NCBI GenBank assembly: GCA_036676765.1
Contig: JAKFCH010000148.1
Coordinates: 11,141-75,140, forward strand
Direction: 5' to 3'
DNA from: Deltaproteobacteria bacterium
GTDB taxonomy: Bacteria; Myxococcota_A; UBA796; SXON01
DNA length: 64,000 nucleotides
In this document: positions 1-64,000 of the stretch, piece by piece
How positions within the stretch are numbered: position 1 is the first letter of the stretch
Layout of the letters: every line of letters starts with the position of its first letter
Translations under genes and position numbers: made by a program
The notes under the pieces: generated by a model
Database searches by the model: none
Told to the model about the DNA's origin: nothing
The model's input: the letters and a program-made list of their open reading frames with translations, nothing else

Positions 1-2
1 TG

Positions 3-326
3 GCCGACCTGAACCGGCACTACGGGGACGACGCGAGCCTCCCGCCGGAGCGGGTCGCCACCCTCGACACGTTCCTCCGGGCCAACGCGGGCGACACCGT
101 CGGGATCCGCCGCACCGCGCGCATCTCCGCGTCGTCCACGCCCGATCGGATCACCACCCTCGACTGGTTCGTGAACGAGCACGACGAGCTCCCCCCGAGC
201 TTCGTCACCGGGAACCCCGAGGTGCGGTCCTTCGCGAATTGCGCGGCGTGCCACCCCTCGGCCGCGACCGGGCGGTTCTCGGAACACGACATCCGGATCC
301 CCGGGCGCCGGTGGTCAGATGACTGA
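3..326 (+). CDS. dihaem cytochrome c family protein, C-terminal part (5' end outside window)
   Basis: Frame 3 is open from the window edge to TGA at 324-326. The translation ...TLDWFVNEHDELPPSFVTGNPEVRSFANCAACHPSAATGRFSEHDIRIPGRRW has a CxxCH haem-c site (CAACH) in a DHC-family-like context, with strong GC3 bias. It is absent from the ORF track because it has no start in the window. Confidence 0.55.
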   Translation, partial: ADLNRHYGDDASLPPERVATLDTFLRANAGDTVGIRRTARISASSTPDRITTLDWFVNEHDELPPSFVTGNPEVRSFANCAACHPSAATGRFSEHDIRIPGRRWSDD

Positions 327-1622
327 CCGCACCGTGAACACCACGCGGCAGCCGTCGGCGGCCTCGATGCGGCAGTCCCCGCCGTGCCGGCGAGCGACCT
401 CGCGCGCGAGCGGGAGGCCGAGTCCGAGGCCCTCCCGGTCCCGACGTCGCGCCTCGCCGCCGCGATGCAGGCGGTCGAACACCGCCTCGCGCGTGTCGTC
501 GCTCACCCCCGGCCCCCCGTCCTCCACCGTGAACGTCCAGAGCGGGTCCGCGCGCCGCACCGTGAGCCGCACCGGGGTGCCGCCGGCGTGGACGGCGGCG
601 TTGCGGAGCAGGTTGGCGAGCGCGACCTCGACGAGCGCGCGGTGGACGGAGACCGGGCCGTCGGCGACCACCTCCACGGTGAGCGTCGAGCCGGCGCGGG
701 CGAGCGTCTCGGCCTCGCTGGCGGCCGCGGCCTGGACGAGCGCGGAGGCGGCGACGAGCTCCCGGGGCGGCGCGGTGTCGGCGTCCACCCGCGCGAGGGC
801 AACGAGCCCTTCGACCAGCGCCCGGAGCCGCTCGACCTCCTCGCGGGTCGAGAGCAGCACGCCCCGGTACTCCGCCGCGGACCGCTCGCGACGCAGCGCC
901 ACGTCGAGCTCGCCGAGCATCACCGTGACGGGCGTGCGGAGTTCGTGGGCGGCCTCGTCGGAGAACCGCAGCTGGGCGCGGTGCGCGGTGTCGAGGCGGT
1001 CGAGGATCGCGTTGATGGAGCGCAGGAAGTCGCTGACCTCCCGGGGCCCGGTCTCGGTGAGCCGGGCGCCCTGGGCGAGGTCGGTCACCCTGTCGGCCTC
1101 CCGGCGCGCGCGGTCGACCGGTCGGAACGCGCGCCGCACGAACAGGAGCTGGACGACGGCCGCGGCCGCCGCGGCGAGCGCGCCGACCCCCACGTACGCG
1201 GCGGCGAACGGCCCGGTGCTCTCGGCGAGCGTGACCCGCGGTCCCGACGCGGCCACGACGACGTGGTGGTCCTCGTCGTCCTCCTCCTCCTCCATCTCGG
1301 CGGCGAGGAGCACGACGCGGGAGCCTCCCTCGTCGAAGAACAGGGGTCGGTCGGCGTCGGCCGCCGCCCGCACGAGGGCGGCGGGCACCCGGGGGTCACC
1401 GGGGGTGGCGAGCCAGGCCTCCACGGGGGACGAGACGTGCTCGACCTCCCAGTCGGGCGCGCGGCCGGTGTACGCATGCGCCGCGGCGAGCAGCGCCTGG
1501 TCGAGCGCGTCGTGCGCGCGGGAGTGGAGGACGGCCGCGGTGCCGAGCCCCGTGAGCGTCAGGGCCGCCACGACGACTCCGGCCCCGGTCGCGGCCACCC
1601 GGACGGCGAGCGAGCCGCTCAC
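315..1622 (-). CDS. sensor histidine kinase (two TM segments, HAMP, HisKA, HATPase_c)
   Basis: C-terminal part of ORF 315..2093. It has an H-box (SDEAAHELRTPVT), an N-box (LLRNAAVHA) and G-boxes (DGGPGV, GLGLGLPLA). The likely GTG start at 1622 overlaps the regulator stop as GTGA. The N-terminus VSGSLAVRVAATGAGVVVAALTL is TM-like. Confidence 0.85.
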   Translation of the reverse strand: MSGSLAVRVAATGAGVVVAALTLTGLGTAAVLHSRAHDALDQALLAAAHAYTGRAPDWEVEHVSSPVEAWLATPGDPRVPAALVRAAADADRPLFFDEGGSRVVLLAAEMEEEEDDEDHHVVVAASGPRVTLAESTGPFAAAYVGVGALAAAAAAVVQLLFVRRAFRPVDRARREADRVTDLAQGARLTETGPREVSDFLRSINAILDRLDTAHRAQLRFSDEAAHELRTPVTVMLGELDVALRRERSAAEYRGVLLSTREEVERLRALVEGLVALARVDADTAPPRELVAASALVQAAAASEAETLARAGSTLTVEVVADGPVSVHRALVEVALANLLRNAAVHAGGTPVRLTVRRADPLWTFTVEDGGPGVSDDTREAVFDRLHRGGEARRRDREGLGLGLPLAREVARRHGGDCRIEAADGCRVVFTVRSVI

Positions 1623-2287
1623 CGCGTGTCGTCCAGCACGTACCCCACCCCCCGGACGGTGTGGATGAGCGGACGCGCTTGCCCACGGTCGATCTTGGCG
1701 CGGAGCGCGCCGATGGCCACGTCCACCACATTGGTCCCCGGATCGTGCGTGATGTCCCACACCTTCTCCAGGAGCCGCGTGCGGCTCATCACCCGCCCCC
1801 TCTGCTCCGCGAGCACCCGCACCAGCGCGAACTCCTTCGGGGTCAGCGCCAGCTCCTCCCCGCCGCGCCACGCCCGATGACCCGCCAGATCCAGCTCCAG
1901 ATCCCCCACCCTCAGGCGCTCCTCGGCGCCGCCCCGCCGCATCACGGCGGCGATCCGGGCGAGCAGCTCCTCGAAGGCGAAGGGCTTGACGAGGTAGTCG
2001 TCCGCCCCCTCCCGCAGGCCCGCCACGCGCTCCTCGAGCCGGTCCCGCGCCGTCAGACAGATCACCGCCACCCGCGCGTCCTTCCGTCGGCATTCCCGCA
2101 CCAGCGAGAGGCCGTCCCCGTCGGGGAGCATGCGGTCGACCAGGAGCAGGTCGGGCATGTCGTCCCGGAGCAGCGCCCGGGCCCCCTCCAGGTCGGGCGC
2201 GGAGAGCACGTGGTGGCCCTCCTCCTCCAGCCCGCGCCGAAGGAAGCCCGCGATCTTGACCTCGTCCTCGACCACCAGGATGCGCAT
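1619..2287 (-). CDS. OmpR/PhoB-family response regulator
   Basis: Real 222-aa part of ORF 1619..3535, starting MRILVVEDEVKIAGFLRRGLEEEGH. It has a receiver Asp (LLLVDRMLPDGDG), KPF, and a winged-helix C-terminus (LTPKEFALVRVLAEQRGRVMSR...IHTVRGVGYVL). Confidence 0.9.
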   Translation of the reverse strand: MRILVVEDEVKIAGFLRRGLEEEGHHVLSAPDLEGARALLRDDMPDLLLVDRMLPDGDGLSLVRECRRKDARVAVICLTARDRLEERVAGLREGADDYLVKPFAFEELLARIAAVMRRGGAEERLRVGDLELDLAGHRAWRGGEELALTPKEFALVRVLAEQRGRVMSRTRLLEKVWDITHDPGTNVVDVAIGALRAKIDRGQARPLIHTVRGVGYVLDDTR

Positions 2288-2345
2288 GCCGATCGAAACG
2301 TCACACGCCCGGGCGGGCGCGGCCCGTCGACCCTGGCCGTTCTCC

Positions 2346-2374
2346 TTGACGTGAAGCAAGTGCTTACTTACATC
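2346..2374 (+). promoter_or_regulatory. candidate sigma70-type promoter of the devBCA-like operon
   Basis: TTGACG (2346-2351), a 17-nt spacer, then TACATC (2369-2374), 25 nt upstream of the ATG at 2399. It sits in a locally AT-richer stretch of the divergent intergenic region. Pattern match only. Confidence 0.25.
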
Positions 2375-2398
2375 ACCGCCAGCACGAGAGCTCGATCG

Positions 2399-3526
2399 AT
2401 GGCCACGCCCCTCGCCCGGTACCTGCCCTATGTCCTCGTCCCCGTCGGCGTCGTGGCGGCCATCGCCGTCGCCCGCGCTTGGCCCGTCGAGGCGTCCGCC
2501 CAGCGGGTCGAGCGCGCGGACGTGGTCGCCGAGGTGCTCGGCGTGGGGGTGCTGGAGAGCGCGCGGGAGGTCCGGGTGTCCTTCGAGGCGTCGGGGCGGG
2601 TCCTCACGCTCCCGGTTGATGAAGGGGCGGTCGTGGCGGAAGGCGACGTGCTCGGCACCATCGACGCCTCCGACGCGGCCCGCGAGCTCGCGGTCGCCGC
2701 CGCCGCCGAGGAGGCCGCCGGCGCCGCGGTGAGCCGGGCCCGCGCGGAATTGGAGCGCGCCCAGGTGGCGTCCACCCGCGCGAGTGCGGAGCGTGGCCGC
2801 GCGGACACGCTCGTCGCGGCCGGCGTCATCCACGCGTCGGATCACGAGGCCGCGATCGAGCGCGACGCGGGCGCGATGGCCGAGCTGGGCGCGCGGGAGG
2901 CGGCGTTGATCCAGGCCGAGCGCAACCACGAGGTCGCGGCGAAGACGCGCGGCATCCGCGCCGCGCAGGTGGCCGACGGCAGGCTGCTGAGCCCGCTGTC
3001 CGGGCTCGTCGTCTCCCGGAGCGTGGAGGCGGGCCAGCTCGTCACGCCGGGCATGCCGGCGTTCACCATCGTGTCCACCGAGGCGATGCGGGTGAGCGCC
3101 TGGGTGGACGAGACGGCGCTGGGGCGGCTTGCCGTCGGTCAGCCGGCGCGGCTGGTGTTCCGCTCGGAGGGGGAGCGCAGCTTCACCGGGAGGGTCGAAC
3201 GCATCGGCCGCGAGGTCGACCGGCAGACGCACGAGCTCCTCGTGGACGTCGCCGTCGTGGAGCTCCCGGCCAACTTCGCGGTCGGCCAACGCGCCGACGC
3301 CTGGATCGAGGTCGGTCGGCGCGAGGACGTGACCAGCGTGCCGCGCGGGTGGTGTGACACCGAGTGCGCGGTGGTCGACGACGGGCGGGTGGCGTCCCGC
3401 GCGGTGAGCCTCGGCCTCACCGGTCGGGACCGGGTCGAGGTGCTGAGCGGCCTCGCGCCGGAGGACGTGGTCCTGGCGCCCGGGGCGCTCGTCGGTAGGC
3501 GGGTGCGCGCGGTGGAGGAGCGATGA
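2399..3526 (+). CDS. HlyD/DevB-type membrane fusion (periplasmic adaptor) protein
   Basis: Real part of ORF 1661..3526 from MATPLARYLPYVLVPVGVVAAIAV (TM anchor). It has lipoyl-like hairpins (GAVVAEGDVLGTID, SGLVVSRSVEAGQLVTPG), an Ala/Glu-rich coiled coil and a beta-barrel C-terminus. Confidence 0.85.
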   Translation: MATPLARYLPYVLVPVGVVAAIAVARAWPVEASAQRVERADVVAEVLGVGVLESAREVRVSFEASGRVLTLPVDEGAVVAEGDVLGTIDASDAARELAVAAAAEEAAGAAVSRARAELERAQVASTRASAERGRADTLVAAGVIHASDHEAAIERDAGAMAELGAREAALIQAERNHEVAAKTRGIRAAQVADGRLLSPLSGLVVSRSVEAGQLVTPGMPAFTIVSTEAMRVSAWVDETALGRLAVGQPARLVFRSEGERSFTGRVERIGREVDRQTHELLVDVAVVELPANFAVGQRADAWIEVGRREDVTSVPRGWCDTECAVVDDGRVASRAVSLGLTGRDRVEVLSGLAPEDVVLAPGALVGRRVRAVEER

Positions 3527-4647
3527 ACCTCGCATGGAAGGACATCCGCCGGCAGGGGCTGCGCTTCGTCCTGACCGGGCTCGGGCTCGGCATGCTCTTC
3601 GCGATCGTGCTCGCGATGGGGGGCATCTACCGGGGCATGGTCGCGGACGCGACGATGCTCATCGACGCGGTGGGGGCCGACCTCTGGGTCGTGCAGCGCG
3701 ACACCCGCGGCCCGTTCGCGGAGCGCTCCACCGTCCCGCGCACGTTGGAGGACCGGCTCCGCGTGGTGGACGGGGTCGCCACGGCCGAGACGTTCACCTA
3801 CGCCACCATCCAGCGCGGTGACCTCGCGGATCCCGTGCGCATCGGGCTCGTCGGCCTCTCGTGGCCGGCGAACCGGGGCCAGGACATCCCCCTCGTCTCC
3901 GGCCGCGCGCTCGGGGAGGCCCATCGCGAGATGATCGTGGACCGCTCGCTCGGGCTCGACGTGGGCGCGCGCCTCCCGCTCGGGGAGGAGGTCTACGAGG
4001 TGGTCGGCGTCACGACGGGGTTCGTGTCCTCGGGCGGAGACGCGCTCGCGTTCGTGACCGAGCGCGACGCCGACGCGATCCTCGGGTGGATGGCCCCCGA
4101 GTCCCGCCGCCTCGCGAACGGCGCCCGCGCCGAGGTGCTGCCGAGCGCCGTCGTCGTGAAGCTCCTGCCGGGCGTCCGGCCGGAGGACGTGCAGGCGCGC
4201 CTCGGCGACTGGTCCGACGTGACGGTGTGGACGGGCGCCGAGCAGGGCGACCTCCTCCTGCGCGGGGTCATCGACAAGGCCCGCAAGCAGATCGGGCTCT
4301 TCCGCGTGCTCCTGTCGGTGGTCTCCGCCATCATCGTCGGCTTGATCCTCTACAACATGACCGTCGCCAAGAGCCACGAGATCGCGCTCGTCAAGCTGCT
4401 CGGAGGCCGCACCCGCGTGATCGTCGGCATGATCCTCCAACAGGCCCTGCTGCTCGGGGCGATCGGCTACGCGATGGCCGTCGCAATCGGAAGCGTGGCG
4501 TTCGCGCACTTCCCGCGTCGCGTCGTCGTCACGCCGACAGAGCTCGGCGGCCTCGCGCTGCTCGTCGTCGTCATCAGCGTCCTGGCGAGCATCGCGGGGA
4601 TCGTGCGCGCGCTCCGCATCCCCCCAACCCTCGTCCTGGCGGGCTGA
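3523..4647 (+). CDS. ABC exporter permease, DevC/FtsX-like
   Basis: ORF 3523..4647. MNLAWKDIRRQGLRFVLTGLGLGMLFAIV, a large periplasmic loop, and C-terminal FtsX-type TM helices (LFRVLLSVVSAIIVGLILYNM...). ATGA overlap with the upstream adaptor gene. Confidence 0.85.
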   Translation: MNLAWKDIRRQGLRFVLTGLGLGMLFAIVLAMGGIYRGMVADATMLIDAVGADLWVVQRDTRGPFAERSTVPRTLEDRLRVVDGVATAETFTYATIQRGDLADPVRIGLVGLSWPANRGQDIPLVSGRALGEAHREMIVDRSLGLDVGARLPLGEEVYEVVGVTTGFVSSGGDALAFVTERDADAILGWMAPESRRLANGARAEVLPSAVVVKLLPGVRPEDVQARLGDWSDVTVWTGAEQGDLLLRGVIDKARKQIGLFRVLLSVVSAIIVGLILYNMTVAKSHEIALVKLLGGRTRVIVGMILQQALLLGAIGYAMAVAIGSVAFAHFPRRVVVTPTELGGLALLVVVISVLASIAGIVRALRIPPTLVLAG

Positions 4648-4648
4648 G

Positions 4649-5374
4649 ATGAGCGAAACCGTCATCCGCGCCGACACGCTCCGCAAGGTCTACGGGCAGG
4701 GCGAGACCGAGCTCGTGGCCCTCCGCGACGTGTCGATCGCCATCGCACGGGGCGAGGTCGCCGCGCTCCTGGGGCCGAGCGGCTCGGGCAAGTCGACGTT
4801 GCTCACCGCCCTGGGGCTGCTCAACCTCCCCGAGCGCGGGCGGATCTGGCTGGCCGACCGGCCCGTCGTCGCCGAGGGGGCCGCGCTGGTGGACCTGTCC
4901 GCGGTGCGGCGGTCCACCATCGGCTTCGTGTTCCAGAAGGCCAACCTGATCCCCTTCCTCACCGCGCGGGAGAACGTCCTCCTCGCGCTCCAGCTCAACG
5001 ATCGCGTCGGGCGAGCGGCGGACGCCCGTGCCCTCGAGCTCCTCGCGTACCTGGGCCTCGCCGACCGCGCCGACCACCACCCGGACCAGCTCTCGGGTGG
5101 CCAGCAGCAGCGCGTCGCCATCGCCCGTGCCCTCGCGAACCGGCCGCCGCTGATCCTCGCGGACGAGCCCACCGCCGCGCTCGACAGCCACCGCGGGCGC
5201 GACGTGATGGAGCTGTTCAAGCGGATCGCGCACGAGCAGGGCGCCGCGGTCGTCGTCGTGACGCACGATCATCGCACCCTCGACGTGTTCGACACGGTCC
5301 ACGAGATGGAGGATGGGGTGCTGACACGCCGCCCCGCCCCTGCCCTCGCCCACTCCCCGGAGGCCTCGCCATGA
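4649..5374 (+). CDS. ABC exporter ATP-binding protein, DevA-like
   Basis: Walker [10 protein letters not shown], signature [15 protein letters not shown], Walker [13 protein letters not shown], and a DevA-like tail [25 protein letters not shown]. Confidence 0.9.
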
Positions 5375-5946
5375 CCGCCCGCCAACCCACCGAGACACGA
5401 CGGCGACAGATCGCGGACGCGGCGCTGAAGGTCATCGCCGAGCAGGGCCTCGGGCGGTTCACCACCCAGGCGATCGCCGCCGAGGTCGGGATCACCGACG
5501 GCACCCTCTTCCGCCACTTCGCGAACAAGGAGGAGATCGTGCTCGCGGCCCTGGATCGGGTGGAGGAGCGGATCTTCGAGGGCTTCCCCCCCGAGGATCC
5601 GGATCCGCTCGTCCGGCTGGAGCGCTTCTTCCGGTTCCGCGCGGCGCTCGTCGGCGCGAACCCCGTGATCGCGCGCCTCGCGTTCTCGGAGGAGCTCCCC
5701 CACGCCGCCGGCGCGCGGGGAGCGGCACAGGTGAAACGTTGGAAGGACCGGTCGCTCGACTTCGTGGTCGCCTGCGTGGAGGAGGCCGCGGAGCAAGGCC
5801 GGATCCCCCAGGGGCTCCCGGCGCGCGAGATCGGCGTGATGATTCTCGGCAGCCTGATCGCGCTGGTGCGGTTCGGCGAGCTCGCGTCGGGCGCGGCCAC
5901 GGTGGACCGCGCCTGGTTTGTCATTCAGCGCCTCGTAGGGAGGTAA
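5371..5946 (+). CDS. TetR-family transcriptional regulator
   Basis: N-terminal HTH: RRRQIADAALKVIAEQGLGRFTTQAIAAEVGITDGTLFRHFANKEEIV. ATGA overlap with the ATPase gene. Confidence 0.85.
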   Translation: MTARQPTETRRRQIADAALKVIAEQGLGRFTTQAIAAEVGITDGTLFRHFANKEEIVLAALDRVEERIFEGFPPEDPDPLVRLERFFRFRAALVGANPVIARLAFSEELPHAAGARGAAQVKRWKDRSLDFVVACVEEAAEQGRIPQGLPAREIGVMILGSLIALVRFGELASGAATVDRAWFVIQRLVGR

Positions 5947-5949
5947 TTC

Positions 5950-6483
5950 ATGGGAGAAATAATGTCGTCCAGTCGGTACATCCTCGCTGCCCTCGTCCTC
6001 GCCGCGGTCTTCGGCGGGGGCATCGCCCTCGGGATCTTCCACGCCAACGAGGACGGCGCGGGCCCCTCGGGTGGTCACGCCTCGCACGCGCCCGCGGTCC
6101 ACGCCCATCCGGCGGCGTCCGAGCCCGCGGGCCCGCCGCCCGACAACCCCATCCGCGACGAGATGATCGCCTTGCAAGCGGCCTACGACACCCTCAACCG
6201 CGGCGTGATCCTCGGGGACGCGAGCGGTGTCGCCGAGGCGTTCCACCAGGTCCACGCCCGGAAGCAGGCCACCGCCGCCGCGATCGCCGCGGGGACGACG
6301 CGGCCGCCGAAGAACGCGGATCGGATCGAGGCGTTCGTGGCCCGCGACGAGGCGTTCCACGGGCTCCTCGAGACCACGGTGGAGGCGGCCGGGCGGGACG
6401 ACCTCGCGACGCTCCAGCGGATGACCACCGAGCTTCGGGACGGGTGCATCGGCTGTCACCAGGAGTTTCGCGGGGAGAAGTGA
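5950..6483 (+). CDS. membrane-anchored cytochrome c'-like (class II, C-terminal CxxCH) protein
   Basis: N-terminal TM (YILAALVLAAVFGGGIALGIF), a helical body, and a single haem-c motif CIGCH 9 residues from the C-terminus, which is the position typical of four-helix-bundle class II cytochromes c. It starts 4 nt after the TetR stop. Confidence 0.55.
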   Translation: MGEIMSSSRYILAALVLAAVFGGGIALGIFHANEDGAGPSGGHASHAPAVHAHPAASEPAGPPPDNPIRDEMIALQAAYDTLNRGVILGDASGVAEAFHQVHARKQATAAAIAAGTTRPPKNADRIEAFVARDEAFHGLLETTVEAAGRDDLATLQRMTTELRDGCIGCHQEFRGEK

Positions 6484-6501
6484 GGCGCCTCGGGGCCCCA
6501 C

Positions 6502-8289
6502 TCACTTCGCGGACACGATCGGGCCCGCGCTCACGACGGGGAGGGAATTCACCAGGTCGAGCGTGAGCTGCCGCTCCATCTGGCCGGCCAGCTCCTCGTC
6601 CAGGCACACGAGGGCGGCCTCGTGGTTCTTGTTGCCGGATTGCGCGTCCAGGTTGAAGCTGCCGACCACCACGGCGGTGCGGTCGAAGTACGCCTGCTTG
6701 GCGTGCATGTAGTTGAAGTACGTCCAGGCGCGGAGGTTGGTCGTCTGGATGTCCAACAGGTACTCGCGGTTCCCCTTGGCCCCAGATCGCGAGCTCCGCT
6801 GCTTCAGCTCCTCGTAGATCTTGGCGTTGTTGACGTGGCCCGTCGCGCGGGCCGCCTCCATGCTCGCGTGGAGCCACCGGTCGCTCTCCCCCTTCCCGCC
6901 GGCGAGGCCGTTCGAGATCACCTCCACCTCGACGCCCGCGGCCGCCCGCGCCCGCAGCGCCCGGACCAGCACGTCGAGCACCCCGGTCCCGTCGAGCTCG
7001 AAGCGGACCGTCGGGGAGCTGACGACGATCAGGTGGCGGGAGGCCTCGGTGTACCGGGTGAGCATCGTCGCGATGCTGGTTTCACCCGGCGTCTGGACCA
7101 CCACCCGGCAGGCGCCCCCCATGCGGGTGTCGGCTCCGCCGAGCCGACGCGCGTACTCCGACGCTCCCCGGAGCCCGGCGGCCGCCTCCTCCGCGACCCG
7201 AGCGTCGATCCACGGCTGGTAGAGCGGCCCGATGTCGCGGCGGGTCAGGTGGGCGTGCGAGTCCCAGAGGGCGATGTACGCCCGAGTGAGCTCGGTGACG
7301 GTGGGCCCTGACCGGACGAGCACGTCGTCGTCGCGATTGTGACCGGCGAACCCCGTGGACAGGTTCTGCACGTCCATCACGTTCTGCCCGCCGACGATCG
7401 CCTCGGTGCCGTCCTTGATCCAGAACTTGTTGTGCATGAAGCCCGCGAAGCCCTTGGAGGGGACCAGCTGGTCCGCGACCAGCAGCACGGGGATCCCCGC
7501 CCGACGCATGCGGCGCAGGCACCGGACGTTCAGCGTGTTCGCGTAGAGGCTCTCGAGGATGACCCGGACATCCACGCCCTCGGCGTGGCGGGCCACCAGC
7601 TCGTCGACGATGGCGGAGCCGCTGTCGTCGCACGTCAGCGCCATCACGGCGACGAACATGAATTCCTTGGCCTCCCGTGCCATGCGCACCTTCTCGACCC
7701 AGCCGTCCCCGTTCGCGAGCAGCTCCACGTCGTTGCCGAAGGTGAGCACGCTGTCGGTCTCCTCGTCGAGCTTCTCCTGGAACGTGGGGTCGAACCACGC
7801 GGCATCGGATCGGACGTGCGGTTCCGGCGTGAAGGCGCGGACATACGTGTCGAGGGGGAGGTCCAGGTCCTTGATCGGCGGATGGAACAGGGTGTTCCAG
7901 GCCTTCAGGTAGATGTAGGGCCGCTCGCCCAATTGGGTGGCCTCGTCGAAGCGGGTGCGTGCGTGGAAATCCCATGTGGCATCGAGGAGATCCTCTTTGC
8001 CACCGACGAGCGCGGGCACGTGCGTGGTGAACAGGTCCTGCACGGTTTCGTCGGGGACCTGCCCGATGACAGAGAAATCCTCGGTGAGGCTGGAATCGTC
8101 CGTGGCGGTCCGACGGAAGATGAGGTTCTCGATCGGGGGGCGCGACGGAGAGGGGCGAACGACGCCGTCCGTGGCGTCGGCGTAGTAGGCGTCGACCTCT
8201 GCGAGCGTGTAGAGGCGCTGCTCGCCGAACGCGGGCTCCTCGTAGCGATGGGGTCCGAAACATCCGCCGAGCAGCAGGAGGACGAGCAT
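6502..8289 (-). CDS. phospholipase D / cardiolipin-synthase-like lipoprotein (two HKD motifs)
   Basis: Lipobox MLVLLLLGGC. HKD motifs FMHNKFWIKDGTEAIVGGQN and YMHAKQAYFDRTAVVVGSFNLD. Confidence 0.85.
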   Translation of the reverse strand: MLVLLLLGGCFGPHRYEEPAFGEQRLYTLAEVDAYYADATDGVVRPSPSRPPIENLIFRRTATDDSSLTEDFSVIGQVPDETVQDLFTTHVPALVGGKEDLLDATWDFHARTRFDEATQLGERPYIYLKAWNTLFHPPIKDLDLPLDTYVRAFTPEPHVRSDAAWFDPTFQEKLDEETDSVLTFGNDVELLANGDGWVEKVRMAREAKEFMFVAVMALTCDDSGSAIVDELVARHAEGVDVRVILESLYANTLNVRCLRRMRRAGIPVLLVADQLVPSKGFAGFMHNKFWIKDGTEAIVGGQNVMDVQNLSTGFAGHNRDDDVLVRSGPTVTELTRAYIALWDSHAHLTRRDIGPLYQPWIDARVAEEAAAGLRGASEYARRLGGADTRMGGACRVVVQTPGETSIATMLTRYTEASRHLIVVSSPTVRFELDGTGVLDVLVRALRARAAAGVEVEVISNGLAGGKGESDRWLHASMEAARATGHVNNAKIYEELKQRSSRSGAKGNREYLLDIQTTNLRAWTYFNYMHAKQAYFDRTAVVVGSFNLDAQSGNKNHEAALVCLDEELAGQMERQLTLDLVNSLPVVSAGPIVSAK

Positions 8290-8406
8290 TGTTCTCGCGG
8301 GTTGGGTCTACCTTGCGGTAACGACCCTGCCTCGTCCGCAAGCCTCCGCGCGCTGCTGCTTGTCGAAACGCGACCGGGAACCAATCTTGGTGACGTTTCT
8401 ACACAG

Positions 8407-8430
8407 GGGCGCGCGGCCCGACCCGCGCCC
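8407..8430 (-). terminator. candidate hairpin just 3' of the MopE-repeat gene
   Basis: GGGCGCG (8407-8413) and CGCGCCC (8424-8430) form a 7-bp GC stem with a 10-nt loop abutting the stop codon at 8430-8432. No U-tract follows. Confidence 0.2.
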
Positions 8431-11400
8431 TATTCGGCGCAGAGGTCGATGATGCCATCGACGTAGGGGCACAACCGGATCACCCGGTGGTCGAGGTCGT
8501 TGTCGGAGCTGGTGAAGATCTCGTAGTACATCCGCTCCACGCCGGTGCCGAGCCCCCAGTCCCCGAGGTCCAGTTCGTCCATCGCGGCGGTCACGTCGGC
8601 CTCGTCGTTGCTGAGCGAGCCGGGCCCGCAGGTGTAGCCGACCAGGCCGTCGGTGGCGGCGATCGCGGCGTACTGGAAGAGCACGCGGCCGTCGTCGAAG
8701 AGGACCATGGAGAAGGTGTTCGTGGTCGACGCCACGAACTCCCGGACATCCCGCCAGTACACGCCCAGGGCGTCCGGGTATTGGATGTAGTAGATGTCGC
8801 CGCCGTAGCTCGACGCGGGATTGAGGTCGTCCCACATGCCGGCGATCGCGGTGTCGTTGTAGAAGTCGGACACCGACTCGGTGTAGTCGGTGTCGCTCGA
8901 CCCGAAGGTGATGCGCCCGTTGGACTGGACGTACAGCGTCGTCCGGTCCGTGCCGCAGTAGGGGAACGCGAAGCTCGTGAGCGTGACCGCGAGGCCCGTG
9001 TCGTCGGTCGCGGGCCCGGCCAGGATCGTGGTGGTGTCGTCCGAATCGACGGCGCCGTCGCAGTCGTCGTCGATGTCGTTGGACGTGTCCTCCCACGCGT
9101 AGGGGTGCACGGTGATGTCGGTGTCGTCACAGTCGCTGCCGTCGAGACGGTACCCGATCGGCGCCATGCACGCGGAGACGGTGGTCCCGAGCTCGTCCCC
9201 GAAGCCGTCATCGTCCTCGTCGGGGTAGTACGTCGTGTCCTCGAAGCCGTCGTCCAGGACGCCGTCGCAGTCGTTGTCGACGCCGTCGCAGAGCTCGTCC
9301 GCGCCTGGGTAGGTGGCGGGTTCGGCGTCGTCACAATCGGTCCCGTCGGCCGAGTAGCCGTCCCAGACCTCGCACGCCTCGACGGCGTCCTCGGGATCGC
9401 CGAAGTCGTCGCCATCCAGGTCGGTGTAGATGGTCGTCGTGCCGGTGACGTCCGTGTCGTCGTCGTCCGCCGCCCCGCTGCAGTCCTCGTCGGTGTCGAG
9501 GTCGTCGCACACCTCGACCATGCCTGGGTTGACGAGCGCGGCGCCGTCGTCGCAGTCGTCCGAGTCGAGCGTGTGCCCCGAGAGGAGGTCGCACGCGTAC
9601 CGGGACGCGGTCGGGTCCCCGTAGCCGTCCCGGTCGATGTCGGCGTACTGGAGGATTGTGCCCGTCACGCTGTCGTCCGCGTAGTCGACGCGGCCGTCGC
9701 AGTCCTCGTCGACGTCGGCGCTGTCGCAGGCCTCGGTCGCGGCGGGGTTCACCGTCCGTTCGGTGTCGTCGCAGTCGGTGGCGTCCGTGACCCGGCCGGA
9801 TGGCACCGAGCAGGACGTCGTGCCAGACGCGGGATCGCCGTACCCGTCCCCGTCGGCGTCGGTGTAGGAGGCGACGGCGTCGGCGGCGTCGTCCTCGTCG
9901 ACCTCCCCGTCGCAGTCGTCGTCGTCGGCGTTGCAGGTCTCGGTCTGGCCGGGGAACGCGCCGGGATCGACGTCGTCACAGTCCGTGCCGTCCGTGACGT
10001 ACCCGACCGGCTCCTCGCAGGCGTAGGTGGAGGTGCCCGGGTTGCCGAAGCCGTCCGCGTCGGCGTCGGCGTACCAGATCGGCGCGTCCACCGCGCTGTC
10101 CTCGTCGACCGTACCGTCACAGTCGTTGTCGACCGTGTCGCAAGTCTCGTCCGCGCCCGGGTACACCGCGGCGGCCTCGTCGTCGCAGTCGGTGGCATTG
10201 GAAACGAAGCCGACGGGCCTCGCGCACGCGGCGACCACGACGCCGGCATCCCCGAAGCCGTCGGCGTCGGCGTCGGCGTACCAGGTGCCGAGGTCCATGG
10301 CGTCGTCCTCGTCGATGGCGCCGTCGCAGTCGTCGTCCTCGCCGTCGCAGGTTTCGGGGGCGGAGGGGGAGGTGCTCGCGTCGAGGTCGTTGCAGTCGTC
10401 GGAGGAGGCCACGTAGTCGGCGGGGGCGACACAGCTCACCTGCGAGTAGCTGCTCGTGCCGTGACCGTCGGCGTCGGCGTCGAGGTACCAGGTGAGCGCG
10501 TCGGCGGCGTCGTCCTCGTCGACGGTGCCGTCGCAGTCGTTGTCGGCGTCGTCACACACCTCCGTGGCGTCGGGGCGGATGGCCGCGTCGGCGTCGTTGC
10601 ACTCCTCGCAGGCGGCGAACCCGTCCGCATCGCCGTCCGCGTAGGACACCGTGCCGTCACAGTTGTAGTCGGCGGGGTCCGCGCAGTCCTCGGCGGCGCC
10701 GGGGTTGTACGCCGCGTCCTCGTCGTCGCAGTCGGTCGCGTCGGCCACCCAGCCCTCGCTCGCCTCGCAAGCCAGGGCCGCGGTCGCGGCGTCGCCGTAG
10801 CTGTCCCCATCCGTGTCGGCGTAGAAGGTGCCGAGCACGTCCTCGTCGACCGCGCCGTCGCAGTCGTCGTCGACGCCGTCACACACCTCCGGCGCACCGG
10901 GGTACGTGGCCGCATCCGCCCCGTCACAATCGGTGGCATCGGCGACCCATCCCGCGGACGGCTCACAGGCGAGGGCCGTCGTGCCGGGATCGCCGAAGCC
11001 GTCGCCGTCGGCGTCGGCGTAGAAGACGCTCTCGACATCCTCGTCGACCGCGCCGTCGCAATCGTCGTCGATCACGTTGCAGGTCTCGACCGCGCTCGGG
11101 TTCACGACCGCGGAGCCGTCGTCGCACTCGGAGCAGGCGGCCCAGCCGTCCCCATCGGCGTCCGCGTAGCCGGAGGAGCCGTCGCAGTTGTAGTCGGCGG
11201 GGTCGTCGCAGTCCTCCTCGGGGGCGCCCGGGTAGTAGGCGGCCGAGGCATCGTCGCAGTCGGTCGCGTCCGCGACCGTGTTCGCGGGCTGGGCGCACGC
11301 GGTGGTCGGCACCCCCGGGTCTCCGTAGCCGTCGGCGTCGGCGTCGGTGTACCAGACGGCGTCGAGCCCGTCGTCGGGGGTCCCGTCGCAGTCCTGATCC

Positions 11401-11627
11401 ACGCCGTCGCACACCTCCTCAGCGCCCGGGTGGACGGCGGGGTTCGACTCGTCGCAGTCCTCGGCGTCGGAGTACCCGTCCGCGTCGGCGTCCACGACCT
11501 CCAGCCCGGTGTCGGTGTCGCCGTCGATGTCACTGTCTTGGGCGGTGTCGTCGACGCCGGTGTCGTCGACCTTCGCGCCGTCGCACGCCGTGACGAGGAG
11601 AACGGACAAGAGGAGGGACAGTCGCAT
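8430..11627 (-). CDS. secreted lipoprotein with about 13 MopE-type putative metal-binding Cys/Asp repeats and a NIDO-like C-terminal domain
   Basis: ORF 8430..11714. The likely start is MRLSLLLSVLLVTAC (lipobox) at 11627. There are 13 units of the pattern Y.DADGDGYGD...C....G.V.D.TDCDD....V.PGA.E.CDG.D.DCDG..DE, and a 201-aa non-repeat C-terminus. Confidence 0.85.
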   Translation of the reverse strand: MRLSLLLSVLLVTACDGAKVDDTGVDDTAQDSDIDGDTDTGLEVVDADADGYSDAEDCDESNPAVHPGAEEVCDGVDQDCDGTPDDGLDAVWYTDADADGYGDPGVPTTACAQPANTVADATDCDDASAAYYPGAPEEDCDDPADYNCDGSSGYADADGDGWAACSECDDGSAVVNPSAVETCNVIDDDCDGAVDEDVESVFYADADGDGFGDPGTTALACEPSAGWVADATDCDGADAATYPGAPEVCDGVDDDCDGAVDEDVLGTFYADTDGDSYGDAATAALACEASEGWVADATDCDDEDAAYNPGAAEDCADPADYNCDGTVSYADGDADGFAACEECNDADAAIRPDATEVCDDADNDCDGTVDEDDAADALTWYLDADADGHGTSSYSQVSCVAPADYVASSDDCNDLDASTSPSAPETCDGEDDDCDGAIDEDDAMDLGTWYADADADGFGDAGVVVAACARPVGFVSNATDCDDEAAAVYPGADETCDTVDNDCDGTVDEDSAVDAPIWYADADADGFGNPGTSTYACEEPVGYVTDGTDCDDVDPGAFPGQTETCNADDDDCDGEVDEDDAADAVASYTDADGDGYGDPASGTTSCSVPSGRVTDATDCDDTERTVNPAATEACDSADVDEDCDGRVDYADDSVTGTILQYADIDRDGYGDPTASRYACDLLSGHTLDSDDCDDGAALVNPGMVEVCDDLDTDEDCSGAADDDDTDVTGTTTIYTDLDGDDFGDPEDAVEACEVWDGYSADGTDCDDAEPATYPGADELCDGVDNDCDGVLDDGFEDTTYYPDEDDDGFGDELGTTVSACMAPIGYRLDGSDCDDTDITVHPYAWEDTSNDIDDDCDGAVDSDDTTTILAGPATDDTGLAVTLTSFAFPYCGTDRTTLYVQSNGRITFGSSDTDYTESVSDFYNDTAIAGMWDDLNPASSYGGDIYYIQYPDALGVYWRDVREFVASTTNTFSMVLFDDGRVLFQYAAIAATDGLVGYTCGPGSLSNDEADVTAAMDELDLGDWGLGTGVERMYYEIFTSSDNDLDHRVIRLCPYVDGIIDLCAE

Positions 11628-11749
11628 GGGGCTCCCCGACGAGGGCACCATACATGCCTTGCCACCCAAGGTCAACTCGGACCCTTGGCATCCGATGGTC
11701 CGGCGCCGTGCCACCTACCACGCGAAACCAAACCAGCCGTGCCAACGCC

Positions 11750-13390
11750 TCAGGGCGCCATGCGCTGGCCCTGGCAGTCCGGTGGATCATCCTCGATCGT
11801 GTCGATCAGGCGTTGGATGTCCACGGGCTTCACGAGGTGGGTGTCGAACCCGGCGTTGCGGCTCCGCGCGCGGTCGTTCGGCTGACCGTAGCCGGTGAGC
11901 GCGATGAGGCGGAACGGCGTCGAGCGCTCCGCACGCAGCTGGGTCGCGAGCTCGTAGCCGTCCATCACCGGGAGGCCGATGTCGAGGATGCCGATGTCCG
12001 GCGTGAACGTGCGGGCGAGGACGAGCGCCTCGACGGCGTCGGTCGCCGTCGCGACCTCGTGGCCCCTCGCACGCAGGACCTCCGCGATCAGCGCGCACGC
12101 GTCCTCGTTGTCGTCCACGACGAGGATGCGCCTGGCGTCGACCCCCGTCGGCACGTCGATCTCGGGGCGCGACGCGCTGTCGAAGGCGTCGGCGGCGCTC
12201 CCGAGCGGCAAGCGGACGGTGAAGGTGCTCCCGGCTCCTTCGCCGGAGCTGGACGCGTCGACCGTTCCGCCGTGGAGGCCCACCAACGTGCGAACGAGCG
12301 TGAGGCCGAGCCCCAGACCGCCGCGAGAGCGATCGACCGACTGGTTGCCCTGCACGAAGAGATCGAACACCCTCGGCAGGAGCTCGGGCGCGAGCCCCGC
12401 GCCGGTGTCGCGCACCTCGATGACGGCTTCGTCCGCTTCCTCACGGAGCTGGAGGGTGATCCGACCGCGGACATCCGTGTACTTCGCGGCGTTGGTCAGG
12501 AGGTTCGTCACGACCTGCACGAGCCTGGCTTCGTCACCGATGAACGGCAGGGGCGACGTGGGCTGGTGGACGGTCAGCTCGTGCATCCGCTGCTCGAGCA
12601 GGGGGCTGGCGGTCTCGATGGCCTTGGCGAGCACGTCACCCAGGTAGATGCGGTCACGCTTCAGCTCGAGTTTCCCGCGGGTGATGCGGGAGACATCGAG
12701 CAGATCGTCCACGAGGCGGATCATGTGATGGACCTGGCGCTCGATGATCCGCTGTTCCTTCGTCAACGCGCCGCCACTCCGCAGCGCCAGGAGCTGAAGG
12801 GCCGTGAGGATCGGCGCGAGCGGATTCCTGAGCTCGTGGCCCAGCATCGCGAGGAACGCATCCTTGGCGTGGTTCGCCTGCTCGGCGGCGAGCAAAGCGG
12901 CTCGCTCCTCCTCGCCCCGCTTCCGCTCGGTGAGATCGCGCGTCACCTTCGAGAAGCCGATCAGGTGATTCGTGTCGTCACGAACCGCGCTGATGACGAC
13001 GTTGGCCCAGAGGCGGGTACCGTCCTTTCGGATACGCCACCCTTCGTCCTCGAACCGCCCCTCGCGCTCGGCGACCTCCAGCTCGTACGCACACTTGCCC
13101 GCCCGGACCTCCTCCTCTGGGTAGAAGATCGAGAAGTGCCGCCCGAGGATGTCGGTCGCCCGATACCCCTTGATCCGCTCGGCGCCGATGTTCCAAGTGG
13201 TGACGTGCCCCTCGGGGTCCATCATGAAGATGGCGTAATCGCGGACGCTCTCCACCAGAAGTCGGAATAGCTCGCGGTTCTCCGACGCTACGCGCACCGG
13301 ATCTCCGAAGGCAGAGGCGGAAAGTGGAGTACTGCACAGGTCCGCCTCGGAGTCCGACCACTTCGATTTCACGGGCACCTCCCTGTCCAC
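11750..13390 (-). CDS. PAS-domain hybrid sensor histidine kinase with C-terminal receiver
   Basis: PAS (DYAIFMMDPEGHVTTWNIGAERIKGY...RKDGTRLWANV), H-box FLAMLGHELRNPLAP, HATPase (NLLTNAAKYT, DTGAGL, GGLGLGLTLV), receiver (ILVVDDNED...ILDIGLPVMDG...HLVKP). Confidence 0.9.
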   Translation of the reverse strand: MDREVPVKSKWSDSEADLCSTPLSASAFGDPVRVASENRELFRLLVESVRDYAIFMMDPEGHVTTWNIGAERIKGYRATDILGRHFSIFYPEEEVRAGKCAYELEVAEREGRFEDEGWRIRKDGTRLWANVVISAVRDDTNHLIGFSKVTRDLTERKRGEEERAALLAAEQANHAKDAFLAMLGHELRNPLAPILTALQLLALRSGGALTKEQRIIERQVHHMIRLVDDLLDVSRITRGKLELKRDRIYLGDVLAKAIETASPLLEQRMHELTVHQPTSPLPFIGDEARLVQVVTNLLTNAAKYTDVRGRITLQLREEADEAVIEVRDTGAGLAPELLPRVFDLFVQGNQSVDRSRGGLGLGLTLVRTLVGLHGGTVDASSSGEGAGSTFTVRLPLGSAADAFDSASRPEIDVPTGVDARRILVVDDNEDACALIAEVLRARGHEVATATDAVEALVLARTFTPDIGILDIGLPVMDGYELATQLRAERSTPFRLIALTGYGQPNDRARSRNAGFDTHLVKPVDIQRLIDTIEDDPPDCQGQRMAP

Positions 13391-13458
13391 ATAACAGGCC
13401 TGCTACCCGTGTAGCCGACCGGCCGATTGGGCCAACGACCCTGGCCGGCCGGCCCGCT

Positions 13459-13707
13459 TCAGGGCTTCCAGCCGAACCGGTCGGTGATGCCCCGATCGTT
13501 CTCGATCGCGGCCGGAGCGGGATCGTCGGTGCCGTCCGGGTCGTTGAGCGGCAGCAACACCGGGGGTGACCGGTCATCCTTCGGCTGCTGCGTCGAGTCG
13601 GTGTTCGGCTGCTGCTTCAGCTCGTCGTTCGGCTGCTGCCGCAACATACGATCCATCCGCTCGTGGCTGGTCAACGGGCGACTTGGGGCCTTGGGGGAGT
13701 TGGGCAT
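13459..13707 (-). CDS. small hypothetical protein with Q-Q-P-N/K repeats
   Basis: 82-aa ORF with GC3-rich codons and the repeated motif QQPNDELKQQPNTDSTQQPKDD. No family recognised. Confidence 0.3.
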   Translation of the reverse strand: MPNSPKAPSRPLTSHERMDRMLRQQPNDELKQQPNTDSTQQPKDDRSPPVLLPLNDPDGTDDPAPAAIENDRGITDRFGWKP

Positions 13708-13886
13708 CCTGCCTCCTGTCCTAGCAAGCTAAACGAGGCCGGCCGACGACGCCGGGTTCGTGATGCTCCCTCCTGTCGAGGCAATGCCACGAATGTAATC
13801 TTTTGCCAATCCTCCCAAGCCGGCACCCGGATGCGAATCCCCCCCGAGGAAATTGGCCCGCGCTCGTTGCTGCGCTTACGGCGCAG

Positions 13887-13901
13887 GCTTACATAGTAAG
13901 C
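13887..13901. promoter_or_regulatory. candidate operator palindrome upstream of the TetR gene
   Basis: GCTTAC-ATA-GTAAGC, a perfect 6-bp inverted repeat, with one more GCTTAC at 13874-13879. It lies about 10 nt upstream of a GGAGG Shine-Dalgarno-like site (13911-13915). Confidence 0.3.
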
Positions 13902-13959
13902 GACCACCGAGGAGGCCCACCTGTCGACGACCCCCGAGAACCCCGAGGCCCGGCTGCCC

Positions 13960-14634
13960 GTGACCCGTGAGCGGGTGCTCCGCGCCGCCGTCACGATGGC
14001 CGACGAACAAGGCATCGCCACGCTCACCATGCGGGCCCTCGGCGGGGCGCTGGGCGTCCAGGCGATGTCGCTCTACAACCACGTCTCGAACAAGGACGAC
14101 ATCCTCGACGGCATCGTCGACCTCGTGGTGAGCGAGATTCAGGTCCCGTCCGAGTCCGATCCGTGGAAGATCGCCATGCGCAAGCGGGCCGTCTCGTCCC
14201 ACGCGGTGCTGCTCCGCCACCCCTGGGCCTGCGCCCTGCTCATGTCCCGGGCCAACGTGGGCCCGGCGATGCTTCGCTACATCGACGCCACCATCGGGTG
14301 CCTCCATCGGGCGGGCTTCTCCCTCGCGATGGCCGACCACGCCTGGAACGCGCTGGACAGCTTCACCTACGGCTTCACCCTCCAGAAGCTCAATTTCCCC
14401 TTCGAAGCGGACGAGTACTCGAAGATCGCCGCCGCCTACCTGCCCTCCCTCTCGGCGAAGCAGTACCCCTCCATGCGAGCACTCACCGAGCTCGTCGCCT
14501 CCGGCGGCCACGACGGCCTTCACGACCTCGATTTCGGTCTCGAGCTCCTCCTCGACGGGCTCGAGCGGTTGCTGGCGAATGGCGAGGGCGCGCGGCGGCT
14601 CGACGAACCCGCCGTGCCGGGACCGCGCTGCTGA
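13960..14634 (+). CDS. TetR-family regulator (TetR_C tetracycline-repressor-like C-domain)
   Basis: LTRERVLRAAVTMADEQGIATLTMRALGGALGVQAMSLYNHVSNKDDIL. The track start is a GTG. A CTG at about 13921 behind a GGAGG site could be the true start, so the start is uncertain. Confidence 0.85.
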   Translation: MTRERVLRAAVTMADEQGIATLTMRALGGALGVQAMSLYNHVSNKDDILDGIVDLVVSEIQVPSESDPWKIAMRKRAVSSHAVLLRHPWACALLMSRANVGPAMLRYIDATIGCLHRAGFSLAMADHAWNALDSFTYGFTLQKLNFPFEADEYSKIAAAYLPSLSAKQYPSMRALTELVASGGHDGLHDLDFGLELLLDGLERLLANGEGARRLDEPAVPGPRC

Positions 14635-14703
14635 CCACGGCAATGTGATGGGATAGGCGGGATCCAAGCCAACTTGGTCGGGCGCGGGCATCGGCGCGCA
14701 CCC

Positions 14704-15060
14704 CTACCAGTTGGACATGGCGCCCAGGTTGACGATCTTCGTGAAGCCCTGCGCTCGGAGGGTGCTCGCGGCGGCCGCGCTCCGGGCGCCGCTGCGGCAG
14801 TAGAGCACCACGGGCGTGTCCTTGGCGCCGATCTCCGCGGCACGGCGCGCGATCTGGTCGACGGGGATGTTGAGCGCTCCATCGAGGTGCCCCCCGGAAA
14901 ACTCCCCCGGCGAACGCACGTCCACGATCCGGGCGCCCGCCGCGACGAGCGCGTGGGCCTCCTTGCTGGCGCCGGCGCCCACGATGCGGCTGTAGACGAA
15001 GAACGCCACCACGGCGGCGGCGAGAACCCAGAACATCCAGCTCGACATCGAGAACCTCAC
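14704..15060 (-). CDS. membrane-anchored single-domain rhodanese (sulfurtransferase)
   Basis: N-terminal TM (WMFWVLAAAVVAFFVY), a rhodanese fold (IVDVRSPGEFSGGHLDGALNIP) and the active-site loop YCRSGARS. Confidence 0.85.
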   Translation of the reverse strand: MRFSMSSWMFWVLAAAVVAFFVYSRIVGAGASKEAHALVAAGARIVDVRSPGEFSGGHLDGALNIPVDQIARRAAEIGAKDTPVVLYCRSGARSAAAASTLRAQGFTKIVNLGAMSNW

Positions 15061-15073
15061 GCGAATGCGAACC

Positions 15074-15397
15074 TCATGGGGTCGCGGTTTGGAATTGGTG
15101 CTTCAGCAGGAGGACGAGCGGCCGGACCGCTGGATGGCGGACGCTGTACACCCGCTGGCGGCCCTCGACGACGCTCGTGACGATGCCTGCGCGACGCAGG
15201 ATGCCCAGATGCCGGCTGACGAAGGCCTGCGGGAGCCCGAGGCAATCCGTCATCGGGCCGACGCAGCAATCGCCGTCGAGCAACCCGCAGACGATGCGGA
15301 GGCGCACCGGATGGGCGAGCGCGTCGAAGAAGCTCGCCGCCGCGCCCAGGGCGTCGTCGTCGAGCGCGGTGAAGCCATCAGATTTCATATACCGCAT
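15074..15397 (-). CDS. ArsR/SmtB-family transcriptional regulator
   Basis: Real 107-aa part of ORF 15074..15658, from MRYMKSDGF. HTH FFDALAHPVRLRIVCGLLDGDCCVGPMTDCLGLPQAFVSRHLGILRRAGIV. It ends 14 nt before the rhodanese start, so an operon is likely. Confidence 0.85.
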   Translation of the reverse strand: MRYMKSDGFTALDDDALGAAASFFDALAHPVRLRIVCGLLDGDCCVGPMTDCLGLPQAFVSRHLGILRRAGIVTSVVEGRQRVYSVRHPAVRPLVLLLKHQFQTATP

Positions 15398-15492
15398 ATA
15401 ACATGTTTCGAACACGGAGCGCGGCCGGCTGCGCGTCGGGCCGGCGCCGGCGGAGGCAAACGCCAATGAAGTTGTCCGCCCCTCTTGCGAGC

Positions 15493-15518
15493 TATACGCT
15501 GTAAGCTTACAACGTATA
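15493..15518. promoter_or_regulatory. 26-nt near-perfect palindrome (candidate operator) between arsR and the SDR gene
   Basis: TATACG-c-TGTAAGCTTACA-a-CGTATA. The 12-bp core at 15500-15511 is a perfect palindrome and the 6-bp outer arms are also complementary. The context is locally AT-rich in a high-GC genome. Confidence 0.4.
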
Positions 15519-15650
15519 CGCACCCGCCCCGAGGCTCTCATGGAATCTTCCCTCTCCCGACGCCCCACCCCCCGCCAAGCCGAAAACGTCGGCCTTCTCC
15601 CGGTCGCGCGCCCCTGGCTGGCGCCCCTCCGGCGCGGATCGTTGTACTCG

Positions 15651-16580
15651 ATGCTCAAGCGCTACGGCCCGACCGGCTTCGGGTACGGCTCGTCGGCCGA
15701 GGAGGTCACCGCCGGCCTGGATCTCTCCGGCAAGACGATCCTCGTCACGGGCGTGACCTCCGGTCTCGGCCAGGAGACGGCGCGTGTGCTCTCGCTGCGC
15801 GGCGCGCGGATCATCGGGCTCGCGAGGACCGCGGCGAAGGCCCGCGAGGCCATGAGCGCGATGCCGAATGCGGTGGCCGTCGCCTGTGACCTCTCCGACC
15901 TCGCGACGGTGAGGGCCGCCGTCGCCACCGTGCGCGCGCAGGGTCTGAAGTTGGACGCGATGATCTGCAACGCCGGCGTCATGGCGATGCCGACGCTCGA
16001 GCAGCGGCACGGCTACGAGCTCCAGTTCTTCACCAACCACGTGGGCCACTTCGCGCTGGTCACCGGGCTGATCGACACCCTCGCGGACGACGGACGCGTC
16101 GTGATGCTGAGCAGCTCCGCGCACTCGGACGTAGCGCCCGACGGCATCGAGTTCGACAACCTGTCCGGCGAGCTCCGCTACGACCGCCGCAACTACGGGC
16201 AGTCGAAGCTCGCGAACCTGCTGTTCGCGAAGGAGCTGGCGAGGCGCTTCGCGGGCACGAAGCGGACGGCGAACGCCGTGCACCCCGGCGTGATCCCGAC
16301 CAACCTGGGCCGGTACATGGCGGGCTGGCTGCAGGTCGTGGTGGGGATCGGTTTCCAGATCATGGGGCCGCTGTTCTTGAAGACCGTGCCACAGGGCGCC
16401 GCGACGCAGTGCTACGTCGCCGTCCACCCCGACGCCGCCGGCCAGAACGGCGCGTACTTCGCGGACTCCAACCTCGCCGTGCCCAGCGCGCACGCCCAGG
16501 ACGCGCAGCTCGCCGCGAAGCTGTGGGAGGAGACCGAGAGGATCGTGGCCTCGCTCACTCCGGCGGTTCCGGTCGCCTGA
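15651..16580 (+). CDS. short-chain dehydrogenase/reductase (SDR) family oxidoreductase
   Basis: Real part of ORF 15540..16580, from MLKRYGPTGFG. Cofactor motif ILVTGVTSGLGQE, NAG (ICNAGV), catalytic Y..K (YGQSKLAN). Confidence 0.85.
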   Translation: MLKRYGPTGFGYGSSAEEVTAGLDLSGKTILVTGVTSGLGQETARVLSLRGARIIGLARTAAKAREAMSAMPNAVAVACDLSDLATVRAAVATVRAQGLKLDAMICNAGVMAMPTLEQRHGYELQFFTNHVGHFALVTGLIDTLADDGRVVMLSSSAHSDVAPDGIEFDNLSGELRYDRRNYGQSKLANLLFAKELARRFAGTKRTANAVHPGVIPTNLGRYMAGWLQVVVGIGFQIMGPLFLKTVPQGAATQCYVAVHPDAAGQNGAYFADSNLAVPSAHAQDAQLAAKLWEETERIVASLTPAVPVA

Positions 16581-16628
16581 TCCTGCCCGAGACCTTGCGA
16601 CGCAGCGGCCGAGATCAACGCGCAGGCG

Positions 16629-16934
16629 TCAGGTGTCCTGCGCGACGAGGAAGGTGCCACCGCCGATGCCGACATAGTCGAGCGCGGGGTTCACCACCCA
16701 CTGCGACGAGACCGCGCCCCAGGCACCCCCCACCTCGGCGACCAGCGCGGTCGCGAAGAGGGTGACACCGCACATCCCGACGAAGTGCCCGACGCGCGAG
16801 AGGGCGGTGGTATGCAGCACGTCGAACAGGAAGACCTGGAGATCGAAGCTCACGAAGGTGAGCTGGGTGAACGGCGCCACGAGGACGGCACGCATCGCGC
16901 GGGAGAGCCGCCTCGTCGCTGCCGAGGTTTGCAC
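16629..16934 (-). CDS. hypothetical small membrane protein
   Basis: 101-aa ORF with GC3-rich codons and two hydrophobic segments (FVGMCGVTLFATALVAEVGGAW). No family assignable by eye. Confidence 0.4.
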   Translation of the reverse strand: MQTSAATRRLSRAMRAVLVAPFTQLTFVSFDLQVFLFDVLHTTALSRVGHFVGMCGVTLFATALVAEVGGAWGAVSSQWVVNPALDYVGIGGGTFLVAQDT

Positions 16935-16962
16935 CTATGGTCTACCCGGGGCGACGCCGCGC

Positions 16963-17745
16963 ATGCCCATCCGCACCCTCGACGACATCCCTGCCGGGCT
17001 CCTCCTCCTCGGGCTCACGATCCTGCTCCTGGGCGTGAGCGAGCTCGGCCGGTGGCTCGGGCGCCGCTCGCGGGCCGTGGGGGATTCCAAGGAGCACACC
17101 AACGTGCTGCTCGGTGCGCTGCTCGCCCTGCTCGGGTTGATGCTCGCCTTCAGCTTCGGCATCGTCGAGGCCCGGTACCAGGCCCGAAAGCAGCTCGTCC
17201 TGCAGGAGGCCAACGCGATCGGCACCACCTGGCTGCGCGCCGGCCTCGTGAGCGGGCCGGACGGGGCGCGCCTCCAGGCGCTCCTCCGCCGGTACGTGGC
17301 GTCGCGAACGCCCATCTCGGGCGAGCATTACTCCGAGGCGCTGGAGCGCTCGGAGGAGCTCCACGCGGAGATGTGGACCACCGCCACCCGCATCGCGCAC
17401 GAGGACACGCGGTCCGTCACCTGGCTCATCATCAGCTCCCTCAACGAGGTCATCGACCTGCACGAGGAGCGCGTTGCCACCTCCCTCTACTACCGGCTGC
17501 CGAGGCCCATCCTGTGGACGATGGTGCTGGTCGCGGCCCTGTCGCTCCTCGTCCAGGGCTTCAGCTCCGGCCTGGGCGGGTTCCGGTCACTCGTGCCGAC
17601 GCTGGCGCTCATCGTCGCCATCGCGGTGGTGATGTGGCTCATCCTCGAGCTCGACGAGCCCTGGCAGCGCCTCGCGGAGATCAACCAGCAGGCGCTGGTC
17701 GACGTGCAGGAGACGATGTCCCGCGGGGCGCCGAGCTCGCCGTGA
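16963..17745 (+). CDS. DUF4239-like integral membrane protein
   Basis: Real part of ORF 16762..17745, from MPIRTLDDIPAGLLLLGLTILLLG. It has several TM helices and the stretch ARYQARKQLVLQEANAIGTTWLRA, typical of that family as I remember it. Confidence 0.65.
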   Translation: MPIRTLDDIPAGLLLLGLTILLLGVSELGRWLGRRSRAVGDSKEHTNVLLGALLALLGLMLAFSFGIVEARYQARKQLVLQEANAIGTTWLRAGLVSGPDGARLQALLRRYVASRTPISGEHYSEALERSEELHAEMWTTATRIAHEDTRSVTWLIISSLNEVIDLHEERVATSLYYRLPRPILWTMVLVAALSLLVQGFSSGLGGFRSLVPTLALIVAIAVVMWLILELDEPWQRLAEINQQALVDVQETMSRGAPSSP

Positions 17746-18162
17746 CGCCGCTCGGGTGAGGCGCACTGGGGGGGGCATCCGCGGGGAATTGCGTCGCGCG
17801 AGGAGGACGTGGAGGACCACTGCCCGGACTTCGAGGGCGTTGCCGCCAAGGCGTGCGCGGACAACCTCGCGGAGCTCACTTGTGACGACATGCTGATGGG
17901 CACGACTCCCGAGGAGTGTGAGACCGAAGCGGCGTGCGGCTCGTAGGCACCCACCGACGAGACCGGGCGGCCGCGCCTGCGACCTCCGAGGTCGACGGGG
18001 GCGCGTCGCGATCGGTGGCGTTCTACGCGAAGGTGGACATCACGCTCGCGCCTCCCGGGAAGGCATCGCCTCCGCCGAGAGAGTGACACCTTGCGCGCAA
18101 TGAGGGTCGGAGCGGGATTTTTCGGCCCAACCGGGGCCCCGTCCAACATTGGCAGTTAGACC

Positions 18163-18960
18163 GTGCGCCCCCACGCCGGAGGCCACATGGCCGGATCGCT
18201 CGCAGCCGTTCTCCTCGCCTTCTCCGCCACCGGCGGCCTCGGCCTCTGGTCCGTCGACAGCAGCGGTGCGCTGTCCCTCGGCTCCTCCGAGGCCGCCGAC
18301 TCGCCCGCCCGTTCCATCGTCTTCGACGTTGGGGACGGCGTCGCCATCATGGGTGGCGCCGGTCCGACCTATTGCGGCAAGGTCGTCGGCTGCACCCCGG
18401 GCGACGCGACGATCGCGCTGCCCGCGGGCCTGTCCGGCGGCGGGCTGGTCGTCCTCGGCGGGCAGGACCTCGGCTTCACCGACGTGTCCGGACTCGGCAT
18501 CGAGATCCTCGACGCGGTGCGGGCGAGCGCCGGCGGCGCGGACTTCGATCTCGTCCCGGGCCTGGAGACCGGCATGGTCTGCGGTGTCGTGGACGAAGCG
18601 CCCCAGGACGACCTCGTCGGGGACCTCCCGAACGATGAGCTCACCGGCGGCCCCTACGCCGTCGACTCCCCGCGGGATCACGCGTCGGGTCTGCCCACCG
18701 GCCTGCGCGTCTCCGACGAGGGCGAGGGTGCGGGTGCGTTGCCCTTCGTCTACGGCGTGCATCTCCAGCCCATCGGCAGCAGCGCCGGCGCGGACAGCGC
18801 GGACACCTGGGCCGTGTGTGCCGCCTGGAGCGAAGGTCGGCTCGCCTCCTACGCGGTGGTTGCCCTCCGTAACGGCGACAGCCTCGCCGACCGCCCGAGC
18901 CGGGTCACCGGCGTGGTGACTCATGGGTTCATGGACGATTCGGACGAGTCGTTCCAGTAG
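18163..18960 (+). CDS. hypothetical secreted protein
   Basis: This is the only frame here with normal amino-acid composition. It has a signal-like N-terminus (MAGSLAAVLLAFSATGG; possible start at ATG 18187). It lies directly upstream of the kinase pair. Confidence 0.5.
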   Translation: MRPHAGGHMAGSLAAVLLAFSATGGLGLWSVDSSGALSLGSSEAADSPARSIVFDVGDGVAIMGGAGPTYCGKVVGCTPGDATIALPAGLSGGGLVVLGGQDLGFTDVSGLGIEILDAVRASAGGADFDLVPGLETGMVCGVVDEAPQDDLVGDLPNDELTGGPYAVDSPRDHASGLPTGLRVSDEGEGAGALPFVYGVHLQPIGSSAGADSADTWAVCAAWSEGRLASYAVVALRNGDSLADRPSRVTGVVTHGFMDDSDESFQ

Positions 18961-19009
18961 GCGAGCGCGCCAGCGCCATTCCCACCGTCGCCCTCGAGAA
19001 AGTCGCCGC

Positions 19010-21433
19010 GTGAACCGCTCCTCCGCCCCCCCGCCGAGCACTGGCCCCACGCGCGCCGACGCGGCCACGGTGAGCGACACGTTCGCGGAGATTCCCGGGG
19101 CGACCGCGCCCGACAGCCTCCCCGTGCTCACCCCCCGATACGTGGATCTCGGCGTGCTCGGCACCGGAGGGATGGCCATCGTCCACCGCGTGCGGGACCG
19201 GCTCCTCGACCGGCGCGTGGCGATGAAGGTGCTCGCGGCACGCCTCGCGGCGGATCCGACCATGCGCGCACGGTTCCTGCAGGAGGCGAGGCTCCTCGCC
19301 GCGCTTCGCCACCCGGGCATCGTGCCCGTCCACGACCTCGGGGAGCTGCCGGACGGGCGGCCGTACTTCACGATGGACGAGGTGCGCGGCCGGTCGCTCG
19401 GCGAGGTGCTGGCCGAGGGGACCGTGTCGTTGCCCTTCCGGATCGGCGTGCTGACCCGCGTGTGCGCCTGCGTGGCCTATGCGCACACGATGGGCGTCCT
19501 CCACCGCGACCTGAAGCCCGGCAACGTGATGCTCGGCGACGAGGGCGAGGTGCGCGTGGTGGACTGGGGGATCGCGCGGACGGGCGGAGCGGAGCCCGCG
19601 ATCGGGGGGGAACGCGCGTGGGGGTTCCCCCCGGATGCCCCGCAACACACCCGCGTCGGCGCGATCAACGGCACACCCGCATACATGGCGCCCGAGCAGG
19701 CCGCCGGCGACACGGCCGCCGTGGGGCCCCACACCGACGTCTACGCGCTCGGCGCGGTTCTCTACACGCTGCTCGCCGGGCGGCCACCGTTCCGGGGCGG
19801 GGATTCCCGGGAGGTGCTCGAGGGCTCACCACCCCCTGTCGGCGACGTGGCAGGTGCGCCCCTCCCCATCGAGCTCGTGACGCTGTGCGAGCAGGCAATG
19901 GCGCGCGCGCCCGCGGATCGGCAGACGGCCGCGGCGCTCGGCGAGGCCCTCGGCGCGTGGCTCGCGGGCGAGCAGCGCGTGGCGCATGCCTTGGCGGCGT
20001 TGGAGGTGGCCGCCGCGCACGTGGCGGAGGCGGAGGTCGCCCGCGCGGAGGCCGACCAGGCGCGGCTCGACTGGATGGCACGGGACGCCGTCCTCCCGCT
20101 CCACGCGGACGAGGTCGCGCTGGCCGCGCACTGGCAGGCCGACAACGACGCGAAGGTCCTCGACGTGCGCGCGACACTGCACGAGGAGGAGGTCATGCGC
20201 GCGCTCCGGGGGGCGCCGGCCGAGGCGCCGGACCTCCCCGACGCCCGCGAGCGGCTGGCCGATCGGCTCCTGGCCACGCTCCGCCGCGCCGAGGACCACC
20301 ACGACGCCGATGCATCCCGTGCGATCGCGGAGGAGCTCCGCGAGCAGGTGGCGCTCCTCCCGCCGACGTGGCCCGCGCGCGCCCGGATCGAGGCCGGGCT
20401 CGAGGGGGACGGGACGATCACGCTCGCGACGGATCCACCGGGCGCCGAGGTTCGGCTCGCGCGGTACGAGGCGCAGGACCGGCGGATGGTGGAGGTGCCC
20501 GCGGGGACGCTCGGCGTGACGCCCCTGCGGGAGGTGCCGCTCGGCATGGGGAGCTGTGTGCTGACCGTGGTCGCCCCCGGGTGCGCGGAGGTGCGGCTCC
20601 CCGTGGTCGTGCGACGCGGCGAGCGTTGGGCGCGCGTCGCCCCCGGCGCGACCGATCCGCGGACGTTGCGCCTTCCCCGGCTCGGCGAGCTCGGCCCCGA
20701 CGACTGCTACGTGCCGGCGGGCTGGTTCGTGCGGAGGCGGCCCGAGGGGCCCGCGTGGCCGGCCCTCCGGCAGTGGACCGAGTCGTTCGTGATCCGGCGC
20801 TTCCCGGTCACCCACCGCGAGTACCTGGTGTTCCTCGACGACCTCTGGGCCACCGGGCGGCGCGACGAGGCGCTGGAGCATGCCCCCGGCACGCCCACCG
20901 GCCCGAGTCGGGGCTGCGTCGTGGAGGGAGGGCGTTTCGTCCTCCAGCCCGACGAGCACGGCCACTGCTGGGAGGTGGACGGAGCGGCGTTCCTCCTCAC
21001 GCCCGTCCAGGGGGTCGCGTATGCGTCCTGGCTCGCGGCGCGTACCGGGACGCCCTGGCGGCTCCCCACCGAGGCCGAGTGGATCCACGCGGCGCGGGGC
21101 GCGGACGGCCGCCGCTACCCGATGGGCGACCACCTGGATCCCGCGTGGGCGCACGTGAAGGGCACCTACGCCGGCGCCGAGAGCCTAGGGCGGGTCGGCT
21201 CGTTCCGGTCCGACGCGTCTCCGTACGGCGTGCGGGACCTCGCCGGCGGGGTGCTGGACTTCGCGGTGGATCCCGCCGGCCCGACCTACACCTACCGGGG
21301 CGGGGCCTACTCGCTCCTGCCCTTCGCGGGTCGGCTGGACGGTCCACGCCGCGAGGTGCCGATCTCCCGCACGCGAGCCTGGCACTCGCGCAACTGGCAC
21401 CACGGCTTCCGCATCGCCCGGAGCGCGCCGTGA
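19010..21433 (+). CDS. Ser/Thr protein kinase fused to a PEGA-like and FGE-sulfatase (SUMF1/EgtB/PvdO) domain
   Basis: ORF 18923..21433; GTG 19010 is the likelier start. Kinase motifs: GTGGMAIVHRV, VAMKVL, HRDLKPGNVML, VVDWGIAR, GTPAYMAPEQ. The C-terminus has CYVPAGWF...RRFPVTHREYLVFL...WRLPTEAEWIHAARG...GFRIARS. Confidence 0.85.
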   Translation: MNRSSAPPPSTGPTRADAATVSDTFAEIPGATAPDSLPVLTPRYVDLGVLGTGGMAIVHRVRDRLLDRRVAMKVLAARLAADPTMRARFLQEARLLAALRHPGIVPVHDLGELPDGRPYFTMDEVRGRSLGEVLAEGTVSLPFRIGVLTRVCACVAYAHTMGVLHRDLKPGNVMLGDEGEVRVVDWGIARTGGAEPAIGGERAWGFPPDAPQHTRVGAINGTPAYMAPEQAAGDTAAVGPHTDVYALGAVLYTLLAGRPPFRGGDSREVLEGSPPPVGDVAGAPLPIELVTLCEQAMARAPADRQTAAALGEALGAWLAGEQRVAHALAALEVAAAHVAEAEVARAEADQARLDWMARDAVLPLHADEVALAAHWQADNDAKVLDVRATLHEEEVMRALRGAPAEAPDLPDARERLADRLLATLRRAEDHHDADASRAIAEELREQVALLPPTWPARARIEAGLEGDGTITLATDPPGAEVRLARYEAQDRRMVEVPAGTLGVTPLREVPLGMGSCVLTVVAPGCAEVRLPVVVRRGERWARVAPGATDPRTLRLPRLGELGPDDCYVPAGWFVRRRPEGPAWPALRQWTESFVIRRFPVTHREYLVFLDDLWATGRRDEALEHAPGTPTGPSRGCVVEGGRFVLQPDEHGHCWEVDGAAFLLTPVQGVAYASWLAARTGTPWRLPTEAEWIHAARGADGRRYPMGDHLDPAWAHVKGTYAGAESLGRVGSFRSDASPYGVRDLAGGVLDFAVDPAGPTYTYRGGAYSLLPFAGRLDGPRREVPISRTRAWHSRNWHHGFRIARSAP

Positions 21434-23514
21434 GGCCCGCGCCGGACGCCGGATGGCGCGCGCTGTTGCCGAGCCTCCCGCTCGTCGGCGCCCCCGGGGA
21501 CGCCGATCGGTGGGAAGCCGAGCGCCCGGTGCTGGGCGGACGCGTGGCGGTCGAGGTGGCGGGCGCGCACCTGGAGGCTTGGCTCGCGGAGACGCGGGCC
21601 CTGGCGGGGCTCCAGCACCCGGCGATCCCGCCGCTGCACGAGGTGGGCGTGCTCCCCGACGGGCGGGTCGCGCGGATCCGCGCCGTGGTGACCGGCGTTC
21701 CCGGAGCCGAGGCGGTCCTCGGGTGCGGAGAGCGGCCCCGCGCCGACACGCTGATCCGCGCCGCCGAAGCCCTCGCCCACGCCCACGCCCGCGGCGTGGC
21801 CCACGGCCGGTTCGGAGAGGACGCGCTCCGGCTCGGCGAGAGCGGACAGGTCTGGATCGTGGGGTGGGGCGCGCCGGGGGGCCGCGCCGGTGACGACGTC
21901 GCGGCCCTCCTCTCGCTGGTCGACGCGTGGCTCGGGCCCGCCGCGCTCGGCGAGGCCGACGTACGCGCCACGCTGGGGACGGCCGCGTCGATCGTGGCGC
22001 GCCTGCAGGCCTGGCTGGAGGGCGCGGACCGTCGCGGGCGCGCGCTGGCGTCGGTCGCGCGCGCGGAAGGCCTGCTCGTCGCCTCAGCCGCCGCCGTCCA
22101 CGAGCACGCGCCGGAAGAGCGTGCTGCCCGAGTCGCCGTCGCCGCGGCGCCGACCCACTTGCCGGAGGTCACCCGGCACGCGGCGTGGGCGCTCGAGGAC
22201 ATGGCCGAGCAACTCCGGCGCGCGGCCGTCGACCACGTCGAGGCGGCCCGCCGGGCGCTCCACGGCGCGCTCGAGCAGGACCCGGCGCTGCCCGAGGCCC
22301 ACGCGGCGATGGCACGCTCGTGGACCGAGTCCGCCGCCGTCGCGGAGCGGGAGGGCGCCCGCGCGGCCCAAGCGCGCGCCGAGCTCGCCCTCCACGACCA
22401 CCTCGGGAGGCTGCCGCGCACTCACCCCCTCCGCGCCCACGACGATCGATTCCTCCGCGGCACGGGCGCCGTCACCCTGGTCACCGATCCGCCCGGCGCG
22501 CTCGTCACGGTCGAGCGCTACGAGGAGGTCGACCACCGGCTCGTGCTCTGCCCCGCCGGATCGCTCGGCCGCACGCCGCTGCACGCGGTCGACCTCGCGC
22601 CGGGCAGCTACCGCCTCCGCCTCGAGGCGCCGGGCCGGGCCCCCGCGCTCTACCCCGTCCACATCGGGCGGCAGACGCACTGGGACGGCGTCCCGCCGGG
22701 CGACACGACACCCTTCCCCGTCCGCCTCCCGCGCCCTCACGAGCTCGACCGGGACGACTGCTACGTCCCGGCCGGCTGGTTCGCGGCCGGGTCGTCGAGC
22801 GTCCACGGCAGCGTCTGGCCCCGCCGCTTGTGGTGCGACGGCTTCGTGATCCGCCGCTTCCCGGTGACCGCCGCCGAGCTCCTCGCCTGGCTCGACGAGC
22901 TCGTCGGCGCCGCGGACGAGGAACGCGCGCTCGCGTTCGCCCCCCGGTTGCGGGACGGCGGCCTCTTCTATGCGCGCGGCGAGGACGGGCGCTTCCTCCC
23001 CGCGCTTCCGCCAACCGAGGCGGAGTGGCCCGCGGCCTATGTCTCCCGCGCGATCGCCGTCGCCTACGCGGACGCGCTCCGCGCCGAGGGCCGCCCGTGG
23101 CGCCTCCCCATGGACCTCGAGTGGGAGAAGGCCGCCCGCGGCGTGGACGGGCGCGCGTACCCGTGGGGTCGACGGCGGACGGCGCGCTGGGCCAACCTCA
23201 TGGTGCCCGGCGGGCCCGAGCACCCGGCGCCCGTCGACAGCTTCCCGCTGGACGAGAGCGCCTACGGCGTGCGCGGCGTCTCCGGCAACGCGTTCGACTG
23301 GGTCGCCGACGCCTACGAGCCGCTCGGTCCCGAGCTGCCGGACAACCGCGTCGAGGTCGCCTTGCCCACGCCCGTCCTCCCCTCCGCCGCCTTCGCCGTC
23401 TGCCGAGGCAACAGCTTCACGGGGATGGAGCCCCACCTCGCCACCCGCGCCCATTGCCTCGTCTCGATGACCCGCTACGACATCGGCTTCCGCGTCGCGC
23501 GGTCCCTGGGTTGA
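21430..23514 (+). CDS. pseudokinase paralog fused to a PEGA-like and FGE-sulfatase domain
   Basis: Real 694-aa part of ORF 19462..23514. The GTG start at 21430 overlaps the upstream stop as GTGA. The architecture matches the upstream gene, but catalytic motifs are lost (RVAVEVA for VAxK, VAHGRFGED for HRDLKxxN, IVGWGAP for DFG). The FGE domain is retained (CYVPAGWF, WRLPMDLEWEKAARG, GFRVARS). Confidence 0.8.
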   Translation: MRPAPDAGWRALLPSLPLVGAPGDADRWEAERPVLGGRVAVEVAGAHLEAWLAETRALAGLQHPAIPPLHEVGVLPDGRVARIRAVVTGVPGAEAVLGCGERPRADTLIRAAEALAHAHARGVAHGRFGEDALRLGESGQVWIVGWGAPGGRAGDDVAALLSLVDAWLGPAALGEADVRATLGTAASIVARLQAWLEGADRRGRALASVARAEGLLVASAAAVHEHAPEERAARVAVAAAPTHLPEVTRHAAWALEDMAEQLRRAAVDHVEAARRALHGALEQDPALPEAHAAMARSWTESAAVAEREGARAAQARAELALHDHLGRLPRTHPLRAHDDRFLRGTGAVTLVTDPPGALVTVERYEEVDHRLVLCPAGSLGRTPLHAVDLAPGSYRLRLEAPGRAPALYPVHIGRQTHWDGVPPGDTTPFPVRLPRPHELDRDDCYVPAGWFAAGSSSVHGSVWPRRLWCDGFVIRRFPVTAAELLAWLDELVGAADEERALAFAPRLRDGGLFYARGEDGRFLPALPPTEAEWPAAYVSRAIAVAYADALRAEGRPWRLPMDLEWEKAARGVDGRAYPWGRRRTARWANLMVPGGPEHPAPVDSFPLDESAYGVRGVSGNAFDWVADAYEPLGPELPDNRVEVALPTPVLPSAAFAVCRGNSFTGMEPHLATRAHCLVSMTRYDIGFRVARSLG

Positions 23515-23519
23515 CGCGT

Positions 23520-23538
23520 GGCGACCCTGGTGGTCGCC
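23520..23538. terminator. candidate bidirectional hairpin between convergent stop codons
   Basis: GGCGACC-ctggt-GGTCGCC, a 7-bp perfect stem that fills the 24-nt gap between the TGA at 23512-14 (+) and the stop at 23539-41 (-). No U-tract. Confidence 0.3.
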
Positions 23539-23579
23539 TCACCCGACGTCCGGCTTCCACGAAGCCGAGGCTGAAAGCG
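23528..23579. repeat. copy D (partial) of the recurrent about-70-nt element; overlaps the 3' end of the B12-binding gene
   Basis: Shares CCCGACGTCCGGCTTCCACGAAGCCGAGGCTGAAAGCG with the copies at 26237, 32141 and 32944. Confidence 0.6.
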
Positions 23580-24333
23580 AGAGGGTGTGGATGTCGGCGA
23601 CCAGCTCGGCGCCGGGGATGGCATCGACGAGGCCCAGCTTGACGGCGTAGCCGCCGATCAGGATCCTCGGGCGCAGCTCGGGAGGGAGTTCGCGGACGGC
23701 CGCCACGATCTCCTCCACGGAGGGGCGCTGCTCCGCGAGCGCCATCGACACGAGCACGAGACCGGGGCGCCGCTCCCGGATCGCGGCGACGACATCGCTC
23801 GGCGTAGGTGGGGGATCGAGGATGCGGACCTCGACACCCTGACCGAGGAGCCAGGACGCGAGCGTGCGCAAGGCCAGCGTATGGAAGTTGCCGGGCGCGT
23901 TGAGGAGCAGAGCGGAGACGGACGGCGCGTGGTGCTCCTCGCTCCGCACCCGGGCCTCGAGCAGCGTGAAGGCCTGCGCGCAGAAGGAGGTGAAGCGGTG
24001 CTCCTCCGCTACCGTGATCACCCCGCGCTTCCAGTCCTCGCCGATGTGGTAGAGCAGCGGCGCGAGCAGCCCCAACAACACGTCCACCGGGCGCATGCCC
24101 GCCCGCAGGGCGTCCTCCACGATGCGGGCGGCAGCGGGGAGATCCTCCCGACGGCCCGCCCGCAGGAGCTGCTCCTGGATCTGCTGCAGCTCACGGGCGT
24201 ACACGAGCTTCGATGGCGAGCCCTCGACCTCGGCCACCGCGCAGGTCTCGCAGATGCCGTGCGTGATCGCGTAGTCGTCGAAGGGGGCACGCTCGCCCTG
24301 GAAGCGCTGACAGTAGGCGCACCACTTCAGCAT
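23539..24333 (-). CDS. B12-binding-domain protein (Cys4 zinc ribbon + B12-binding_2 helical cap + Rossmann B12-binding domain)
   Basis: Real 264-aa part of ORF 23539..24378, from MLKWCAYCQRF...HGICETC (CxxC...CxxC). Cap motif IGEDWKRGVITVAEEHRFTSF. Rossmann domain with a His-containing variant NFHTLA of the DxHxxG motif. The start overlaps the upstream stop (ATGCTGA). Confidence 0.75.
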   Translation of the reverse strand: MLKWCAYCQRFQGERAPFDDYAITHGICETCAVAEVEGSPSKLVYARELQQIQEQLLRAGRREDLPAAARIVEDALRAGMRPVDVLLGLLAPLLYHIGEDWKRGVITVAEEHRFTSFCAQAFTLLEARVRSEEHHAPSVSALLLNAPGNFHTLALRTLASWLLGQGVEVRILDPPPTPSDVVAAIRERRPGLVLVSMALAEQRPSVEEIVAAVRELPPELRPRILIGGYAVKLGLVDAIPGAELVADIHTLSLSASASWKPDVG

Positions 24334-25592
24334 CCGGCGTCGAGCGACGCGCGCAGACGCCGCACCTCCGAGATCCATTCCGGCGAGAAGCGGTCGGGGT
24401 CCTCGAACCAGTCCCGGGTCGCACCGAGCGCCCCTTCGATCCCAGCGCGTTCGTCGACCCAGGCGGAGGTGATGAGCCGCGCGGCGCCGTCCACCGTGAA
24501 GCCCCTACAGGCCTTCAGGCGCGGCTCGAACGCGTCGATCCGGGCCGACAGGCACCCCTCCCCTCCGAGGCGTTCACGCTCGTCCCGCAGGCCCGCGAGG
24601 AACGGGGAGAGCCGGGCGCCACGCGACGCACCGTCGTCCAACTCTCCTCGAAGCTGACGGACAATCTCGTACAGGTGCTCTTCGAGCACAATCGTGGGCA
24701 GCCCCCGGGGCACGAGCACGGTGCGCAGCCACGAGAGGCTCTTCGTGGCCACCTCCTCCGACGCTTGCGTCAGCGCGACCAGCCAGCAACTGTCACTGGT
24801 GGTGAACCGGCGCCCACGCTCTCCGAAGCGGTGGGCGAGATAGGGCGTGCGCGCCCAAACCTGGGCGCCTGCGCGCAAGGCCAGCCCAATCTCGCGCGGG
24901 TCCTGCGGCATCGCGTGGCGGCCCGCCTCCGGGTTGAGCCCCGCTACGTGGTGCTTCAGATCCCTCTCCGCGTACGGATGCAACGCCGCGCACATGTCCG
25001 AGAACCAATCGAAGCAGGCGACGGCCCCGCGCACGACGGCGCTCACCTCGTCGGTGCCGGCCGGCAGCGCGTCCAACGCCGCCGTGAAGCGCTCCCAACG
25101 CGCGCCGATCCGCGCGCCGCTCCCGCCGAAGGACAGGAGCGTCCCGTGCGGGACGCCCAGGCACCGCGCATAGTCGCGCGCGAGCACGGCCCCTCCGAGC
25201 CTGGAGCCCTCGAGCACGTAGAGGACGCCGACGAGGGCGAAGGCGTCGTCGGCCGGCTCCCGGAGCGCGTTCGCGAATGCGAGGGCGCGCTCGACCGCAG
25301 GGACCACGCTCGGTTGCCGCGCCGCGTCGAGTCGCTCCAAATCCGCGAGGAGGAGCGGTAGCCGCGGCGACACCTCCGCTGCGAGGCTCCGGACCTCGGG
25401 GATCGACGCCTCCGTGAGGGCACGCTCGTGCCCCGCGTGCACAATCGCGAGCCCGCGCAGGAAGCTCAGAGCGGCGAGCGGGGGCAGCGTGCCGGCGCGG
25501 AGCGCCGCGACGTACGGCGATCCTTCCAGGCGCGCGTGGTGGGCGCCGGTCTCCGCTCGAAGCGTCGCGTGAAGCGCGGGGAACGGCGTCAT
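24327..25592 (-). CDS. haem-oxygenase-like domain fused to an about 220-aa uncharacterised C-terminal domain
   Basis: N-terminal LHATLRAETGAHHARLE and VGVLYVLEGSRLGGAVL resemble the biliverdin-producing haem oxygenase family. I do not recognise residues from about 200 to 421. Confidence 0.65.
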   Translation of the reverse strand: MTPFPALHATLRAETGAHHARLEGSPYVAALRAGTLPPLAALSFLRGLAIVHAGHERALTEASIPEVRSLAAEVSPRLPLLLADLERLDAARQPSVVPAVERALAFANALREPADDAFALVGVLYVLEGSRLGGAVLARDYARCLGVPHGTLLSFGGSGARIGARWERFTAALDALPAGTDEVSAVVRGAVACFDWFSDMCAALHPYAERDLKHHVAGLNPEAGRHAMPQDPREIGLALRAGAQVWARTPYLAHRFGERGRRFTTSDSCWLVALTQASEEVATKSLSWLRTVLVPRGLPTIVLEEHLYEIVRQLRGELDDGASRGARLSPFLAGLRDERERLGGEGCLSARIDAFEPRLKACRGFTVDGAARLITSAWVDERAGIEGALGATRDWFEDPDRFSPEWISEVRRLRASLDAGC

Positions 25593-25602
25593 CCTCCCGT
25601 CC

Positions 25603-25998
25603 TCAAATCATCACGTCGCGCAGGCTCGCGATCTGCTCGCGCAGATCGTCGACCCCGAAGGGCTTCTGGAGGAAGAGCACCCGGCCGAGGGAGAAGACGC
25701 TCGGATCCACCTGACTTCGCGAGTACCCCGTACAGAGGATCACCCTCACGTCCGATCCCCCGGCACGCAGGCGCCGCACCACCTGCACGCCGTCCATCCC
25801 CGGCATCCGCAGGTCGAGGAGCACGAAGGCGAAGGCTCGCGCCGCGCGCTCCACCATACCGAGCGCGGCGGTCCCGTCCGTCGCCTCCTCGACCTTGTAT
25901 CCCAGGCCTTCCAGCAGTTTCCGGGCCGAGAACACGCTCCACTCGTCGTCATCGACGACGAGAACCACTTCCTGCGCGTGCTCGTTCTCGACCATCAT
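25603..25998 (-). CDS. single-domain response regulator (receiver only)
   Basis: Real 131-aa part of ORF 25603..26091. VVLVVDDDEWS, phospho-acceptor context FVLLDLRMPGMDG, and LQKPF. It ends 10 nt before the next gene. Confidence 0.85.
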   Translation of the reverse strand: MMVENEHAQEVVLVVDDDEWSVFSARKLLEGLGYKVEEATDGTAALGMVERAARAFAFVLLDLRMPGMDGVQVVRRLRAGGSDVRVILCTGYSRSQVDPSVFSLGRVLFLQKPFGVDDLREQIASLRDVMI

Positions 25999-26236
25999 CG
26001 ACCGTGTTCCACCAGACGGCACTCGTTCGAGCCGACCGACAAGTTCGTCCCGCATCGACGCTGGGCAAGCGGCACGGGGCTGTCGGGACAAAGCGTGAGT
26101 CGCGTGCGCGACGATGTCTATGCGTGGAGCACGCGTGGGTTGCGGTTGTCTGAGATGCGCACGGTCGTGGCGAGCGCCTGGCTGGTGAGCGCTCGGCGGA
26201 GCGCCTACTCACAATGCTCCCAACCACTCCTTCACT

Positions 26237-26307
26237 GGGGACCATGGGACCAACCGATTGACACGCCCGACATTCGCACGCCACGAAGCCGAGGCTGAAC
26301 GCGTCAG
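26237..26307. repeat. copy A of the recurrent about-70-nt element
   Basis: GGGGACCATGGGACCAACCGATTGACACGCCCGACATTCGCACGCCACGAAGCCGAGGCTGAACGCGTCAG. It aligns end to end with 32944-33014 and, over its first 67 nt, with 32141-32207. Confidence 0.6.
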
Positions 26308-26729
26308 TCTACTCGCGCGCCGCACAGGTCCACGGCGAGCGCTTCCTTGCCGTTGGGGAGCACGTTGAACATGCGAAAGCTGAAGTGATCCGGGTCGTAC
26401 CAGTCGAGGACGATGCGCCAGCCCCAGTCCGGCGATCCGTCGCCCGCCGGGTAGGTGCCGAACAACAGCACCGTGCTGCCTTGGACGTGGCCGTGCAGCA
26501 GCAGCCCGCTGGCCGCGTGGAACGTGTCGGTGAAGTCGCCGCGGCACGAGGGGCCGGGTCCGTTGAGCACGAGCTCGCCCTCCTTCTGCGCGCCATCGTG
26601 GGCCCATCGCACGGACACTCGGTCGGCGGCGACGACGAGCACTCCGTCGGAGACGTGGGCGGGTGTCCCCGGCATGAACCAGAGGCGGTTGGAACCGGCG
26701 AAGCGACCGTGGTGCGAGGAAGGGATCAT
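26304..26729 (-). CDS. hypothetical protein (probable beta-rich small domain)
   Basis: 141-aa ORF with normal composition and GC3 bias. No family assigned by eye. A 36-nt piece near its 3' end (26323-26358) is duplicated at 32728-32763. Confidence 0.55.
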   Translation of the reverse strand: MIPSSHHGRFAGSNRLWFMPGTPAHVSDGVLVVAADRVSVRWAHDGAQKEGELVLNGPGPSCRGDFTDTFHAASGLLLHGHVQGSTVLLFGTYPAGDGSPDWGWRIVLDWYDPDHFSFRMFNVLPNGKEALAVDLCGARVD

Positions 26730-26839
26730 GCGTCGATTCTACATGAAACCTCGATGCACGCAAGGCGCCTTCGCGCGATTCCGACTGCTTGCAGCCCGGC
26801 GAAAGAACGGGCATACAGGCGGTCCACAGGAAGACTACC

Positions 26840-29671
26840 ATGCGCCTCACGCTGCTGCTCACGCTCCTGCTCGTCGCCTGTACGGGCGAAGGCGAAAAGC
26901 CGACCGACTCCGGAGACGACGCGGGCACCGATGCCGATGCCGACGGCTTCACGGCGGTCGATGGCGATTGCGACGACAATGACTCCACCCGGTCGCCCGG
27001 GGCGGTCGAGGAGTGCGACGGAATAGACAACAACTGCGACAATGCAGTCGACGAGGGTGTCACCAACACGTACTTCGCGGACGCGGACGGCGACGGCTAC
27101 GGCGACCCCGCGGTGACCGAGCCCGCGTGCACGGCCTCCACCGGGTACGTCGCGACCGGTGACGACTGCGACGACACCGACGCCTCGAGCTTCCCCGGCG
27201 CCTTCGAGACCTGCGACGACGCCGACAACGACTGCGACGGCACGATCGACGAGGACGTGATCCCGACGTGGTACGCCGACGCCGACGCCGACGGCTACGG
27301 TGACGCCGCCGTCGCGCAGGACATCTGCCTCGCCCCCGGCGGCTACGTCGCCGATGCCACCGACTGCGACGACGCCGACGCCGACGTCAACCCGGGCGCC
27401 GCCGAGGCCGACTGCACCGATCCGAACGACTACAATTGCGACGGTTCCGTCGGATATGCCGATGTGGACGGCGACGGTCGCGCGGCCTGCGACGACTGCG
27501 ACGACGCTGTCGCCACGACCTACGAAGGCGCGTCGGAGGCCTGCAACGGCGTCGATGACGACTGCGACTCGGTGGTGGACGAAGACGTGACCACGACCTT
27601 CTACGCAGACGCCGACGCCGACGGCGCGGGCAACCTCGCCTTGCCCGTCGAGGCGTGCGACCTTCCTTCCGGCTACGCCGCGAGCGCCGACGACTGCGAC
27701 GACGCGCTCGCCGATGTGAACCCGAGCGCCCCCGAGATCTGCAACGGCGGCCTCGACGACGACTGCGACGGCTTCGCGGACGACGACGACGCAGGCGTCG
27801 ACCTCTCCACCGGCGAGACTTGGTACAGAGACGGCGACGGCGACGCCCACGGAGACCCCGCCGCGGCGCTCGACGCCTGCCTCGCTCCCGCCGATTACGT
27901 GGCGGATTCTTCGGACTGTGACGACGGGGCCGCCGCCGTGAACCCGGCCGCGACCGAAACCTGCAACAGCGGGGTGGACGACGACTGCGACGGTTCGGCG
28001 GATGACGCCGACACCACGGTGGCCGACACCACGACGTGGTTCTATGACCTCGACAGCGACGGTTTCGGCGACCCCGCCAGGACGGTCGACACCTGCGAGG
28101 CACCTGTCAGCTACGTCGGGACCGCGACCGACTGCGACGACGCGACCTTCGACGTCAATCCCGCCGCGACCGAGACCTGCAACAGCGGCGTGGACGACGA
28201 CTGTGACGGCCTCGCCGACGATGACGACGCCAGCACCGACCTGACCACGGGGGAGACCTGGTACTACGACAACGACGGTGACTCCTCGGGCGATGCCGCG
28301 GTGACCATGGACGCCTGCGTGGCCCCGACCTCCTACGTCGGGTCCGGTGACGACTGCAATGACGATGACGCGGCGATTGGTCCGACCGGCGTCGAAGTCT
28401 GCAACAGCGGCGTGGACGACGATTGTGACGGCCTCTCCGACGACGACGACCCCACCGTGGACCTCGCGACCGCCACCAGCTGGTTCGCCGACGGCGACCG
28501 CGACGGCGATGGCGATGCCGCGACCACCACCCGCACCTGCGTGTCGCCCGCTGGCCACGTCACGACGTCGTCGGACTGCAACGACGCCGACGCCGGTGTG
28601 TACACGGGCGCCACCGAGATCTGCAACGAGGGCGTCGACGACGACTGCGACGGCTTCGCCGACGACGACGACACATCCGTGGACACTTCGACCGGGTCGA
28701 CCTGGTACGCCGACGCCGACACGGACGGCTACGGCGACGCCGGCACCTCAGCGCAGACCTGCGAGGCCGGCTCGGGCTACCTCGCGGACGCCACCGACTG
28801 CGACGATCGCGACGCCGAGGCCCACCCGGGTGCCTCCGAAACCTGGTACGACGGGCAGGATCAGGACTGCGACGGCGCGTCCGACTACGACCAGGATGGC
28901 GACGGTGACGACGCGATTGGCTACGGCGGGATCGACGAGGACGACACGAACCCGGACTGCGCGGAGGACTGCTCCGACGGCTCGACCCAGGCGCGCGCCG
29001 GGGCTTCCTGCGAGGACCTGCTCGTGACCTTCCCGGACAGCGGGGACGGCACCTACTGGATCGATCCCGACTTCGACGGGGACACGTCCGACGCGTTCGA
29101 GGTCGAGTGCGACATGGAGAACGGCGGCTGGTCCCGCTGCTTCGCCTTGACCAACACCACCGCCGAGGACCTGATCGGAAACACCTGGTTCGACGACTGC
29201 GTCGATTGGACGGGCGATTGGACCGAAGACGAGGTCCGCGTCGTCCTGACCGACACCTCCGGCACGGTCCTCTACGATCACAACGGGGTGCGGCCGACGA
29301 CCTGGAGCCGTACGCAGCTCACGTCGACGGTCACCCCCTTCAGTCAATACCACGAGGACAACCACCTTTCGCTCGTCACGCTGGACAACGGCGACAAGCT
29401 GATGATCACCGGGAACAACAGCTACAACAGCGGCTGCGGCGGGTCGTTCGGCAACGGCTACGGCATCGTCGTGTACCCCAGCTCCCCGGACTACTACTCC
29501 AACCCGAAGATGCTGGTCATGTCGCACCAGCAGACCCTGACCTACACGAGCGTGCGGCTGTTCGCGGGCTGGACGGCGTCCAACGAGATCAGCGGGACGG
29601 GGGGCTCGTCGTTCAACACTTGCAGCTCTACACCGAGCCAGCTCGGAACGTTCGAGTTCTACCTGCGGTAG
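26840..29671 (+). CDS. secreted lipoprotein with about 10 MopE-type Cys/Asp repeats and a fibrinogen-C / collagen C-propeptide-like C-terminal domain
   Basis: ORF 26789..29671. The likely start is MRLTLLLTLLLVAC (lipobox) at 26840. It has 10 repeat units of the same pattern as the 8430..11627 gene, plus a 237-aa C-terminal domain. Confidence 0.85.
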   Translation: MRLTLLLTLLLVACTGEGEKPTDSGDDAGTDADADGFTAVDGDCDDNDSTRSPGAVEECDGIDNNCDNAVDEGVTNTYFADADGDGYGDPAVTEPACTASTGYVATGDDCDDTDASSFPGAFETCDDADNDCDGTIDEDVIPTWYADADADGYGDAAVAQDICLAPGGYVADATDCDDADADVNPGAAEADCTDPNDYNCDGSVGYADVDGDGRAACDDCDDAVATTYEGASEACNGVDDDCDSVVDEDVTTTFYADADADGAGNLALPVEACDLPSGYAASADDCDDALADVNPSAPEICNGGLDDDCDGFADDDDAGVDLSTGETWYRDGDGDAHGDPAAALDACLAPADYVADSSDCDDGAAAVNPAATETCNSGVDDDCDGSADDADTTVADTTTWFYDLDSDGFGDPARTVDTCEAPVSYVGTATDCDDATFDVNPAATETCNSGVDDDCDGLADDDDASTDLTTGETWYYDNDGDSSGDAAVTMDACVAPTSYVGSGDDCNDDDAAIGPTGVEVCNSGVDDDCDGLSDDDDPTVDLATATSWFADGDRDGDGDAATTTRTCVSPAGHVTTSSDCNDADAGVYTGATEICNEGVDDDCDGFADDDDTSVDTSTGSTWYADADTDGYGDAGTSAQTCEAGSGYLADATDCDDRDAEAHPGASETWYDGQDQDCDGASDYDQDGDGDDAIGYGGIDEDDTNPDCAEDCSDGSTQARAGASCEDLLVTFPDSGDGTYWIDPDFDGDTSDAFEVECDMENGGWSRCFALTNTTAEDLIGNTWFDDCVDWTGDWTEDEVRVVLTDTSGTVLYDHNGVRPTTWSRTQLTSTVTPFSQYHEDNHLSLVTLDNGDKLMITGNNSYNSGCGGSFGNGYGIVVYPSSPDYYSNPKMLVMSHQQTLTYTSVRLFAGWTASNEISGTGGSSFNTCSSTPSQLGTFEFYLR

Positions 29672-29723
29672 CCCGCGGGGTGCCCCGTGTGACCCGGGAT
29701 CCTGTCGTACTATCGGGTACCCT

Positions 29724-31283
29724 TTGCCCCTCGACGAAGGCCGCGACGTGACCATGCTCGACCCCGACGCATACACCCTCGCCGTCCGCCGCCTTCGTGG
29801 TGCGGCAAACCCGACGGTCCCTGCCGCGCTCGCCGCCCGGATCGTACCGGAGGCGACCCGCCGGGGGGACCTCGGGACTTCGATGCTCGCTTCCTTGATC
29901 GCCGGGGAGAATGTCGCGGAGCGCCTCACGACGTTGCCCGCCGCGGACCTGACCAACGTCGTCGGCGCATTCGCAGGGCTCGGCCCCCTGGACTCCGTCT
30001 GGCATGTCCTGTTCGGGCTCGCGGAGCGACGGGACGACGCCGTCCCCGCGATCGACGCAGCCCTGGCATCGTGGCCGGACCACGCGCGACCATTCCCGCG
30101 CACGTGGTGGGCGGCGCGGCTGGAAGGCCGTTTCCGTGACTGCCACCGGCTCGCGCGGAGGATCTGCCTGGAGGAGTCGCCGATTGGGAGCGACGACGTC
30201 CCCAGGCTCGCACGCGCGTTCGCCGGGGTGCCCGACGTCGACGTGTCGGGCAGCGAGGTCTCGACCGGGACCCTGGTCGCGCTGGTGGGGTCGGGCGCGC
30301 TCCGCGAGGCGCGTCGCCTGTCGCTCGCGCGGTGTGGACTGGCGCACGCCCGCGCCCTGTTCCTGCCGGGCCTCGACGCGCTGGAGACGCTCGAGCTCAC
30401 GAGCAACCCGCTCGGCGCCCGCGGGGCGGCACGGCTGCTCCGCGCGTTCCCGCCGCGCCTCCGGACCCTGGGCCTCCAGGCCTGCCGTATCGACCTGCCC
30501 GAACTCGTCGCCGAGCTCCGCGGAGAGGCTCCCGCGGTCGGTTGGCGGTCCATCGACCTCGACCTGTCGCGGGCCGAGCGCGTGAACGAGGGGCTCATCG
30601 CCTGGGCGGCGGAGCCGTCGATCGCGATCGCGAGCGGCCTCGACCTGTTCCACGTCGACATCTTCCCTGACGCGATCGAGGCGCTCGCGCGGTCGCCGTG
30701 GGTGGGCCTGCGTCGGTTCTGCCTCAACCAGGCGACGCTCGGTACCGAGGGCGTGCGGGCGCTGATCCGGGCGCCGTGGGCGAGCGGCCTGCAGGATGTC
30801 GACGCCTTCCAGCAGCACGCCGGGGACGCGATCGCCGACGACCTGCTCGCGTGGGACGCCCGTCACCTGCGGTCGCTCGCGATGATGCACAACGATCTCG
30901 GCCCGGGTGTCGCGTCGGCGCTCGCGCGCATGGATCTGTCCGGACTGCAGCGGCTGGAGCTGTCCCACAACCGCACCCTCGACGACGCCTCGCTCGCGGC
31001 GATCGTCTCGAACCCGAGCCTCGTGCGCCTGCGCACGCTGCTCGCGACCGGGACCGGCGCCGGGCCGCGGACCCTCGCGGCGATCGCGCGCGGGCGGCAC
31101 CTTCGGAGCCTGGCGGACGTTCACCTGGGCGGCGACGTGGGCGAGGACGTCGACGTCCTCGCGGAGGCGACGGCGCCCTTGCGCCGCGTGACCCTCGGCG
31201 GCCTGTCGGACTCCGGGCTGGCATGGCTCGCGGGCCTGCTGCCGGACGTGCTCCCGGGCAATGGGTTCTTTCGGTCCTGGTGA
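29724..31283 (+). CDS. leucine-rich repeat protein (ribonuclease-inhibitor-like LRRs)
   Basis: Repeated L..L.L..N.LG..GA..L units (LETLELTSNPLGARGAARLL, LRTLGLQACRI, LQRLELSHNRTLDDASLAAIV, LRTLLATGTGAGPRTLAAIA). An alternative start is MLDPDAY, about 30 nt downstream. Confidence 0.7.
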   Translation: MPLDEGRDVTMLDPDAYTLAVRRLRGAANPTVPAALAARIVPEATRRGDLGTSMLASLIAGENVAERLTTLPAADLTNVVGAFAGLGPLDSVWHVLFGLAERRDDAVPAIDAALASWPDHARPFPRTWWAARLEGRFRDCHRLARRICLEESPIGSDDVPRLARAFAGVPDVDVSGSEVSTGTLVALVGSGALREARRLSLARCGLAHARALFLPGLDALETLELTSNPLGARGAARLLRAFPPRLRTLGLQACRIDLPELVAELRGEAPAVGWRSIDLDLSRAERVNEGLIAWAAEPSIAIASGLDLFHVDIFPDAIEALARSPWVGLRRFCLNQATLGTEGVRALIRAPWASGLQDVDAFQQHAGDAIADDLLAWDARHLRSLAMMHNDLGPGVASALARMDLSGLQRLELSHNRTLDDASLAAIVSNPSLVRLRTLLATGTGAGPRTLAAIARGRHLRSLADVHLGGDVGEDVDVLAEATAPLRRVTLGGLSDSGLAWLAGLLPDVLPGNGFFRSW

Positions 31284-31410
31284 CAGGGGCAACCTCCCAA
31301 GGGTAGTCGAGGATGCCACGTCGAGCACCTGGGTACACAGTGCTACCAAGCACCCGAAGGCCCGCCAAAGGGGTCAGGCTTGACAATCCGGGGGTGGGTC
31401 GGTTGCGGGT

Positions 31411-31842
31411 TCATGCCTCGATCGCGCGCAGGTAGCCTCGCGCCGCATAGCCGAGAAGTGCGCGATCCCGAGTGACGAGAATGGCACTCTCGTGACGCGC
31501 GGTCGCTGCGATGATTCGATCCGAGGGATCACCGTGAAGGTCGCCCGGGAGACGAGTGCTGGCGACGGCGATCTCGGGGGAGAGCGGAAGGATGCGGAGG
31601 CCCGCGCGCCTGGTGGACTCGGCCACCCACTCGAGACAGTCCATCTGGAGCTGCATGCGCCCCTTGGATTCCAGCATGGCCACCTCCCAGACCGATATGG
31701 CGGAGATGGCGAGCGCCGACTCGGCGGAAGCACGGCGAATGCCGTCGAGAGCGCCCTCGAGGAGGCGCTCCGGACCACCGTTCACCAGCCAGATCCAGAC
31801 GTGCGTGTCGAGCACATGGAGGTCTACTGATCCGCTTCCCAC
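31411..31842 (-). CDS. vapC: PIN-domain toxin (VapC family)
   Basis: VLDTHVWIW...ISVWEVAML...DPSDRIIAATARHESAILVTRD carries the conserved PIN acidic residues. The GTG start overlaps the antitoxin 3' end by 19 nt. Confidence 0.8.
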   Translation of the reverse strand: MGSGSVDLHVLDTHVWIWLVNGGPERLLEGALDGIRRASAESALAISAISVWEVAMLESKGRMQLQMDCLEWVAESTRRAGLRILPLSPEIAVASTRLPGDLHGDPSDRIIAATARHESAILVTRDRALLGYAARGYLRAIEA

Positions 31843-32072
31843 TGCTCCTCCAGGGGCGCGACGATGTCCCCGACCACCGTGACGGTCCCCCGCATGCAGC
31901 CGAACACGTCTCGCGCGCCGGCCTCGGCGATGGGTACGAGCTTCGCGACCGGTCGACCGCGCTTGGTGATGACCACCTCACGACCGGTCTCCTCGACCTC
32001 GTCCATCAACTGAAGGCAGCGTGCCTTGAACTCGCCGGCGGGGATCTCCATGATGCACCTCACCATGGTCAT
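31824..32072 (-). CDS. Phd/YefM-type antitoxin
   Basis: 82 aa. IPAGEFKARCLQLMDEVEETGREVVITKRGRPVAKLVP is the classic Phd/YefM N-terminal fold signature. It lies immediately upstream of the PIN gene. Confidence 0.8.
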   Translation of the reverse strand: MTMVRCIMEIPAGEFKARCLQLMDEVEETGREVVITKRGRPVAKLVPIAEAGARDVFGCMRGTVTVVGDIVAPLEEQWEADQ

Positions 32073-32140
32073 ATAGCCATGGTCATCAGGCCGTCAAGTC
32101 ACCTGGCCCGACGGGCGGAGTCGTCCTCCGTCGGGTGCTC

Positions 32141-32207
32141 GGGGACAATGGGACGTGGTGGTCGCCTCACCCGACGTCCGGCTTCCACGAAGCCGAGGCT
32201 GAAGGCG
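32141..32207. repeat. copy C of the recurrent about-70-nt element
   Basis: GGGGACAATGGGACGTGGTGGTCGCCTCACCCGACGTCCGGCTTCCACGAAGCCGAGGCTGAAGGCG. It shares both termini with copies A and B and its core with copy D. Confidence 0.6.
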
Positions 32208-32775
32208 CGAGGGTGTGGATGTCGGCGACCAACTCGGCGCCGGGGATGGCATCGACGAGGCCCAGCTTGACAGCGTAGCCGCAGATCAGGATCCTCGGGC
32301 GCAGCTCGGGAGAGAGCTCGCGGACGGCCGCCACGATCTCCTCCACGGAGGGACGCTGCTCGGCGAGCGCCATCGACACGAGCACGAGACCGGGGCGCCC
32401 CTCCCGAATCGCGGCGACGACAACGTTCGGCGTAGGTGGGGGATCGAGGATGCGGACCTCGACACCCTGACCGAGGAGCCATGACGCGAGTGTGCGCAAG
32501 GCCAGCGTATGGAAGTTGCCGGGCGCGTTGAGGAGCAGAGCGGAGGCTGACGGCGCGGGGCGCTCCTCGCTTCGCACCCGGGCCTCGAGCAGCGTGAACG
32601 CCTGCGCGCAGAAGGAAGTGAAGCGGTGCTCCTCTGCGACGGTGATCACCCCGCGCTTCCAGTCCTCGCCGATGTGGTAGAGCAGCGGCGCGAGCAGCCC
32701 CAACAACACGTCCACCGGGCGCATGCCCACAGGTCCACGGCGAGCGCTTCCTTGCCGTTGGGGTGCCGTGCGCAT
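32167..32775 (-). pseudogene. N-terminally truncated, chimeric paralog of the B12-binding-domain gene
   Basis: 32156-32728 matches 23528-24100 with a constant offset of 8628, no indels, and about 95% identity by eye. The zinc ribbon and first helix are missing. The 5' end is fused to 36 nt from near the 3' end of the 26304..26729 gene. An internal Met (start at 32724, MRPVDVLLGLL...) could still give a B12-domain-only protein. Confidence 0.55.
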
Positions 32776-32821
32776 CCAAGCCTTAGTTCCGAGCGCCCGA
32801 GGTTCAACCCCTTGACTACGG

Positions 32822-32930
32822 GAAGCTCGACGACTCCGTACTCGGCTGCAGCCACGACGACGTGCTCGCCACGTCGACTACCGCATCAAGGATGCGGTGG
32901 TGCCGTTTCACCACCCGACCCCGACGGCCC
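32822..32930 (+). pseudogene. miniature internal-deletion relic of a large serine recombinase gene
   Basis: 32822-32870 matches about 40660-40708 (GAAGCTCGACGACTCCGT.CTCGGCT.CA.CCACGACGACGTGCTCGC). 32869-32930 matches about 41091-41152 (CACGT.GACTACCGCATCAAGGATGCGG.GGTGCCGTTTCACCA). The two blocks are joined directly at a short CGCC microhomology. Confidence 0.55.
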
Positions 32931-32943
32931 GCCTCGGGGTCAT

Positions 32944-33014
32944 GGGGACAATGGGTCCAGGCGATCGACTCCACGGACGTTCGTGCGCCCCGAAGCCGAG
33001 CCTGAAGGCGTCAG
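32944..33014. repeat. copy B of the recurrent about-70-nt element
   Basis: GGGGACAATGGGTCCAGGCGATCGACTCCACGGACGTTCGTGCGCCCCGAAGCCGAGCCTGAAGGCGTCAG. It is collinear with copy A at roughly 75% identity. Confidence 0.6.
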
Positions 33015-33179
33015 ATCGCGTCCTCCGGGTCGGGTTCCCGGTCCGGAATCACGGCCCCTTGTCAGCCAGGCGCGCGGGCGCTGGGCGCGGCTCCGCCCCC
33101 CTGCCCCGCTACGCGCTCGCACCTGGAGGCGCGCCTCCAGGCGGCCCAGGCGCACCTTCGCGCCGGGCGCTTCCGCACG

Positions 33180-34430
33180 GTGGCCGAGGTCGCGGCCGCA
33201 GTCGGCCTCTCCCGCCGCCGGGGCGCGACGTCGGTTTCGGAACCCGACGCCCTGTCCGCGACGGGCGCGCAACGCGAGCCTCGTTGTGACGAGCGCAACA
33301 ACGATTGTGACGGCTCCGTGGACGAGGGCTTGGACGCCGACGGGGACGGGCTCCTGTCGTGCGCCGGCGACTGTGAAGATGCGGATCCGTCCGTCAACCC
33401 GGACGCGACCGAGGTGTGTGGGGACGGCCTCGACAACGATTGCAGCGGCGACGCGCCCGGGTGCGGGTGGTCCGGGACCAACACCACCGCCGACGCGAGC
33501 CTCACGCTCACCGGTCGACATCAACACCTGGCTGGGCAGCGCGGTGTCCCTCGCGGGCGACATCGACGGCGACGGGCGCGACGACCTCCTCGTCGGGGCG
33601 CACCAGGTGGGCTCGTCGTTCACGTCGCCGCCCGGCGCACTGTACGTGTTCCACGGGCCGATCGGGGCCGAGACCGTCGCGACCGCCGATGCCACGATCA
33701 TCGGCGACGTGACCGCGGGCGGGTTCGGGGGCGCCGTGGCGATCATCGGGGACACCAACTTCGACGGCAAGGACGACGTGCTCGTGGGAGCCTCGAAACG
33801 CCCCGACGGCACGTCCACCTACGTCGGCGTCGCATACCTGTTCCGTGGCGATCTCTCGAACACCACGGTCGACACCGCCTACGCGACCGTGACCTGCTCG
33901 GACGCGCTCGCGCAGTGCGGCCGTGACGTTGCCGCGGCGGGTGACATCGACGGAGACGGGGCCGCCGACGCGCTCGTGAGCGCGCCGGGGCGCGTCGGCG
34001 TGTTCCTTGGCGCCTCCTTCGCCGGGACCCTGCCGCTCACGGACGCCGATGTCCTCGTGACGTCGGAGGAGCCCCATGACGCGTTCGGCACGGCGATCGA
34101 CGGACTCGGCGACATCGACGGGGAGGGCCTCGGCGACTGGGTCGCGACGGCGCACCTCGGCGCCGAGGAGTACGGCGCGGCCTACGTGTTCCTCGGGGGC
34201 GGCCCCGCCGCGCTCGCCACGTCGGACGCCGACGCGATCATCGTGGGGGAGAACGCCGAGAGCCACTTCGGTTGCGACGCCGACGCCCTCGGCGACACGA
34301 ACGGAGACGGCTAAGGCGACTTCGTCGTGGGCGCCCACGATAAACGCGACGGCGGGATGCAGGCAGGCGCCGTCTACGTGTTCCTCGGCCTCCCGACGGT
34401 GAGCACCGCCGCCGAGGCGGACGCCGACCT
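33180..34430 (+). pseudogene. FG-GAP (integrin-alpha-like) repeat protein gene, disrupted
   Basis: A MopE-like motif (CDERNNDCDGSVDEG...CGDGLDNDCSG) lies in the frame of ORF 33180. The reading shifts near 33510 into the frame of ORF 32626, which carries FG-GAP repeats (GSAVSLAGDIDGDGRDDLLVGA, GGAVAIIGDTNFDGKDDVLVGA, AAGDIDGDGAADALVSA, GLGDIDGEGLGDWVA). An in-frame TAA at 34312-14 interrupts GDTNGDG*GDFVVGAHD. There is no signal peptide and the 3' end is cut at about 34430. Confidence 0.65.
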
Positions 34431-34540
34431 CACCGCGCCGCGGCCACCGCCTCGAGGCGGGCGGTGACGATGCGCGCCTTCAGGTCCTCGAGGAGGGAGG
34501 GGTAGGTAGTCGGGAGCGGGCTCGTCAAACGGTCAGCCAT
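34430..34540 (-). pseudogene. 5'-terminal fragment of a DUF1016/YhcG-type (PDDEXK nuclease) gene
   Basis: The 36-codon ORF MADRLTSPLPTTYPSLLEDLKARIVTARLEAVAAAR resembles the characteristic N-terminus of YhcG-family proteins (Y..LL.dlK.rI..A...A). It stops where the FG-GAP relic ends. Confidence 0.4.
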
Positions 34541-34943
34541 CTTCGCCGTCCATCCCGGGGACCGACGCGACGCGCGCGTCCCGATGGCGACGTCCCGAGA
34601 GGATTGACGCCCTGCACCCGGCCTTGTCGCGCCCTCGGTGATGACGGCCAGCAGCGTGGCGAGCGTACTTTTCCGAACCCCGGCTTGTTCCCGTTGATCG
34701 CAAGGAACGAGCGGCACCACGACGCGGAGCACAGCACGACGGCGGTGCCCGCTTGACGCCGGGCGGGATGCGTGCGACAGCACTCCGCAGGTGCAGCTCC
34801 CGCACCACGGAATTCTACACCCCGACCCCTTAGGGCCCACACGTGGTGACCGCGCCGGAGAGCTTTCTGTCGATGTCGTTCGGTTTCGATCACAAAGGGA
34901 ACGTGCCCACGGCGGCGGCCGACGCGGGGGCTCGCTCACGGCG

Positions 34944-35828
34944 ATGGAGCGTATGAGCCACCTGCTCCACCCCTTGCAGCGATACCAACTTCAGATCGAG
35001 CACGCGCTGGGTGAAGCGGTGCTGCAGCTTGGTGAGGAATCGCCTCTCCGCGCGGCGTGTGAGTACTCGCTGCTCGTCGGCGGCAAGCGTCTTCGTCCTG
35101 CCGTTGTCCTGATGGTGGCGGATGCGCTGGGCGCCCGCCACAGCGTCATCAAGGCCGCGCTGGCAACCGAGTTCCTCCACACCGCGTCCCTCATTGCCGA
35201 CGATCTGCCCAGCATGGACAACGCGGAGTTGCGGCGTGACGCACTCACGCTGCACCGCAAGTACGGTGAGGATGTGGCACTGCTGGCCACCTACGCGCTC
35301 ATCGCGGCTGGTTACGGGTACATCGCCGAGAATGCGCTGGAGTTGAAGCAACTTGAGCCCGCGGGCGAATGGGATCACGTGTGCGTGCTGGCCATCGCGA
35401 ACGCCACGCGCAATACCGGCATCCACGGAACGACCGGTGGACAGTACCTGGACCTGCATCCGCCGGCGGTGCTGGAGGACGCGCTCGCCAGGCTGATTCA
35501 CCTGAAGACCACCACGCTGTTCGAGGTCTCGTTCGTGCTCGGTTGGCTCTTTGGCGGTGGGAACCGCGACCAGCTCCCCTCGGTGGCCGAGCTGTCGCGC
35601 AACTTCGGACTTGCCTACCAGATTGCCGACGACCTGGACGACCTCGAAGAGGACAGGCAATTGGGGCGCGGCGTGAACTACGCGCTGCAGTTTGGTGAGA
35701 CGCAGGCCCGCGTTCAGCTGAGTGCCGCGTTGGACGCGTGCGAGCAGCTGGCCCATACCCTTGGCCTGCGCGGCGCCGCTCTGTTCGAGATCACCTCCGC
35801 CCTGCGTCAGACGGCCGCGCTGGCGTGA
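34944..35828 (+). CDS. short-chain (E)-polyprenyl diphosphate synthase (FPP/GGPP synthase class)
   Basis: Real part of ORF 34791..35828. Motifs: GGKRLRP, first Asp-rich motif LIADDLPSMDNAELRRD, second Asp-rich motif AYQIADDLDD. The start is ATG 34944 or 34953. Confidence 0.85.
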   Translation: MERMSHLLHPLQRYQLQIEHALGEAVLQLGEESPLRAACEYSLLVGGKRLRPAVVLMVADALGARHSVIKAALATEFLHTASLIADDLPSMDNAELRRDALTLHRKYGEDVALLATYALIAAGYGYIAENALELKQLEPAGEWDHVCVLAIANATRNTGIHGTTGGQYLDLHPPAVLEDALARLIHLKTTTLFEVSFVLGWLFGGGNRDQLPSVAELSRNFGLAYQIADDLDDLEEDRQLGRGVNYALQFGETQARVQLSAALDACEQLAHTLGLRGAALFEITSALRQTAALA

Positions 35829-36916
35829 GCGCACCGGCGACGCTCGGACGCAGTGCGGTGGGCCGCGCGCTTTGCAGCTTCCGGTTGCTGGCCGGGCAAC
35901 GCGACGCCGGCGGCGTGCTGCTCCTGATCGCCGTGTGCGGCGTCGCGGCGCTGAACGCCGCGCTGATGTGGCTGGAAGACCGCCTCGTGCCAGGGCTGAC
36001 GACGCAGCCGCTGGACCGTGTCATCTTCATCCTGGGCCACCATCGCAGCGGAACCACCAACCTCCACAAGGCGCTGCGGCCGCACCCCAGCCTGCGGTGC
36101 GGCACCCTGTATGACGCGTTGTTCCCGTCGCTCTACCTGAAGCGACTGTTCCGGACGCGGCCGGCGCGCTGGGTCTCTCACTCGCTCAATCGCAATGCCG
36201 CCGCCCGTTATGACAGCGCGAACCACCCGGTGGGTCTGGACGAGGAGCTCGAGGAGCACTTGTGGCTCCTGCACCGCCTGCGCTCCGAGGCGTTCCTGCT
36301 GATGTTTCCGTCGCTGTTGCTGGCGGAGCCCGGCCTGATGCCTGACGCCGTGGACATCACCGACGACGACCTGCGCTTCGTGGCACGCTGCCTGCGGCGC
36401 GTCCTTCACGACGAGAAGGATCCCACGACGACCTACGTTGCGCGTCCGCTGCTCTTCACCATGCACGTGGAGGCGCTGCTGCGGCAGTTTCCCGCGGCGC
36501 GGGTGGTGCTCTGCGTGCGTGAGCCCGCGGCGGCCATCTGTTCACAGGGAGCCATGAGTCAGGCGCAGCTGCGGTGCGCCGTCGATGACCCGCGGCTGGT
36601 GGCCTGGGCGGAGGGCTTCTACCAGGCGGCGTCCACGCGCCAGTATGCGGCGATGCTTCACCTGATCGAGGACCCCGCGCACACCGGCCGCGTCGTGATG
36701 GTCCGCTTCGACGACCTCCAGCGCGACACACCCGGCGTGCTGCGCCGGCTGCTCGCCGCGCTGCACCTTCCCGAGATGGAGCTGCCCGCCGTGCGCGCCG
36801 AGCGCCACGCCGGCGCGGCGCCGCTGGAGCTCATCGCGCGCGAGCGCATCGAAGCAGACCTGGGTGAAACCTACCGGCGGCTCCTGGAGCGCATGCCTGG
36901 GACCATCCATGGTTAG
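35825..36916 (+). CDS. membrane-anchored sulfotransferase-family protein
   Basis: Real part of ORF 35738..36916. The GTG start at 35825 overlaps the upstream stop as GTGA. It has a TM segment (GVLLLIAVCGVAALNAALMWL), a PAPS 5'-phosphosulfate loop ILGHHRSGTTNLHKAL and a 3'-phosphate-type motif VVLCVREPAAAICS. Confidence 0.7.
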   Translation: MSAPATLGRSAVGRALCSFRLLAGQRDAGGVLLLIAVCGVAALNAALMWLEDRLVPGLTTQPLDRVIFILGHHRSGTTNLHKALRPHPSLRCGTLYDALFPSLYLKRLFRTRPARWVSHSLNRNAAARYDSANHPVGLDEELEEHLWLLHRLRSEAFLLMFPSLLLAEPGLMPDAVDITDDDLRFVARCLRRVLHDEKDPTTTYVARPLLFTMHVEALLRQFPAARVVLCVREPAAAICSQGAMSQAQLRCAVDDPRLVAWAEGFYQAASTRQYAAMLHLIEDPAHTGRVVMVRFDDLQRDTPGVLRRLLAALHLPEMELPAVRAERHAGAAPLELIARERIEADLGETYRRLLERMPGTIHG

Positions 36917-38330
36917 CGGACGCGCGACGATGGGCGACTGGCTTCGCCTGTTCCGCCCGCGCAACCTTCCCAACTTTCTCGTCGTCGTCTTGGGCGCGCT
37001 GGCCGTCAGTGACAGCGCGCCGCCGATCGAGGCGCTGGCGTTCGAGTTCCTCTGGTTTGGTCTGTGCCTCTACGGCGGAATCTACATCCTCAACGAGGTG
37101 CTCGAGGCGGATGTCGATCGGCTGCATCCCGTCAAGCGCAGCCGCCCAGTGCCCTCCGGCAGGATTCGGGCGTGGCAGGCGCTGGTGCTGGTCGGCGTCC
37201 TCTGGACCATCGCCTTCGCAGCAGCCGAGCCCGCGCAGCGCGCGCTGTATCTGGGGTTCATCGCGGTCAACGTGGTGTACACGCTATTCGTGAAGCGGCA
37301 TGGGTTTCGGAACCTCATTGCCGTGACCAGCGCGCTGCGCGTCTCGCTGGGATTCGTGGTGGCGGGGAAGGGGGCCTTGTATGAGCCGGGGCTCATGGTG
37401 CTCGCCACGGTCTACATGGCGTCGGTGCAGCAGGTGAAGTTCGGTGTCGAGGGGACCCGCGGCAGCCGCCACACCGGGGCCAAGCTGCTCGTCTTCGCGG
37501 CGCTGATGGTACCGGTCTCCATCTGGTGCATGCCGCGCTATCCCGTCATGGTGGCGTGGACCTGGCTGGCAATGGTCGTCTGGGTGTTCCTCCCGTGGCA
37601 GTTTCCGCCGGCCGCCCGCTGGCTCATCGGCGCCGACGTGCCCACGCCGGACACCACGCGGGCGGGGCTTCCCGCCATGATCGTCTTCGACATCGACGGG
37701 ACGCTCTGCGACAGCATGCCCGCCATCCTGGACGCCGTGAACGACGCGGCGCCGGCCATGGGATTTTCGCGCATCACGCAGGAGCGGTACCGCGAGATGC
37801 GGACCATGACCGTCCGGCAGATCCAGAAGGACCTGGGGTTGAGCGGTTGGCAGCTGGCCAGACTCGGCCGCCATACCCGCCGCTTTCTCTACGAGCGGAA
37901 GGACAGCCTCGCGCCGGTCGCCGGCGTGGCTGCGCAGCTGCGGGTGTTGCGCCAGAGCGGCTATCGCCTCGCCATCGTCTCGTCGAACCAGCAGAAGAAC
38001 GTGCGGGCATTCGTGCGTGCGCATGACATCGACTTTTTCGACGAGATCAACACGCACTGCGGGTTGGGCACCGGCCTGTGGCGTAAGCGCGAGCAACTGC
38101 GTGATCTGATGGACAACTGGCAGCACCAGGTGGGCCGGTTTGTCTATGTCTGCGACGAGATCCGCGACGTCGAAGCGGCGCGCGCGGTCCGGATGCCAGT
38201 CATTGCCGTCAGTTGGGGAGCGAACACGGCCGCGGTCCTTGCCGCCGCCGGCCCGACGACGCTCATCGACTCGCCGGCGCAGCTGGTCGACGCTGTGCGG
38301 AGTGCGGTCTCGATGGGTGAATCTGCATGA
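36909..38330 (+). CDS. UbiA-superfamily prenyltransferase fused to a HAD-superfamily phosphatase
   Basis: ORF 36864..38330. ATG 36909 overlaps the upstream stop by 8 nt. The N-terminal about 260 aa is polytopic with LNEVLEADVDRLHPVKRSRPVPSGRI. The C-terminal HAD has motifs IVFDIDGTLCDS, LAIVSSNQ and VYVCDEIRDVEAA. Confidence 0.8.
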   Translation: MVSGRATMGDWLRLFRPRNLPNFLVVVLGALAVSDSAPPIEALAFEFLWFGLCLYGGIYILNEVLEADVDRLHPVKRSRPVPSGRIRAWQALVLVGVLWTIAFAAAEPAQRALYLGFIAVNVVYTLFVKRHGFRNLIAVTSALRVSLGFVVAGKGALYEPGLMVLATVYMASVQQVKFGVEGTRGSRHTGAKLLVFAALMVPVSIWCMPRYPVMVAWTWLAMVVWVFLPWQFPPAARWLIGADVPTPDTTRAGLPAMIVFDIDGTLCDSMPAILDAVNDAAPAMGFSRITQERYREMRTMTVRQIQKDLGLSGWQLARLGRHTRRFLYERKDSLAPVAGVAAQLRVLRQSGYRLAIVSSNQQKNVRAFVRAHDIDFFDEINTHCGLGTGLWRKREQLRDLMDNWQHQVGRFVYVCDEIRDVEAARAVRMPVIAVSWGANTAAVLAAAGPTTLIDSPAQLVDAVRSAVSMGESA

Positions 38331-39268
38331 CGGATGCACTGGAGCTGGAAGCCGCGGCCTGCCTCCTCTGCGGCGCCAGCGATGACGAGACCGTGGCGAT
38401 CAGTCCGGTACAACAGCACACCACGCGGGACGTGTTCCGCTTTGTCCGGTGCCGCGCCTGTGCGCTTGTGCGGCTCCACCCGCGCGTCCGCGCCGAGCGC
38501 GTAGGCGTCTACTATGACGCCACCTATCTGCCGCACCGCGGCGCGGCGGCCTGGGGCCGTTACGCGCCTATCGTCGAGCGGGCGTTGGGGCGGACGGATC
38601 GCGCCCGGGTCAAACGTGTGCTCGCCACCAAGCGACTCACGTCAGTCTCGCGGGTGCTCGACGTCGGCTGCGGACGTCCGACCTTTCTTCGCGCGTTGCG
38701 CGACGCCACCGGCGCCCACGCCGTGGGCATCGATTTCGTTGACGAGGCATGGCGCGGCGACCCTGCACGCTGGAGCGGGCTCGAGCTTCACGAGGGAACA
38801 TTGGAAAACGCGCCGCTCACACCCGGGTTCGACGCGATGACGCTGTGGCACGCGCTGGAGCACGATTACCAGCCGCTGGCGACGCTGCGCCGGTTGCGCG
38901 CGCTGGCGGCTCCGGACGCCGTGCTGGTGATCGAAGTCCCGAACTACGACTCGCTCTGGAGGATATGGCACGGCGCGCAATGGGCAGGTTTTCATACGCC
39001 GCGCCATACGGTGGCGTTCACCCCGGCGACGCTGCGCCACCTGGTGGAGAAGGCGGGCTGGCGTGTCGAGCAGCAGCTCCGCTACGGCACGCTCGACCCG
39101 TACATCTCGTGGTGGCTTGGCCGTCAGGAGCTCAACGGGCTCGGCGTGCGCGGCGACCTCTCCGGCCGGTTCTTCAGCTTCGTGCTCGGCAAGGCGCTGT
39201 CGCTTCCGCTGACCGTGTTTCAGCGGTGGGTGAGCATGGGCGCGCAGACGCTGATCGCGCGCGCATGA
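38327..39268 (+). CDS. class I SAM-dependent methyltransferase with an N-terminal CxxC...CxxC ribbon
   Basis: ATGA overlap with the upstream gene. CLLCGASDD...FVRCRACALV, SAM motif I VLDVGCGRPTF, post-I and motif II FDAMTLWHALEH. Confidence 0.8.
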   Translation: MTDALELEAAACLLCGASDDETVAISPVQQHTTRDVFRFVRCRACALVRLHPRVRAERVGVYYDATYLPHRGAAAWGRYAPIVERALGRTDRARVKRVLATKRLTSVSRVLDVGCGRPTFLRALRDATGAHAVGIDFVDEAWRGDPARWSGLELHEGTLENAPLTPGFDAMTLWHALEHDYQPLATLRRLRALAAPDAVLVIEVPNYDSLWRIWHGAQWAGFHTPRHTVAFTPATLRHLVEKAGWRVEQQLRYGTLDPYISWWLGRQELNGLGVRGDLSGRFFSFVLGKALSLPLTVFQRWVSMGAQTLIARA

Positions 39269-40416
39269 AAACACACTGTGACGTACTCATCGTCGGCGCG
39301 GGTCCGGCAGGCACCACTTGCGCGGAGACGCTGGCGCGCAGTGGTGCGTCGGTGGTCGTGCTCGACAGGAAGCGGGCGGGCTGGCACAAGCCGTGTGGCG
39401 GCGGCATCCCGGAGAAGACGTTTCGAAAATTCGATCTGCCGCTGTCGCTCGGGTTCGCCACGCCGTGCGTCCGGGTCGTCGATCGCGCGGGTCACGAAGT
39501 GCGCACGACGGTCCGCTATCGTGACGTCCACCGCAATGTCTTCGACGAGCATCTGGCGGACAGAGCCCGGAGCGAGGGTGCCGAGGTGCTGTTCGACACG
39601 CCCGTCGTCGGCGTCGAGCGGACGACGTCGGGCTTCCGCGCGCAAACGTCCGCCGGCACCTGCGATGCGAAGTACCTCGTGGCGGCGGACGGCTGCATGT
39701 CCACGATCCGGAAACGGCTCTTCCCCGAGCAGTTGCGCAAGGAGATGCTCGCGGTGGCCGTCGAGTATTGGTATCGCGTTCCGCACGGTACCAACTCGCT
39801 CGACTTCTTCGTCGAGCCCGCCATCCTCGACACCGGCTACGCCTACGTGTTTCCCAAGGACCCGGAGACGCTGGTCGTCGGCATTGCCGGTGTGGGGGTG
39901 AGCAAGCCGCGGGCGGTGCTGGACCGGCTGCTCGCGCTGCCGCGCTACCAGGCGCTCATTGGCAGCGCGCCTGTCCATCAAGTGCACGGCGCAGGGATTC
40001 CGTATCGGCATCTCTCGCGCATTCGTGACGGCCGTCTGCTGCTGGTGGGCGACGCGGCCGGGTTGAACACCCCGATCATCTTCGCGGGGATTCCCGTGGC
40101 GATGTCGTCAGGACGGCTGGCGGGCGAGCTGCTCGCTGAGGCGCTGGCCTCTGGCACCGAGACGCCGCTCGACCGCTACACGCCCGACGAAATCGGTCGG
40201 ATCAGCTCCGGCTTCACGGGGTGTCACGCCTACTACGACCACCTGATCGCCCAGCGTCGTCCCCCGGCGTTTCACCAGCTGGCCCGGCACTTCCTGTCCC
40301 GGCCGCACAAGCTGCCGCAAGCCTACGTGCTCTGGCGATCGCTCAACCGGCTCGTCGAGGGTCTGAACCTCGAGCGAATTGCGGCCACTCACCGCCGTGA
40401 GCAAGACCAGGGTTAG
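39265..40416 (+). CDS. geranylgeranyl reductase family FAD-dependent oxidoreductase
   Basis: Real part of ORF 38749..40416, with ATGA overlap with the upstream gene. DVLIVGAGPAGTTCAETLARSG (GxGxxG), KPCGGGIP, LVAADGCMS, LLLVGDAAGLNTP. Confidence 0.85.
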   Translation: MKTHCDVLIVGAGPAGTTCAETLARSGASVVVLDRKRAGWHKPCGGGIPEKTFRKFDLPLSLGFATPCVRVVDRAGHEVRTTVRYRDVHRNVFDEHLADRARSEGAEVLFDTPVVGVERTTSGFRAQTSAGTCDAKYLVAADGCMSTIRKRLFPEQLRKEMLAVAVEYWYRVPHGTNSLDFFVEPAILDTGYAYVFPKDPETLVVGIAGVGVSKPRAVLDRLLALPRYQALIGSAPVHQVHGAGIPYRHLSRIRDGRLLLVGDAAGLNTPIIFAGIPVAMSSGRLAGELLAEALASGTETPLDRYTPDEIGRISSGFTGCHAYYDHLIAQRRPPAFHQLARHFLSRPHKLPQAYVLWRSLNRLVEGLNLERIAATHRREQDQG

Positions 40417-40479
40417 ACATTGGGATCATCCTCACCCTCTCTCCCCGCCTCGCCCGGCCGTCAGGCGCGGCGGGTGGCG

Positions 40480-41159
40480 GGTGGCGGGGTCCCGGTCCGA
40501 GCGCGACGTGCTCACCCCGTGGCTCCGGTGCGGCTCGTGTGGCGGCCGCGTCCAGATCACGGCTGGAGGTCGCGCCAGCGGGGGCATCTTCCACTACTAC
40601 GTCTGCGCCTCCCGTCAGGAGAACAAGGCCCATTGCTCCGGGCTGAACGTCCGGTTGGAGAAGCTCGACGACTCCGTGCTCGGCTACATCCACGACGACG
40701 TGCTCGCGCCCGACAACGTCCGCGACCTCGTGTCCCGCTGGGCGGCCGCCCTGTCCGACCAGCCCGACGAGGTCCAGGTCGAGCGCGCCCGCCTCTCCTC
40801 CGACATTGACCAGCTGGACCAGCGTATCCGCAAGGTCGGGCTCCAGGTCGTCGATGGCGTGCTCGCCACGGAGGACACCAAGGCCCTGAACGCGCGGCTC
40901 ATCGACCGCCGCGACGCGGCGAAGCTGCGCCTCGCTTCGCTCCCCCAACGCCAGCCGACGCCCCCGGCCCATCGACGCCGACACGTTCCGCGGCGAGATC
41001 CTGACCGCGTGGGGCAACCGCCCTCTCGACGATCGCCGGGCCGCCCTCGACCGGATCATCGAGAGGATCACCCTGTCAGAGGGCGGCGCCCACGTGGACT
41101 ACCGCATCAAGGATGCGGAGGTGCCGTTTCACCAGCCTGACCCCTCAGGCCCCCCATAA
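40480..41159 (+). pseudogene. large serine recombinase gene relic (zinc-ribbon + coiled-coil C-terminal part only, frameshifted)
   Basis: ORF 40379..41140 reads LRCGSCGGRVQITAGGRASGGIFHYYVCASRQENKAHCSGLNVRLEKLDDSVLGYI...DQLDQRIRKV, a recombinase zinc beta-ribbon and coiled coil. The resolvase catalytic domain is absent. After about 40960 the sensible reading (PIDADTFRGEILTAWGNRPLDDRRAALDRIIERITLSEGGAHVDYRIKDAEVPFHQ) continues in another frame to TAA at 41157-59. Confidence 0.65.
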
Positions 41160-42976
41160 GCCCCAACATCCCCCCGCGACCCATCCGCATCCACCCGATC
41201 CGGATCCCCCGCGTTGATCGCCGGGCTCGAGGACTGGAGGTGGAAGTCGCCGGCGTCGGCGTCGACGAACAGGGGGTCCTCGACGAAGTTGCCGTTCCGC
41301 CCGGTTGGATCGCTCATGCCGATGAAGTCCGCGCCGTCGTTGGCCCAGGCGTCCGAGTAGCGCCAGTCCGTGGAGACCGAGCTGGCCACGGCGCTGCCGA
41401 GGTTGGCGGACAGGATGCTGTCGGACACGTGCGCGGAACCCGTGCCGCGCAGCGCCATGGCCGCGCCCTCGCCGGCGTGGTTGGCGTGGAGCACGACGTT
41501 GGTGATGCTCACCTCGGACAGGTCGAGGTACAGGCCGCCGCCCGCGCCGTCCGCCACGTTTCCGGCGAAGATGCCGTTCTCCAACGTCAGGGTGCCCATC
41601 TGGGCGCAAACGCCGCCGCCGCGGGGCGCCTGGTTGCCGGTCATCACGAGACGGGAGGTCTCGAGGTGGAACAACTTGCCATCGAAGGCGATGCCGCCGC
41701 CGCAGTCCCCGGACACGTTGTCCTCGAACACGGAGTCGTGCAGCTCCAGGTTCCAGTACGGCATGTTCATGTGCACGCCGCCGCCCTTGCTACCGGCCTG
41801 GTTCCGGCGGAACACGTTGCCCGTGGAATAGCTGACGTCGTCGTCGATCTCGAGCGCGCCGCCCCAGCCGTCGGCCTGGTTGTCCTCGTAGATGTTGTTC
41901 CGGAGCTCGCAGGCGTTGTGTGAGACCTTCATGGCCCCGCCGTCCCCGCCCGAGGCCACGTTCGATTGGAAGACGTTGTCCTCCACGAGCGCGCCGCCGT
42001 ACAACATGCGGAGACCGCCCGCGTCGTCGACCGCGACGTTGTCGTGGATGTGGTTGCGGAGGACGGCCCCCGTGCTCGCCTCGGTGAACCCGCCGGCGCC
42101 GTCCGTTCCGCAGGTGTTCTCGTAGACCTCGTTGTCGCTGATCTCGCCCGAGTGGAGATAGCCGGCGAAACCGCCGCCGGTCCAACGCGCGTCGTTGCCG
42201 AACACGGTGTTGCCGGTGAACGTGTAGTTCCCGTCGAACCACACGCCGCCGCCGACGTGGCCGAAGTTGTTCTCGAACACCGAGTTCCGGGTGACACCCG
42301 AGGCGCCGGTGACATAGAAACCACCCCCGTCCGCGCCGTCGTTGGACGCAAACCGGCTCTCGTCCACGTCGAGGCTGCCCCCCTCGAAGTACCCGCCGCC
42401 GCCGTCACCGCCGCTGACATTGTCGACCAGCTCGACGCGGAGCATCGACAACGTGCAGTTGCTCGACGCGATGCCAGCCCCGTGTGAGGCCCGCCCGTCG
42501 GTGATGCGCACGTCCACGAGGGACAGGGTCGCGTCCTGGCACCACATGCCGCCGCCGTAGTCGGCCTGCCCGCGCACGATGGTCAGCCCCTCCACCGTCA
42601 CCACCGATCGCGTGCTCGTCGAGACCACCTCGAGCCCGCGCGCGTCCCCCCCGGCGTCGAGGACGGCACCGTCGACGGCGTGCAGGGTCAGCGTGCGCCC
42701 GTCGATCACCACGGTCTCGGCGTACGCATCGCCCCGGATCTCGATGATCGCGTCGTCCGGCGCGGCGTCGACCGCCTCTTGGATCGTCACGTGGTCGGCC
42801 GATCCGTCCGCGGACACGGTGACGACGACGGGCTCCACGGGGACATCGCTGTCGGGAGGGCTGCCGGAGTCGTCGTCATCCGGCCCGCCGCCGCCACCGC
42901 CGCCGAAGAGGCCCTCTCCGCCCGGACCGCCGACACACCCCGCCAAAAGCACGATCCAAAGCCCCATGTCACGCAT
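41129..42976 (-). CDS. right-handed parallel beta-helix repeat lipoprotein (pectin-lyase-fold)
   Basis: Lipobox MGLWIVLLAGC, a Gly/Asp linker, then many degenerate units of G.GGG....s....v..s.F..N.a. The end DPLFVDADAGDFHLQSSSPAINAGD is typical of beta-helix repeat proteins. Confidence 0.8.
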   Translation of the reverse strand: MRDMGLWIVLLAGCVGGPGGEGLFGGGGGGGPDDDDSGSPPDSDVPVEPVVVTVSADGSADHVTIQEAVDAAPDDAIIEIRGDAYAETVVIDGRTLTLHAVDGAVLDAGGDARGLEVVSTSTRSVVTVEGLTIVRGQADYGGGMWCQDATLSLVDVRITDGRASHGAGIASSNCTLSMLRVELVDNVSGGDGGGGYFEGGSLDVDESRFASNDGADGGGFYVTGASGVTRNSVFENNFGHVGGGVWFDGNYTFTGNTVFGNDARWTGGGFAGYLHSGEISDNEVYENTCGTDGAGGFTEASTGAVLRNHIHDNVAVDDAGGLRMLYGGALVEDNVFQSNVASGGDGGAMKVSHNACELRNNIYEDNQADGWGGALEIDDDVSYSTGNVFRRNQAGSKGGGVHMNMPYWNLELHDSVFEDNVSGDCGGGIAFDGKLFHLETSRLVMTGNQAPRGGGVCAQMGTLTLENGIFAGNVADGAGGGLYLDLSEVSITNVVLHANHAGEGAAMALRGTGSAHVSDSILSANLGSAVASSVSTDWRYSDAWANDGADFIGMSDPTGRNGNFVEDPLFVDADAGDFHLQSSSPAINAGDPDRVDADGSRGDVGAYGGPEGSGW

Positions 42977-43058
42977 TGTCTTGCTCCCACCCAGGCACGA
43001 ACATAGGCACGAGCCCGGCCGTGGGGAGGGTGGTGGGGCGGCGTCCCGCCCCCGCCGT

Positions 43059-46000
43059 CTATCCGCCGTTCTCCGCCCGGATCCGCCCCAACTCCTCGGC
43101 GACCACCCCGGCGGTCCAGGCCAGCTGGGCCTCGGAGTGCAGGGAGGAGAGGAAGAAGCGCAGGCGCGAGGCGTTGTCCGCCACCGCCGGGTACAGGATT
43201 GGCTGGACGTTGACGCCGCGCTTCATCAGCGCGTCCGACAAGAGAAGCGCGTGGAAGCTGTTCCCCACGATGACCGGGCACACGCCGCTCTCGCCGGCGG
43301 AGGGTCCGGTGTCCAGGTTGTGCTTCTGACACTCGGCATAGAAGAAGCGGGCGTTGGCCTGCAGCTTCTTCACGTTCTCCGGCTCGCGCTCCATGAGCTC
43401 GAGCGAGGCGATGGCGGCCATCGTGTTCGCGGGGGAGAGGCCCGCCGAGTAGATGAAGCCGGGGGCGGTGTACTTCAGGAGCTGCACGAGCACGCGGCTG
43501 CCAGCAATATAGCCACCGCAGCTCGACAGGGACTTGGAGAGGGTCCCCATCCAGATGTCGATGTCGGTGCCGGGCACGCCGAAGTGCTCGGAGACGCCGT
43601 AGCCGCGCTCCCCGACGACGCCGAAGGAGTGGGCCTCGTCGACCATGAGGAAACACTTGTGGCGCTTCTTCAACGCCACGTAGGCGGGGAGATCGCAGAT
43701 GTCCCCATCCATGGAGTACACACCCTCGACCACGATCAGCGCCTTCTCGAAGTTGGGCCGGAGCTGCTCCAACAAGCGGGCCAACGCCGCGGTGTCCCCG
43801 TGGGGGAAAGGCCGCCGCGTGGCGCCCGAGAGCTTCATGCCCTGGAACACCGAGTCGTGGATGAGCTCGTCGTGGAGGATGAGGTCCTTCGGCCCGAACA
43901 GGTGACCGACCGTCGTGACGTTGGTGGCATGGCCCGCGGTGAACACCACGCTCTCCTCGACGCCGAGGGCCGCGGCGATGCGCTGCTCCAACTCGAGGTG
44001 GATGGGGCGCTCGCCCGACGCCACGCGGCTCGCGCTCACGCTGGTGCCGTACTTGCGCACGGCCTCGGTGACCCGCTGCTCGACGTAGGGGTGCCCCGAG
44101 AACCCGAGGTAGTTGTACCCGGAGAAGTGGACGCGCTCCTTGCCGGCGATCTCCACCACGTCCCGCGCGGTGCCCTCGAGCACCTTGAAGTACGGGTTGT
44201 CGATGCCGAGCATCAACGCCGCCTGGAGGCGCTGGTCGAGGTCGATCCACGCGGGGAACCGCGCGAAGTCGGTGAACTCGGGTGACACGGCCAACTCACC
44301 GGGGAGCGCGCGCAGCTCGCCCTCGACGCCCTCGCCGACGGCCACGACCTCGCCGTTCGCGCGACGCAACACGACGGTGCCCGTGAACCGGTCGCCGGTG
44401 TTGGCCTCGAACGTGACGGCCACGTCGAGCACCTCGTCCGCCGTCACGTGACGTTGGGTCCACGCGCGCACCTTGACCGGGAAGCCGGCGCGCTGCCGCT
44501 TCTCGAACGCCCAGAGGCCGCAGAGCTGGAGCGCGGAGTCGATGGCGAGCGGCGAGAAGGTCCAACCGTCCTGGCCCCACGCCACGGACGAGCCGACGCG
44601 AACCTTGCCGGTGACGTGCTGATCGCCGAGGACCCCCACCGACACGATGCCCTGGAGCAGCGGCCCGTGGAACGTGTGGTTGCTGTAGAAGTCGGCCAGC
44701 GCGGTCTTGGCGGCGGCGCCGCCGGTCGGCAGGTCGGGCACCATCGACGGTTCGATTTCGAGGCCCTTCCCAACCTCCGCGGCCACGGCGCTACCGACGC
44801 GGCCCTCCCAAGCCAGCTTGGATCCGACCAGCACCCGGAACCGCTCGCCGTCGAGGCGGAGCCGCGCGACCAGCGGCTTCTCGACCACGACACCGTCGAA
44901 CAGGGTGAGGTCGTGTACCGTCGGGCCGGCGCCCACCGCCGCGCCGAGCCGGATGGCCCATTCGAGCACCATCGCCATCGGCACGGTCGGGCGGCCCATG
45001 AGCGCGTGGTCGCGCAGCCAGGGCATCTCGGGAGAGAGGGCCTCGGTCACTTCGAGCGAGCGCCGCACCGCCGGGAGATCGAGGCCGAGCACGACCTCGC
45101 CGGGGATGCCGAGCGCCTGAACGAAGGCGCGGGCGCCCTGCGCGGTGTCGACGAACACGACGCCGTCCTCGCGCATGGCGACGCGCATCGGGAGCGGCAC
45201 GGTGCCGACCATCGTGGAGTCGGCCCACGGGCCCCACACCTGCACCTGCGCGTGGATGTCGCGCGCCGCGAGCCCGGGGAGCAGCCCGACGAGCCCGTCG
45301 TTGGCGGCGGCGTACTCGGTCTGGAACGCGTTGCCGAAGAACGCCGCGTAGCTGCCGATCGCGCTCACCCACCGCACACCGGGGCAGGCGTCCACGAGGC
45401 GGAGGAGGCCGTTGACCTTGATGTCCCAGGCGGCGGTCCCGTCGACCTTGCCGACGGGGCCGTCCGCGAGCACACCCGCGGCGTGCACGATGCCGTCGAT
45501 GCCGTCGAGGGTGGGCACGATGCCCCGGAGGTCGGCGCGCACGTAGCGGGCGGACGCGCCGAGGTTCGCCAGGGCGTCCCCCGGGTCCTGCCGCGAGCCG
45601 AGGAGCACGACCTCCGCGCCCGCGTCGATCAGCGCGCGCGCGAGCACCTGGCCGAGCCAGCCGGTGCCGCCGCTCACGAGGATGCGTTGCCCGGCGACGT
45701 TCATCGGCGCGGGGGCGTCGTGCGGGGCGAGCCCGACGACGAAGCGCGCACCGCCCTCGTAGTGCACCACCGCGTCGCGTTCGGCCGCGGCGAGCTCCGC
45801 CACGGCGTCGGCTTCGGTGCCGTACACGAGCACGACCTTGTGGTCGGCCCACTCGCGGGAGAGGGCGCGGACGAAGCCCAGGACGCCATGTTCGTGGGGC
45901 GCCGCAAGGAGGCCCGCCATCGGGATCACCACCGCGACATCGCCCGGGGTGAGCGCGCGGAGCGCGGCGAGGCTCGGCTTCACGAGCACGCGCCCGCTCG

Positions 46001-49000
46001 TCGCGCGGGCGTGGCCGGAGAGCGGCGCGGCGCGGAGCACGGGCCGGTAGAGCGCGAGCTCCCGGTCGGGCAACGTGAGCGCGACGCTGCTCGCCTCGGC
46101 GCCCTCGACGTGGCGCACCAGGTCCGCCACCGTCGGCGAGGTCGCGAACAGCGACCGCGGGATGCCCGTGAAGCCCGGTACGGCCTCACCGAGCTTCGTC
46201 GAGAGCTCCGCGAGCATGAGCGAGTCGAAGCCGAGATCGTCGAGCAGGCGCTGCTCCACGCGCAGGGCATCGAGCGGGAACGCCGACACCTTCGACACCA
46301 CGCGCAGCACGCGGGCCTCGATGTCCTCCCCGTCGACGCCGCCCCCCTCGAAGGAGACGGGCTCCGAGCGCTCGGGGGGGGCGTTGCGGGGGGGCTCGCC
46401 CCCCTGCCCCAAGATCCCGGAGGTTCCGTACGCGAAGTCGGCGTTCGAGCGGCCGGTGTCCTGGACCGCCCAGTACTGCTGGGTGGTGAACGGCGTCGGC
46501 GGTAGCGACGCGAGGCCCTCGCCGAAGCCGGTGAGGTCGACGCGGTGGCCCGCGGCGGCGAGGCGGGCGAGCAGACGGAGGAGCCCGAGCCCGTCCGTGT
46601 CGCTCTCGCTCGCGACGGAGAGGATCTCGGCGTCCGGCACGACCCCGCGCGCGAACGCGGTGAGGGTGGCGCCGCTGCCGAGCTGCACGAAGATGCGCGC
46701 GCCGGCGTCCCAGCACTGCTGCAGGCCGCGCACGTACTCCACCGGGGAGGTGGCGTGGCGCGCGAAGATGGCCCGCACCTCCGCCGCGGAGGTCGGGGGC
46801 GTGGCGTGGATGCACGACGCCATCGGGGCGGTCGGCGCGGTGAACGCAACCTCGGCGAGCCCGCGTTCGACATCGTCCTGGACGGACTCGAGCATCGGCG
46901 AGTGGAACGCGTGCGAGACCGGGATGCGACGCGCCTTGAGCCCGGCGGCGGCCAGCGCGACCAGCGCGCGCTCCACCTCGGCCGTGGGCCCGGAGATCAC
47001 GTTCTGGCGTGGGTGGTTGCGGTTGGCGATCACCACCGTGGGCGGCAGGTGCGGGGCGACGGCGTCGGCCTCGGCCATCACCGCGGCCATGGCGCCGTGG
47101 TCCCCGGGCATGGCCGACATGGCCTTGCCGCGGCTCGCGACGAAGCGCAGGGCCTCCCGCGCGGGGGCCCCGCCGGCAAGCGCCGCGGCGGTGAACTCGC
47201 CGAGCGAGTGGCCGAGCACGATCGCGGGGGTGATGCCGTAGCGGGCGAGCACGGCGGCCACGGCGACGCCGATCGCGAACATCGCCGGCTGGGCGATCTG
47301 CGTGTCGGTGAGGGCCTCCTCGGTCGCGTCGGGCGCCCAGATGTACTCAGTGAGCGGACGCGCGGTGAGGTCGAGGACGTCGCGCTCGCAGGCGGCCATC
47401 GCCTCGGCGAACGGCGGGAGGTGCAGCCAGTCGCGCAGCATGCCGACCTTCTGCATGCCCTGCCCGGGCGCGAGGAAGGCCACCGGCACGGGCTTACCCG
47501 CATCCCCGAGGACGATGTCGCGGTGGAGGGCGCCGCGGGTCGAGGGGTCCTTCGAGAGCGCGTCCGCGGCCGTCTGGAGGCGCTCGGCGAGCTCGGTCAC
47601 GGTGCGGGCAACGATCGCGACGCGCACGGCGCGGCGCTTGCGGCCGAGGTTCAGCGTGTGGGCGATCGCGGCGAGATCGCCGGCGTCGTCGAGGGTGGCG
47701 GCCAGCTCGGCGCAGTGCCGGGCGAGCAGCGCGCCGTCGTCCGCGCTGGTCACGACGAGCACGCCGGGGAGGGCGTGCAGGGGCTCGGGGATCCGCGCGC
47801 CCACGAAGATCCGCCCCGGGCGCCCGCTTCCGCGCGCCGGCGCCTCTTCGAGCACGACATGGCCGTTGGTGCCGCCGAACCCGAAGGACGACACGGTGGC
47901 GCGGCGCGGGGTCACGCTCCGCCACGGCGCGGCCACGGTCGGGACGGTGAACGTGCCGTCGTCGAGCTGGTGGAGGGGGTGGGGCGCCGACCAGTTCGCG
48001 AGCGGGGGGATGGTCTTGTGGTGGATCGCGAGCACGGCCTTGATCAGGCCGGCGACCCCCGCGGCCGACATCGTGTGGCCGATGTTCCCCTTCGCCGAGC
48101 CGAGGGGCACCGGGGCACGGCCGGACGCGCCGTCGCGACGGTCACCGATCATGGTGCGCAGCGCGCCGAGCTCGGTCTTGTCCCCGACGGTGGTGCCGGT
48201 GCCGTGCGCCTCGACGTACCCGATCTGATCGGCGGTCACGCCGGCGTCCGCCCACGCCTGCGCGATGACGGCCTCCTGGCCCTCGGCGCGGGGGCTCATC
48301 GGGCCGTCGCCCCGGCCGTCGTTGTTGCAGCCGCTGCCCCGGATGACCGCGTACACGCGATCGTGGTCGCGGACGGCGTCCTCCAGGCGCTTGAGCATCA
48401 CCATGCCCACGCCCTCGCCCTGCACGAACCCGTCGGCGTCGGCGTCGAAGGGGCGGCACACGCCCTTGGCGCTGATGGCGCCGATGCGCGAGAACGCGAT
48501 GAGGTTCTCGGGCGAGAGGTTGAGGTAGACGCCGCCGGCCACCGCGGCGTCGATCTGGCCGTCGCGGAGGTAGGTCACGGCGTCGTGGATCGCCACGAGC
48601 GCGGAGGCGCACGCCGCGTCGACGGTGAAGGCGGGGCCGCCCAGATCGAGCTCCTGCGCCACCACCGCCGCCGACATGTTGCCGAGCGCGCCCGCCGCGG
48701 TGAACGCGCGGGTCTGGACCACGCGGTTGACGGCCGAGGCCATCAACCGGGCCTCCTCGGCGCTCGCGGCACCCTGGCCGAGATCGCCCGAGGCCATCAT
48801 CGCCGCGGCCACGCGCGTGCTCATCAGCGAGCGGTACTCGGTGCACGAGAGCCCGAGGAACGTGCCGACGCGACGGCGGTCGAGGCCGCGGCCGAGCGTG
48901 CCCGGCCCGCTCGCGCGGTCGATGGCGGGCGCGTAGCCGGCGTCCTGGAGGGCGTGCCACGCGGCCTCGAGCGTGAGGCGCTGCTGCGGGTCCATCACCT

Positions 49001-49265
49001 CGACGCGGCGCGGCGGGATGCCGTACTCCAGCGCGGCGAAGCTGCGCACGTCGTCCACGAACGCGCCGTGGGGCGCGTAGTAGCGGTCGGTGGCGCGCTG
49101 CACGTCACTGAAGAAGGCGGCGTGGCTCCACCGGTCGGCGGGCGGCGGCCCGAAGGCGTTGCGCCCCTCCCGGATCAGCCGCCAGTAACGGGAGACGTTG
49201 GGGGCGCCGGGAAAACGGCATGCCATCCCGACGATCGCGATCGGGCCACCGGACGTGCGGGACAT
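43059..49265 (-). CDS. type I polyketide synthase, KS-AT-ACP-KR-DH order, fused to a C-terminal alpha-oxoamine synthase (AONS/SPT-like PLP enzyme)
   Basis: KS: VGMACRFPG, DAACASALVA, EAHGTGT, GNIGH. AT: GHSLGE, HAFHS (malonyl type). ACP: LGFDSLM. KR: SGGTGWLG, YAAAN. Hot-dog DH: LRDHALMGRPTVP. AOS: SGYNYLGF, VEGVYSMDGD, MVDEAHSFG, GTLSKSL (PLP Lys). Confidence 0.9.
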   Translation of the reverse strand: MSRTSGGPIAIVGMACRFPGAPNVSRYWRLIREGRNAFGPPPADRWSHAAFFSDVQRATDRYYAPHGAFVDDVRSFAALEYGIPPRRVEVMDPQQRLTLEAAWHALQDAGYAPAIDRASGPGTLGRGLDRRRVGTFLGLSCTEYRSLMSTRVAAAMMASGDLGQGAASAEEARLMASAVNRVVQTRAFTAAGALGNMSAAVVAQELDLGGPAFTVDAACASALVAIHDAVTYLRDGQIDAAVAGGVYLNLSPENLIAFSRIGAISAKGVCRPFDADADGFVQGEGVGMVMLKRLEDAVRDHDRVYAVIRGSGCNNDGRGDGPMSPRAEGQEAVIAQAWADAGVTADQIGYVEAHGTGTTVGDKTELGALRTMIGDRRDGASGRAPVPLGSAKGNIGHTMSAAGVAGLIKAVLAIHHKTIPPLANWSAPHPLHQLDDGTFTVPTVAAPWRSVTPRRATVSSFGFGGTNGHVVLEEAPARGSGRPGRIFVGARIPEPLHALPGVLVVTSADDGALLARHCAELAATLDDAGDLAAIAHTLNLGRKRRAVRVAIVARTVTELAERLQTAADALSKDPSTRGALHRDIVLGDAGKPVPVAFLAPGQGMQKVGMLRDWLHLPPFAEAMAACERDVLDLTARPLTEYIWAPDATEEALTDTQIAQPAMFAIGVAVAAVLARYGITPAIVLGHSLGEFTAAALAGGAPAREALRFVASRGKAMSAMPGDHGAMAAVMAEADAVAPHLPPTVVIANRNHPRQNVISGPTAEVERALVALAAAGLKARRIPVSHAFHSPMLESVQDDVERGLAEVAFTAPTAPMASCIHATPPTSAAEVRAIFARHATSPVEYVRGLQQCWDAGARIFVQLGSGATLTAFARGVVPDAEILSVASESDTDGLGLLRLLARLAAAGHRVDLTGFGEGLASLPPTPFTTQQYWAVQDTGRSNADFAYGTSGILGQGGEPPRNAPPERSEPVSFEGGGVDGEDIEARVLRVVSKVSAFPLDALRVEQRLLDDLGFDSLMLAELSTKLGEAVPGFTGIPRSLFATSPTVADLVRHVEGAEASSVALTLPDRELALYRPVLRAAPLSGHARATSGRVLVKPSLAALRALTPGDVAVVIPMAGLLAAPHEHGVLGFVRALSREWADHKVVLVYGTEADAVAELAAAERDAVVHYEGGARFVVGLAPHDAPAPMNVAGQRILVSGGTGWLGQVLARALIDAGAEVVLLGSRQDPGDALANLGASARYVRADLRGIVPTLDGIDGIVHAAGVLADGPVGKVDGTAAWDIKVNGLLRLVDACPGVRWVSAIGSYAAFFGNAFQTEYAAANDGLVGLLPGLAARDIHAQVQVWGPWADSTMVGTVPLPMRVAMREDGVVFVDTAQGARAFVQALGIPGEVVLGLDLPAVRRSLEVTEALSPEMPWLRDHALMGRPTVPMAMVLEWAIRLGAAVGAGPTVHDLTLFDGVVVEKPLVARLRLDGERFRVLVGSKLAWEGRVGSAVAAEVGKGLEIEPSMVPDLPTGGAAAKTALADFYSNHTFHGPLLQGIVSVGVLGDQHVTGKVRVGSSVAWGQDGWTFSPLAIDSALQLCGLWAFEKRQRAGFPVKVRAWTQRHVTADEVLDVAVTFEANTGDRFTGTVVLRRANGEVVAVGEGVEGELRALPGELAVSPEFTDFARFPAWIDLDQRLQAALMLGIDNPYFKVLEGTARDVVEIAGKERVHFSGYNYLGFSGHPYVEQRVTEAVRKYGTSVSASRVASGERPIHLELEQRIAAALGVEESVVFTAGHATNVTTVGHLFGPKDLILHDELIHDSVFQGMKLSGATRRPFPHGDTAALARLLEQLRPNFEKALIVVEGVYSMDGDICDLPAYVALKKRHKCFLMVDEAHSFGVVGERGYGVSEHFGVPGTDIDIWMGTLSKSLSSCGGYIAGSRVLVQLLKYTAPGFIYSAGLSPANTMAAIASLELMEREPENVKKLQANARFFYAECQKHNLDTGPSAGESGVCPVIVGNSFHALLLSDALMKRGVNVQPILYPAVADNASRLRFFLSSLHSEAQLAWTAGVVAEELGRIRAENGG

Positions 49266-49282
49266 CAGCGCTCCAGACGGGC

Positions 49283-49522
49283 CTACGCCCGATTCTTCTC
49301 GATCAACGCCATGAGGTCACCGAACGTGTTGATGCGGACCATCACCTCGTCGGAGAACTGGACGTCGAGCTTCTCTTCGAGGAATCCGACCATCTCCATC
49401 GTGGCGACGGAGTCGAGGCCGAGATCGCGGATCTCGGTCTCGGGCTTGATGGTGGCCAGCTTCGAGGCCTTGCTGGTGTCCACCGCGGTGATCGCGGCCT
49501 TGATGAGTTCCAACGCTTCCAT
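49283..49522 (-). CDS. stand-alone acyl carrier protein
   Basis: 79 aa with the phosphopantetheine site LGLDSVATMEMV. It sits 17-18 nt from both neighbours. Confidence 0.85.
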   Translation of the reverse strand: MEALELIKAAITAVDTSKASKLATIKPETEIRDLGLDSVATMEMVGFLEEKLDVQFSDEVMVRINTFGDLMALIEKNRA

Positions 49523-49540
49523 GTTTGGATTCCTAGGGGG

Positions 49541-51382
49541 TCAGGAGGGTCGATTGAAGACCTTGCTCGCGGCGTGGGTAGCACGTCCGAGCAGGGAACG
49601 GGCGAGGTGACGCGCCACCGTGAGCTTCTCGCCCGTGGCGCCGAGCGTCCGTACGCCCTCTCCGCCGAGCTCGCCCGCGAGGTACTGCTCGCGCGTCTTC
49701 CGGCGTTGGAGCTTGCCGGACGAGGTCTTCGGCAGCTGGCCGGCCCCGAGCAGCACCACGTCCGACACCCGGAGGGAGAGCTGGTCGGCCACGGCGGACT
49801 TGATCGCCTCGGCGAGGCCCGGCGGCGGCTCGGCCCGGGTCTCGGCGACGACGACGAGCTCCTCGCTCTCCTTGCCGGGGCGGGAGAACGCCACGACGTT
49901 GCCCTTCCGCACGCCGTCGATCTCGGCGACGGACCACTCGATGGTCTGCGGGTGGTGGTTGCGGCCGTTGAGGATGATGAGGTCCTTGCTCCGGCCGGTG
50001 ATGAACACGTTGCCGTCGTGGACGAAGCCGAGATCTCCGGTGCGGAGCCAGATGGTGTCGTCCGGCGCGGCGTCCGCGTCCACCGACGGGATGGCCCGGA
50101 ACACCTCGCCCGTGGCGTCGGCGTTCTTCCAGTAGCCCTCCGTGAGCGACGGGCCGGCGAACACGAGCTCGCCCTCCCGGTCCTCGCCGAGGAGCACGCC
50201 GTCGGCATCGATGACGCCGATGCGGTGGTTGGAGAACGGCTTGCCGCAGCCGACGAAGGAGAGCGCGAGCGCGTCGTCGCTCGCGGGGGCGGCCACCCGG
50301 CCCTCGCCGCGGAAGGTCTCGGCGTCGAGGAGCAGCACCGGAAGCTCGGACCCGACTGGCGCGAAGGACATCGCGAGCGTCGCCTCGGCCATGCCGTACG
50401 CCGGCATCGGGACGCCCGGCTTCAGGCCGCACCCGGCGAAGCGCTCGACGAACTCCAACATCACGTTCGCGTTGATGGGCTCGGCGCCGCAGCCGATGAG
50501 GCGCACGCGGGAGAGGTCCCAGGTGGCGAGCTCCTTCTCGGAGGCGCGCTTCGTCGCGAGCGCGAACGCGAAGTTCGGCCCGAACGAGAGCGTGCCCTTG
50601 TACTCGTGCAGCGTCTGGAGCCAGATGTTGGGGCGCTTCACGAACGAGAGCGTCGGGATGAACACGACGTCCGTGCCCTTCATGAGCGGCGTAATGACGA
50701 AGCCGATGAGCCCCATGTCGTGGTAGAGCGGCAGCCAGCTCACCGCCACGTCGCTGCCGAGCTCGAGGCCCATCCCCTCCGTCGCGATCGCCCAGCAGTT
50801 CGCCACCAGGGACTTGTGGGTGACCATCACGCCCTTGGGCGCGGAGGTCGATCCACTCGTGAACTGGAGGAAGGCGAGATCGTCGGCGGTGATCTCGGGG
50901 AGCACGCCGTCCCCGCGCTTGCCGGCGTCGATGGACTCGACCACCACGAGGTCACGCAGCGAGGACACGCGGGGGACGACCTGCCACAAAATAGACGACA
51001 GCGCCTTGTCCGTCACGATGAGCTTGGCGCCGGCCACCTCGAGGATGGACACCGCGCTGTCGGCGTAGGCGTCGAGCTTGCCGAACGAGAGCGGCGGGAA
51101 CATCGGCACCGGCACCACCCCCGCGAGCAGGGCGCCGAGGAAGGTGATGACGAAGTCCTGGGGCTGCGAGAGCACCATGGCCACGCGGTCGCCGCGGGTC
51201 AGGCCCTGCCCGAGGAGCGCGTGGGCGCGGACCTCGGCCGCGCGGTACAGCGCCGCGTAGGAGAAGAAGGTGGGCTTGCTCGCGTTGTCGAGGAAGGTGT
51301 AACCGTGCTTTTCGATTCCGCGGATGCGACGGAGCGCCTCGACGACGGTAGCGGGCGCGTGGGACAGATCGACGGTCGACAC
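49541..51382 (-). CDS. fatty acyl-AMP ligase (FAAL, FadD32-like adenylating enzyme)
   Basis: LQFTSGSTSAPKGVMVTHKSLVAN, WLPLYHDMGLI, GYGMAE-type core (AYGMAEATL), RTGDLGF, and the FAAL-typical N-terminus (GYTFLDN...FFSYAAL). GTG start with a GGAGGG site 6 nt upstream. Confidence 0.85.
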   Translation of the reverse strand: MSTVDLSHAPATVVEALRRIRGIEKHGYTFLDNASKPTFFSYAALYRAAEVRAHALLGQGLTRGDRVAMVLSQPQDFVITFLGALLAGVVPVPMFPPLSFGKLDAYADSAVSILEVAGAKLIVTDKALSSILWQVVPRVSSLRDLVVVESIDAGKRGDGVLPEITADDLAFLQFTSGSTSAPKGVMVTHKSLVANCWAIATEGMGLELGSDVAVSWLPLYHDMGLIGFVITPLMKGTDVVFIPTLSFVKRPNIWLQTLHEYKGTLSFGPNFAFALATKRASEKELATWDLSRVRLIGCGAEPINANVMLEFVERFAGCGLKPGVPMPAYGMAEATLAMSFAPVGSELPVLLLDAETFRGEGRVAAPASDDALALSFVGCGKPFSNHRIGVIDADGVLLGEDREGELVFAGPSLTEGYWKNADATGEVFRAIPSVDADAAPDDTIWLRTGDLGFVHDGNVFITGRSKDLIILNGRNHHPQTIEWSVAEIDGVRKGNVVAFSRPGKESEELVVVAETRAEPPPGLAEAIKSAVADQLSLRVSDVVLLGAGQLPKTSSGKLQRRKTREQYLAGELGGEGVRTLGATGEKLTVARHLARSLLGRATHAASKVFNRPS

Positions 51383-51518
51383 TGGGACCCTCCGAGGGCC
51401 GCACCTCTAGCACAGGCCGTCGGATTGGGCCAAGTGCCCGTTCCGAGAAAGACAATCAACTCACGGGTCAGTTTGGGCTGCTCAGGGAGGTTGACCGACG
51501 GGTCGATTTGGATCCAAC

Positions 51519-52844
51519 TCACGGAGCCGTGGGGTGTACGCCCGCTTCGGCTCGCGCGCCGGCGCCACGCCGGAAGCTCCAGGTGAGGGCCGGGGGCGTG
51601 AGCAGCGTGGTGAGGATGACCATGATCACCACCGCGGTGAACGTGCCGTCGTCGATGATGCGCTCGCCCGCCACGGTGAGCCCGAGGCCGATGTTCGCGA
51701 AGATGAGGCCCACCTCGCCGCGCGGGATCATGCCGATGCCGACCGGCAGCCGGCGGATGGACTTGTCGAACACCCCCAGCATGCACACCTGCTTGCCGAT
51801 GACCGCGGCCACCGTGAGCGCGAGGGCGAGGCCGAGCACCTCGACGTGGGCGAACGTCGCGAGGTCCACGCGGAAGCCCATGACGACGAAGAACACCGGC
51901 GCGAGGAACTGCGAGACCGGCCGGACGAGCTCCTCGAGCTCGTGCTCCCCCTTGGCCACGAACGGCTTGTAGTGCACGCCCTCGAGGATGAGCCCGGCGG
52001 CGAACGCGCCGACGATGGGGGCGAGGCCGAACACGCCGGCGAGCCAGGACAGGGCGAAGCAGAAGGCGAGGCTCACCCCGAGGAGCACGCCGCTTCCCTG
52101 CATCCGGCTGGCGAACCGGTACAGCGCCGGGGTCAGGAGCACGCCGAGGCCGACGGAGCCGCCGAGGAACAGGACCGCCTTGCCGACGATGATCGCGATG
52201 GGGCCGAGCTCCGCGGCCTGCCCCTGGTCGGCGGCGGCGATGATCCCGCTCACCGCCGCGAGGGCGACGAGGCCGAGGACGTCGTCGATCACCGCGGCGC
52301 CGAGGATGACCCGCGCCTCCTTGCTCTGGCTCTGCCCGATGTCGCGGAGCACGCGCGCGGTGATGCCGACGCTCGTGGCGGTGAGCGTCGCGCCCAGGAA
52401 CATGTGCACGTAGAACGAGTGCTCCGGCAACAGGACGGCGCCGACGCCGAAGCCGAGCACGAACGGCGCGACGACGCCGAGCACGGCGACCACCGCGGCG
52501 GACAGCCCCACCCGCGCCATCTGCTGGATGGTCGACTCCAGACCGACCTCGAACAGCAGCACGATGACGCCGAGGTTGGCGAGGGCGTCCACGATCGGGT
52601 CGGTGCCGACGAAGTCGAAGACGCGGACGCCGAAGAGGTCGAGGTTCCCGACGAGCACGCCGCCGACGAGCTCGCCGAGCACGGCGGGCTGGCCGAGGCG
52701 CTGGGCGAGGTCGGCGCCGAACTTGGCGGCGAGGAGGATGATCGTGAGGGCGAGGAGGGTGGGCCCGAGGGAGTCGTGCCCCTCGCTCGCGTGCGCGACC
52801 ATCGGGAGCGCGCAGAGGAACAGGGGAATCAATCGAGCGCGCAC
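51519..52844 (-). CDS. cation:proton antiporter (CPA2 / Kef-type Na+/H+ exchanger family)
   Basis: Polytopic. LLAAKFGADLAQRLGQPAVLGELVGGVLVG, FEVGLE, and GMIPRGEVGLIFA near the C-terminus. I take GTG 52844 as the start. The ORF stays open to 53051 through the tandem repeat (see finding). Confidence 0.8.
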   Translation of the reverse strand: MRARLIPLFLCALPMVAHASEGHDSLGPTLLALTIILLAAKFGADLAQRLGQPAVLGELVGGVLVGNLDLFGVRVFDFVGTDPIVDALANLGVIVLLFEVGLESTIQQMARVGLSAAVVAVLGVVAPFVLGFGVGAVLLPEHSFYVHMFLGATLTATSVGITARVLRDIGQSQSKEARVILGAAVIDDVLGLVALAAVSGIIAAADQGQAAELGPIAIIVGKAVLFLGGSVGLGVLLTPALYRFASRMQGSGVLLGVSLAFCFALSWLAGVFGLAPIVGAFAAGLILEGVHYKPFVAKGEHELEELVRPVSQFLAPVFFVVMGFRVDLATFAHVEVLGLALALTVAAVIGKQVCMLGVFDKSIRRLPVGIGMIPRGEVGLIFANIGLGLTVAGERIIDDGTFTAVVIMVILTTLLTPPALTWSFRRGAGARAEAGVHPTAP

Positions 52845-52883
52845 CAGACCTCCGGGCGCGGGGTTTAACGTGGGGGTGGGGGC

Positions 52884-53033
52884 GACGTCCGTCCGTCGGG
52901 GATGGCGCGCTACCCGGGGCGGACGGACGTCGGGGACGTCCGTCCGCCGAGGATGGCGCGCTACCCGGGGCGGACGGACGTCTGGGACGTCCGTCCGGCG
53001 AGGATGGCGCCCTACCCGGGGCGGACGGACGTC
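52884..53033. repeat. three tandem 51-nt units, each a 12-bp perfect inverted repeat around a 24-nt loop
   Basis: Arms are GACGTCCGTCCG and CGGACGGACGTC, at 52884-95/52920-31, 52935-46/52971-82 and 52986-97/53022-33. Loops are NCGRGGATGGCGCSCTACCCGGGG. Spacers are GGG and TGG. Confidence 0.85.
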
Positions 53034-53268
53034 CTGCGCCCCGCAACCCACCGCTCCACCGCGCCGTTCACGCCATCCCGCGCCAGGCGCCCGGAACGCG
53101 GCCGCGTCCTCGCGGCCGGTCCCGACCGCGCCCCCCCGCGCTCGACCCGACGACGCTGCCGAGGCGCGGGCGGACCGAGCCCGAACGGGCGAGCGTGGAG
53201 GGGGCCGACGGCGGCGGAGCCGCCGGGGCGCCCGGATCTCGCGAGGGCCCCCGCGTTAGCTCCCTGGG

Positions 53269-53688
53269 ATGAACCCCTGGCCCGGCCTGCCCCTCACCGT
53301 CATGTCGTCGCACATCGACATGTTCGGCCACGTCAACCACACCCGGTACCTCGAGTTCATGGAGTGGGCGCGGTTCGCGTGGGCCGCGGACCTCGGCGTG
53401 CCGCTCCCCGAGCTGGTCCGCGACGAGGGCATCGGCCCCGCGATCATCCGCGCCCAGGTCGCCTTCCGTCGCGAGTGCCGCCTCGGCGACGAGCTGCTCG
53501 TCACCGTCCGCCCGCTGTCCGCCCGCCGCGGCATCGGCCGCCTCCACCAGGACATCCACGACACCCGCACGAACGAGCGCGTGTGCGACGCCGAGATGAC
53601 GTTCGTGATGCTCGATCTCACGACGCGGCGCGCGGTGCCGCTGCCCGCGTTCTTCCTCGACCAGCTCCCCCAGAAGCTCGCGGAGTAG
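53269..53688 (+). CDS. hot-dog fold acyl-CoA thioesterase (4HBT/YbgC-like)
   Basis: VMSSHIDMFGHVNHTRYLEFMEWARFAW is the catalytic Asp and HVN context typical of the family. 139 aa. Confidence 0.85.
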   Translation: MNPWPGLPLTVMSSHIDMFGHVNHTRYLEFMEWARFAWAADLGVPLPELVRDEGIGPAIIRAQVAFRRECRLGDELLVTVRPLSARRGIGRLHQDIHDTRTNERVCDAEMTFVMLDLTTRRAVPLPAFFLDQLPQKLAE

Positions 53689-53690
53689 GG

Positions 53691-54566
53691 ATGCTCCGCC
53701 GCCCGCCCCCCGCCGCGCTCGCCCCTTACGTCCGGTGCCTCTGGTACGCCGACGGCACGGGCGCGGTGGACGGCGCGCTGGGCGAGGCGGGCGAAGCTGC
53801 GTCCCGACGCGAGCGCGCGCTCCCGACCGGCGCGACGGACCTCGTCGTCCGCCTCTCCGACGCGCCCATCCACGTCTACGAAAGCCTCGACGACCGCGTC
53901 GGCGCCTCGTTCGGCTCAGCGGTCCTGGCGGGCGCGCGCTCCCGCTACCACGTGCGCGACACGACGTTTCCTTCCCGCGCCGTCGGCGTCCACTTCCGCC
54001 CCGGGGGCGCCGCCGCGCTGCTCGGCATCCCCGCGCATCTGCTCGCCGGGCGCCACACCGCCCTCGCCGACCTCTGGGGCGCCCGCGCCGCCGCCCTGCG
54101 CGACGCGCTCCTCGACGCCCCCACTCCCGACGCCGCCCTCGACCGCCTTGAGGCCGCGCTCCCCGGCCCCGCGCGCCCGCTCCACCCCGCCGTCGTGCAC
54201 GCCCTCGCGCGCCTCGCCCGCGGCGGCGTCGCCATCGCCACCGTCCGCGACGAGACCGGCTACAGCGACCGCCGGTTCATCGAGCTCTTCCACCGTGCCG
54301 TGGGTCTCACGCCGAAGGTGTACGCCCGGATCCGGCGGTTCCAGGCCGTCCTCGCGCGTGTCGCGACCGGGCTACCGACGGGTTGGGCCGACATCGCGCT
54401 CGGCGGCGGCTACTACGACCAGCCCCACCTCAACCGCGAGTTCCAGGCCTTCGCCGGGATCTCGCCGGGCGAGTATCGACCGGTCGGGCCCGACCGTCCC
54501 AACCACGTGCCGATCTTCGCCGCGAGGTCAGTTCCGTCCAAGCGCCCTCGGCGCGGCGCCGGCTAA
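53691..54566 (+). CDS. AraC-family transcriptional regulator
   Basis: Real part of ORF 52902..54566, from MLRRPPPAALAPYVRCLWY. C-terminal HTH: VRDETGYSDRRFIELFHRAVGLTPKVYARIRRFQ...GYYDQPHLNREFQAFAGISPGEY. Confidence 0.8.
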   Translation: MLRRPPPAALAPYVRCLWYADGTGAVDGALGEAGEAASRRERALPTGATDLVVRLSDAPIHVYESLDDRVGASFGSAVLAGARSRYHVRDTTFPSRAVGVHFRPGGAAALLGIPAHLLAGRHTALADLWGARAAALRDALLDAPTPDAALDRLEAALPGPARPLHPAVVHALARLARGGVAIATVRDETGYSDRRFIELFHRAVGLTPKVYARIRRFQAVLARVATGLPTGWADIALGGGYYDQPHLNREFQAFAGISPGEYRPVGPDRPNHVPIFAARSVPSKRPRRGAG

Positions 54567-54590
54567 ACCAGGGACACCCACGAGGTTCCC

Positions 54591-55049
54591 GTGTCCGTCC
54601 ACGAGCTGTTCCCCCAACTCCGCGTCCACGCCGCAGCCGAGGCGATCGCCTTCTACGAGCGTGCGTTCGGCGCGGTCGAGCTGTACCGCCTCGTCGAACC
54701 CGCGCACGACGGCCTCCCCGAGCGCGTCGGCCACGCCGAGCTCTTGTTCGGCGCGTTCACGATCATGCTCTCCGACGAGTACCCCGAGTACGGCATCCGC
54801 GGGCCGAGGAGCATCGGCGGCGCCTCGTCCGGCCTGCACCTCCACGTCGACGACGCCGACGCCGCCCTCCAGCGCGCCGTCGAGGCCGGCGCCACGCTCG
54901 TGCGCCCTGCCGCCGACCAGTTCTACGGCGAGCGCTCGGGCACGGTGCGCGACCCCTTCGGCCACGAGTGGTCGATCGGGCACGCGATCGAGAAGGTCAC
55001 GCCCGAGGAGATGCAGCGGCGGTATTCGGCGATGTTCGCGGGGGAGTGA
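54591..55049 (+). CDS. VOC (glyoxalase/bleomycin-resistance, PhnB-like) family protein
   Basis: AIAFYERAFGAVE...VGHAELLFGAFTIMLSDEYPE...GERSGTVRDPFGHEWSI. GTG start. Confidence 0.85.
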   Translation: MSVHELFPQLRVHAAAEAIAFYERAFGAVELYRLVEPAHDGLPERVGHAELLFGAFTIMLSDEYPEYGIRGPRSIGGASSGLHLHVDDADAALQRAVEAGATLVRPAADQFYGERSGTVRDPFGHEWSIGHAIEKVTPEEMQRRYSAMFAGE

Positions 55050-55122
55050 GACATTGGCGTTCGCTCGCGTGGTAGACAGGCCGGCACGGTCGCGGCCCTC
55101 CTCCCGCGCCGCCGGAGCTTTC

Positions 55123-55605
55123 GTGCGTTTCCCGTTGCCGGCCTTCCTCGTGCTCGCGCTGTCTCTGTCCACACCTGCCGCGGCCGGCACCGACTGGAAG
55201 GCGATGATCGGCGCCGAAAGCGTCGCCATCGCCGATGGAAAGATGCGGATCGAGGAATACCAGCTCTGCAAGGTGAACGTACCGGGCGCCGCCAAGACCT
55301 CGATGCAGATCCGCAGCTACACCGAGGCGCCCCTGAACGCCGGGATCTCCCGGGACTTCGTCGTGTCCTTCTCCGCCATTACGCAGACGGTGATGGTGAT
55401 GACCTTCGGCGCGGCGGCGGCAACTGGCACCGATATCGAACCGCTGAAAGCGCTCAGTTGTGACGCCATCACCGCACCCATCGGCAAGGTCGACCTGGAG
55501 GTGAACCTCTACATGACGGGCGAGGGTTTCCAGCTGGAGGTTGTCGCCGACGGTCAGTCGAACCGTCAGTCGAGCCGCTGGGAAGACACCTTCGACGGGA
55601 AGTAG
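55123..55605 (+). CDS. hypothetical secreted protein
   Basis: Tail of ORF 54148..55605. GTG 55123 gives a signal peptide (M)RFPLPAFLVLALSLSTPAAAG. Composition is normal and no family was recognised. Confidence 0.5.
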   Translation: MRFPLPAFLVLALSLSTPAAAGTDWKAMIGAESVAIADGKMRIEEYQLCKVNVPGAAKTSMQIRSYTEAPLNAGISRDFVVSFSAITQTVMVMTFGAAAATGTDIEPLKALSCDAITAPIGKVDLEVNLYMTGEGFQLEVVADGQSNRQSSRWEDTFDGK

Positions 55606-55714
55606 TGCCTCTCGTTCCGCGTCCGCGTCGCCCCGACGTGGGGGAGTGCCCGGGTGTAGGACGGACGACGCTCGTTGGGGTGTGCGCCGCGCCATCGGAC
55701 CACGCAAAGTCACC

Positions 55715-55876
55715 CCGAACGCCGCACCCGCCGCACCATGTGGGTGTGAACGCCGCAGGCGGGCCGCCGGACGCATCCGGGACCGTCGTTTCGGCCCCGT
55801 TTCGGCTCCGTTCGGGCGCCAATCGGCCCCCCGTGCGGCGTTCGACCCCTCACTGCGCGAGACATGCGGCGTTCGG
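55715..55876. repeat. dyad-symmetric intergenic element: four copies of GAACGCCGCA (2 forward, 2 reverse) around three tandem 11-mers
   Basis: Outer arms CCGAACGCCGCA (55715-26) and TGCGGCGTTCGG (55865-76). Inner arms GAACGCCGCA (55748-57) and TGCGGCGTTC (55834-43). Both pairs share the centre at about 55795.5. The tandem units are CGTTTCGGCCC, CGTTTCGGCTC and CGTTCGGGCGC at 55787-55819. Confidence 0.6.
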
Positions 55877-55934
55877 ACAGGCACTGCGTGAAACCCGCGG
55901 CCTTCACCGCCTCTCGGGCTCCCCTCCTGGCGCC

Positions 55935-56627
55935 CTATCCCCGCCGCCGCGCATACAGAACCGCCTCCGCCTGCCGCTCCCGCGCGAGCGCCCCGTCGGA
56001 CTCGTCGGCGTCGATGAGCGCCTTTGCCATCGCGACGGCCACCGGATCGCGCTCCGCGACCTCCCGCGCCCACGCGAGCGCCTCCGCGCGCGGATCCGCG
56101 GCGATGCGGTGCACGATCCCCCAGGCGAGCGCGGCCTCCGCGTCGAGCACCCGCCCCGCGAGGATGACCTCCTTCGCGCGGGAGGGCCCCGCGAGGCGGG
56201 TCAGGCGCGTGGTCCCGCCTGCCGACGGGAGGATCCCCAGGCGGGTCTCCGGCAGCGAGAACCGCGCCGCCGGCCCCGCCACGCGCAGATCGCACGCGAG
56301 CGCGAGCTCGAACCCGCCCGCCACGGCCGCCCCCTGGATCGCCGCGATCGTCACCACCGGCAGCCGGGCGATCGCCGTGAACACCCGCTGCGACCGCAGC
56401 TCGAGCGCGTCGAGCGGAGAGGCCTCCTTCATCGCGTCGAGATCGGCCCCCCCGCAGAACGCGCGATCGCCGGTCGAGGCCACCACGAGCACCCGGTGGG
56501 TCGCCGCCAGGGACTCCGCCGCGACCAGCAGCGCGTCGAGGTGGGCGCGGTCGTAGGCGTGGGCGCGGTCGGGTCGATCGAGCCACAGCAGGCCCACGAC
56601 GCCCTGGCTGTCTGTGCGGATCGGCAT
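55935..56627 (-). CDS. enoyl-CoA hydratase/isomerase (crotonase) family protein
   Basis: AFCGGADLDAM, GAAVAGGFELALACDLRVA, ETRLGILPSAGGTTRL. Confidence 0.85.
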   Translation of the reverse strand: MPIRTDSQGVVGLLWLDRPDRAHAYDRAHLDALLVAAESLAATHRVLVVASTGDRAFCGGADLDAMKEASPLDALELRSQRVFTAIARLPVVTIAAIQGAAVAGGFELALACDLRVAGPAARFSLPETRLGILPSAGGTTRLTRLAGPSRAKEVILAGRVLDAEAALAWGIVHRIAADPRAEALAWAREVAERDPVAVAMAKALIDADESDGALARERQAEAVLYARRRG

Positions 56628-56649
56628 CTCGTCGAATAACCTCTCCTCG

Positions 56650-57384
56650 ATGATGTTCCGCGTGGTCTGGGACCAGATCGAGGAGTGCCCCTACCGCCCC
56701 GAACAGCTGGCGCGGCTCCCGCTGCGCCTGCCTTCCCGCATGATGACGCCCGACGAGCTCGACACCCGCCTCGCCCTGGGCGAACGTCGCTCCGGGCGCA
56801 TGGTCTACCGCACCCAGTGCCCCGCCTGCACCGCGTGCGAACCGCTGCGCGTGCCGGTCGCCCGCTTCCGGCCGACCACCTCGCAGCGCCGCGCGTGGCG
56901 CCGCAACGAGGGCGTCGTCCACGTCGAGGTCGGCCCCCCCGAGCTCTCCGAGGAGCGCCTCGCGCTGTACAACCGCCACAAGCTGGAGCGCGGCCTCTCG
57001 CGGACCGAGGAGCCGCTCGGCCCCATCGGCTACCGCGCCTGGCTCGTCGACACGTGCGTGGAGAGCCGCGAGTTCCGCTACTTCGTCGGCACGAAGCTCA
57101 TCGGCGTGAGCATCGTCGACGTGGGGCGCACCAGCGCGTCGAGCGTCTACCACTACTTCGATCCCGACGAGTCCCGCCGCTCGCTCGGCGTCTACTCGGT
57201 CCTCCGCGAGATCGCGTGGTGCGCCGAGGCCGGGCTCGAGTGGTACTACCTCGGTCTGTACGTCGAGGACTGCGTCCACCTCGCCTACAAGGCCGCGTAC
57301 AACCCCCACCAGCGTCGCATCGATGGGGTGTGGACCGACATCGACCCGCCAGCCCCCGGGGTCTCGGCCATGGAAGGGCCGTAG
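56650..57384 (+). CDS. bpt: arginyl/leucyl-tRNA--protein transferase family (ATE/Bpt, N-end-rule aminoacyl transferase)
   Basis: Real part of ORF 56614..57384, from MMFRVVW. CPYRPEQ, YRTQCPACTACEPLRVPVARFRPTTSQRRAWRRN, LYNRHKLERG, SSVYHYFDPDESRRSLGVYSVLREIAW, YYLGLYV. These are ATE_N and ATE_C signatures. Confidence 0.8.
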   Translation: MMFRVVWDQIEECPYRPEQLARLPLRLPSRMMTPDELDTRLALGERRSGRMVYRTQCPACTACEPLRVPVARFRPTTSQRRAWRRNEGVVHVEVGPPELSEERLALYNRHKLERGLSRTEEPLGPIGYRAWLVDTCVESREFRYFVGTKLIGVSIVDVGRTSASSVYHYFDPDESRRSLGVYSVLREIAWCAEAGLEWYYLGLYVEDCVHLAYKAAYNPHQRRIDGVWTDIDPPAPGVSAMEGP

Positions 57385-57425
57385 CGCGCCGCGCGGACGC
57401 CCCCCATCGCGCTAAGCTCCCGCCC

Positions 57426-58928
57426 GTGAACCCCCGCCTGCGCACCTTCCTCGTCTGGGCCGCCCTCTTCGCCGTGCTCCTCGCGATCGTGGCGCTCCGC
57501 GCGGCGGACGACGTCCTCGTCGAGCGCGACTACGGCGTGTTCGTCGCCGACCTGCTCGCGCACCAGGTCGATGCCGTGGAGAGCGACGGCTACGACCTCG
57601 TCGTCCACCCCCTCGACGGCACCCCCTACGTCGTCGAGGGGGCCGCCACCGAGGAGGTCATCGACTGGATCGAGGAGCAGGGCCTCCCCGTCGGCTACCG
57701 CGAGTCCGAGTCGAGCAACCTCCTGCCCATCGTGCTGCTGCTCGCCATCGTGGTCGGCGCGCTCTACTTCCTGCGCCGCTACCAGCAGCAGCGGGGCACC
57801 GCCGGACAGAACACCATCTTCGACATGCGGAAGTCCAACGCCCGCAAGCTGGCGCCGGGTGTAGAGAAGACCCGCTTCGCCGACGTGGGCGGTCACGCCG
57901 AGGCGAAGGAGGTCCTCGCCGACGTGGTCGACTTCCTCAAGGATCCGTTGCGGTGGACCTCGGCGGGCGTCCAACTGCCGCGCGGCGTGCTCCTCGAGGG
58001 GCCCCCCGGCGGCGGAAAGACCCTCCTCGCGCGCGCGGTCGCGGGCGAGGCCGGCGTGCCGGTGTTCGTCATCTCCGCGAGCGAGTTCGTCGAGATGTTC
58101 GTGGGCGTGGGCGCCGCGCGGATCCGCGATCTCTTCGACACCGCGAAGAAGGCCGCGCCCGCGGTGATCTTCATCGACGAGATCGACGCCGTCGGGCGCC
58201 GGCGCGGGTCGGGGCTCGGCAGCTCGCACGACGAGCGCGAGCAGACGCTCAACCAGCTCCTCGTCTGCATGGACGGTTTCGAGCCCACCACCCGGCTCGT
58301 CGTCATCGGCGCCACCAACCGCTCCGACGTGCTCGACCGCGCCTTGTTGCGGCCCGGCCGCTTCGGCCTCCGGCTCGTCCTCGGCCCGCCCGACCTCGAC
58401 GCGCGCGCCGCCATCCTCGCCATCCACTGCCGGGGCAAGCGGCTCACGCCGGGCCTCGACCTACGCGCCGTCGCCGCGCGCACCCCCGGGGTGTCCGGGG
58501 CCCTCCTCGAGCACCTCTGCAACGAGGCGGGCCTGCGGGCCGTGCGGAGGAGCCGGAAGGACGCCTCCGAGACCGTCATCACCCTCGACGACTTCGGGGT
58601 CGCCCTCGCGGCCGTCGCGAAGACCGAGCGCACGTTCGACGCGCTCGACGCCCTGTTCGTCGAGTCCACCAGCCAGTTCAGCCAACCCACGGGAGACGTG
58701 TTCGCGCGCCTCACCCTCACCGACGCCTCCGTCATCGAGGGGCGCATCGTGTGGGCGGACGCCGGCTACGTGAAGATCGAGCCCCTCGCCGCCATCGACG
58801 GCATCGCACCCCCGCCGCGCCTCGTCCCGAAGGCCCGGATCTCCGCCGCCGAGGCCCTCGCCGGCACGAGCGTCGCGACCGAGATCCGCCCCGACGCGTG
58901 GGCGGCCAACCGCACGGGAACCGCGTGA
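57426..58928 (+). CDS. FtsH-like membrane AAA+ ATPase lacking the M41 protease domain
   Basis: Real part of ORF 56685..58928, with a GTG start at 57426. It has two TM segments flanking a periplasmic-type domain, Walker A GPPGGGKT, pore loop FVEMFVGVGAARIRDLF, Walker B VIFIDEIDA and SRH TNRSDVLDRALLRPGRF. There is no HExxH after the AAA lid. Instead there is an about 120-aa unrelated C-terminus. Confidence 0.85.
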   Translation: MNPRLRTFLVWAALFAVLLAIVALRAADDVLVERDYGVFVADLLAHQVDAVESDGYDLVVHPLDGTPYVVEGAATEEVIDWIEEQGLPVGYRESESSNLLPIVLLLAIVVGALYFLRRYQQQRGTAGQNTIFDMRKSNARKLAPGVEKTRFADVGGHAEAKEVLADVVDFLKDPLRWTSAGVQLPRGVLLEGPPGGGKTLLARAVAGEAGVPVFVISASEFVEMFVGVGAARIRDLFDTAKKAAPAVIFIDEIDAVGRRRGSGLGSSHDEREQTLNQLLVCMDGFEPTTRLVVIGATNRSDVLDRALLRPGRFGLRLVLGPPDLDARAAILAIHCRGKRLTPGLDLRAVAARTPGVSGALLEHLCNEAGLRAVRRSRKDASETVITLDDFGVALAAVAKTERTFDALDALFVESTSQFSQPTGDVFARLTLTDASVIEGRIVWADAGYVKIEPLAAIDGIAPPPRLVPKARISAAEALAGTSVATEIRPDAWAANRTGTA

Positions 58929-59587
58929 TGGACGCGTTCCTCGACTGGCTCGCCCCCTGGCTCGGCGAGCGCCTCGTGTTCTGGATCCCGTTCGTGTTGT
59001 CGTTGGCGGTGCACGAGTACGCCCACGCGCGCGCCGCCTCCTGGTTCGGCGACAACACCGCCGAGGCCCAGGGCCGGCTCACCCTCGATCCCTTCGCGCA
59101 CATCGATCCCATCGGCACCCTGGCGCTCCCGCTGATCGGCGTGCCGATCGGGTGGGCCCGGCCCGTGCCGGTCAACCCGGCGAACTTCCGCGTCGGCGGC
59201 GACGGTCGCCTCGCCATGTTGTTCACCGCCGCCGCCGGACCGCTCTCCAACGTCGTCATCGCGCTCGCGTGCGCCGCGGTCATCGCCGTCCTCGGCGCGA
59301 TCGCACCGGCGCTCGTCGGCGGCGCGTTCGGGCAGGTGCTCGCGTCGACGGTGGTGCTCAACGTCGCGCTCGCGCTGTTCAACCTGCTCCCCATCCCGCC
59401 GCTCGACGGCAGCCGCGTCGTGGACTGGTTGTGCCCCGACTGGCTCCGCCCGCTCTGGACCGCGCTCTACGCGCGCGCCGGCATCGGCATCGCGCTCGTG
59501 CTCATCGTCCCGATGCTGCTCGGCCTCGATCTCGGCGGCTGGGCGCTTGCGTTGGGTCAGGGGCTGATCGGTTTCGTCACGCCGTAG
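58928..59587 (+). CDS. M50 (site-2 protease) family membrane metalloprotease
   Basis: Real part of ORF 57953..59587. The ATG overlaps the upstream TGA (TGATG). Motifs: HEYAHARAA (HExxH) and FNLLPIPPLDGSRV (NxxPxxxLDG). Polytopic. Confidence 0.8.
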   Translation: MDAFLDWLAPWLGERLVFWIPFVLSLAVHEYAHARAASWFGDNTAEAQGRLTLDPFAHIDPIGTLALPLIGVPIGWARPVPVNPANFRVGGDGRLAMLFTAAAGPLSNVVIALACAAVIAVLGAIAPALVGGAFGQVLASTVVLNVALALFNLLPIPPLDGSRVVDWLCPDWLRPLWTALYARAGIGIALVLIVPMLLGLDLGGWALALGQGLIGFVTP

Positions 59588-59600
59588 GGAGCCCCCCCTC

Positions 59601-60245
59601 TCAGTTCTCCCCCTCCCCCTTCTTCTCCGCCCGCGCCTCGCGCAGGTCCGCCGCGGCCTTCCGCAGGCTGTTCGCCACGGCGTCGAGCTTGGCGACGGTG
59701 TCCTCGCTCGCGAGCAGGGCGCGGAGCTGGTCGGGCAGCGCCTCCACCGAAGCCACCCCGTCGGGGAGCAGGCCCTCCTGCTTGAGCGCCTCCGCCACGT
59801 CCTTCATCCGCTCCGCCGCCACCTCGGGCGCGTGCACGGACTCCTGCGCGGTGGTGAGGATGCCGGTGAACGTGGCCTTGATCGCCGCCCCGAGCGCGGC
59901 GGGATCGTCCCGGAGCTGGTCGCGCCCGAGCTTCAGGCTCTCGGCCACCCGGGCCTCGCGCGCCGCCACGGCCTCGGGATCGAGCTTCGGCGCGGTCGAC
60001 AGCGCCTTGGCCGCGCTCATCGCCACGGTGCGCACCTTGTCCGCGAAGCCTCCGAGCACCGCCTGCGCGAGCTTCATCGCTTCGGCCTCGGGCACCTCGT
60101 AGACATCGAGGGCGACCGGATCGGCCTCCAGCTTCTTCCCGGTGAGCGAGCGGACGATGAAGTCCCCGCCTGGAAGCTTGGCATCGTCCGGCACGTGGAA
60201 GAAGCGCTTGCGGTCCTCGCTCGCGTAGAGCGTGTGGCTTGCCAT
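59601..60245 (-). CDS. hypothetical protein (Ala/Glu-rich helical C-terminal half)
   Basis: 214-aa ORF with normal composition and GC3 bias. No family recognised. Confidence 0.55.
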   Translation of the reverse strand: MASHTLYASEDRKRFFHVPDDAKLPGGDFIVRSLTGKKLEADPVALDVYEVPEAEAMKLAQAVLGGFADKVRTVAMSAAKALSTAPKLDPEAVAAREARVAESLKLGRDQLRDDPAALGAAIKATFTGILTTAQESVHAPEVAAERMKDVAEALKQEGLLPDGVASVEALPDQLRALLASEDTVAKLDAVANSLRKAAADLREARAEKKGEGEN

Positions 60246-60283
60246 GCAGACTCTCCCGCACCGATGATAACCTCGACGGCATC

Positions 60284-60616
60284 ATGGATCGCCCGCCCTG
60301 CGCCGGCCTGTGGATGACCCCGATGGTCTCCGTCGACGGTGACCTCACGACCTGCTGCCTCGACGAGCACCTCGTCAACCGCCTCGGCAACGTGCGTGAG
60401 ACCCCCCTCGCCGAGCTGTGGAGCGCGCCGCGCATCCAGGCGTGGCGGCTCGCGCACGCCGAGGGGCGCTTCCACGAGAGCGGGCCGTACTGCATGACGT
60501 GCAACTGGAAGAGCGCCGGGGCGATGCCCCGGGAGGCCCTGGTCGCCTGGCTCGACGAGACCGGCGCCAAGAGCCCCCTCGCTCGTCGCCGCGCCGGCAC
60601 CCCGAGGAGCGCATGA
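60284..60616 (+). CDS. stand-alone SPASM/twitch-like Cys-rich domain protein
   Basis: MDRPPCAGLWMTPMVSVDGDLTTCCLDEHLVNRLGNVRETPLAELWSAP...GPYCMTCNW resembles the C-terminal auxiliary Fe-S (SPASM) domain of radical SAM enzymes, but no radical SAM core precedes it. ATGA overlap with the ABC ATPase gene. Confidence 0.5.
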   Translation: MDRPPCAGLWMTPMVSVDGDLTTCCLDEHLVNRLGNVRETPLAELWSAPRIQAWRLAHAEGRFHESGPYCMTCNWKSAGAMPREALVAWLDETGAKSPLARRRAGTPRSA

Positions 60617-61575
60617 GCTTCGCCATCCGCACGGAGAAGCTCTCGAAGGTCTACCGATCCGGGTTCTGGCGCATCCCCTACACGGGCCTCGCGGACCTCG
60701 ATCTCGAGGTGCCGGACGGCACGAGCTTCGGCTTCATCGGGCCGAACGGCGCCGGCAAGACCACCACGATCAAGACCCTGATGTCGCTCCAGAAGGCGAC
60801 CGGCGGCCGCGCGTGGATCCACGGCATCGAGGTGCCGAACCCCGAGTCGCGGCGTCGCGTCGGGTTCCTGCCCGAGCGCCCCTACTTCTACGAGCACCTG
60901 ACCGCGCGCGAGTTCCTCGACTTCTACGGTCGCCTCTGCGAAGTGCCCGCGGCCGAGCGCAAGCGCCGCATCGACGCGCTGCTCGAGCGGGTCGACCTCG
61001 CCCGCTTCCGCGACGTGCCGCTCGGCAAGTTCTCGAAGGGCATGCTCCAGCGCGCGGGCCTCGCCCAGGCCCTCGTCTCCGAGCCCGACCTGCTCGTGCT
61101 CGACGAGCCCATGAGCGGCCTCGATCCGCTCGGGCGCGTGCTCGTGCGCGACATCATCCTGGAGGAGCGCCAGCTCGGCCGGACCGTGTTCTTCTCGAGC
61201 CACATCATCGCCGACGTCGAGGCCCTCTGCGATCGCGTCGCCATCGTGGTGGGCGGCAGGCTCCGCGGCCAGGGCACGGTGTCCGAGCTGCTCGGGCACA
61301 CCGTCGCCCACGTCGACTGCACGTTCGTGGACGTGGCGCTGCCCGAGGCCGCCGTCGCCCTGGTCTCCGAGCCGCCGCTCGTCGCCGCGCCCGGTCGGAC
61401 CCTGGCGCGGAGGCTCGATCCCGGCGAGGTCGACCGGTGGATCGACGCCGCGCGGCGCGTGGGCGGCACGGTCACGAGCATCGTGCCGGCGCAGCGCAAC
61501 CTCGAGCAGGTGCTCCTCGACGAGGTGGAGCGGGCGAAGCCGGTCAACTCCAAGCGGCTCGGGGTGCTGGCGTGA
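60613..61575 (+). CDS. ABC transporter ATP-binding protein (ABC-2 type)
   Basis: Walker A GPNGAGKTT, signature FSKGMLQRAGLAQAL, Walker B LLVLDEPMSGLD. Confidence 0.9.
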   Translation: MSFAIRTEKLSKVYRSGFWRIPYTGLADLDLEVPDGTSFGFIGPNGAGKTTTIKTLMSLQKATGGRAWIHGIEVPNPESRRRVGFLPERPYFYEHLTAREFLDFYGRLCEVPAAERKRRIDALLERVDLARFRDVPLGKFSKGMLQRAGLAQALVSEPDLLVLDEPMSGLDPLGRVLVRDIILEERQLGRTVFFSSHIIADVEALCDRVAIVVGGRLRGQGTVSELLGHTVAHVDCTFVDVALPEAAVALVSEPPLVAAPGRTLARRLDPGEVDRWIDAARRVGGTVTSIVPAQRNLEQVLLDEVERAKPVNSKRLGVLA

Positions 61576-62339
61576 ACCAGATCTTCGCCGTCGCCACCAA
61601 CACCTTCCGCGAGGCCGTGCGCGACAAGGTGCTCCACAGCATCCTGTTCTTCGCGGTGCTGCTCCTCCTCGTCTCGCTCGGCATGCGCGAGATCACCATC
61701 GGGGACCAGGCGAAGGTCGTCCGCGGCGTCGCCCTCGGCGGCATCTCGCTCATGGGCGGCATCATCGCGATCTTCCTCGGGGTGGGCCTCGTGTGGAAGG
61801 AGATCGAGAAGAAGACCATCTACACCCTCGCGAGCAAGCCGCTCGCCCGGTGGCGGCTCCTCCTCGGCAAGTACGTCGGCCTCTGGTTCACGCTCGCGGC
61901 GGAGGTCGGCATCCTCACCGTGCTCTACACCGCGATCGTCGGGTCGCAGCAGGGCTTGCCGTCGGTCGACGTCTACGTCGCCGTCGGGATGCTGATGATG
62001 GAGCTCACGCTCTTGTGCGCGTGGGCCACGCTGTTCTCGACCTTCGCCGCGCCCACCACCGCGTCGGCGTACTCGCTGTGCATCTACCTCATCGGCCACT
62101 TCACCGACGATCTCCGCATCTTCGGCGAACGCTCCGAGGATCCGACGTTCAAGGCCCTGTGCGCCGGCCTGTACCGGGTGCTCCCGAACCTCGAGGTCTT
62201 CAACATCCGGGCCGAGGCGGTGCACGGCATCGCGGTGCCCGCGTCGGAGATCGGGTGGGCGCTCGCCTACGGCAGCGGCTACACCGCCGTCGTGCTCGGG
62301 ATCGCCATGCTCGTGTTCGAGAAGCGCGACTTCAAGTGA
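61572..62339 (+). CDS. ABC-2 family transporter permease
   Basis: Real part of ORF 60813..62339, with a GTG start in a GTGA overlap. Six hydrophobic segments. NQIFAVATNTFREAVRDKVLHSILFF is typical of the NosY/YhaP-like ABC-2 permease N-terminus. Confidence 0.8.
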   Translation: MNQIFAVATNTFREAVRDKVLHSILFFAVLLLLVSLGMREITIGDQAKVVRGVALGGISLMGGIIAIFLGVGLVWKEIEKKTIYTLASKPLARWRLLLGKYVGLWFTLAAEVGILTVLYTAIVGSQQGLPSVDVYVAVGMLMMELTLLCAWATLFSTFAAPTTASAYSLCIYLIGHFTDDLRIFGERSEDPTFKALCAGLYRVLPNLEVFNIRAEAVHGIAVPASEIGWALAYGSGYTAVVLGIAMLVFEKRDFK

Positions 62340-62364
62340 TCGGCCCCTCCACGAGGGCGCCCGC

Positions 62365-63465
62365 GTGACCATCCGCATGGCCGACCTCGCCGCGCGCCAT
62401 CAGCGGGTGGCGGCCGACGTCGAGGCGCGCGTGCTCGCCGTGCTCCGGTCGGGGCGGTACGTCGGCGGGCCGGTGGTCACCGAGGCCGAGCGTCGTCTCG
62501 CTTCCCTGTTCGGGTACGCCCACGGCGTCGGCGTCAACAGCGGCACCGACGCGCTGATCTACGCGCTCATGGCGATGGGCATCCAGCCGGGCGACGAGGT
62601 CATCGTCCCCGCCGTCACCTTCTTCGCCACCGCCGAGGCCGTCGGGCGCATCGGCGCCGTGCCCATCGTGGCCGACGTGCGCGCCGACCTCCCCGTGCTC
62701 GACCCCGCCACGCTCCCGCTCACGACGCGCACCCGCGCCGTCATCGCGGTCCACCTCTTCGGCGAGCCCTGCCCGCTCCCGACGCTCGTCGCCCCCGGAG
62801 GCCGCGTCGTCCCGGTCCTCGACGACGTCGCCCAGGCCGTCGGCGCCTCGCCCCCCGCGCGCACGGGTAGCGTCGGGGCCGCCAGCTTCTACCCGACCAA
62901 GACCCTCGGGGCCGCGGGCGATGCCGGGATCGTCCTCGCCGACGATCCCGCCGTCGCCGACGCCGCCCGCAAGCTCGCCTCCCACGGCATGCCGGCGCCG
63001 TACGTCCACGACCGCGTCCACGGCCACTTCGGCGCCAACAGCCGCCTCGACGCGGTGCAGGCCGCCGTGCTCCTCGGCCACATCGACGATCTCGACGCCC
63101 GCCTCGCGCGCCGTCGCGCCATCGCCGCCGCCTACGACGCGGGACTCCCCGAGGCCGTGCGCCCCCTCCCCCGCGCCGCCGGCCACCCCGTGCACCACTA
63201 CGTCGTGCGCACCACCGGTCGCGACGCGCTCGCCACCGCGCTCGCCGCCGCCGAGATCGAGACCGCCGTGTACTACCGGCGCCCGCTGTCCGAGGAGCCC
63301 GCCCTCGCCCACCACGCCCACGCCGGCGTGACCGCGACGCTCACGCCGAACGCCGCCCGATATTGCGCCGAGGCCCTGGCCTTGCCCGTCCACGAAGGCC
63401 TGACCGATTCTGACGTGGACCGGGTGCTCGACACGATACGCCGTGCCACGATGAACGCCACATGA
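62365..63465 (+). CDS. DegT/DnrJ/EryC1/StrS-family PLP-dependent sugar aminotransferase
   Basis: VNSGTDALIYALMAMGIQPGDEVIVPAVTFFAT and the PLP-Lys context SFYPTKTLGAAGDAG. Confidence 0.85.
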   Translation: MTIRMADLAARHQRVAADVEARVLAVLRSGRYVGGPVVTEAERRLASLFGYAHGVGVNSGTDALIYALMAMGIQPGDEVIVPAVTFFATAEAVGRIGAVPIVADVRADLPVLDPATLPLTTRTRAVIAVHLFGEPCPLPTLVAPGGRVVPVLDDVAQAVGASPPARTGSVGAASFYPTKTLGAAGDAGIVLADDPAVADAARKLASHGMPAPYVHDRVHGHFGANSRLDAVQAAVLLGHIDDLDARLARRRAIAAAYDAGLPEAVRPLPRAAGHPVHHYVVRTTGRDALATALAAAEIETAVYYRRPLSEEPALAHHAHAGVTATLTPNAARYCAEALALPVHEGLTDSDVDRVLDTIRRATMNAT

Positions 63466-64000
63466 CCCCCGAGACGGCCTACTGGATCTTCGCCGCCTTC
63501 GCCGGCGTCTTCGGGCTGCTCTTCGGCTCGTTCCTCAACGTCTGCGTCGCGCGCATGCCGGAGGATCGCTCGGTCGTGTGGCCGGGATCGGCCTGCCCGA
63601 CGTGCGGCACCGCCATCAAGCCCTACGACAACGTCCCGGTGCTCGCCTGGATGTGGCTCCGCGGCAGGTGTCGCGCCTGCAAGGAGCCCATCTCCGCGCT
63701 CTACCCCGTGGTCGAGGCCCTGTTCGGCGTGCTCGCGGTCCTGCTCTTCCGCCGCGTCGTGCCCGACCTCGCCGACCTCGACGCCGCGCACCTCGTGGCG
63801 CTCGCCTGGTACGGTTGGTTGCTGTTCGCGCTCGTGGCGCTCACGTTCATCGACCTGCGCCACTACATCATCCCCGACGAGTTCAGCATCTACTCGGTGC
63901 CCGTCGGCGTCGCGGGCGCGGGGCTGCTCGGCTGGCTTGGTTACACCGGCTCCCCCACGTGGCAGGGCTCGGTGGTCGGCGCGATGGTCGGCGGCGGCTT
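63462..64000 (+). CDS. pilD: type IV prepilin peptidase (A24 family), 3' end outside window
   Basis: ATGA overlap with the upstream gene. LLFGSFLNVCVARMP, zinc-ribbon CPTCGTAIKPYDNVPVLAWMWLRGRCRAC, and the first catalytic Asp context FIDLRHYIIPDE. Confidence 0.85.
   Translation, partial: MTPETAYWIFAAFAGVFGLLFGSFLNVCVARMPEDRSVVWPGSACPTCGTAIKPYDNVPVLAWMWLRGRCRACKEPISALYPVVEALFGVLAVLLFRRVVPDLADLDAAHLVALAWYGWLLFALVALTFIDLRHYIIPDEFSIYSVPVGVAGAGLLGWLGYTGSPTWQGSVVGAMVGGG

Follow-up and report, generated by a model that had tools for sequence, protein, structure and literature searches.

A heme oxygenase-photoglobin-like fusion gene overlapping a CarH-type B12-binding protein gene: a putative split photocobilin

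Three tightly packed genes lie on the minus strand of a 64,000-nucleotide stretch of a Deltaproteobacteria bacterium contig (JAKFCH010000148.1), hereafter called the window. A sequence-only reading had described this trio as separated by a 10-nt gap and joined by a 7-nt ATGCTGA overlap, and the gene coordinates bear out that layout.

25603-25998, minus strand: receiver gene, 131 aa (open reading frame; the public gene call likewise gives 131 aa)
25593-25602, minus strand: 10-nt spacer GGACGGGAGG from the receiver stop to the heme oxygenase start (read from the sequence)
24327-25592, minus strand: heme oxygenase/photoglobin-like fusion gene, 421 aa (open reading frame)
24981-25574, minus strand: heme oxygenase domain, aa 7-204 (PF01126); proximal His19, distal-helix motif Y125-VLEGSxxGG
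24330-24956, minus strand: C-terminal all-helical domain of ten helices, aa 213-421 (AF2; without a Pfam model)
24642-24884, minus strand: photoglobin-like core with putative biliverdin pocket, aa 237-317 (hhalign)
24327-24333, minus strand: 7-nt overlap ATGCTGA, formed by the Cys-stop of the fusion gene (TGC TGA) and the start of the B12 gene (ATG CTG A) (sequence)
23539-24333, minus strand: gene for a zinc ribbon and CarH-type B12-binding protein, 264 aa (open reading frame)
24229-24333, minus strand: zinc ribbon CxxC-x19-CxxC, aa 1-35 (family conservation)
23956-24177, minus strand: B12-binding_2 four-helix cap, G98-E-D-W101 and E111-H112 (W-x9-EH) (PF02607)
23641-23913, minus strand: Rossmann B12-binding domain, G148-N-F-H151 (PF02310)

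The spacer GGACGGGAGG looks like a Shine-Dalgarno element and resembles a ribosome-binding site, while the 7-nt overlap implies that the fusion and B12 genes are translationally coupled. As had been claimed, no DNA-binding domain was detected in the receiver, the fusion or the B12 protein.

The N-terminal domain of the fusion protein matched the Pfam Heme_oxygenase family (PF01126) over aa 7-201 with 44.8 bits against a cutoff of 23. Both signatures previously picked out by eye were present, AHHARLE with H19 and YVLEGSRLGG at residues 125-134, and H19 aligned with the His of the Leptospira heme oxygenase 5KZL. A doubt raised at that time over the proximal His and the fold was answered by the conservation of H19, Y125, G129 and G133 (each at least 90% across 104 sequences) and by the heme oxygenase fold of the AF2 model of the 421-aa protein (pLDDT 93.6, pTM 0.88). 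Foldseek comparison of the full model matched HmuO and HO-1 (E of 2e-5; TM 0.75-0.82 per target). This full-model result was dominated by the heme oxygenase domain. Judged by score, residues and modeled fold, the N-terminal domain is a canonical heme oxygenase and a putative producer of biliverdin.

The C-terminal half of the fusion had been left unassigned, with HMM and structure prediction proposed for it. These analyses gave a confident all-helical fold (pLDDT 95.1 and pTM 0.90 for the AF2 model of the domain alone) and a photoglobin profile match. Compared by hhalign with 12 photoglobin or biliverdin-binding domains, the C-terminal domain matched over 81 columns with 93.2% probability (E of 2.9e-7), and reversed and 20 shuffled control profiles reached at most 0.5%; neither the heme oxygenase domain nor the C-terminal domain's second half matched photoglobins. 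An identical register was recovered from separate subsets, Azospirillum-type N-terminal photoglobins (88%) and the Streptomyces/8J2W/8J2Y photocobilin domains (52%). Among these comparators, L048 matched 8J2W over its full length (E of 5e-81), and the Azospirillum domain matched PF00502 above the cutoff.

The conserved motifs of the core are T264-x-x-D267, C269, W288 and R296-G-L-P299. D267 and W288 were invariant in 104 sequences and aligned with the biliverdin contacts Asp270 and Trp296 of SasPcob; C269, two residues after D267, was also invariant. The conserved distal Cys (CxQD or CxRD) is absent, and its canonical position is occupied by T264, as it is by Thr in SasPcob (TLDD). The homology to photoglobins spans 81 of about 210 residues, and the remainder forms a helical extension of about 100 aa. 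These data suggest that the C-terminal half is a photoglobin-like, putative biliverdin-binding domain, whose similarity to the corresponding domain of photocobilins was seen by profile-profile comparison only.

No Pfam family was found in 35 C-terminal domains at E values up to 10, a null result that is uninformative because Pfam likewise fails to detect the biliverdin-binding domain in a genuine photocobilin homologue. An HMM of the domain produced only a chance match among PDB sequences (E of 3.5), and a protein search that started from a putative P0224 photoglobin produced no matches. Foldseek with the domain alone yielded nothing with E below 0.7 and neither 8J2W nor a phycobiliprotein among the best 50 matches; hemoglobin and myoglobin were matched weakly (probability 0.3-0.44, TM 0.42-0.50 per target). 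No other fold both recurred and had a usable TM score. It is unlikely, in our estimate, that the domain descends from a photoglobin but has lost bilin binding, a situation resembling AbDPcob, and serves the B12 protein as a scaffold for docking or regulation. Such a scaffold would fit the failure of Foldseek to recover bilin-binding globins, the alignment of only half of the domain with photoglobins and the existence of low-occupancy variants such as AbDPcob, whose globin domain is a poor binder of biliverdin (PMC10979010). However, AbDPcob lost the key Asp, whereas the fusion family keeps both Asp and Trp invariant, and fusion to a predicted biliverdin-producing enzyme would be hard to explain without a role for bilin.

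The 264-aa partner scored above the Pfam cutoffs for both PF02607 (51.5 bits, aa 53-126) and PF02310 (47.8 bits, aa 141-231). The paired cysteines, B12-binding_2 cap and NFHTLA loop noted from the letters alone were all found, as C5xxC8...C28xxC31, GEDW101...E111-H112 and G148-N-F-H151. Its best PDB relatives were CarH (8e-10), CtMerR (8JBS, 3e-9) and the photocobilins 8J2W/X/Y, with AerR (7TE2) at an E of 7e-4; the top relatives were all light-responsive cobalamin domains. Residues W101, E111, H112 and H151 aligned with W131, E141, H142 and H177 of CarH, and in 90 sequences conservation of W, EH and the axial His was at least 95%. Of the signatures of light-responsive domains taken from PMC11796333 (GxxW, EH, GxxH, E/DxH and GxxxP), two are altered. 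At E/DxH the protein has N149-F-H151, in which the lower axial His is kept and the canonical loop Asp/Glu and Gly are changed, and at GxxxP the segment D173-PPPTP aligns with G-PDTP of CarH.

Like the CarH and CtMerR repressors (5C8A, 8JBS), the protein combines a four-helix cap and a Rossmann domain with the W, EH and axial His. Unlike them, it has a 35-aa zinc ribbon in the position of the MerR DNA-binding domain and Lys in place of CarH H132; it contains no HTH and scored 45 bits with the NCBIfam CarH model NF052513, against a cutoff of 400. The zinc ribbon has no Pfam model, and its C5, C8, C28 and C31 and a THG motif were conserved across 90 family members. As a candidate, and at this point a guess, it may be an output or partner-binding module. 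Collectively, the alignments support a B12 domain that carries the AdoCbl-photoreceptor signature and is probably not of the heme-binding SCHIC type, with AdoCbl as the predicted cofactor.

Two other roles for this protein were weighed against a photoreceptor. In the first, which we regard as quite unlikely, the B12-like domain would bind heme, as in SCHIC/PpaA, or hydroxocobalamin, as in AerR, and the fusion would report heme, O2 or iron, with light irrelevant. The change of the DxHxxG loop to NFHTLA and the presence of AerR 7TE2 among the PDB matches (E of 7e-4) favor such a sensor, as does the dependence of heme oxygenase activity on heme, O2 and a reductant. Against it, the whole family keeps the axial His and the W-x9-EH cap, which is specific to AdoCbl, CarH and CtMerR outscore AerR by six orders of magnitude, and the partner domain retains the bilin-contact residues. 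In the second, the protein would be a corrinoid methyl-carrier and the pair metabolic, in line with its public annotation as "methanogenic corrinoid protein MtbC1", a label that JGI gives to many family members, and with weak NCBIfam matches to pyl_corrinoid and MtgC (E of 4e-4 to 0.02, far below the cutoffs). An MtbC1-type carrier was rejected as extremely improbable: photoreceptor relatives score much better, the W-x9-EH signature is present, the gene is coupled to the heme oxygenase/photoglobin-like fusion, and no methyltransferase genes occur in any examined locus.

More than 120 homologues of the fusion (about 420 aa, 37-53% identity) and about 100 of the B12 protein (250-280 aa) were found. 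The sequences come from metagenomes, and every genome locus of the fusion is a metagenome-assembled genome. A profile of the C-terminal domain identified 745 clusters at 50% identity among 1.84 billion representatives; the 150 matches listed in this search were all close family (E below 1e-46), with no photoglobins among them. Of 38 loci, 25 distinct ones, spread over at least six phyla, have the B12 gene directly downstream of the fusion; in 5 more it adjoins the fusion in a different orientation or is embedded (30 of 38 in total), and the remaining 8 have the fusion or its C-terminal domain without a nearby B12 gene. Represented among the pair loci are Acidobacteriota, Alpha- and Gammaproteobacteria, Myxococcota, Gemmatimonadota, Nitrospira and Bdellovibrionales. 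Since the pair recurs with the same 7-nt overlap ([A/G]TGCTGA) in at least 20 independent loci from different phyla, the arrangement is far beyond chance. The locus L027 was considered as a natural heme oxygenase-globin-B12 fusion and rejected; its heme oxygenase reading frame is broken, so the apparent fusion points to an assembly frameshift.

The receiver matched Response_reg (PF00072; E of 6e-24, 84.9 bits) without a second domain, and its phospho-acceptor residue set is complete (D16-D18, phospho-acceptor D62, T90 and K112). A survey of the trio, with the receiver cast as its output, found the pair conserved but not the receiver, which lies directly upstream of the pair in this locus and in one relative (L044, 90% identical) but in no other. 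The idea of a conserved trio was rejected on these grounds: the conserved unit is the pair of fusion and B12 genes, and the receiver is an accessory, lineage-specific gene outside this core. Of the tetrapyrrole or light-sensing module originally proposed, the heme oxygenase and B12 parts are supported, and sharpened by the photoglobin-like domain and the CarH-type B12 signature; output through the receiver is not supported as a conserved feature. Two-component or c-di-GMP proteins, found near 12 of 39 loci, were the only other recurrent neighbors. An adjacent cognate histidine kinase was sought and none was found, the nearest being 10 kb away.

Heme oxygenase genes classically sit with bacteriophytochromes, as in bphO-bphP operons, where the heme oxygenase gene lies beside the bacteriophytochrome that it supplies. 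By this precedent the fusion could simply supply or chaperone biliverdin for a bacteriophytochrome whose gene lies elsewhere, with the B12 protein a separate regulator that is merely co-transcribed; a relative with the heme oxygenase only (L038) does adjoin a PAS_2-GAF-PHY-GGDEF-EAL phytochrome. We consider a supplier role very unlikely. No phytochrome was found beside any heme oxygenase-photoglobin fusion or in the window kinases that were tested, the 7-nt coupling to the B12 gene is conserved across phyla, and photoglobin and B12 domains are fused elsewhere. As in bphO-bphP operons, the heme oxygenase is encoded beside a putative bilin-using photoreceptor; unlike in those operons, the acceptor would be a globin-type domain fused to the heme oxygenase and a cobalamin protein, with no PAS-GAF-PHY phytochrome.

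The combination, which the sequence-only reading did not recognize, has precedents. In the photocobilins SasPcob (8J2W/8J2X) and AbDPcob (8J2Y), photoglobin and B12 domains occupy one chain, and the globin binds its biliverdin noncovalently (Zhang et al. 2024, PMC10979010). In the portions of Schneider et al. [quoted passage not shown] These portions make no mention of a zinc ribbon, and the conserved distal Cys of the photoglobins they describe (CxQD) is replaced here by T-x-S-D with a Cys two residues later. Among the BBAG-2 globins of Myxococcota, two members bind biliverdin (Rockwell et al. 2023, PMC10151467). BBAG-2 globins are separate small proteins, encoded in a three-gene cluster with a pre-PcyA (pre-2 PcyA-type) reductase, and carry a Cys in their RGMC motif. 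In contrast, the globin-like domain described here is fused to a heme oxygenase, has R296-G-L-P299 without a Cys (RG[I/L]P at this position in the family, RGMP in two Polyangiales relatives) and has no adjacent reductase; no Fe_bilin_red protein was found among the annotated neighbors of L001, L002 and L044 or the window genes beside the operon. Photoglobin-B12 coupling, heme oxygenase-photoglobin fusions and the association of globin, heme oxygenase and B12 proteins are already reported bioinformatically (2021, 2023), and the pair is therefore a variant of a known theme and not a new class.

Like photocobilins, the pair joins a CarH-type, predicted AdoCbl-binding domain (W-x9-EH, axial His) with a putative phycobiliprotein-like globin in which the biliverdin-contact Asp and Trp are conserved. 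It differs from them in that the chromophore domains lie on two polypeptides linked only by the 7-nt gene overlap, the globin-like domain shares its chain with a heme oxygenase and bears the additional helical stretch of about 100 aa, a zinc ribbon stands at the N terminus of the B12 protein, and the loop is NFH and not E/DxH. On balance, we favor, with modest confidence, a split photocobilin that carries a biliverdin synthase of its own, a translationally coupled two-protein light sensor.

The observations above concern the architecture of the genes, the homology of their domains, conserved residues and synteny; from homology we infer the following chemical, binding and signaling steps for a split photocobilin. 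The heme oxygenase domain would convert heme to biliverdin, which the fused photoglobin-like domain would hold noncovalently, with D267 binding pyrrole rings A-C and W288 contacting ring D, like Asp270 and Trp296 of SasPcob. The co-translated partner would bind AdoCbl base-off/His-on through H151, beneath the W101...E111-H112 cap, in a CarH-like manner. The photoglobin-like domain would dock on the B12 protein and bring the chromophores edge to edge, as within one photocobilin chain. Green light acting directly on the cobalamin, or red light acting via biliverdin, would then cleave the Co-C bond and alter the B12 protein's oligomeric state or its contacts. The signal would exit by protein-protein contacts, for which the conserved N-terminal zinc ribbon is the candidate module. 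In this lineage, coupling would probably be to the co-transcribed CheY-like receiver, and in other lineages to neighboring phosphorelay and c-di-GMP proteins.

A more far-reaching proposal, which we hold to be doubtful, is a self-sufficient sensor of three tetrapyrroles, in which heme would be cleaved in cis, biliverdin handed over within the chain and the holder docked in trans on the AdoCbl protein. Light, from green to red, would be reported only when heme, O2 and reductant are available, with the zinc ribbon conveying output to CheY-like receivers or c-di-GMP relay proteins. Such signaling logic and such an output mechanism are not described for CarH or photocobilins.

If the split photocobilin model holds, the pair would be a natural and widely distributed form of the photocobilin light sensor built from two proteins, and its separable chromophore-bearing domains would be a clean system for studying optical coupling between biliverdin and AdoCbl. 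A sensor that makes its own biliverdin could, if real, yield green-through-red optogenetic tools without added bilin, and a function could be given to hundreds of genes labeled "heme oxygenase" or "methanogenic corrinoid protein MtbC1". Both the zinc ribbon and the helical extension of 100 aa also emerge from the analysis as conserved elements.

An internally deleted second copy of the locus was also observed in the window, in which a 39-nt stretch from the end of the upstream gene (141 aa) abuts the B12 gene's 3' two-thirds.

32156-32766, minus strand: deleted second locus copy (blastn), overlapped by the open reading frame 32167-32775

By blastn, this copy was 95.6% identical to 23528-24100 over 573 bp and 97% identical to 26323-26361 over 39 bp. 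[quoted passage not shown]

In the sequence-only reading of this DNA, a receiver, a haem-oxygenase-like fusion protein and a zinc-ribbon B12-binding protein were proposed to form a tightly packed minus-strand operon, possibly a tetrapyrrole or light-sensing module. The three open reading frames and their junctions were borne out by ORF coordinates and sequence, and all of the motifs that had been cited were found at the positions reported for them in the three proteins.

25603-25998, minus strand: receiver, ORF of 131 aa (NCBI gene call likewise 131 aa)
24327-25592, minus strand: haem-oxygenase (HO) fusion, ORF of 421 aa
23539-24333, minus strand: B12 protein, ORF of 264 aa
24229-24333, minus strand: zinc ribbon of the B12 protein (aa 1-35), motif WCxYC...THGICxxC

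The sequence between the receiver stop codon and the ATG of the HO fusion gene reads GGACGGGAGG, and ATGCTGA is common to the end of the HO fusion gene (TGC TGA) and the start of the B12 gene (ATG CTG A). Response_reg was the sole Pfam match of the receiver, which retained the full set of phospho-acceptor residues. The HO fusion matched Pfam Heme_oxygenase at aa 7-201 (44.8 bits against a cut-off of 23), with no match to aa 205-421 in the Pfam scan, and the B12 protein matched B12-binding_2 (aa 53-126) and B12-binding (aa 141-231).

By sequence and modelled fold, the N-terminal domain of the HO fusion is a canonical haem oxygenase and is predicted to be active. The AlphaFold2 model of the fusion (104 homologues) had a pLDDT of 93.6 and a pTM of 0.88, and a Foldseek search with its N-terminal half recovered HmuO, HO-1 and other haem oxygenases (E 2e-5; TM 0.75-0.82 per target). 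His19 aligned with the His of a solved haem oxygenase, and both His19 and the distal-helix motif Y125-VLEGSxxGG were at least 90% conserved.

The C-terminal half, which the sequence-only reading had left unassigned while proposing HMM searches and structure prediction, yielded a confidently modelled ten-helix domain and, by profile-profile comparison, a photoglobin match. Modelled alone, this C-domain (aa 213-421) was compact (pLDDT 95.1, pTM 0.90), and it carried the very strongly conserved motifs NxEAGxH, RFGERGRRFTsSDSCWL, WLRxVLasRG[I/L]P, LExHL, SAWxDE and RFSxxW. No Pfam model matched the C-domain, its HMM had no match among PDB sequences, and Foldseek returned nothing significant, with haemoglobin/myoglobin as the sole recurring fold among the weak matches.

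In photocobilins, a CarH-like B12 domain is joined with a phycobiliprotein-like biliverdin-binding globin (PMC10979010). A pairing of photoglobins with B12 domains was predicted in 2021, and the photoglobin carriers listed in that study include proteins annotated as biliverdin-producing haem oxygenase (PMC8717448). Twelve photoglobin domains from annotated plasmid records served as comparators. Those from Streptomyces were homologues of the photocobilin SasPcob, and the Streptomyces locus L048 gave a full-length match to the SasPcob structure 8J2W (E 5e-81); in those from Azospirillum, Skermanella and Ilyobacter the photoglobin was N-terminal to B12 domains, and the Azospirillum domain scored above the cut-off for PF00502 Phycobilisome. 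Aligned by hhalign with the 12 photoglobin domains, a C-domain profile of 35 sequences (A4) gave a probability of 93.2% and an E value of 2.9e-7 over 81 columns, spanning aa 237-317 of the HO fusion. Controls in which the target alignment was reversed, or its columns were shuffled (20 versions), gave probabilities of at most 0.5% and scores of at most 15.6, compared with 49.2, and neither the HO domain nor the second half of the C-domain matched the photoglobin profile in hhalign. When run separately, the two comparator subsets gave the same register (88%, E 2.8e-6 and 52%, E 1.4e-4). The last ~100 aa of the C-domain lie outside the aligned span.

Within this span, T264-T-S-D267 aligned with the C/T-x-x-D bilin motif, W288 with the conserved Trp of photoglobins, and R296-G-L-P with their RG[V]P/S. 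With an offset of +6 from PDB chain position to paper numbering, derived from Trp61 and Glu71-His72, D267 occupies the position of SasPcob Asp270, which contacts biliverdin pyrrole rings A-C, and W288 that of Trp296, which contacts biliverdin ring D and the corrin (PMC10979010). D267 and W288 were invariant among 104 family members; Cys269, two residues past D267, was also invariant in the C-domain. At the canonical Cys position the C-domain has Thr, as does SasPcob, which suggests that the putative binding of biliverdin is non-covalent.

Judged by sequence, the best solved relatives of the B12 protein are all light-responsive cobalamin domains: CarH (E 8e-10), CtMerR (8JBS, E 3e-9), the photocobilins SasPcob and AbDPcob (8J2W/X/Y) and AerR. 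W101, E111-H112 and H151 aligned with CarH W131, E141-H142 and H177 and were at least 95% conserved among 90 family members. Of the four signatures of light response, GxxW, EH, GxxH and GxxxP (PMC11796333), the first three are present, with D173-PPPTP in place of GxxxP; the E/DxH motif reads N-F-H. Where CarH has a MerR domain, the B12 protein has instead a 35-aa CxxC-x19-CxxC zinc ribbon, which was conserved across the family and matched no Pfam model. This ribbon may resemble the CxxCKKIRD...SHGICPxC motif, which is present at the termini of many PAS, GGDEF and receiver proteins. Gene context gave no support to the public 'MtbC1' annotation of the B12 protein.

More than 120 homologues of the HO fusion, of ~420 aa, were found, and the C-domain profile recovered 745 representative clusters at 50% identity, which among the matches listed were mostly ~420 aa, with some stand-alone proteins of ~220 aa. 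P0228 (632 aa), the sole such case among the matches listed, consists of an HO followed by two tandem C-domains with the motifs RGMPQW and RGMSQW, an arrangement that would permit two putative bilin sites per HO. A scan of species-representative genomes gave 40 loci, and all loci with the HO fusion in that scan were MAGs. The fusion occurred in Acidobacteriota, Alpha- and Gammaproteobacteria, Myxococcota, Gemmatimonadota, Nitrospira and Bdellovibrionales.

Of the gene trio in the sequence-only reading, the pair of HO fusion and B12 gene recurred in this survey; the receiver did not: outside the window, it was directly upstream only in L044, a 90%-identical relative. Among 38 informative distinct loci, the B12 gene was directly downstream in 25, adjacent in another orientation in 4 and represented by a B12 domain within a larger PAS protein in 1, and it was not found in the flanks of 8. 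The overlap [A/G]TGCTGA was common to at least 20 loci, across phyla (e.g. L011 7263-7269). Because it determines the final residue of the HO fusion and the first two of the B12 protein, the former has a conserved C-terminal Cys and the latter an 'ML' (Met-Leu) start. At L026 (1556-3158), the B12 domain is part of a large protein and is encoded ~800 bp downstream. L034, L036 and L039 each encode the C-domain on its own (~220 aa), and neither an HO nor a B12 gene occurs within 6 kb.

Going beyond homology, conservation and synteny, we lean slightly towards interpreting the pair as a split photocobilin that contains its own biliverdin synthase. The HO domain would produce biliverdin, the fused photoglobin-like domain would hold it, and the co-translated AdoCbl (B12) protein would act as the photochemical switch. 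Docking of the HO-fusion photoglobin with the B12 protein would place the two chromophores close to each other, and green or red light could then cleave the Co-C bond and change quaternary structure, as has been shown for SasPcob (PMC10979010). The zinc ribbon stands out as the candidate for output, and the co-transcribed CheY-like receiver a likely partner in the window's lineage. The 2021 study predicts a coupled sensor of photoglobin and B12, frequently divided between neighbouring genes and frequently accompanied by two-component genes, and it lists HO-photoglobin fusions (PMC8717448); the single-chain fused version has been characterised experimentally (PMC10979010). Since the principle was already predicted and the single-chain form characterised, the pair is not categorically new. 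No description of this specific, widespread HO-fusion/B12 pair was found in the literature searched, nor of the deep conservation of its translational coupling, of the B12 partner with a zinc ribbon or of the extended C-domain.

Clustering of all flanking ORFs revealed only one further recurrent class, at 12 of 39 loci, comprising PAS hybrid kinases with Hpt, RR-EAL, RR-HD, RR-PilZ and GGDEF-EAL proteins.

L005 1869-5988, L006 8256-13009, L011 8042-9220 and L029 4609-5391: recurrent neighbours (PAS hybrid kinase with Hpt; receiver-EAL, -HD and -PilZ)

These recurrent receiver-EAL, -HD and -PilZ neighbours hint at c-di-GMP signalling as a common pathway downstream of the gene pair. At L001 and L017, RR-GerE and a kinase occupy the place of the window's receiver; the nearest histidine kinase in the window (11753-13402) is 10 kb off. 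L038 (5992-9604) has the classical bphO-bphP arrangement, in which an HO-only relative (207 aa) without the C-domain adjoins a PAS_2-GAF-PHY-GGDEF-EAL bacteriophytochrome, in contrast to the photoglobin-fused HO.

Further features surround the operon in the window.

26304-26729, minus strand: gene of 141 aa shortly upstream of the receiver; its match to DUF1579 is weak and below threshold
32156-32766, minus strand: second copy of the locus, carrying an internal deletion (ORF 32167-32775; NCBI calls a 185-aa protein)
18923-23514, plus strand: two consecutive large proteins, converging on the operon
26789-29671, plus strand: protein of 960 aa with ten Cys/Asp repeats of the MopE type ('putative metal-binding')

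The 141-aa gene keeps its position in L044 and not in other lineages, and it may be part of the transcription unit in the window's lineage. In the second copy, 39 bp that are 97% identical to 26323-26361 (the 3' end of the 141-aa gene) abut the final two-thirds of the B12 gene, with 95.6% identity to 23528-24100 over 573 bp. The deletion, of 2222 bp, covers the receiver and HO fusion as well as the zinc ribbon and half of the B12-binding_2 cap. A PIN toxin gene (31411-31842) comes next after the second copy, and in L044 a PIN gene follows the intact B12 gene. The first of the two converging proteins is a Ser/Thr kinase that carries an FGE-sulfatase domain at its C-terminus, and the second combines PEGA and FGE-sulfatase domains with a degenerate kinase-like N-terminal part. 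Together with the MopE-repeat protein and the base composition of the window, Ser/Thr kinases with FGE-sulfatase domains suggest a Myxococcota-like genome. The 960-aa protein also has a fibrillar-collagen C-terminal-like domain, and similar repeat DNA recurs at ~9000-11500 in the window, which is ~70% G+C.

Follow-up and report, generated by a model that had tools for sequence, protein, structure and literature searches.

A very rare operon of five genes whose probable product is a sulfated and methylated short isoprenoid lipid with a phosphate-linked sugar

In the ORF15 protein of Citrobacter youngae O1, a HAD phosphoribose phosphatase and a UbiA-family polyprenyl-phosphate 5-phosphoribosyltransferase are joined, and farnesyl phosphate can serve as its substrate in vitro (PMC11127046). 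The mycobacterial decaprenyl-phospho-arabinose pathway follows a two-step logic, in which phosphoribosyl transfer by Rv3806c (DPPRS) is followed by dephosphorylation, and its phosphatase, the separate protein Rv3807c, has been described as unrelated to HAD-family phosphatases (PMC11127046). Thirteen residues of Rv3806c have been named, with Lys28 binding the acceptor phosphate and the 5'-phosphate of PRPP, and in classical UbiA enzymes a second Mg2+, bound in a pocket of negative charge, is known to be required (PMC10994848). The archaeal ether-lipid core joins a GGPP synthase, a DGGGP synthase and a geranylgeranyl reductase. In Mycobacterium tuberculosis, the S881 pathway (MenA, MenJ, Cyp128, and Stf3) combines a UbiA-family enzyme, a GGR-family reductase, and an Stf-type sulfotransferase; it requires a P450 and a naphthoquinone head group, and its product, made by Stf3, is a sulfated, partly saturated isoprenoid lipid (S881, sulfated menaquinone).

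The locus described here lies in a 64,000-nucleotide stretch of a Deltaproteobacteria bacterium contig (JAKFCH010000148.1), the whole of which is called the window, and shares protein families with each of these systems. Five + strand genes (g1 to g5) are present at the coordinates given in an earlier note, and the same five were called by an independent gene caller on an identical public contig. All four junctions overlap as described there (GTGA at 35825, ATGGTTAG at 36909, ATGA at 38327, and ATGA at 39265), HMM searches support all five of its family calls (PF00348, PF13469, PF01040 with PF13419, PF13489, and TIGR02032), and the catalytic motifs that it had judged intact are found in the five translations and are kept in orthologues. 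Its remark that no characterised cluster of this composition was known also holds, as none was found in the literature. The gene order is found again in independent lineages at 61–73% protein identity, which places the operon beyond chance, and the five genes are a real, very rare operon.

The first gene, g1 (34944–35828, + strand, 294 aa), encodes a GGPP-synthase-like short-chain trans-isoprenyl diphosphate synthase (PF00348, 6e-37), which among solved structures matches type II GGPP synthases (1e-34) ahead of FPP synthases (1e-30) and long-chain synthases (1e-15). Its FARM (DDLP[SC]MD) and SARM (IADDxxD) are conserved in orthologues, with DDLPSMD and DDLDD in the translation itself, and the residue five positions ahead of the FARM is small (Ala/Ser), as in CrtE. 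The product of g2 (35825–36916, + strand, 363 aa) is a membrane-anchored PAPS sulfotransferase (PF13469, 6e-21) with an N-terminal 19-residue hydropathy of 2.38, a GHHRSGTT motif, and a 5'-PSB loop GHHRSGTTNLHK and 3'-PB motif REPxxxIxS that are invariant in six orthologues. Its AF2 model (pLDDT 83.7) is structurally nearest to mycobacterial Stf9 and Stf1 (TM-scores 0.64 and 0.60, respectively); Stf3, the S881 enzyme, is a different member of the Stf family. The class I SAM methyltransferase encoded by g4 (38327–39268, + strand, 313 aa; PF13489, 7e-23) carries a VLDVGCG motif and an N-terminal Cys4 zinc-ribbon-like segment, and g5 (39265–40416, + strand, 383 aa) encodes a geranylgeranyl-reductase-family flavoprotein with GAGPAG and PCGGG motifs (TIGR02032, 171.9 bits against a cut-off of 158.8), which among solved structures is most closely related to the archaeal digeranylgeranylglycerophospholipid reductase 3oz2.

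Synthase, sulfotransferase, and fusion (g3, described below) follow each other in this order in four high-GC lineages, namely this one and three other metagenomic lineages with 61–73% protein identity, and the 8-nt sulfotransferase/fusion overlap is kept in all four. Two further lineages are known from fragments, one of them with a different gene order; in L018, the fusion and sulfotransferase genes are adjacent in a different order. The distant, 36%-GC organism of L017 has a synthase-fusion pair (39–46% identity), preceded 16 nt upstream by a MurJ-family flippase gene (2e-92), and this pair is the most widely conserved unit of the cassette. The reductase is accessory and outside the conserved core, being present in two of the four loci with enough flanking sequence and having an orthologue (73% identity) only in L004. 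Methyltransferase orthologues (68–72% identity) occur in L004 and L005, the methyltransferase of L002 is non-orthologous (28% identity), and the g4 family is widespread outside the cassette. The UbiA-HAD fusion forms only two clusters among 1.84 billion representative proteins, and only six members of the g2 sulfotransferase family were found in 5.8 billion proteins.

The fusion gene g3 (36909–38330, + strand; PF01040, 2e-15; PF13419, 7e-24) encodes an N-terminal UbiA-fold domain of the phosphoribosyltransferase (DPPRS) type (36909–37640, + strand) and a C-terminal HAD-IA phosphatase domain (37674–38330, + strand). In all six fusion members, the top NCBIfam matches are PRK08238 (4e-23), which is the ORF15 type, and three DPPRS models (3e-21 to 1e-14), with the EboC and heme O synthase models ranking below them; all of these matches lie far under the curated family cut-offs (e.g., 60 bits against 351). 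Against solved structures, the UbiA domain matches DPPRS (8j8j) at 55 bits, whereas no classical UbiA enzyme exceeds 26 (ApUbiA 26, AfUbiA 24). It contains the motifs N62-x3-D/E66-x3-D70 (NEVLEADVD) and HPVKRxRP, and a second Asp-rich motif is absent from the domain; the corresponding site has K177-x3-E181 with a basic loop, resembling the KxxxE of DPPRS (KRYAE) and of the ORF15-type protein P0016 (KRFSE) and not DxxxD. Judged by these motifs and rankings, the domain is not the classical prenyl-diphosphate transferase that the earlier note took it for, and is closest to Rv3806c and ORF15. The secondary suggestion of that note, a prenyl-phosphate-sugar, is the better one, because the second Asp-rich motif is missing and phosphoribosyltransferase-type UbiA models score best.

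The diphosphate and Mg2+ binders of Rv3806c are conserved in g3 (R22 as R16, N73 as N62, D77 as D/E66, K87 as K76, R90 as R79, Y138 as Y124, K143 as K129, and K191 as K177), with K208 lying near, but not exactly aligned with, K192. Two phosphoribose contacts are retained as well, Tyr70 as Y59 and, by conservative replacement, Gln135 as the invariant N121. Lys28 is replaced by an invariant Asn (N22), and Tyr157 is not kept. The alignment to DPPRS, with an identity of about 25–30%, spans the first helical bundle only; for the second half, the KxxxE and TGA(K) motifs served as anchors of an alignment by eye. The AF2 model of g3 has 8 TM helices in the UbiA domain, rather than the 9 of ORF15, so that the HAD domain at the C-terminus would be cytoplasmic. 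The four catalytic motifs of this domain (FDIDGT, SSN, K393, and DExxD) are all invariant, also in a 39%-identical relative. The HAD fold resembles phosphoglycolate-phosphatase-type HADs and AlnB, and its closest stand-alone relatives include HAD-squalene/phytoene-synthase fusions, which hints at prenyl phosphate and not sugar phosphate substrates.

For the combination of UbiA and HAD domains, ORF15 is a characterised precedent (PMC11127046), albeit with the opposite domain order. In both proteins, a single polypeptide holds a DPPRS-like UbiA domain together with a HAD phosphatase, but in g3 the UbiA domain is N-terminal, and its HAD is of subfamily IA with a C1 cap, whereas that of ORF15 is IB-like and has no significant similarity to it; the pairing thus arose twice. 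The partners also differ, a flippase and a GT-C glycosyltransferase for ORF15 and a prenyl synthase, sulfotransferase, methyltransferase, and reductase for g3. Compared with the mycobacterial pathway, the two-step logic appears similar, but the phosphatase is a fused domain, the DprE1/DprE2 epimerase is missing from the cassette, and the lipid is probably C15–C20, all-trans, and supplied by a dedicated synthase instead of being decaprenyl phosphate.

Judged from its sequence, the operon probably builds a short isoprenoid lipid whose phosphate-linked sugar subsequently undergoes sulfation and methylation. As a specific scheme, put forward tentatively, a C15–C20 prenyl phosphate and PRPP would give a prenyl-phospho-ribose, followed by the action of the fused phosphatase, O-sulfation, O-methylation, and saturation, so that a tailored short-chain prenyl-phospho-pentose lipid would be assembled at the cytoplasmic side of the membrane. 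The g1 enzyme, a prenyl diphosphate synthase by its family assignment, would supply an all-trans product with a presumed length of C15–C20, most likely GGPP. In the g3 UbiA domain, as in Rv3806c and ORF15, one Mg2+ on the single Asp-rich motif together with the basic loop would bind the PRPP diphosphate, and 5-phosphoribose would be transferred to the phosphate of a prenyl monophosphate, as the motif pattern and best-match ranking suggest. The fused HAD phosphatase, cytoplasmic and beside the UbiA active site, would take off one phosphate: the 5'-phosphate of the ribose, as ORF15, Rv3807c, and AlnB do, or else the terminal one of the prenyl diphosphate, which would yield the monophosphate acceptor. 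The Stf1/Stf9-like sulfotransferase may then O-sulfate and the methyltransferase O-methylate the product, in either order, and the reductase, in loci having one, would turn the chain into a saturated, phytanyl-like tail. The end product may be an anionic membrane glycolipid or a lipid-linked modified-pentose donor. An isoprenoid-lipid operon with sulfation and methylation as tailoring steps had been proposed earlier and is accepted as a reading, with saturation reduced to an accessory step. The Asn at the Lys28 position, the loss of Tyr157, and the UbiA scores far under the cut-offs speak against phosphoribosyl transfer. Nor does any gene of the cassette obviously supply prenyl monophosphate, and the high-GC loci lack a flippase and a GT-C glycosyltransferase.

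It is possible, though rather doubtful, that g3 is a classical transferase with the GGPP from g1 as its prenyl donor and, as its acceptor, a small polar compound that carries a phosphate (e.g., glycerol phosphate, phosphoglycerate, phosphoglycolate, or a sugar phosphate), after which the HAD domain would remove the phosphate, the freed hydroxyl would be sulfated, and another hydroxyl or a carboxyl methylated to give a sulfated, methylated phytanyl/geranylgeranyl ether lipid. This is close to the main reading of the earlier note. Prenyltransferase clusters usually couple a prenyl diphosphate synthase directly to a UbiA gene, and here this pair is the unit with the widest conservation; no extra diphosphate-to-monophosphate step is required, and phosphoglycolate-phosphatase-type HADs act on small phosphorylated substrates. 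The loss of Lys28 and Tyr157 of DPPRS, the position of DGGGP synthase 6m31 as the next-best UbiA match after DPPRS in a full-length profile search (1.8e-7), and weak matches of g3 to generic and DGGGPS-like NCBIfam models also point this way. However, the g3 domain lacks the second Asp-rich motif that DGGGP synthase has, its sole acidic residue in the helix 6-7 loop (E181) sits inside a basic loop, and all six members rank phosphoribosyltransferase-type models higher. The three archaeal ether-lipid families are all represented, but GGGP synthase, G1P dehydrogenase, and CarS are missing from the cassette, and the reductase is dispensable to it.

It is less probable that the same phosphoribosyl chemistry serves a lipid-linked sugar donor, in which the carrier-bound, modified pentose would be flipped across the membrane and a GT-C enzyme from another locus would attach it to a surface glycan (a 'three-component system'). 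Such is the established role of ORF15 and DPPRS (PMC11127046), and the MurJ-family gene beside the L017 pair would fit it, but that MurJ may be a housekeeping lipid II flippase, and no flippase or GT-C glycosyltransferase gene was found in the four high-GC loci within the available flanks. That the cassette has a trans-prenyl synthase of its own and a reductase for the chain fits a special end-product lipid better than the general cis-polyprenyl carrier.

A prenylated aromatic pathway, of the kind that leads to quinones, tocopherols, or sulfomenaquinone, with a MenA/UbiA/HPT-like UbiA, a ring methylase, a reductase like MenJ or ChlP, and a sulfotransferase like Stf3 leading to a sulfated prenylquinol, is very unlikely. 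The enzyme families have one-to-one counterparts in M. tuberculosis (MenA, MenG, MenJ, and Stf3), the g2 sulfotransferase is nearest in fold to Stf1/Stf9 and S881 is a sulfated menaquinone, and relatives of the methyltransferase are named UbiG/UbiE-like in some source databases, although these names are automatic. Aromatic prenyltransferase models are nevertheless the worst for the g3 UbiA domain, which is not MenA-like (ubiA_proteo in five of six members, best E 5e-7; MqnP and HPT in one of six each), the second Asp-rich motif is again missing, and the match to the MenJ model reaches 60.7 bits, where the cut-off is 700. The cassette has neither an aromatic head-group gene nor a hydroxylase, the fused phosphatase would have no role, and the S881 genes are not clustered in this way and include no HAD domain.

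No other 5.5-kb stretch of the window is as low in GC as the operon (0.678 against 0.716). Its GC3 is 0.848, where the median of the background is 0.916 (p=0.0045); the 11.5–13 kb stretch of the window is nearly as GC-poor (0.683). The dip reported in the earlier note is statistically real, but the contrast with the window is about 4 GC points and not 10, having been overstated by comparison with the highest-GC genes; the excess of T-ending codons stands (10.3% against 4.9%, p=0.0025). The DUF1016 fragment named on one side gave no Pfam match at E<=1, whereas the serine-recombinase relic on the other was recovered as a frameshifted remnant of a large serine recombinase gene (40379–41154, + strand; PF13408 at 4e-10 for 40379–41140), in which only the zinc-ribbon and coiled-coil part is left and a resolvase domain is absent; it abuts the 3' end of the operon. 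An internally deleted second remnant of the same gene lies in direct orientation 8 kb upstream (32822–32933, + strand; 94% identity to 40660–40707 and 83% to 41090–41154). Two remnants of one serine-recombinase gene thus bracket the operon and support a mobile origin; the horizontal acquisition proposed earlier is plausible. That the operon is decaying cargo of a dead mobile element, its pathway not working any more, is hardly credible in spite of the degraded recombinase remnants and other gene fragments adjoining it, as the five frames are intact, the overlaps are tight, and all catalytic motifs are kept, also in the orthologues of other lineages at 61–73% identity.

The operon would represent a pathway that has so far been undescribed, with a product that we infer from sequence.

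The operon occupies positions 34944-40416 of the plus strand, which is filled by the five co-directional open reading frames that the earlier note had described, and independent gene calling on an identical 12.4-kb public contig recovered all five, with identical starts. All junctions overlap as claimed (GTGA at 35825, ATGGTTAG at 36909, ATGA at 38327, and ATGA at 39265), and profile searches upheld each of the five family assignments, namely a prenyl synthase (g1; polyprenyl_synt, 6e-37), a PAPS sulfotransferase (g2; Sulfotransfer_3, 6e-21), a UbiA-HAD fusion (g3; UbiA, 2e-15, and HAD_2, 7e-24), a methyltransferase (g4; Methyltransf_23, 7e-23), and a geranylgeranyl reductase (g5; family TIGR02032, 171.9 bits against a curated cut-off of 158.8). 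The catalytic motifs reported for these genes were found in all of them and are also kept in the orthologues. With a GC content of 0.678, the operon is the lowest 5.5-kb stretch of the window (rank 0 of 235), which averages ∼71% GC; its GC3 is 0.848 vs. a background median of 0.916 (Mann-Whitney p=0.0045), and T-ending codons occur at roughly twice the background frequency (p=0.0025). The low-GC dip claimed earlier is therefore significant, but it amounts to ∼4 GC points rather than 65-68% against 75-80%, a contrast that was too large because the window's highest-GC genes had served as the comparison. In other hosts, cassette GC stays within ∼1 point of that of the flanks (0.706/0.717, 0.674/0.661, 0.680/0.689, and 0.357/0.359). 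Neither a riboswitch nor any other Rfam family was detected within or ahead of the operon, and no promoter-like site was found for it. The single terminator-like site is on the opposite strand, and sites of this kind turn up at least as often in shuffled sequence.

The UbiA domain of g3 had been read as a prenyl-diphosphate transferase, and this is the assignment that changes most. When compared with solved structures, the family profile scores 55-56 bits against Rv3806c (8j8j), the mycobacterial decaprenyl-phosphate phosphoribosyltransferase (DPPRS), vs. 24-33 bits against classical UbiA enzymes. For 6/6 members of the fusion family, the NCBIfam ranking is headed by PRK08238 (HAD-UbiA type) and three DPPRS models, followed by EboC, heme O synthase, and aromatic prenyltransferases, although all scores lie far under the curated cut-offs (48.7-60.7 bits for the top-ranked families, against 207-474). 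The first motif, N-x3-D-x3-D with HPxKRxRP, is present in all six fusion proteins (N62, D/E66, D70, K76, and R79). Among the residues that matter in Rv3806c, Asn73, Asp77, Lys87, and Arg90 bind Mg2+/diphosphate, and Lys28 and Tyr157 bind the phosphate of the acceptor and the 5'-phosphate of PRPP (Gao et al., PMC10994848). The diphosphate/Mg2+ residues are kept in g3 (Rv3806c/g3: R22/R16, N73/N62, D77/D-E66, K87/K76, R90/R79, Y138/Y124, and K143/K129), Tyr70 corresponds to Y59, and Gln135 to an invariant N121. The counterparts of Lys28 and Tyr157 are not kept, the former being an invariant Asn22 in the fusion family and the latter Leu143 or Ser141, according to which alignment is used. Classical UbiA enzymes work with a second Mg2+ in a negatively charged pocket; Rv3806c relies instead on one Mg2+ and a basic cluster (PMC10994848). 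In g3, the second Asp-rich motif (DxxxD) is absent between helices 6 and 7, and Asp is missing altogether from the second half of the domain, where E181 is the sole acidic residue. Aligned by eye, the helix 6-7 loop K177-F-G-V-E181-G-T-R-G-S-R-H-T-G-A-K192 (K-x3-E plus a basic loop) parallels KRYAELHLAERTGAAIRK in Rv3806c, with KRYAE...RTGAAIRK there and KRFSE in P0016, a protein of the type of ORF15 from Citrobacter youngae. Since this basic loop stands in place of the second Asp-rich motif, the g3 domain is, judged by that motif, of the phosphoribosyltransferase type, and PRPP-dependent transfer to a prenyl phosphate is predicted; the first rank of the DPPRS-type models and the missing motif both speak against the earlier reading.

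The closest functional parallel to g3 is ORF15 of C. youngae, which combines an N-terminal HAD phosphoribose phosphatase with a UbiA-family polyprenyl-phosphate phosphoribosyltransferase (PPPRS) and accepts farnesyl phosphate in vitro (Kelly et al., PMC11127046). As in ORF15, a HAD phosphatase and a PPPRS-type domain, both intact, are joined in one g3 polypeptide, but the order is opposite, with HAD at the C-terminus, and the HAD domain belongs to another subfamily with no significant similarity to that of P0016 (E=0.083, DxDGT motif only). Because of the reversed order and the unrelated HAD subfamily, the two activities appear to have been joined in two independent events, a point in favour of a shared two-step chemistry. 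The AlphaFold model of g3 (pLDDT 84.5) contains 8 TM helices, not 9; combined with UbiA topology, this would put the C-terminal HAD domain on the cytoplasmic side, next to the active-site loops. A fold search with the full model returned generic HAD matches only and nothing on the UbiA half. All four HAD catalytic motifs are invariant, and the domain is similar to enzymes of the phosphoglycolate-phosphatase type and to AlnB, a phosphatase whose substrate is a ribose-5-phosphate adduct. Its nearest stand-alone relatives include HAD-squalene/phytoene-synthase fusions (P0029 and P0019, the latter at L059 1865-3502), an architecture of which we know no description, and on this account the HAD domain may instead convert prenyl diphosphate into the monophosphate acceptor. 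For the nearest stand-alone HAD proteins (L019, L020, and L059), the genomic surroundings are housekeeping or otherwise uninformative.

The remaining genes suggest what the prenyl substrate and its modifications might be. The best solved relatives of g1 are type II GGPP synthases (1e-34), then FPP synthases, with long-chain synthases far off. Both aspartate-rich motifs are present (FARM DDLP[SC]MD and SARM IADDxxD), with Ala/Ser five positions before the FARM, where a small residue is the criterion for C20 products. The g1 scores fall under the equivalog cut-offs, so the chain length is an estimate, C15-C20 and probably C20. The sulfotransferase g2 scores 76.2 bits for PF13469 (Pfam gathering threshold 27), has an invariant 5'-PSB loop and 3'-PB motif, and begins with a strongly hydrophobic helix. 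Over its full length, the g2 model (pLDDT 83.7) matches Stf9 and Stf1 of mycobacteria (TM-scores 0.64 and 0.60) vs. 0.32-0.38 (query-normalised) for tyrosylprotein sulfotransferases, and Stf3 of the same family makes the sulfated isoprenoid lipid S881 (PMC3141025). The g4 family is widespread (>340 matches, many in Gemmatimonadales). In two of three contexts outside the cassette, a ∼188-aa ORF with no Pfam match overlaps or adjoins the 5' end of the g4 relative (L060 7414-8939 and L061 7435-8939), and in the third, L063, a 127-aa uncharacterised ORF precedes it. The L061 pair, whose g4 relative has 64% identity, is divergently arranged beside a carotenoid cluster (CrtE, CrtB, two CrtI, CrtC, and HMG-CoA reductase); the contexts are thus mixed, one of the three beside a carotenoid cluster and two uninformative. 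Among solved structures, g5 is closest to the archaeal digeranylgeranylglycerophospholipid reductase, and the GxGxxG and PCGGG motifs are present in both orthologues.

The fusion is very rare. Five full-length relatives were found among 5.8 billion proteins, and 1.84 billion representatives at 50% identity contain two fusion clusters only, that of g3 itself and that of P0018 (39% identity). The remaining strong matches to g3 among these representatives cover the HAD half alone, which leaves the UbiA half without any close relative that stands by itself. In a scan of 185,579 species genomes, one bears the fusion, the matches listed for JGI metagenome contigs contain no further fusion locus beyond that one MAG, and a tblastn search of plasmids gave HAD-only matches. 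The sole species-representative genome with the cassette, GCA_964457335.1 (CAYWGD010000003.1; L007/L002), is labelled 'uncultured Enterobacteriaceae bacterium', a label that looks wrong given the 72% GC of the locus. The g2 sulfotransferase family is as small as the fusion family, with six proteins in all.

The order synthase, sulfotransferase, fusion and the 8-nt sulfotransferase/fusion overlap are both retained in the window and at three high-GC loci (L002/L003, L004, and L005/L006). In the fragment locus L018, the fusion comes first and then the sulfotransferase. The distant relative L017 (36% GC) has a MurJ-family flippase gene (152-1696; 2e-92) that ends 16 nt ahead of the synthase-fusion pair, with no sulfotransferase between synthase and fusion and the contig ending directly after the latter. 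In the window, L004, and L005, a g4 orthologue (68-72% identity) lies 3' of the fusion; L002 has a non-orthologous methyltransferase (28% identity) upstream instead. Of the five families, the synthase, sulfotransferase, and fusion do so at four loci, but the reductase is present in the window and L004 only (73% identity). From this gene content, the synthase and fusion form the core of the cassette, in most cases joined by the sulfotransferase; a methyltransferase is commonly present, and the reductase is an accessory gene. In L004 alone, the gene directly upstream of the reductase (1-1791) encodes a membrane protein that contains a PF00884 domain and the threonine motif GNTADS. It was considered as a true sulfatase and rejected on this motif, which resembles the catalytic threonine signature of LtaS/OpgB-type phospho-alcohol transferases.

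The flanks of the operon suggest that it may have a mobile history. The serine-recombinase relic noticed earlier beside the operon is borne out by ORF 40379-41140, which is frameshifted and matches the zinc-ribbon domain of large serine recombinases alone (4e-10), with the resolvase domain absent. A second remnant of the same gene lies in direct orientation at 32822-32933, with an internal 382-nt deletion (94% identical to 40660-40707 and 83% identical to 41090-41154), so that remnants at 32822-32933 and 40379-41154 bracket an 8-kb segment with an FG-GAP gene and the operon. In the window (31411-31842, minus strand) and in the unrelated host of L002/L003 (L002 5953-6348, minus strand) alike, a PIN toxin gene is found a few kb upstream of the cassette. 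The flanking genes are unlike one another at every locus, which, with the recombinase remnants, lends some support to movement of the cassette. The DUF1016 fragment proposed near the operon was not confirmed (no Pfam match at E<=1). A flanking 615-aa beta-helix protein was considered as a member of the unit and rejected, as it is not homologous to the similar-sized flank genes in L003, L004, and L005, which places the flanks outside the unit. On the other strand, 2.6 kb from the operon, lies a 2068-aa type I polyketide synthase with a C-terminal BioF/serine-palmitoyltransferase-like PLP domain (43059-49265, minus strand), preceded by a fatty acyl-AMP ligase (49541-51406, minus strand). This pair resembles a pathway of the sphingoid or amino-lipid type and is not kept beside the cassette at other loci. 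The window also encodes a 960-aa secreted-looking protein (26789-29671, plus strand) with Cys/Asp-rich repeats (CDDxD...NPGAxExCNGxDDDCDG) and a terminal fibrinogen-like GGGWT domain. With 71% GC, Ser/Thr kinases, and a polyketide synthase, the source genome may be Myxococcota-like.

The best explanation for the cassette, one to which we give tentative credence somewhat short of an even chance, is a prenyl-phospho-ribose lipid pathway with sulfation, methylation, and accessory saturation. A 5-phosphoribose would be transferred from PRPP onto a short prenyl phosphate, the fused phosphatase of g3 would process the intermediate, the product would be O-sulfated and O-methylated at the membrane, and its prenyl tail would be saturated where the reductase is present. 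Against this stand the missing Lys28 counterpart, the family scores below threshold, the alignment of the second motif by eye, the absence of a prenyl monophosphate source from the cassette, and the absence of flippase and GT-C partners at the high-GC loci. A classical transfer, with the GGPP suggested by the relatives of g1 as prenyl donor and a small phosphorylated acceptor, is unlikely but the strongest competitor, and it has to accommodate a UbiA domain lacking the second Asp-rich motif. Less likely again, the chemistry may be the same and the product a donor for glycan decoration. The three-component ORF15 system differs here, as the window, L002, L004, and L005 have no flippase or GT-C glycosyltransferase gene, and a MurJ-family gene occurs in L017 only. 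A sulfated prenylquinol pathway would suit the likeness of g2 to the Stf proteins, but it is improbable, with aromatic prenyltransferases ranking below the DPPRS models for g3. That the cassette is dead cargo of a mobile element, for all the recombinase remnants around it, is highly improbable for a set of genes whose motifs are kept across loci. Returning to the prenyl-phospho-ribose pathway, its fullest form is doubtful as a whole, namely that an O-sulfated, O-methylated phytanyl/geranylgeranyl phospho-pentofuranose constitutes a hitherto unknown bacterial lipid class, made via a new branch of 8-TM, C-terminally HAD-fused UbiA phosphoribosyltransferases and spread between distant phyla on mobile elements.

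The earlier note knew of no described cluster of this composition, and a literature search likewise found no description of the gene set. The g3 architecture is new within a recently characterised enzyme type, and the operon partners are also new for that type. UbiA-fold membrane phosphoribosyltransferases are known from the mycobacterial arabinan pathway, itself a drug target, and since 2024 from the ribofuranose decoration of O-antigens, and both of these pathways load a general polyprenyl carrier. The unit is coherent as well as rare and suggestive in its chemistry, with a product predicted from its sequence; at 5.5 kb, self-contained and with intact motifs, it is amenable to a direct test by heterologous expression. 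As a second natural phosphatase-transferase fusion, with the opposite order and one TM helix fewer, g3 also informs how two such active sites are coupled. If the proposed pathway is true, the cassette would extend phosphoribosyl chemistry to a dedicated short-chain isoprenoid that is sulfated and methylated on the lipid, and its product would be either a novel anionic glycolipid or a modified sugar donor of a new kind.

What the first reader, a model, noticed from the sequence alone, without database searches (positions are those of the whole stretch)
36909..38330. UbiA-HAD fusion whose active-site loop looks like decaprenyl-phosphate phosphoribosyltransferase (DPPR synthase) but with Asp-to-Glu substitutions
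Seen: the first UbiA motif reads LNEVLEADVDRLHPVKRSRPVPSGRI. The D-R-x-H-P-x-K-R-x-R-P...G spacing is what I remember from the DPPR-synthase (mycobacterial UbiA / rhizobial NoeC-like) subfamily. The canonical NDxxDxxxD is NExxExDxD here. A complete HAD phosphatase (DIDGT, SSN, CDEIRD) is fused in frame to the C-terminus. Established: in mycobacteria DPPR synthase makes polyprenyl-phospho-5-phosphoribose, which a separate phosphatase then dephosphorylates. Inference: the fusion could perform both steps (prenyl-phosphate pentosylation, then 5'-dephosphorylation). Alternatively the HAD domain converts prenyl diphosphate to the monophosphate acceptor. Either way the operon product would be a prenyl-phospho-sugar rather than an aromatic prenylation product.
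Basis: partly seen in the sequence, partly recalled or inferred. Interest (0 to 1): 0.6.

Follow-up and report, generated by a model that had tools for sequence, protein, structure and literature searches.

The report
Reversed UbiA-phosphatase fusion, sulfolipid operon
One gene joins a membrane enzyme related to the mycobacterial lipid-ribose synthase to a working-looking phosphatase, in the opposite order to the one such fusion characterised so far. It sits in a rare operon that probably makes a sulfated, methylated isoprenoid lipid nobody has described.

Summary
ORF 36909-38330 encodes 473 aa: an 8-helix UbiA-fold domain carrying LNEVLEADVDRLHPVKRSRPVPSGRI, fused in frame to a HAD phosphatase with all four catalytic motifs.

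- **Nearest relative.** By sequence, profile and fold, the nearest characterised relative of the UbiA domain is the decaprenyl-phosphate phosphoribosyltransferase Rv3806c (8J8J). Aromatic prenyltransferases and DGGGP synthase score lower.
- **Not an orthologue.** The domain falls in a separate, rare, uncharacterised clade that I call B1. It keeps the diphosphate/Mg2+/ribose-contact residues. It has lost Lys28, Asp74, Tyr157, the capping loop and TM9.
- **The two Glu.** The first Asp-to-Glu is family-wide. The second replaces the Mg2+ ligand Asp77 and is private to this genome.
- **Precedent.** A HAD-phosphatase::phosphoribosyltransferase fusion (Citrobacter youngae ORF15, 2024) does both steps. 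It has the opposite domain order and an unrelated HAD subfamily.
- **Context.** The gene sits in a translationally coupled operon: GGPP-type synthase, sulfotransferase, UbiA-HAD, methyltransferase, geranylgeranyl reductase. In cyanobacteria the closest relatives are UbiA-sulfotransferase fusions next to the same kind of methyltransferase.

Best reading (about 45%): PRPP-dependent ribosylation of a C20 isoprenyl phosphate, then dephosphorylation, then sulfation and methylation. This is a new variant of a known kind, and biochemistry is needed to test it.

The parts
36909..38330 (+). UbiA-HAD fusion gene (473 aa; alternative start ATG 36930)
   Evidence: ORF list and translation. Pfam UbiA plus HAD_2. 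AF2 model with pLDDT 93.2 and pTM 0.77.
36909..37628 (+). UbiA-fold membrane domain: 8 TM helices (aa 17-231) plus an amphipathic helix at 233-240; no TM9
   Evidence: Hydropathy and loop charges. AF2 secondary structure. Foldseek best hit 8J8J_A, E 2.9e-5, TMq 0.70.
37089..37166 (+). First cytoplasmic loop motif LNEVLEADVDRLHPVKRSRPVPSGRI. Equivalents in Rv3806c: N62=N73, E63=D74, E66=D77, D70=D81, K76=K87, R79=R90.
37674..38327 (+). C-terminal HAD-IA (C1-capped) phosphatase domain with motifs I-IV intact (D261, D263, S358, K393, D416, D420)
   Evidence: Pfam HAD_2 E 7e-24. PDB sequence hits 2hi0, 6f2x and AlnB 4ex6. Foldseek hits to phosphoglycolate phosphatase-like proteins, AlnB, CbbY and the BT2127 pyrophosphatase.
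34944..35828 (+). Short-chain trans-polyprenyl diphosphate synthase, probably GGPP-type (Ala at position -5 before DDLPSMD)
   Evidence: Pfam polyprenyl_synt E 1e-36. NCBIfam FPPsyn and CrtE are the best models, both below their cut-offs. The chain-length rule comes from general knowledge.
35828..36916 (+). Sulfotransferase with an N-terminal hydrophobic helix; PAPS-loop GHHRSGTT present
   Evidence: Pfam Sulfotransfer_3 E 7e-21. 33% identity, E 1e-45, to residues 266-575 of the UbiA-sulfotransferase fusion P0025.
38327..39268 (+). SAM methyltransferase (Methyltransf_23) with an N-terminal Cys4 zinc ribbon
   Evidence: Pfam E 6.6e-23. The same type of gene lies beside every B1-clade UbiA seen on a long enough contig.
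39268..40416 (+). Geranylgeranyl reductase family flavoprotein
   Evidence: TIGR02032 170.8 bits, above its cut-off of 158.8.
32822..32933 (.). Upstream copy of recombinase-gene fragments that recur downstream of the operon
   Evidence: Direct repeats D3/D4, 83-94% identical to 40660-40707 and 41090-41154.
40379..41154 (+). Serine-recombinase relic (zinc beta-ribbon only) just downstream of the operon
   Evidence: PF13408 E 4e-10. Repeats.

Best explanation
The gene encodes a bifunctional inner-membrane enzyme.

1. **Transferase (inferred).** The N-terminal 8-helix UbiA-fold domain binds a diphosphate-activated polar donor, most likely PRPP, through Mg2+ and a Lys/Arg cluster on its cytoplasmic face. 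It transfers 5-phosphoribose onto the phosphate of a C20 isoprenyl phosphate. The operon's own GGPP-type synthase would make that chain and its geranylgeranyl reductase would saturate it.
2. **Phosphatase (inferred).** Because the ninth helix is missing, the C-terminal HAD domain stays in the cytoplasm. It would remove the 5'-phosphate from the lipid-linked product.
3. **Decoration (inferred).** The neighbouring sulfotransferase and methyltransferase would then decorate the ribose. The end product would be a sulfated, O-methylated isoprenyl-phospho-ribose lipid.

Shown by computation: domain composition, fold, topology, intact catalytic motifs, nearest family, conserved gene neighbourhood and the fusions to sulfotransferase. 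Inferred: donor, acceptor, order of steps and product.
For: **Family placement**
- 8J8J is the only PDB hit for the single sequence.
- It is the best hit for the clade-only profile (1.6e-18).
- It is the best Foldseek hit.
- The best NCBIfam models are the HAD-UbiA family PRK08238 and the DPPRS models, for all 15 clade members.

**Residues**
- All residues that hold PRPP's diphosphate in Rv3806c are kept: R22, K87, R90, K143, Y138.
- N73 (Mg2+ ligand and ribose contact) is kept; the other Mg2+ ligand, D77, is Asp in the homologues but Glu in the window copy.
- Also kept are the other ribose contact Q135 (as Asn, the commonest residue in canonical members too), Y70, R160, K191 and E195 (roles from PMC10994848).
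- At the Y70 and Q135 positions, the prenyl-diphosphate-using DGGGPS and AfUbiA have a gap/Phe and Leu/Gly.
- The second Asp-rich motif that prenyl-diphosphate users need for a second Mg2+ is absent. Only K177...E181 remains, as in DPPRS.

**Phosphatase partners across the wider family**
- HAD-IB fused at the N-terminus, as in ORF15, where both activities were shown in vitro (PMC11127046).
- PAP2 adjacent (L013, L029). L029 (PAP2, UbiA::GT2, GT4, Glf) mirrors M. tuberculosis Rv3806c-Rv3809c, although that UbiA also lacks Lys28.
- HAD-IA fused at the C-terminus, here.

**Topology and HAD**
- Eight TM helices with Lys/Arg-rich even-numbered loops put both active sites in the cytoplasm.
- AlnB, a HAD-IA enzyme named in the PDB as alnumycin P phosphatase, is among the closest solved relatives.

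**Pathway link**
- The closest relatives outside the family are UbiA-sulfotransferase fusions.
- Every sufficiently long contig also carries a Methyltransf_23 gene.
Against: - Lys28 binds both the 5'-phosphate of PRPP and the acceptor phosphate, and is Lys in 65 of 65 canonical members. Here it is Asn/Pro.
- Tyr157 is Ser, Asp74 is Glu and Arg192 is Phe. The TM6-TM7 cap with Lys208, and TM9, are gone.
- The domain lies outside the canonical clade. In the IQ-TREE run the long DGGGPS branch attaches on the same side as the short clades.
- Foldseek TM-scores barely separate 8J8J (0.70) from ApUbiA (0.69) and DGGGPS (0.64).
- The Mg2+ ligand Asp77 is Glu in this copy.
- The HAD is unrelated to the phosphoribose-phosphatase domain of the ORF15-type fusions.
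- The UbiA-sulfotransferase systems of cyanobacteria show no phosphatase nearby.
- No enzyme for GGPP-to-GGP conversion, no flippase and no GT-C is in the operon.
- No sulfated isoprenyl-phosphoribose lipid turned up in the literature searches.
Confidence: 0.45

Rival explanations
1. The transferase chemistry is the same (PRPP onto an isoprenyl phosphate), but the HAD domain works upstream. It would hydrolyse the geranylgeranyl/phytyl diphosphate made by the operon's synthase to the monophosphate that the transferase needs as acceptor.
For: - Every UbiA-HAD locus has a polyprenyl synthase gene immediately upstream: the window, L001-L005 and L012.
- The three UbiA-sulfotransferase loci that lack a HAD also lack a dedicated synthase.
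- HAD-IA inorganic pyrophosphatases (BT2127, PpaX) are among the structural and profile neighbours.
- Nothing else in the operon can supply a monophosphate.
Against: - All UbiA-HAD proteins form one clade. The co-occurrence is therefore a single evolutionary event and carries no statistical weight.
- C1-capped HAD-IA enzymes usually take small soluble phospho-sugars or phospho-acids.
- The characterised precedent (ORF15) and Rv3807c both act on the 5'-phosphate of the product (PMC11127046).
Confidence: 0.15
2. The UbiA domain is a true prenyltransferase. It would use the operon's C20 diphosphate as donor and alkylate a polar, probably phosphorylated, acceptor such as a sugar phosphate, glycerol phosphate or phenol. 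The HAD would remove the acceptor's phosphate, and the sulfotransferase and methyltransferase would finish a sulfated prenyl ether or meroterpenoid.
For: - A dedicated GGPP-type synthase and a geranylgeranyl reductase sit in the operon.
- The pocket that holds the 5'-phosphate and the acceptor phosphate in Rv3806c is remodelled: K28, Y157 and R192 are lost, and clade-specific R134 and Q174 are gained.
- DGGGP synthase is the second-best PDB match, and its long branch joins the short clades in one tree.
- AfUbiA, which binds GPP, also has Ala after the motif Asn.
Against: - There is no second Asp-rich motif for the second Mg2+ that prenyl-diphosphate users employ.
- Polar Tyr59 and Asn121 line the donor site where DGGGPS and AfUbiA have a gap/Phe and Leu/Gly.
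- All profile comparisons favour the phosphoribosyltransferase group by 5-6 orders of magnitude.
- The sister clade sits in PAP2/Glf/GT contexts like the mycobacterial enzyme.
Confidence: 0.27
3. This particular copy is catalytically impaired because the Mg2+ ligand Asp77 has become Glu66. The operon would then be a decaying passenger on an old mobile island.
For: - E66 is unique among 143 aligned relatives.
- The operon is bracketed by recombinase-gene relics and pseudogene debris.
- The fusion is found in only 2 of 401 genomes of the phylum.
Against: - All five genes are intact and translationally coupled.
- Asp-to-Glu keeps the carboxylate.
- Every other functional residue is kept, and the AF2 model is confident.
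Confidence: 0.08

Closest known systems
Citrobacter youngae O1 ORF15 (phosphoribose phosphatase::polyprenyl-phosphate phosphoribosyltransferase; Kelly et al. 2024, PMC11127046); by architecture this corresponds to NCBIfam PRK08238
   Same: One polypeptide joins a HAD-superfamily phosphatase to a DPPRS-like UbiA-fold domain. The N-x-x-x-D-x-x-x-D loop, the K/R cluster and the K...E second motif are shared. PRK08238 is the best-scoring NCBIfam model for the UbiA half.
   Different: - Domain order is reversed: UbiA first, HAD last.
- There are 8 TM helices instead of 9.
- The HAD is a HAD-IA/phosphoglycolate-phosphatase-like domain with no detectable similarity to the HAD of ORF15-type fusions.
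- The UbiA domain lies in another clade.
- The neighbours are a prenyl synthase, sulfotransferase, methyltransferase and reductase, not a flippase and a GT-C.
Mycobacterium tuberculosis Rv3806c (DPPR synthase, PDB 8J8J/8J8K; PMC10994848) with the separate PAP2 phosphatase Rv3807c
   Same: It is the closest solved structure by sequence, profile and fold. R22, Y70, N73, D81, K87, R90, Y138, K143, R160, K191 and E195 are conserved; D77 is Asp in the homologues but Glu in the window copy.
   Different: K28 becomes Asn/Pro, D74 becomes Glu, Y157 becomes Ser and R192 becomes Phe. The TM6-TM7 loop is 9 residues instead of about 30, and there is no TM9. Scores fall far below the curated cut-offs (51.5 against 207 bits). 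The phosphatase is a fused HAD, not a separate PAP2.
AlnB, alnumycin P phosphatase (PDB 4EX6/4EX7)
   Same: It is a HAD-IA C1-capped phosphatase among the nearest solved relatives of the C-terminal domain (E 1e-5 by sequence; Foldseek E 1.4e-7). From general knowledge, it removes the 5-phosphate of a ribose already attached to a hydrophobic aglycone.
   Different: AlnB is a soluble stand-alone enzyme of an aromatic polyketide pathway. The similarity is no greater than to generic phosphoglycolate phosphatase-like proteins.
Digeranylgeranylglyceryl phosphate synthase (MjDGGGPS, PDB 6M31)
   Same: Second-best PDB match for the clade profile (8e-13). It handles C20 isoprenoids, and the operon contains a GGPP-type synthase and a GGR-family reductase, as archaeal lipid pathways do.
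   Different: DGGGPS has a full second acidic motif (DFEDMEGD) and a first loop two residues shorter, and it lacks Y70, Q/N135 and R160. There is no GGGP synthase or G1P dehydrogenase gene in the operon.

Membership tests
Polyprenyl-phosphate 5-phosphoribosyltransferase (DPPRS/PPPRS: Rv3806c, ORF15-C) | UbiA fold, with DPPRS as the closest solved structure | tested here: met
   Foldseek best hit 8J8J_A, E 2.9e-5, TMq 0.70. The margin over other UbiA folds is small.
Polyprenyl-phosphate 5-phosphoribosyltransferase (DPPRS/PPPRS: Rv3806c, ORF15-C) | Score above the curated NCBIfam cut-off for a DPPRS or PRK08238 model | tested here: not met
   60.5 against 351 bits (PRK08238) and 51.5 against 207 bits (PRK12324.1-4).
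Polyprenyl-phosphate 5-phosphoribosyltransferase (DPPRS/PPPRS: Rv3806c, ORF15-C) | Mg2+ ligands Asn73 and Asp77 | tested here: inconclusive
   N62 is present. Asp77 is Asp in the four homologues but Glu66 in the window copy.
Polyprenyl-phosphate 5-phosphoribosyltransferase (DPPRS/PPPRS: Rv3806c, ORF15-C) | Second residue of the N-D-x-x-D motif is Asp (Asp74 in Rv3806c, D248 in ORF15, needed for activity) | tested here: not met
   Glu63 here, and E/G/A/S throughout clade B1, against Asp in 65 of 65 canonical members.
Polyprenyl-phosphate 5-phosphoribosyltransferase (DPPRS/PPPRS: Rv3806c, ORF15-C) | Diphosphate-binding cluster Arg22, Lys87, Arg90, Lys143, Tyr138 | tested here: met
   R16, K76, R79, K129 and Y124 are invariant in the family.
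Polyprenyl-phosphate 5-phosphoribosyltransferase (DPPRS/PPPRS: Rv3806c, ORF15-C) | 5'-phosphate and acceptor-phosphate site: Lys28, Tyr70, Tyr157, Lys191 | tested here: not met
   Y59 and K177 are kept. Lys28 is Asn22/Pro21 and Tyr157 is Ser.
Polyprenyl-phosphate 5-phosphoribosyltransferase (DPPRS/PPPRS: Rv3806c, ORF15-C) | Nine TM helices, with the lipid entrance between TM1 and TM9 | tested here: not met
   Eight TM helices by hydropathy and in the AF2 model.
Polyprenyl-phosphate 5-phosphoribosyltransferase (DPPRS/PPPRS: Rv3806c, ORF15-C) | Placement inside the clade that holds Rv3806c and the HAD-UbiA fusions | tested here: not met
   The canonical clade excludes it (SH-aLRT 95). It lies in clade B1 (SH-aLRT 100), sister to the short clade B2 (92).
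Polyprenyl-phosphate 5-phosphoribosyltransferase (DPPRS/PPPRS: Rv3806c, ORF15-C) | PRPP-dependent ribosylation of a polyprenyl phosphate | not testable with these tools
   Needs a membrane assay.
HAD superfamily phosphatase, subfamily IA (C1 cap) | Motifs I (DxDGT), II (S/T), III (K) and IV (DxxxD), plus a Rossmannoid core with a helical cap | tested here: met
   D261, D263, S358, K393, D416 and D420. HAD_2 85.3 bits against a cut-off of 23.8. Alignments to 2hi0 and 6f2x. Foldseek TMt up to 0.82.
Phosphoribose phosphatase (PRP) domain of ribofuranose transferases and ORF15 | Sequence relationship to the HAD domain of HAD-UbiA fusions | tested here: not met
   BLASTP against the HAD-UbiA fusion P0053 finds nothing (E 7.6). 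Those HADs match PF12710, whereas this one matches PF13419.
Prenyl-diphosphate-using UbiA enzymes (UbiA/MenA/ChlG/DGGGPS) | Second Asp-rich motif (DxxxD) for a second Mg2+ | tested here: not met
   Only K177-F-G-V-E181 is present. Compare DFEDMEGD in 6M31 and DYEFD in 4TQ3.
Prenyl-diphosphate-using UbiA enzymes (UbiA/MenA/ChlG/DGGGPS) | Best profile or phylogenetic affinity | tested here: not met
   Clade profile: 6M31 8e-13, 4OD4 3e-6, 4TQ3 2e-4 and ChlG 3e-4, against 8J8J 1.6e-18.

The most novel reading that the evidence does not exclude
Clade B1 of the UbiA superfamily marks an undescribed lipid class. The clade occurs fused to a HAD phosphatase in a few myxobacteria-like genomes, fused to a sulfotransferase in cyanobacteria, and as stand-alone genes in marine samples, one cluster including a chlorarachniophyte (MMETSP) transcript. 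The lipids would be isoprenyl-phospho-ribose (or a related prenyl-linked polar head) that is O-sulfated and O-methylated as an end product, not as a sugar carrier. The phosphoribosyltransferase active site would have been remodelled for a short C20 acceptor, with Lys28 and Tyr157 lost and Arg134 and Gln174 gained.
Probability: 0.3. Interest if true: 0.75.

Novelty: new variant of a known kind. Interest (0 to 1): 0.55.

Why it matters
Membrane phosphoribosyltransferases of the UbiA fold were known only as makers of lipid-linked pentose donors for cell-wall and O-antigen glycans. They are also a tuberculosis drug target.

This fusion and its sulfotransferase-fused relatives define a rare sister clade. 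The clade has a remodelled acceptor/5'-phosphate pocket, its own prenyl-chain supply and tailoring enzymes. That suggests the chemistry has been recruited to build a sulfated isoprenoid lipid as an end product.

If so, it would add a new bacterial, cyanobacterial and possibly algal lipid class. It would also give a natural experiment on which residues of Rv3806c are needed for phosphoribosyl transfer. If instead the domain proves to be a prenyltransferase, it would show that the DPPRS-type loop does not predict the donor.

Tried and rejected
- **Reference sequences from control genomes.** The search returns only tallies. I used the sequences printed in the PDB alignments instead.
- **Foldseek with the full-length model.** The list was swamped by HAD hits, so I folded and searched the UbiA domain alone.
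- **Neighbourhoods of the closest stand-alone HADs** (P0187, P0190). Uninformative.
- **Literature searches.** Searches for UbiA plus sulfotransferase plus reductase clusters, or for sulfated polyprenyl-phosphoribose, found nothing relevant.
- **Asp68 compensating for the lost Asp74.** Rejected, because an acidic residue at that position is equally common in canonical members.
- **Absence of Lys28 ruling out phosphoribosyl transfer.** Weakened, because sister-clade proteins without Lys28 sit in PAP2 / GT2 / GT4 / Glf clusters like the mycobacterial one.
- **Geometry of the model.** Model coordinates and PAE were not available, so the geometry of the Glu residues and the HAD-to-UbiA distance could not be measured.
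- **PDB searches with the methyltransferase and sulfotransferase.** Only generic hits, or none.


Full report
**Observation**

The window is about 70% G+C. ORF 36864..38330 (+) is open. The likely start is the ATG at 36909, which overlaps the stop of the upstream gene (36916). A database copy begins at the next ATG, 36930 (P0007). The 473-aa product contains LNEVLEADVDRLHPVKRSRPVPSGRI (aa 61-86; DNA) and the HAD motifs FDIDGT, IVSSN, RKR and CDEIRD. Pfam finds UbiA (E 2.5e-15) and HAD_2 (E 7e-24), both above their cut-offs.

One refinement is needed. The four full-length homologues (63-75% identical) read NEVxD(A/V)DLDR. Glu at motif position 2 is a family trait. Glu at position 5 (E66) is private to this genome. 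It replaces an Asp that 142 of 143 aligned relatives keep, the remaining one having Gly.

**Anatomy and topology**

Hydropathy gives eight membrane segments (aa 20-230). The N-terminus and the even-numbered loops are rich in Lys/Arg, and the odd-numbered loops are very short.

AlphaFold2 gives a confident model (pLDDT 93.2, pTM 0.77). It shows eight TM helices, an amphipathic helix at 233-240, a linker, and a Rossmannoid HAD domain with a helical cap from residue 256. Rv3806c and ORF15 have nine helices (PMC10994848, PMC11127046). Loss of the ninth leaves the C-terminal HAD on the cytoplasmic side, the same side as the UbiA active-site loops. The TM6-TM7 loop is 9 residues here, against about 30 in Rv3806c.

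**Family placement of the UbiA domain**

- A single-sequence search of all PDB chains hits only Rv3806c (8J8J, E 3.6e-7).
- The best NCBIfam models are PRK08238 (a 482-position HAD-UbiA model) and three DPPRS models. All score far below their cut-offs.
- An exhaustive search of 1.84 billion representatives gave 3508 hits.
- A profile of the immediate clade alone scores 8J8J at 1.6e-18, DGGGP synthase 6M31 at 8e-13, ApUbiA at 3e-6, AfUbiA at 2e-4 and ChlG at 3e-4.
- Foldseek with the UbiA-only model (pLDDT 94) ranks 8J8J_A first (E 2.9e-5, TMq 0.70). Other UbiA folds follow closely, at TMq 0.58-0.69.

Trees (FastTree on 146 rows, IQ-TREE on 72 rows) separate three groups:

- a canonical clade, which holds Rv3806c and all HAD-UbiA fusions (SH-aLRT 95);
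- clade B1, which holds the window protein (SH-aLRT 100);
- clade B2, sister to B1 (92), made of roughly 255-aa, eight-helix proteins.

The long DGGGPS branch attaches on the short-clade side, so the rooting is unsafe.

**Functional residues** (roles from PMC10994848; mapping)

| Group | Rv3806c residue | Window residue |
|---|---|---|
| Kept | R22 | R16 |
| Kept | Y70 | Y59 |
| Kept | N73 | N62 |
| Kept | D81 | D70 |
| Kept | K87 | K76 |
| Kept | R90 | R79 |
| Kept | Q135 | N121 (Asn is also the commonest residue in canonical members) |
| Kept | Y138 | Y124 |
| Kept | K143 | K129 |
| Kept | R160 | R144 |
| Kept | K191 | K177 |
| Kept | E195 | E181 |
| Changed | K28 (Lys in 65/65 canonical members; binds both the 5'-phosphate and the acceptor phosphate) | Asn22/Pro21 |
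| Changed | D74 | Glu |
| Changed | Y157 | Ser |
| Changed | R192 | Phe |
| Lost | the R207/K208...Y213 cap | deleted |

Arg134 and Gln174 are specific to clade B1. The second Asp-rich motif of prenyl-diphosphate users is absent, as it is in DPPRS.

In short, the donor-diphosphate/Mg2+ site and the polar ribose-side residues are DPPRS-like. The pocket for the 5'-phosphate and the acceptor head group has been rebuilt.

**HAD domain**

All four catalytic motifs align with solved HAD-IA enzymes. Fold neighbours are phosphoglycolate-phosphatase-like proteins, AlnB (alnumycin P phosphatase), CbbY and the BT2127 pyrophosphatase. The domain has no detectable similarity to the HAD of ORF15-type fusions. 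Those match PF12710 rather than PF13419. The two fusion architectures therefore arose independently.

**Context**

The gene is the third of five translationally coupled genes, 34944-40416:

1. a short-chain polyprenyl synthase, with Ala at -5 before DDLPSMD (GGPP-type by the usual chain-length rule, from general knowledge);
2. a sulfotransferase with an N-terminal hydrophobic helix;
3. the fusion;
4. a zinc-ribbon Methyltransf_23 methyltransferase;
5. a geranylgeranyl-reductase-family flavoprotein.

The synthase, sulfotransferase, fusion and methyltransferase recur in all four homologous loci. The reductase recurs in one of them. A more distant UbiA-HAD (P0024, 38% identity) follows a MurJ-like gene and a polyprenyl synthase.

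The nearest relatives outside this family are UbiA-sulfotransferase fusions of 603-611 aa. The window's separate sulfotransferase is 33% identical (E 1e-45) to the C-terminal part of one of them, including the hydrophobic helix. This is a Rosetta-stone link between the two enzymes. Those fusions, and a cyanobacterial variant with a degenerate PAPS loop, again sit beside a Methyltransf_23 gene.

In the sister clade B2, a PAP2 phosphatase precedes the UbiA gene. One locus reads PAP2, UbiA::GT2, GT4, UDP-galactopyranose mutase, which mirrors M. tuberculosis Rv3806c-Rv3809c (gene order from general knowledge). Proteins without Lys28 therefore still sit in a furanose-glycolipid context.

The fusion is rare:

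- five clusters among 5.8 billion;
- 2 of 401 genomes of the phylum.

The operon is bracketed by recombinase-gene relics, with 83-94% identical repeats at 32822-32933 and at 40660-41154.

**Known precedent**

C. youngae ORF15 is a HAD phosphatase fused N-terminally to a DPPRS-like domain. It makes farnesyl-phospho-ribose from PRPP in vitro, and its D18A mutant accumulates the 5'-phosphate product (PMC11127046). It has the opposite domain order and belongs to a different clade. Earlier notes of this scan on other genomes describe several such HAD-UbiA modules with GT-C partners. None has this architecture or this context.

**Mechanism**

I favour, at about 45%, the following sequence:

1. PRPP-dependent phosphoribosylation of a C20 isoprenyl phosphate;
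2. removal of the 5'-phosphate by the HAD domain;
3. sulfation and methylation of the ribose.

The rivals are:

- the HAD makes the monophosphate acceptor from the diphosphate (about 15%);
- the domain is a genuine prenyltransferase acting on a phosphorylated polar acceptor (about 27%);
- this copy is impaired by E66 (about 8%).

The donor, the acceptor and the product are all inferences.

**Unexplained**

The sulfotransferase's hydrophobic helix has a positively charged N-flank. In the fusions it is the ninth hydrophobic segment. If it spans the membrane, the PAPS-dependent domain would be periplasmic. It may instead pack as a surrogate TM9 or lie in the plane of the membrane.

**Verdict**

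This is a new variant of a known kind (a phosphatase-fused, DPPRS-like UbiA enzyme) in a context that points to an undescribed sulfated isoprenoid lipid.

Noticed in passing
L011:8001-9836, L017:1003-2838, L027:8001-9410: UbiA-sulfotransferase fusion proteins (603-611 aa) occur in cyanobacteria-like contigs, each beside a Methyltransf_23 gene. In a Xenococcaceae cyanobacterium MAG the sulfotransferase part is truncated and has lost its PAPS loop (GSQHIGIS instead of GHQRSGTT), and a GT28 (MGDG-synthase-like) gene lies upstream.
   Followed up: partly
window 35828-35990; P0025 residues 259-302: The sulfotransferase's N-terminal hydrophobic helix has a positively charged N-flank. In the fusions it is the ninth hydrophobic segment after an eight-helix UbiA domain. 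If it spans the membrane, the PAPS-dependent domain would be periplasmic. It may instead act as a surrogate TM9.
   Followed up: partly
L029:7538-12012 (and L013:6552-7777): In small-genome bacteria the cluster HisRS, PAP2, short UbiA (in L029 fused to a GT2), GT4, UDP-galactopyranose mutase resembles the mycobacterial Rv3806c-Rv3809c block, although the UbiA lacks Lys28.
   Followed up: partly
P0032/P0199 cluster and other roughly 1-kb contigs (P0029, P0034, P0035, P0037, P0067, P0082): Stand-alone members of the same clade come from marine samples. One cluster includes an MMETSP transcript of the chlorarachniophyte Partenskyella glossopodia, so the clade may extend to eukaryotic algae.
   Followed up: no
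window 32822-32933 and 40379-41154: Fragments of a serine-recombinase gene (zinc beta-ribbon only) are repeated at 83-94% identity on both sides of the operon. The 2 kb upstream holds a stop-interrupted FG-GAP repeat gene. The operon looks like the cargo of an old mobile or rearranged island.
   Followed up: partly
L001:6998-11443 compared with window 34944-40416: A same-genus genome carries the cassette with the methyltransferase moved to the front, no reductase, only 64-65% protein identity and different flanks. A third same-genus genome lacks the cassette. This suggests independent acquisition or rapid turnover.
   Followed up: partly
L015:4773-7162: A short UbiA of the sister clade lies directly after a 532-aa sulfatase/alkaline-phosphatase-superfamily gene. 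This is a third kind of phosphoesterase partner for this UbiA group.
   Followed up: no
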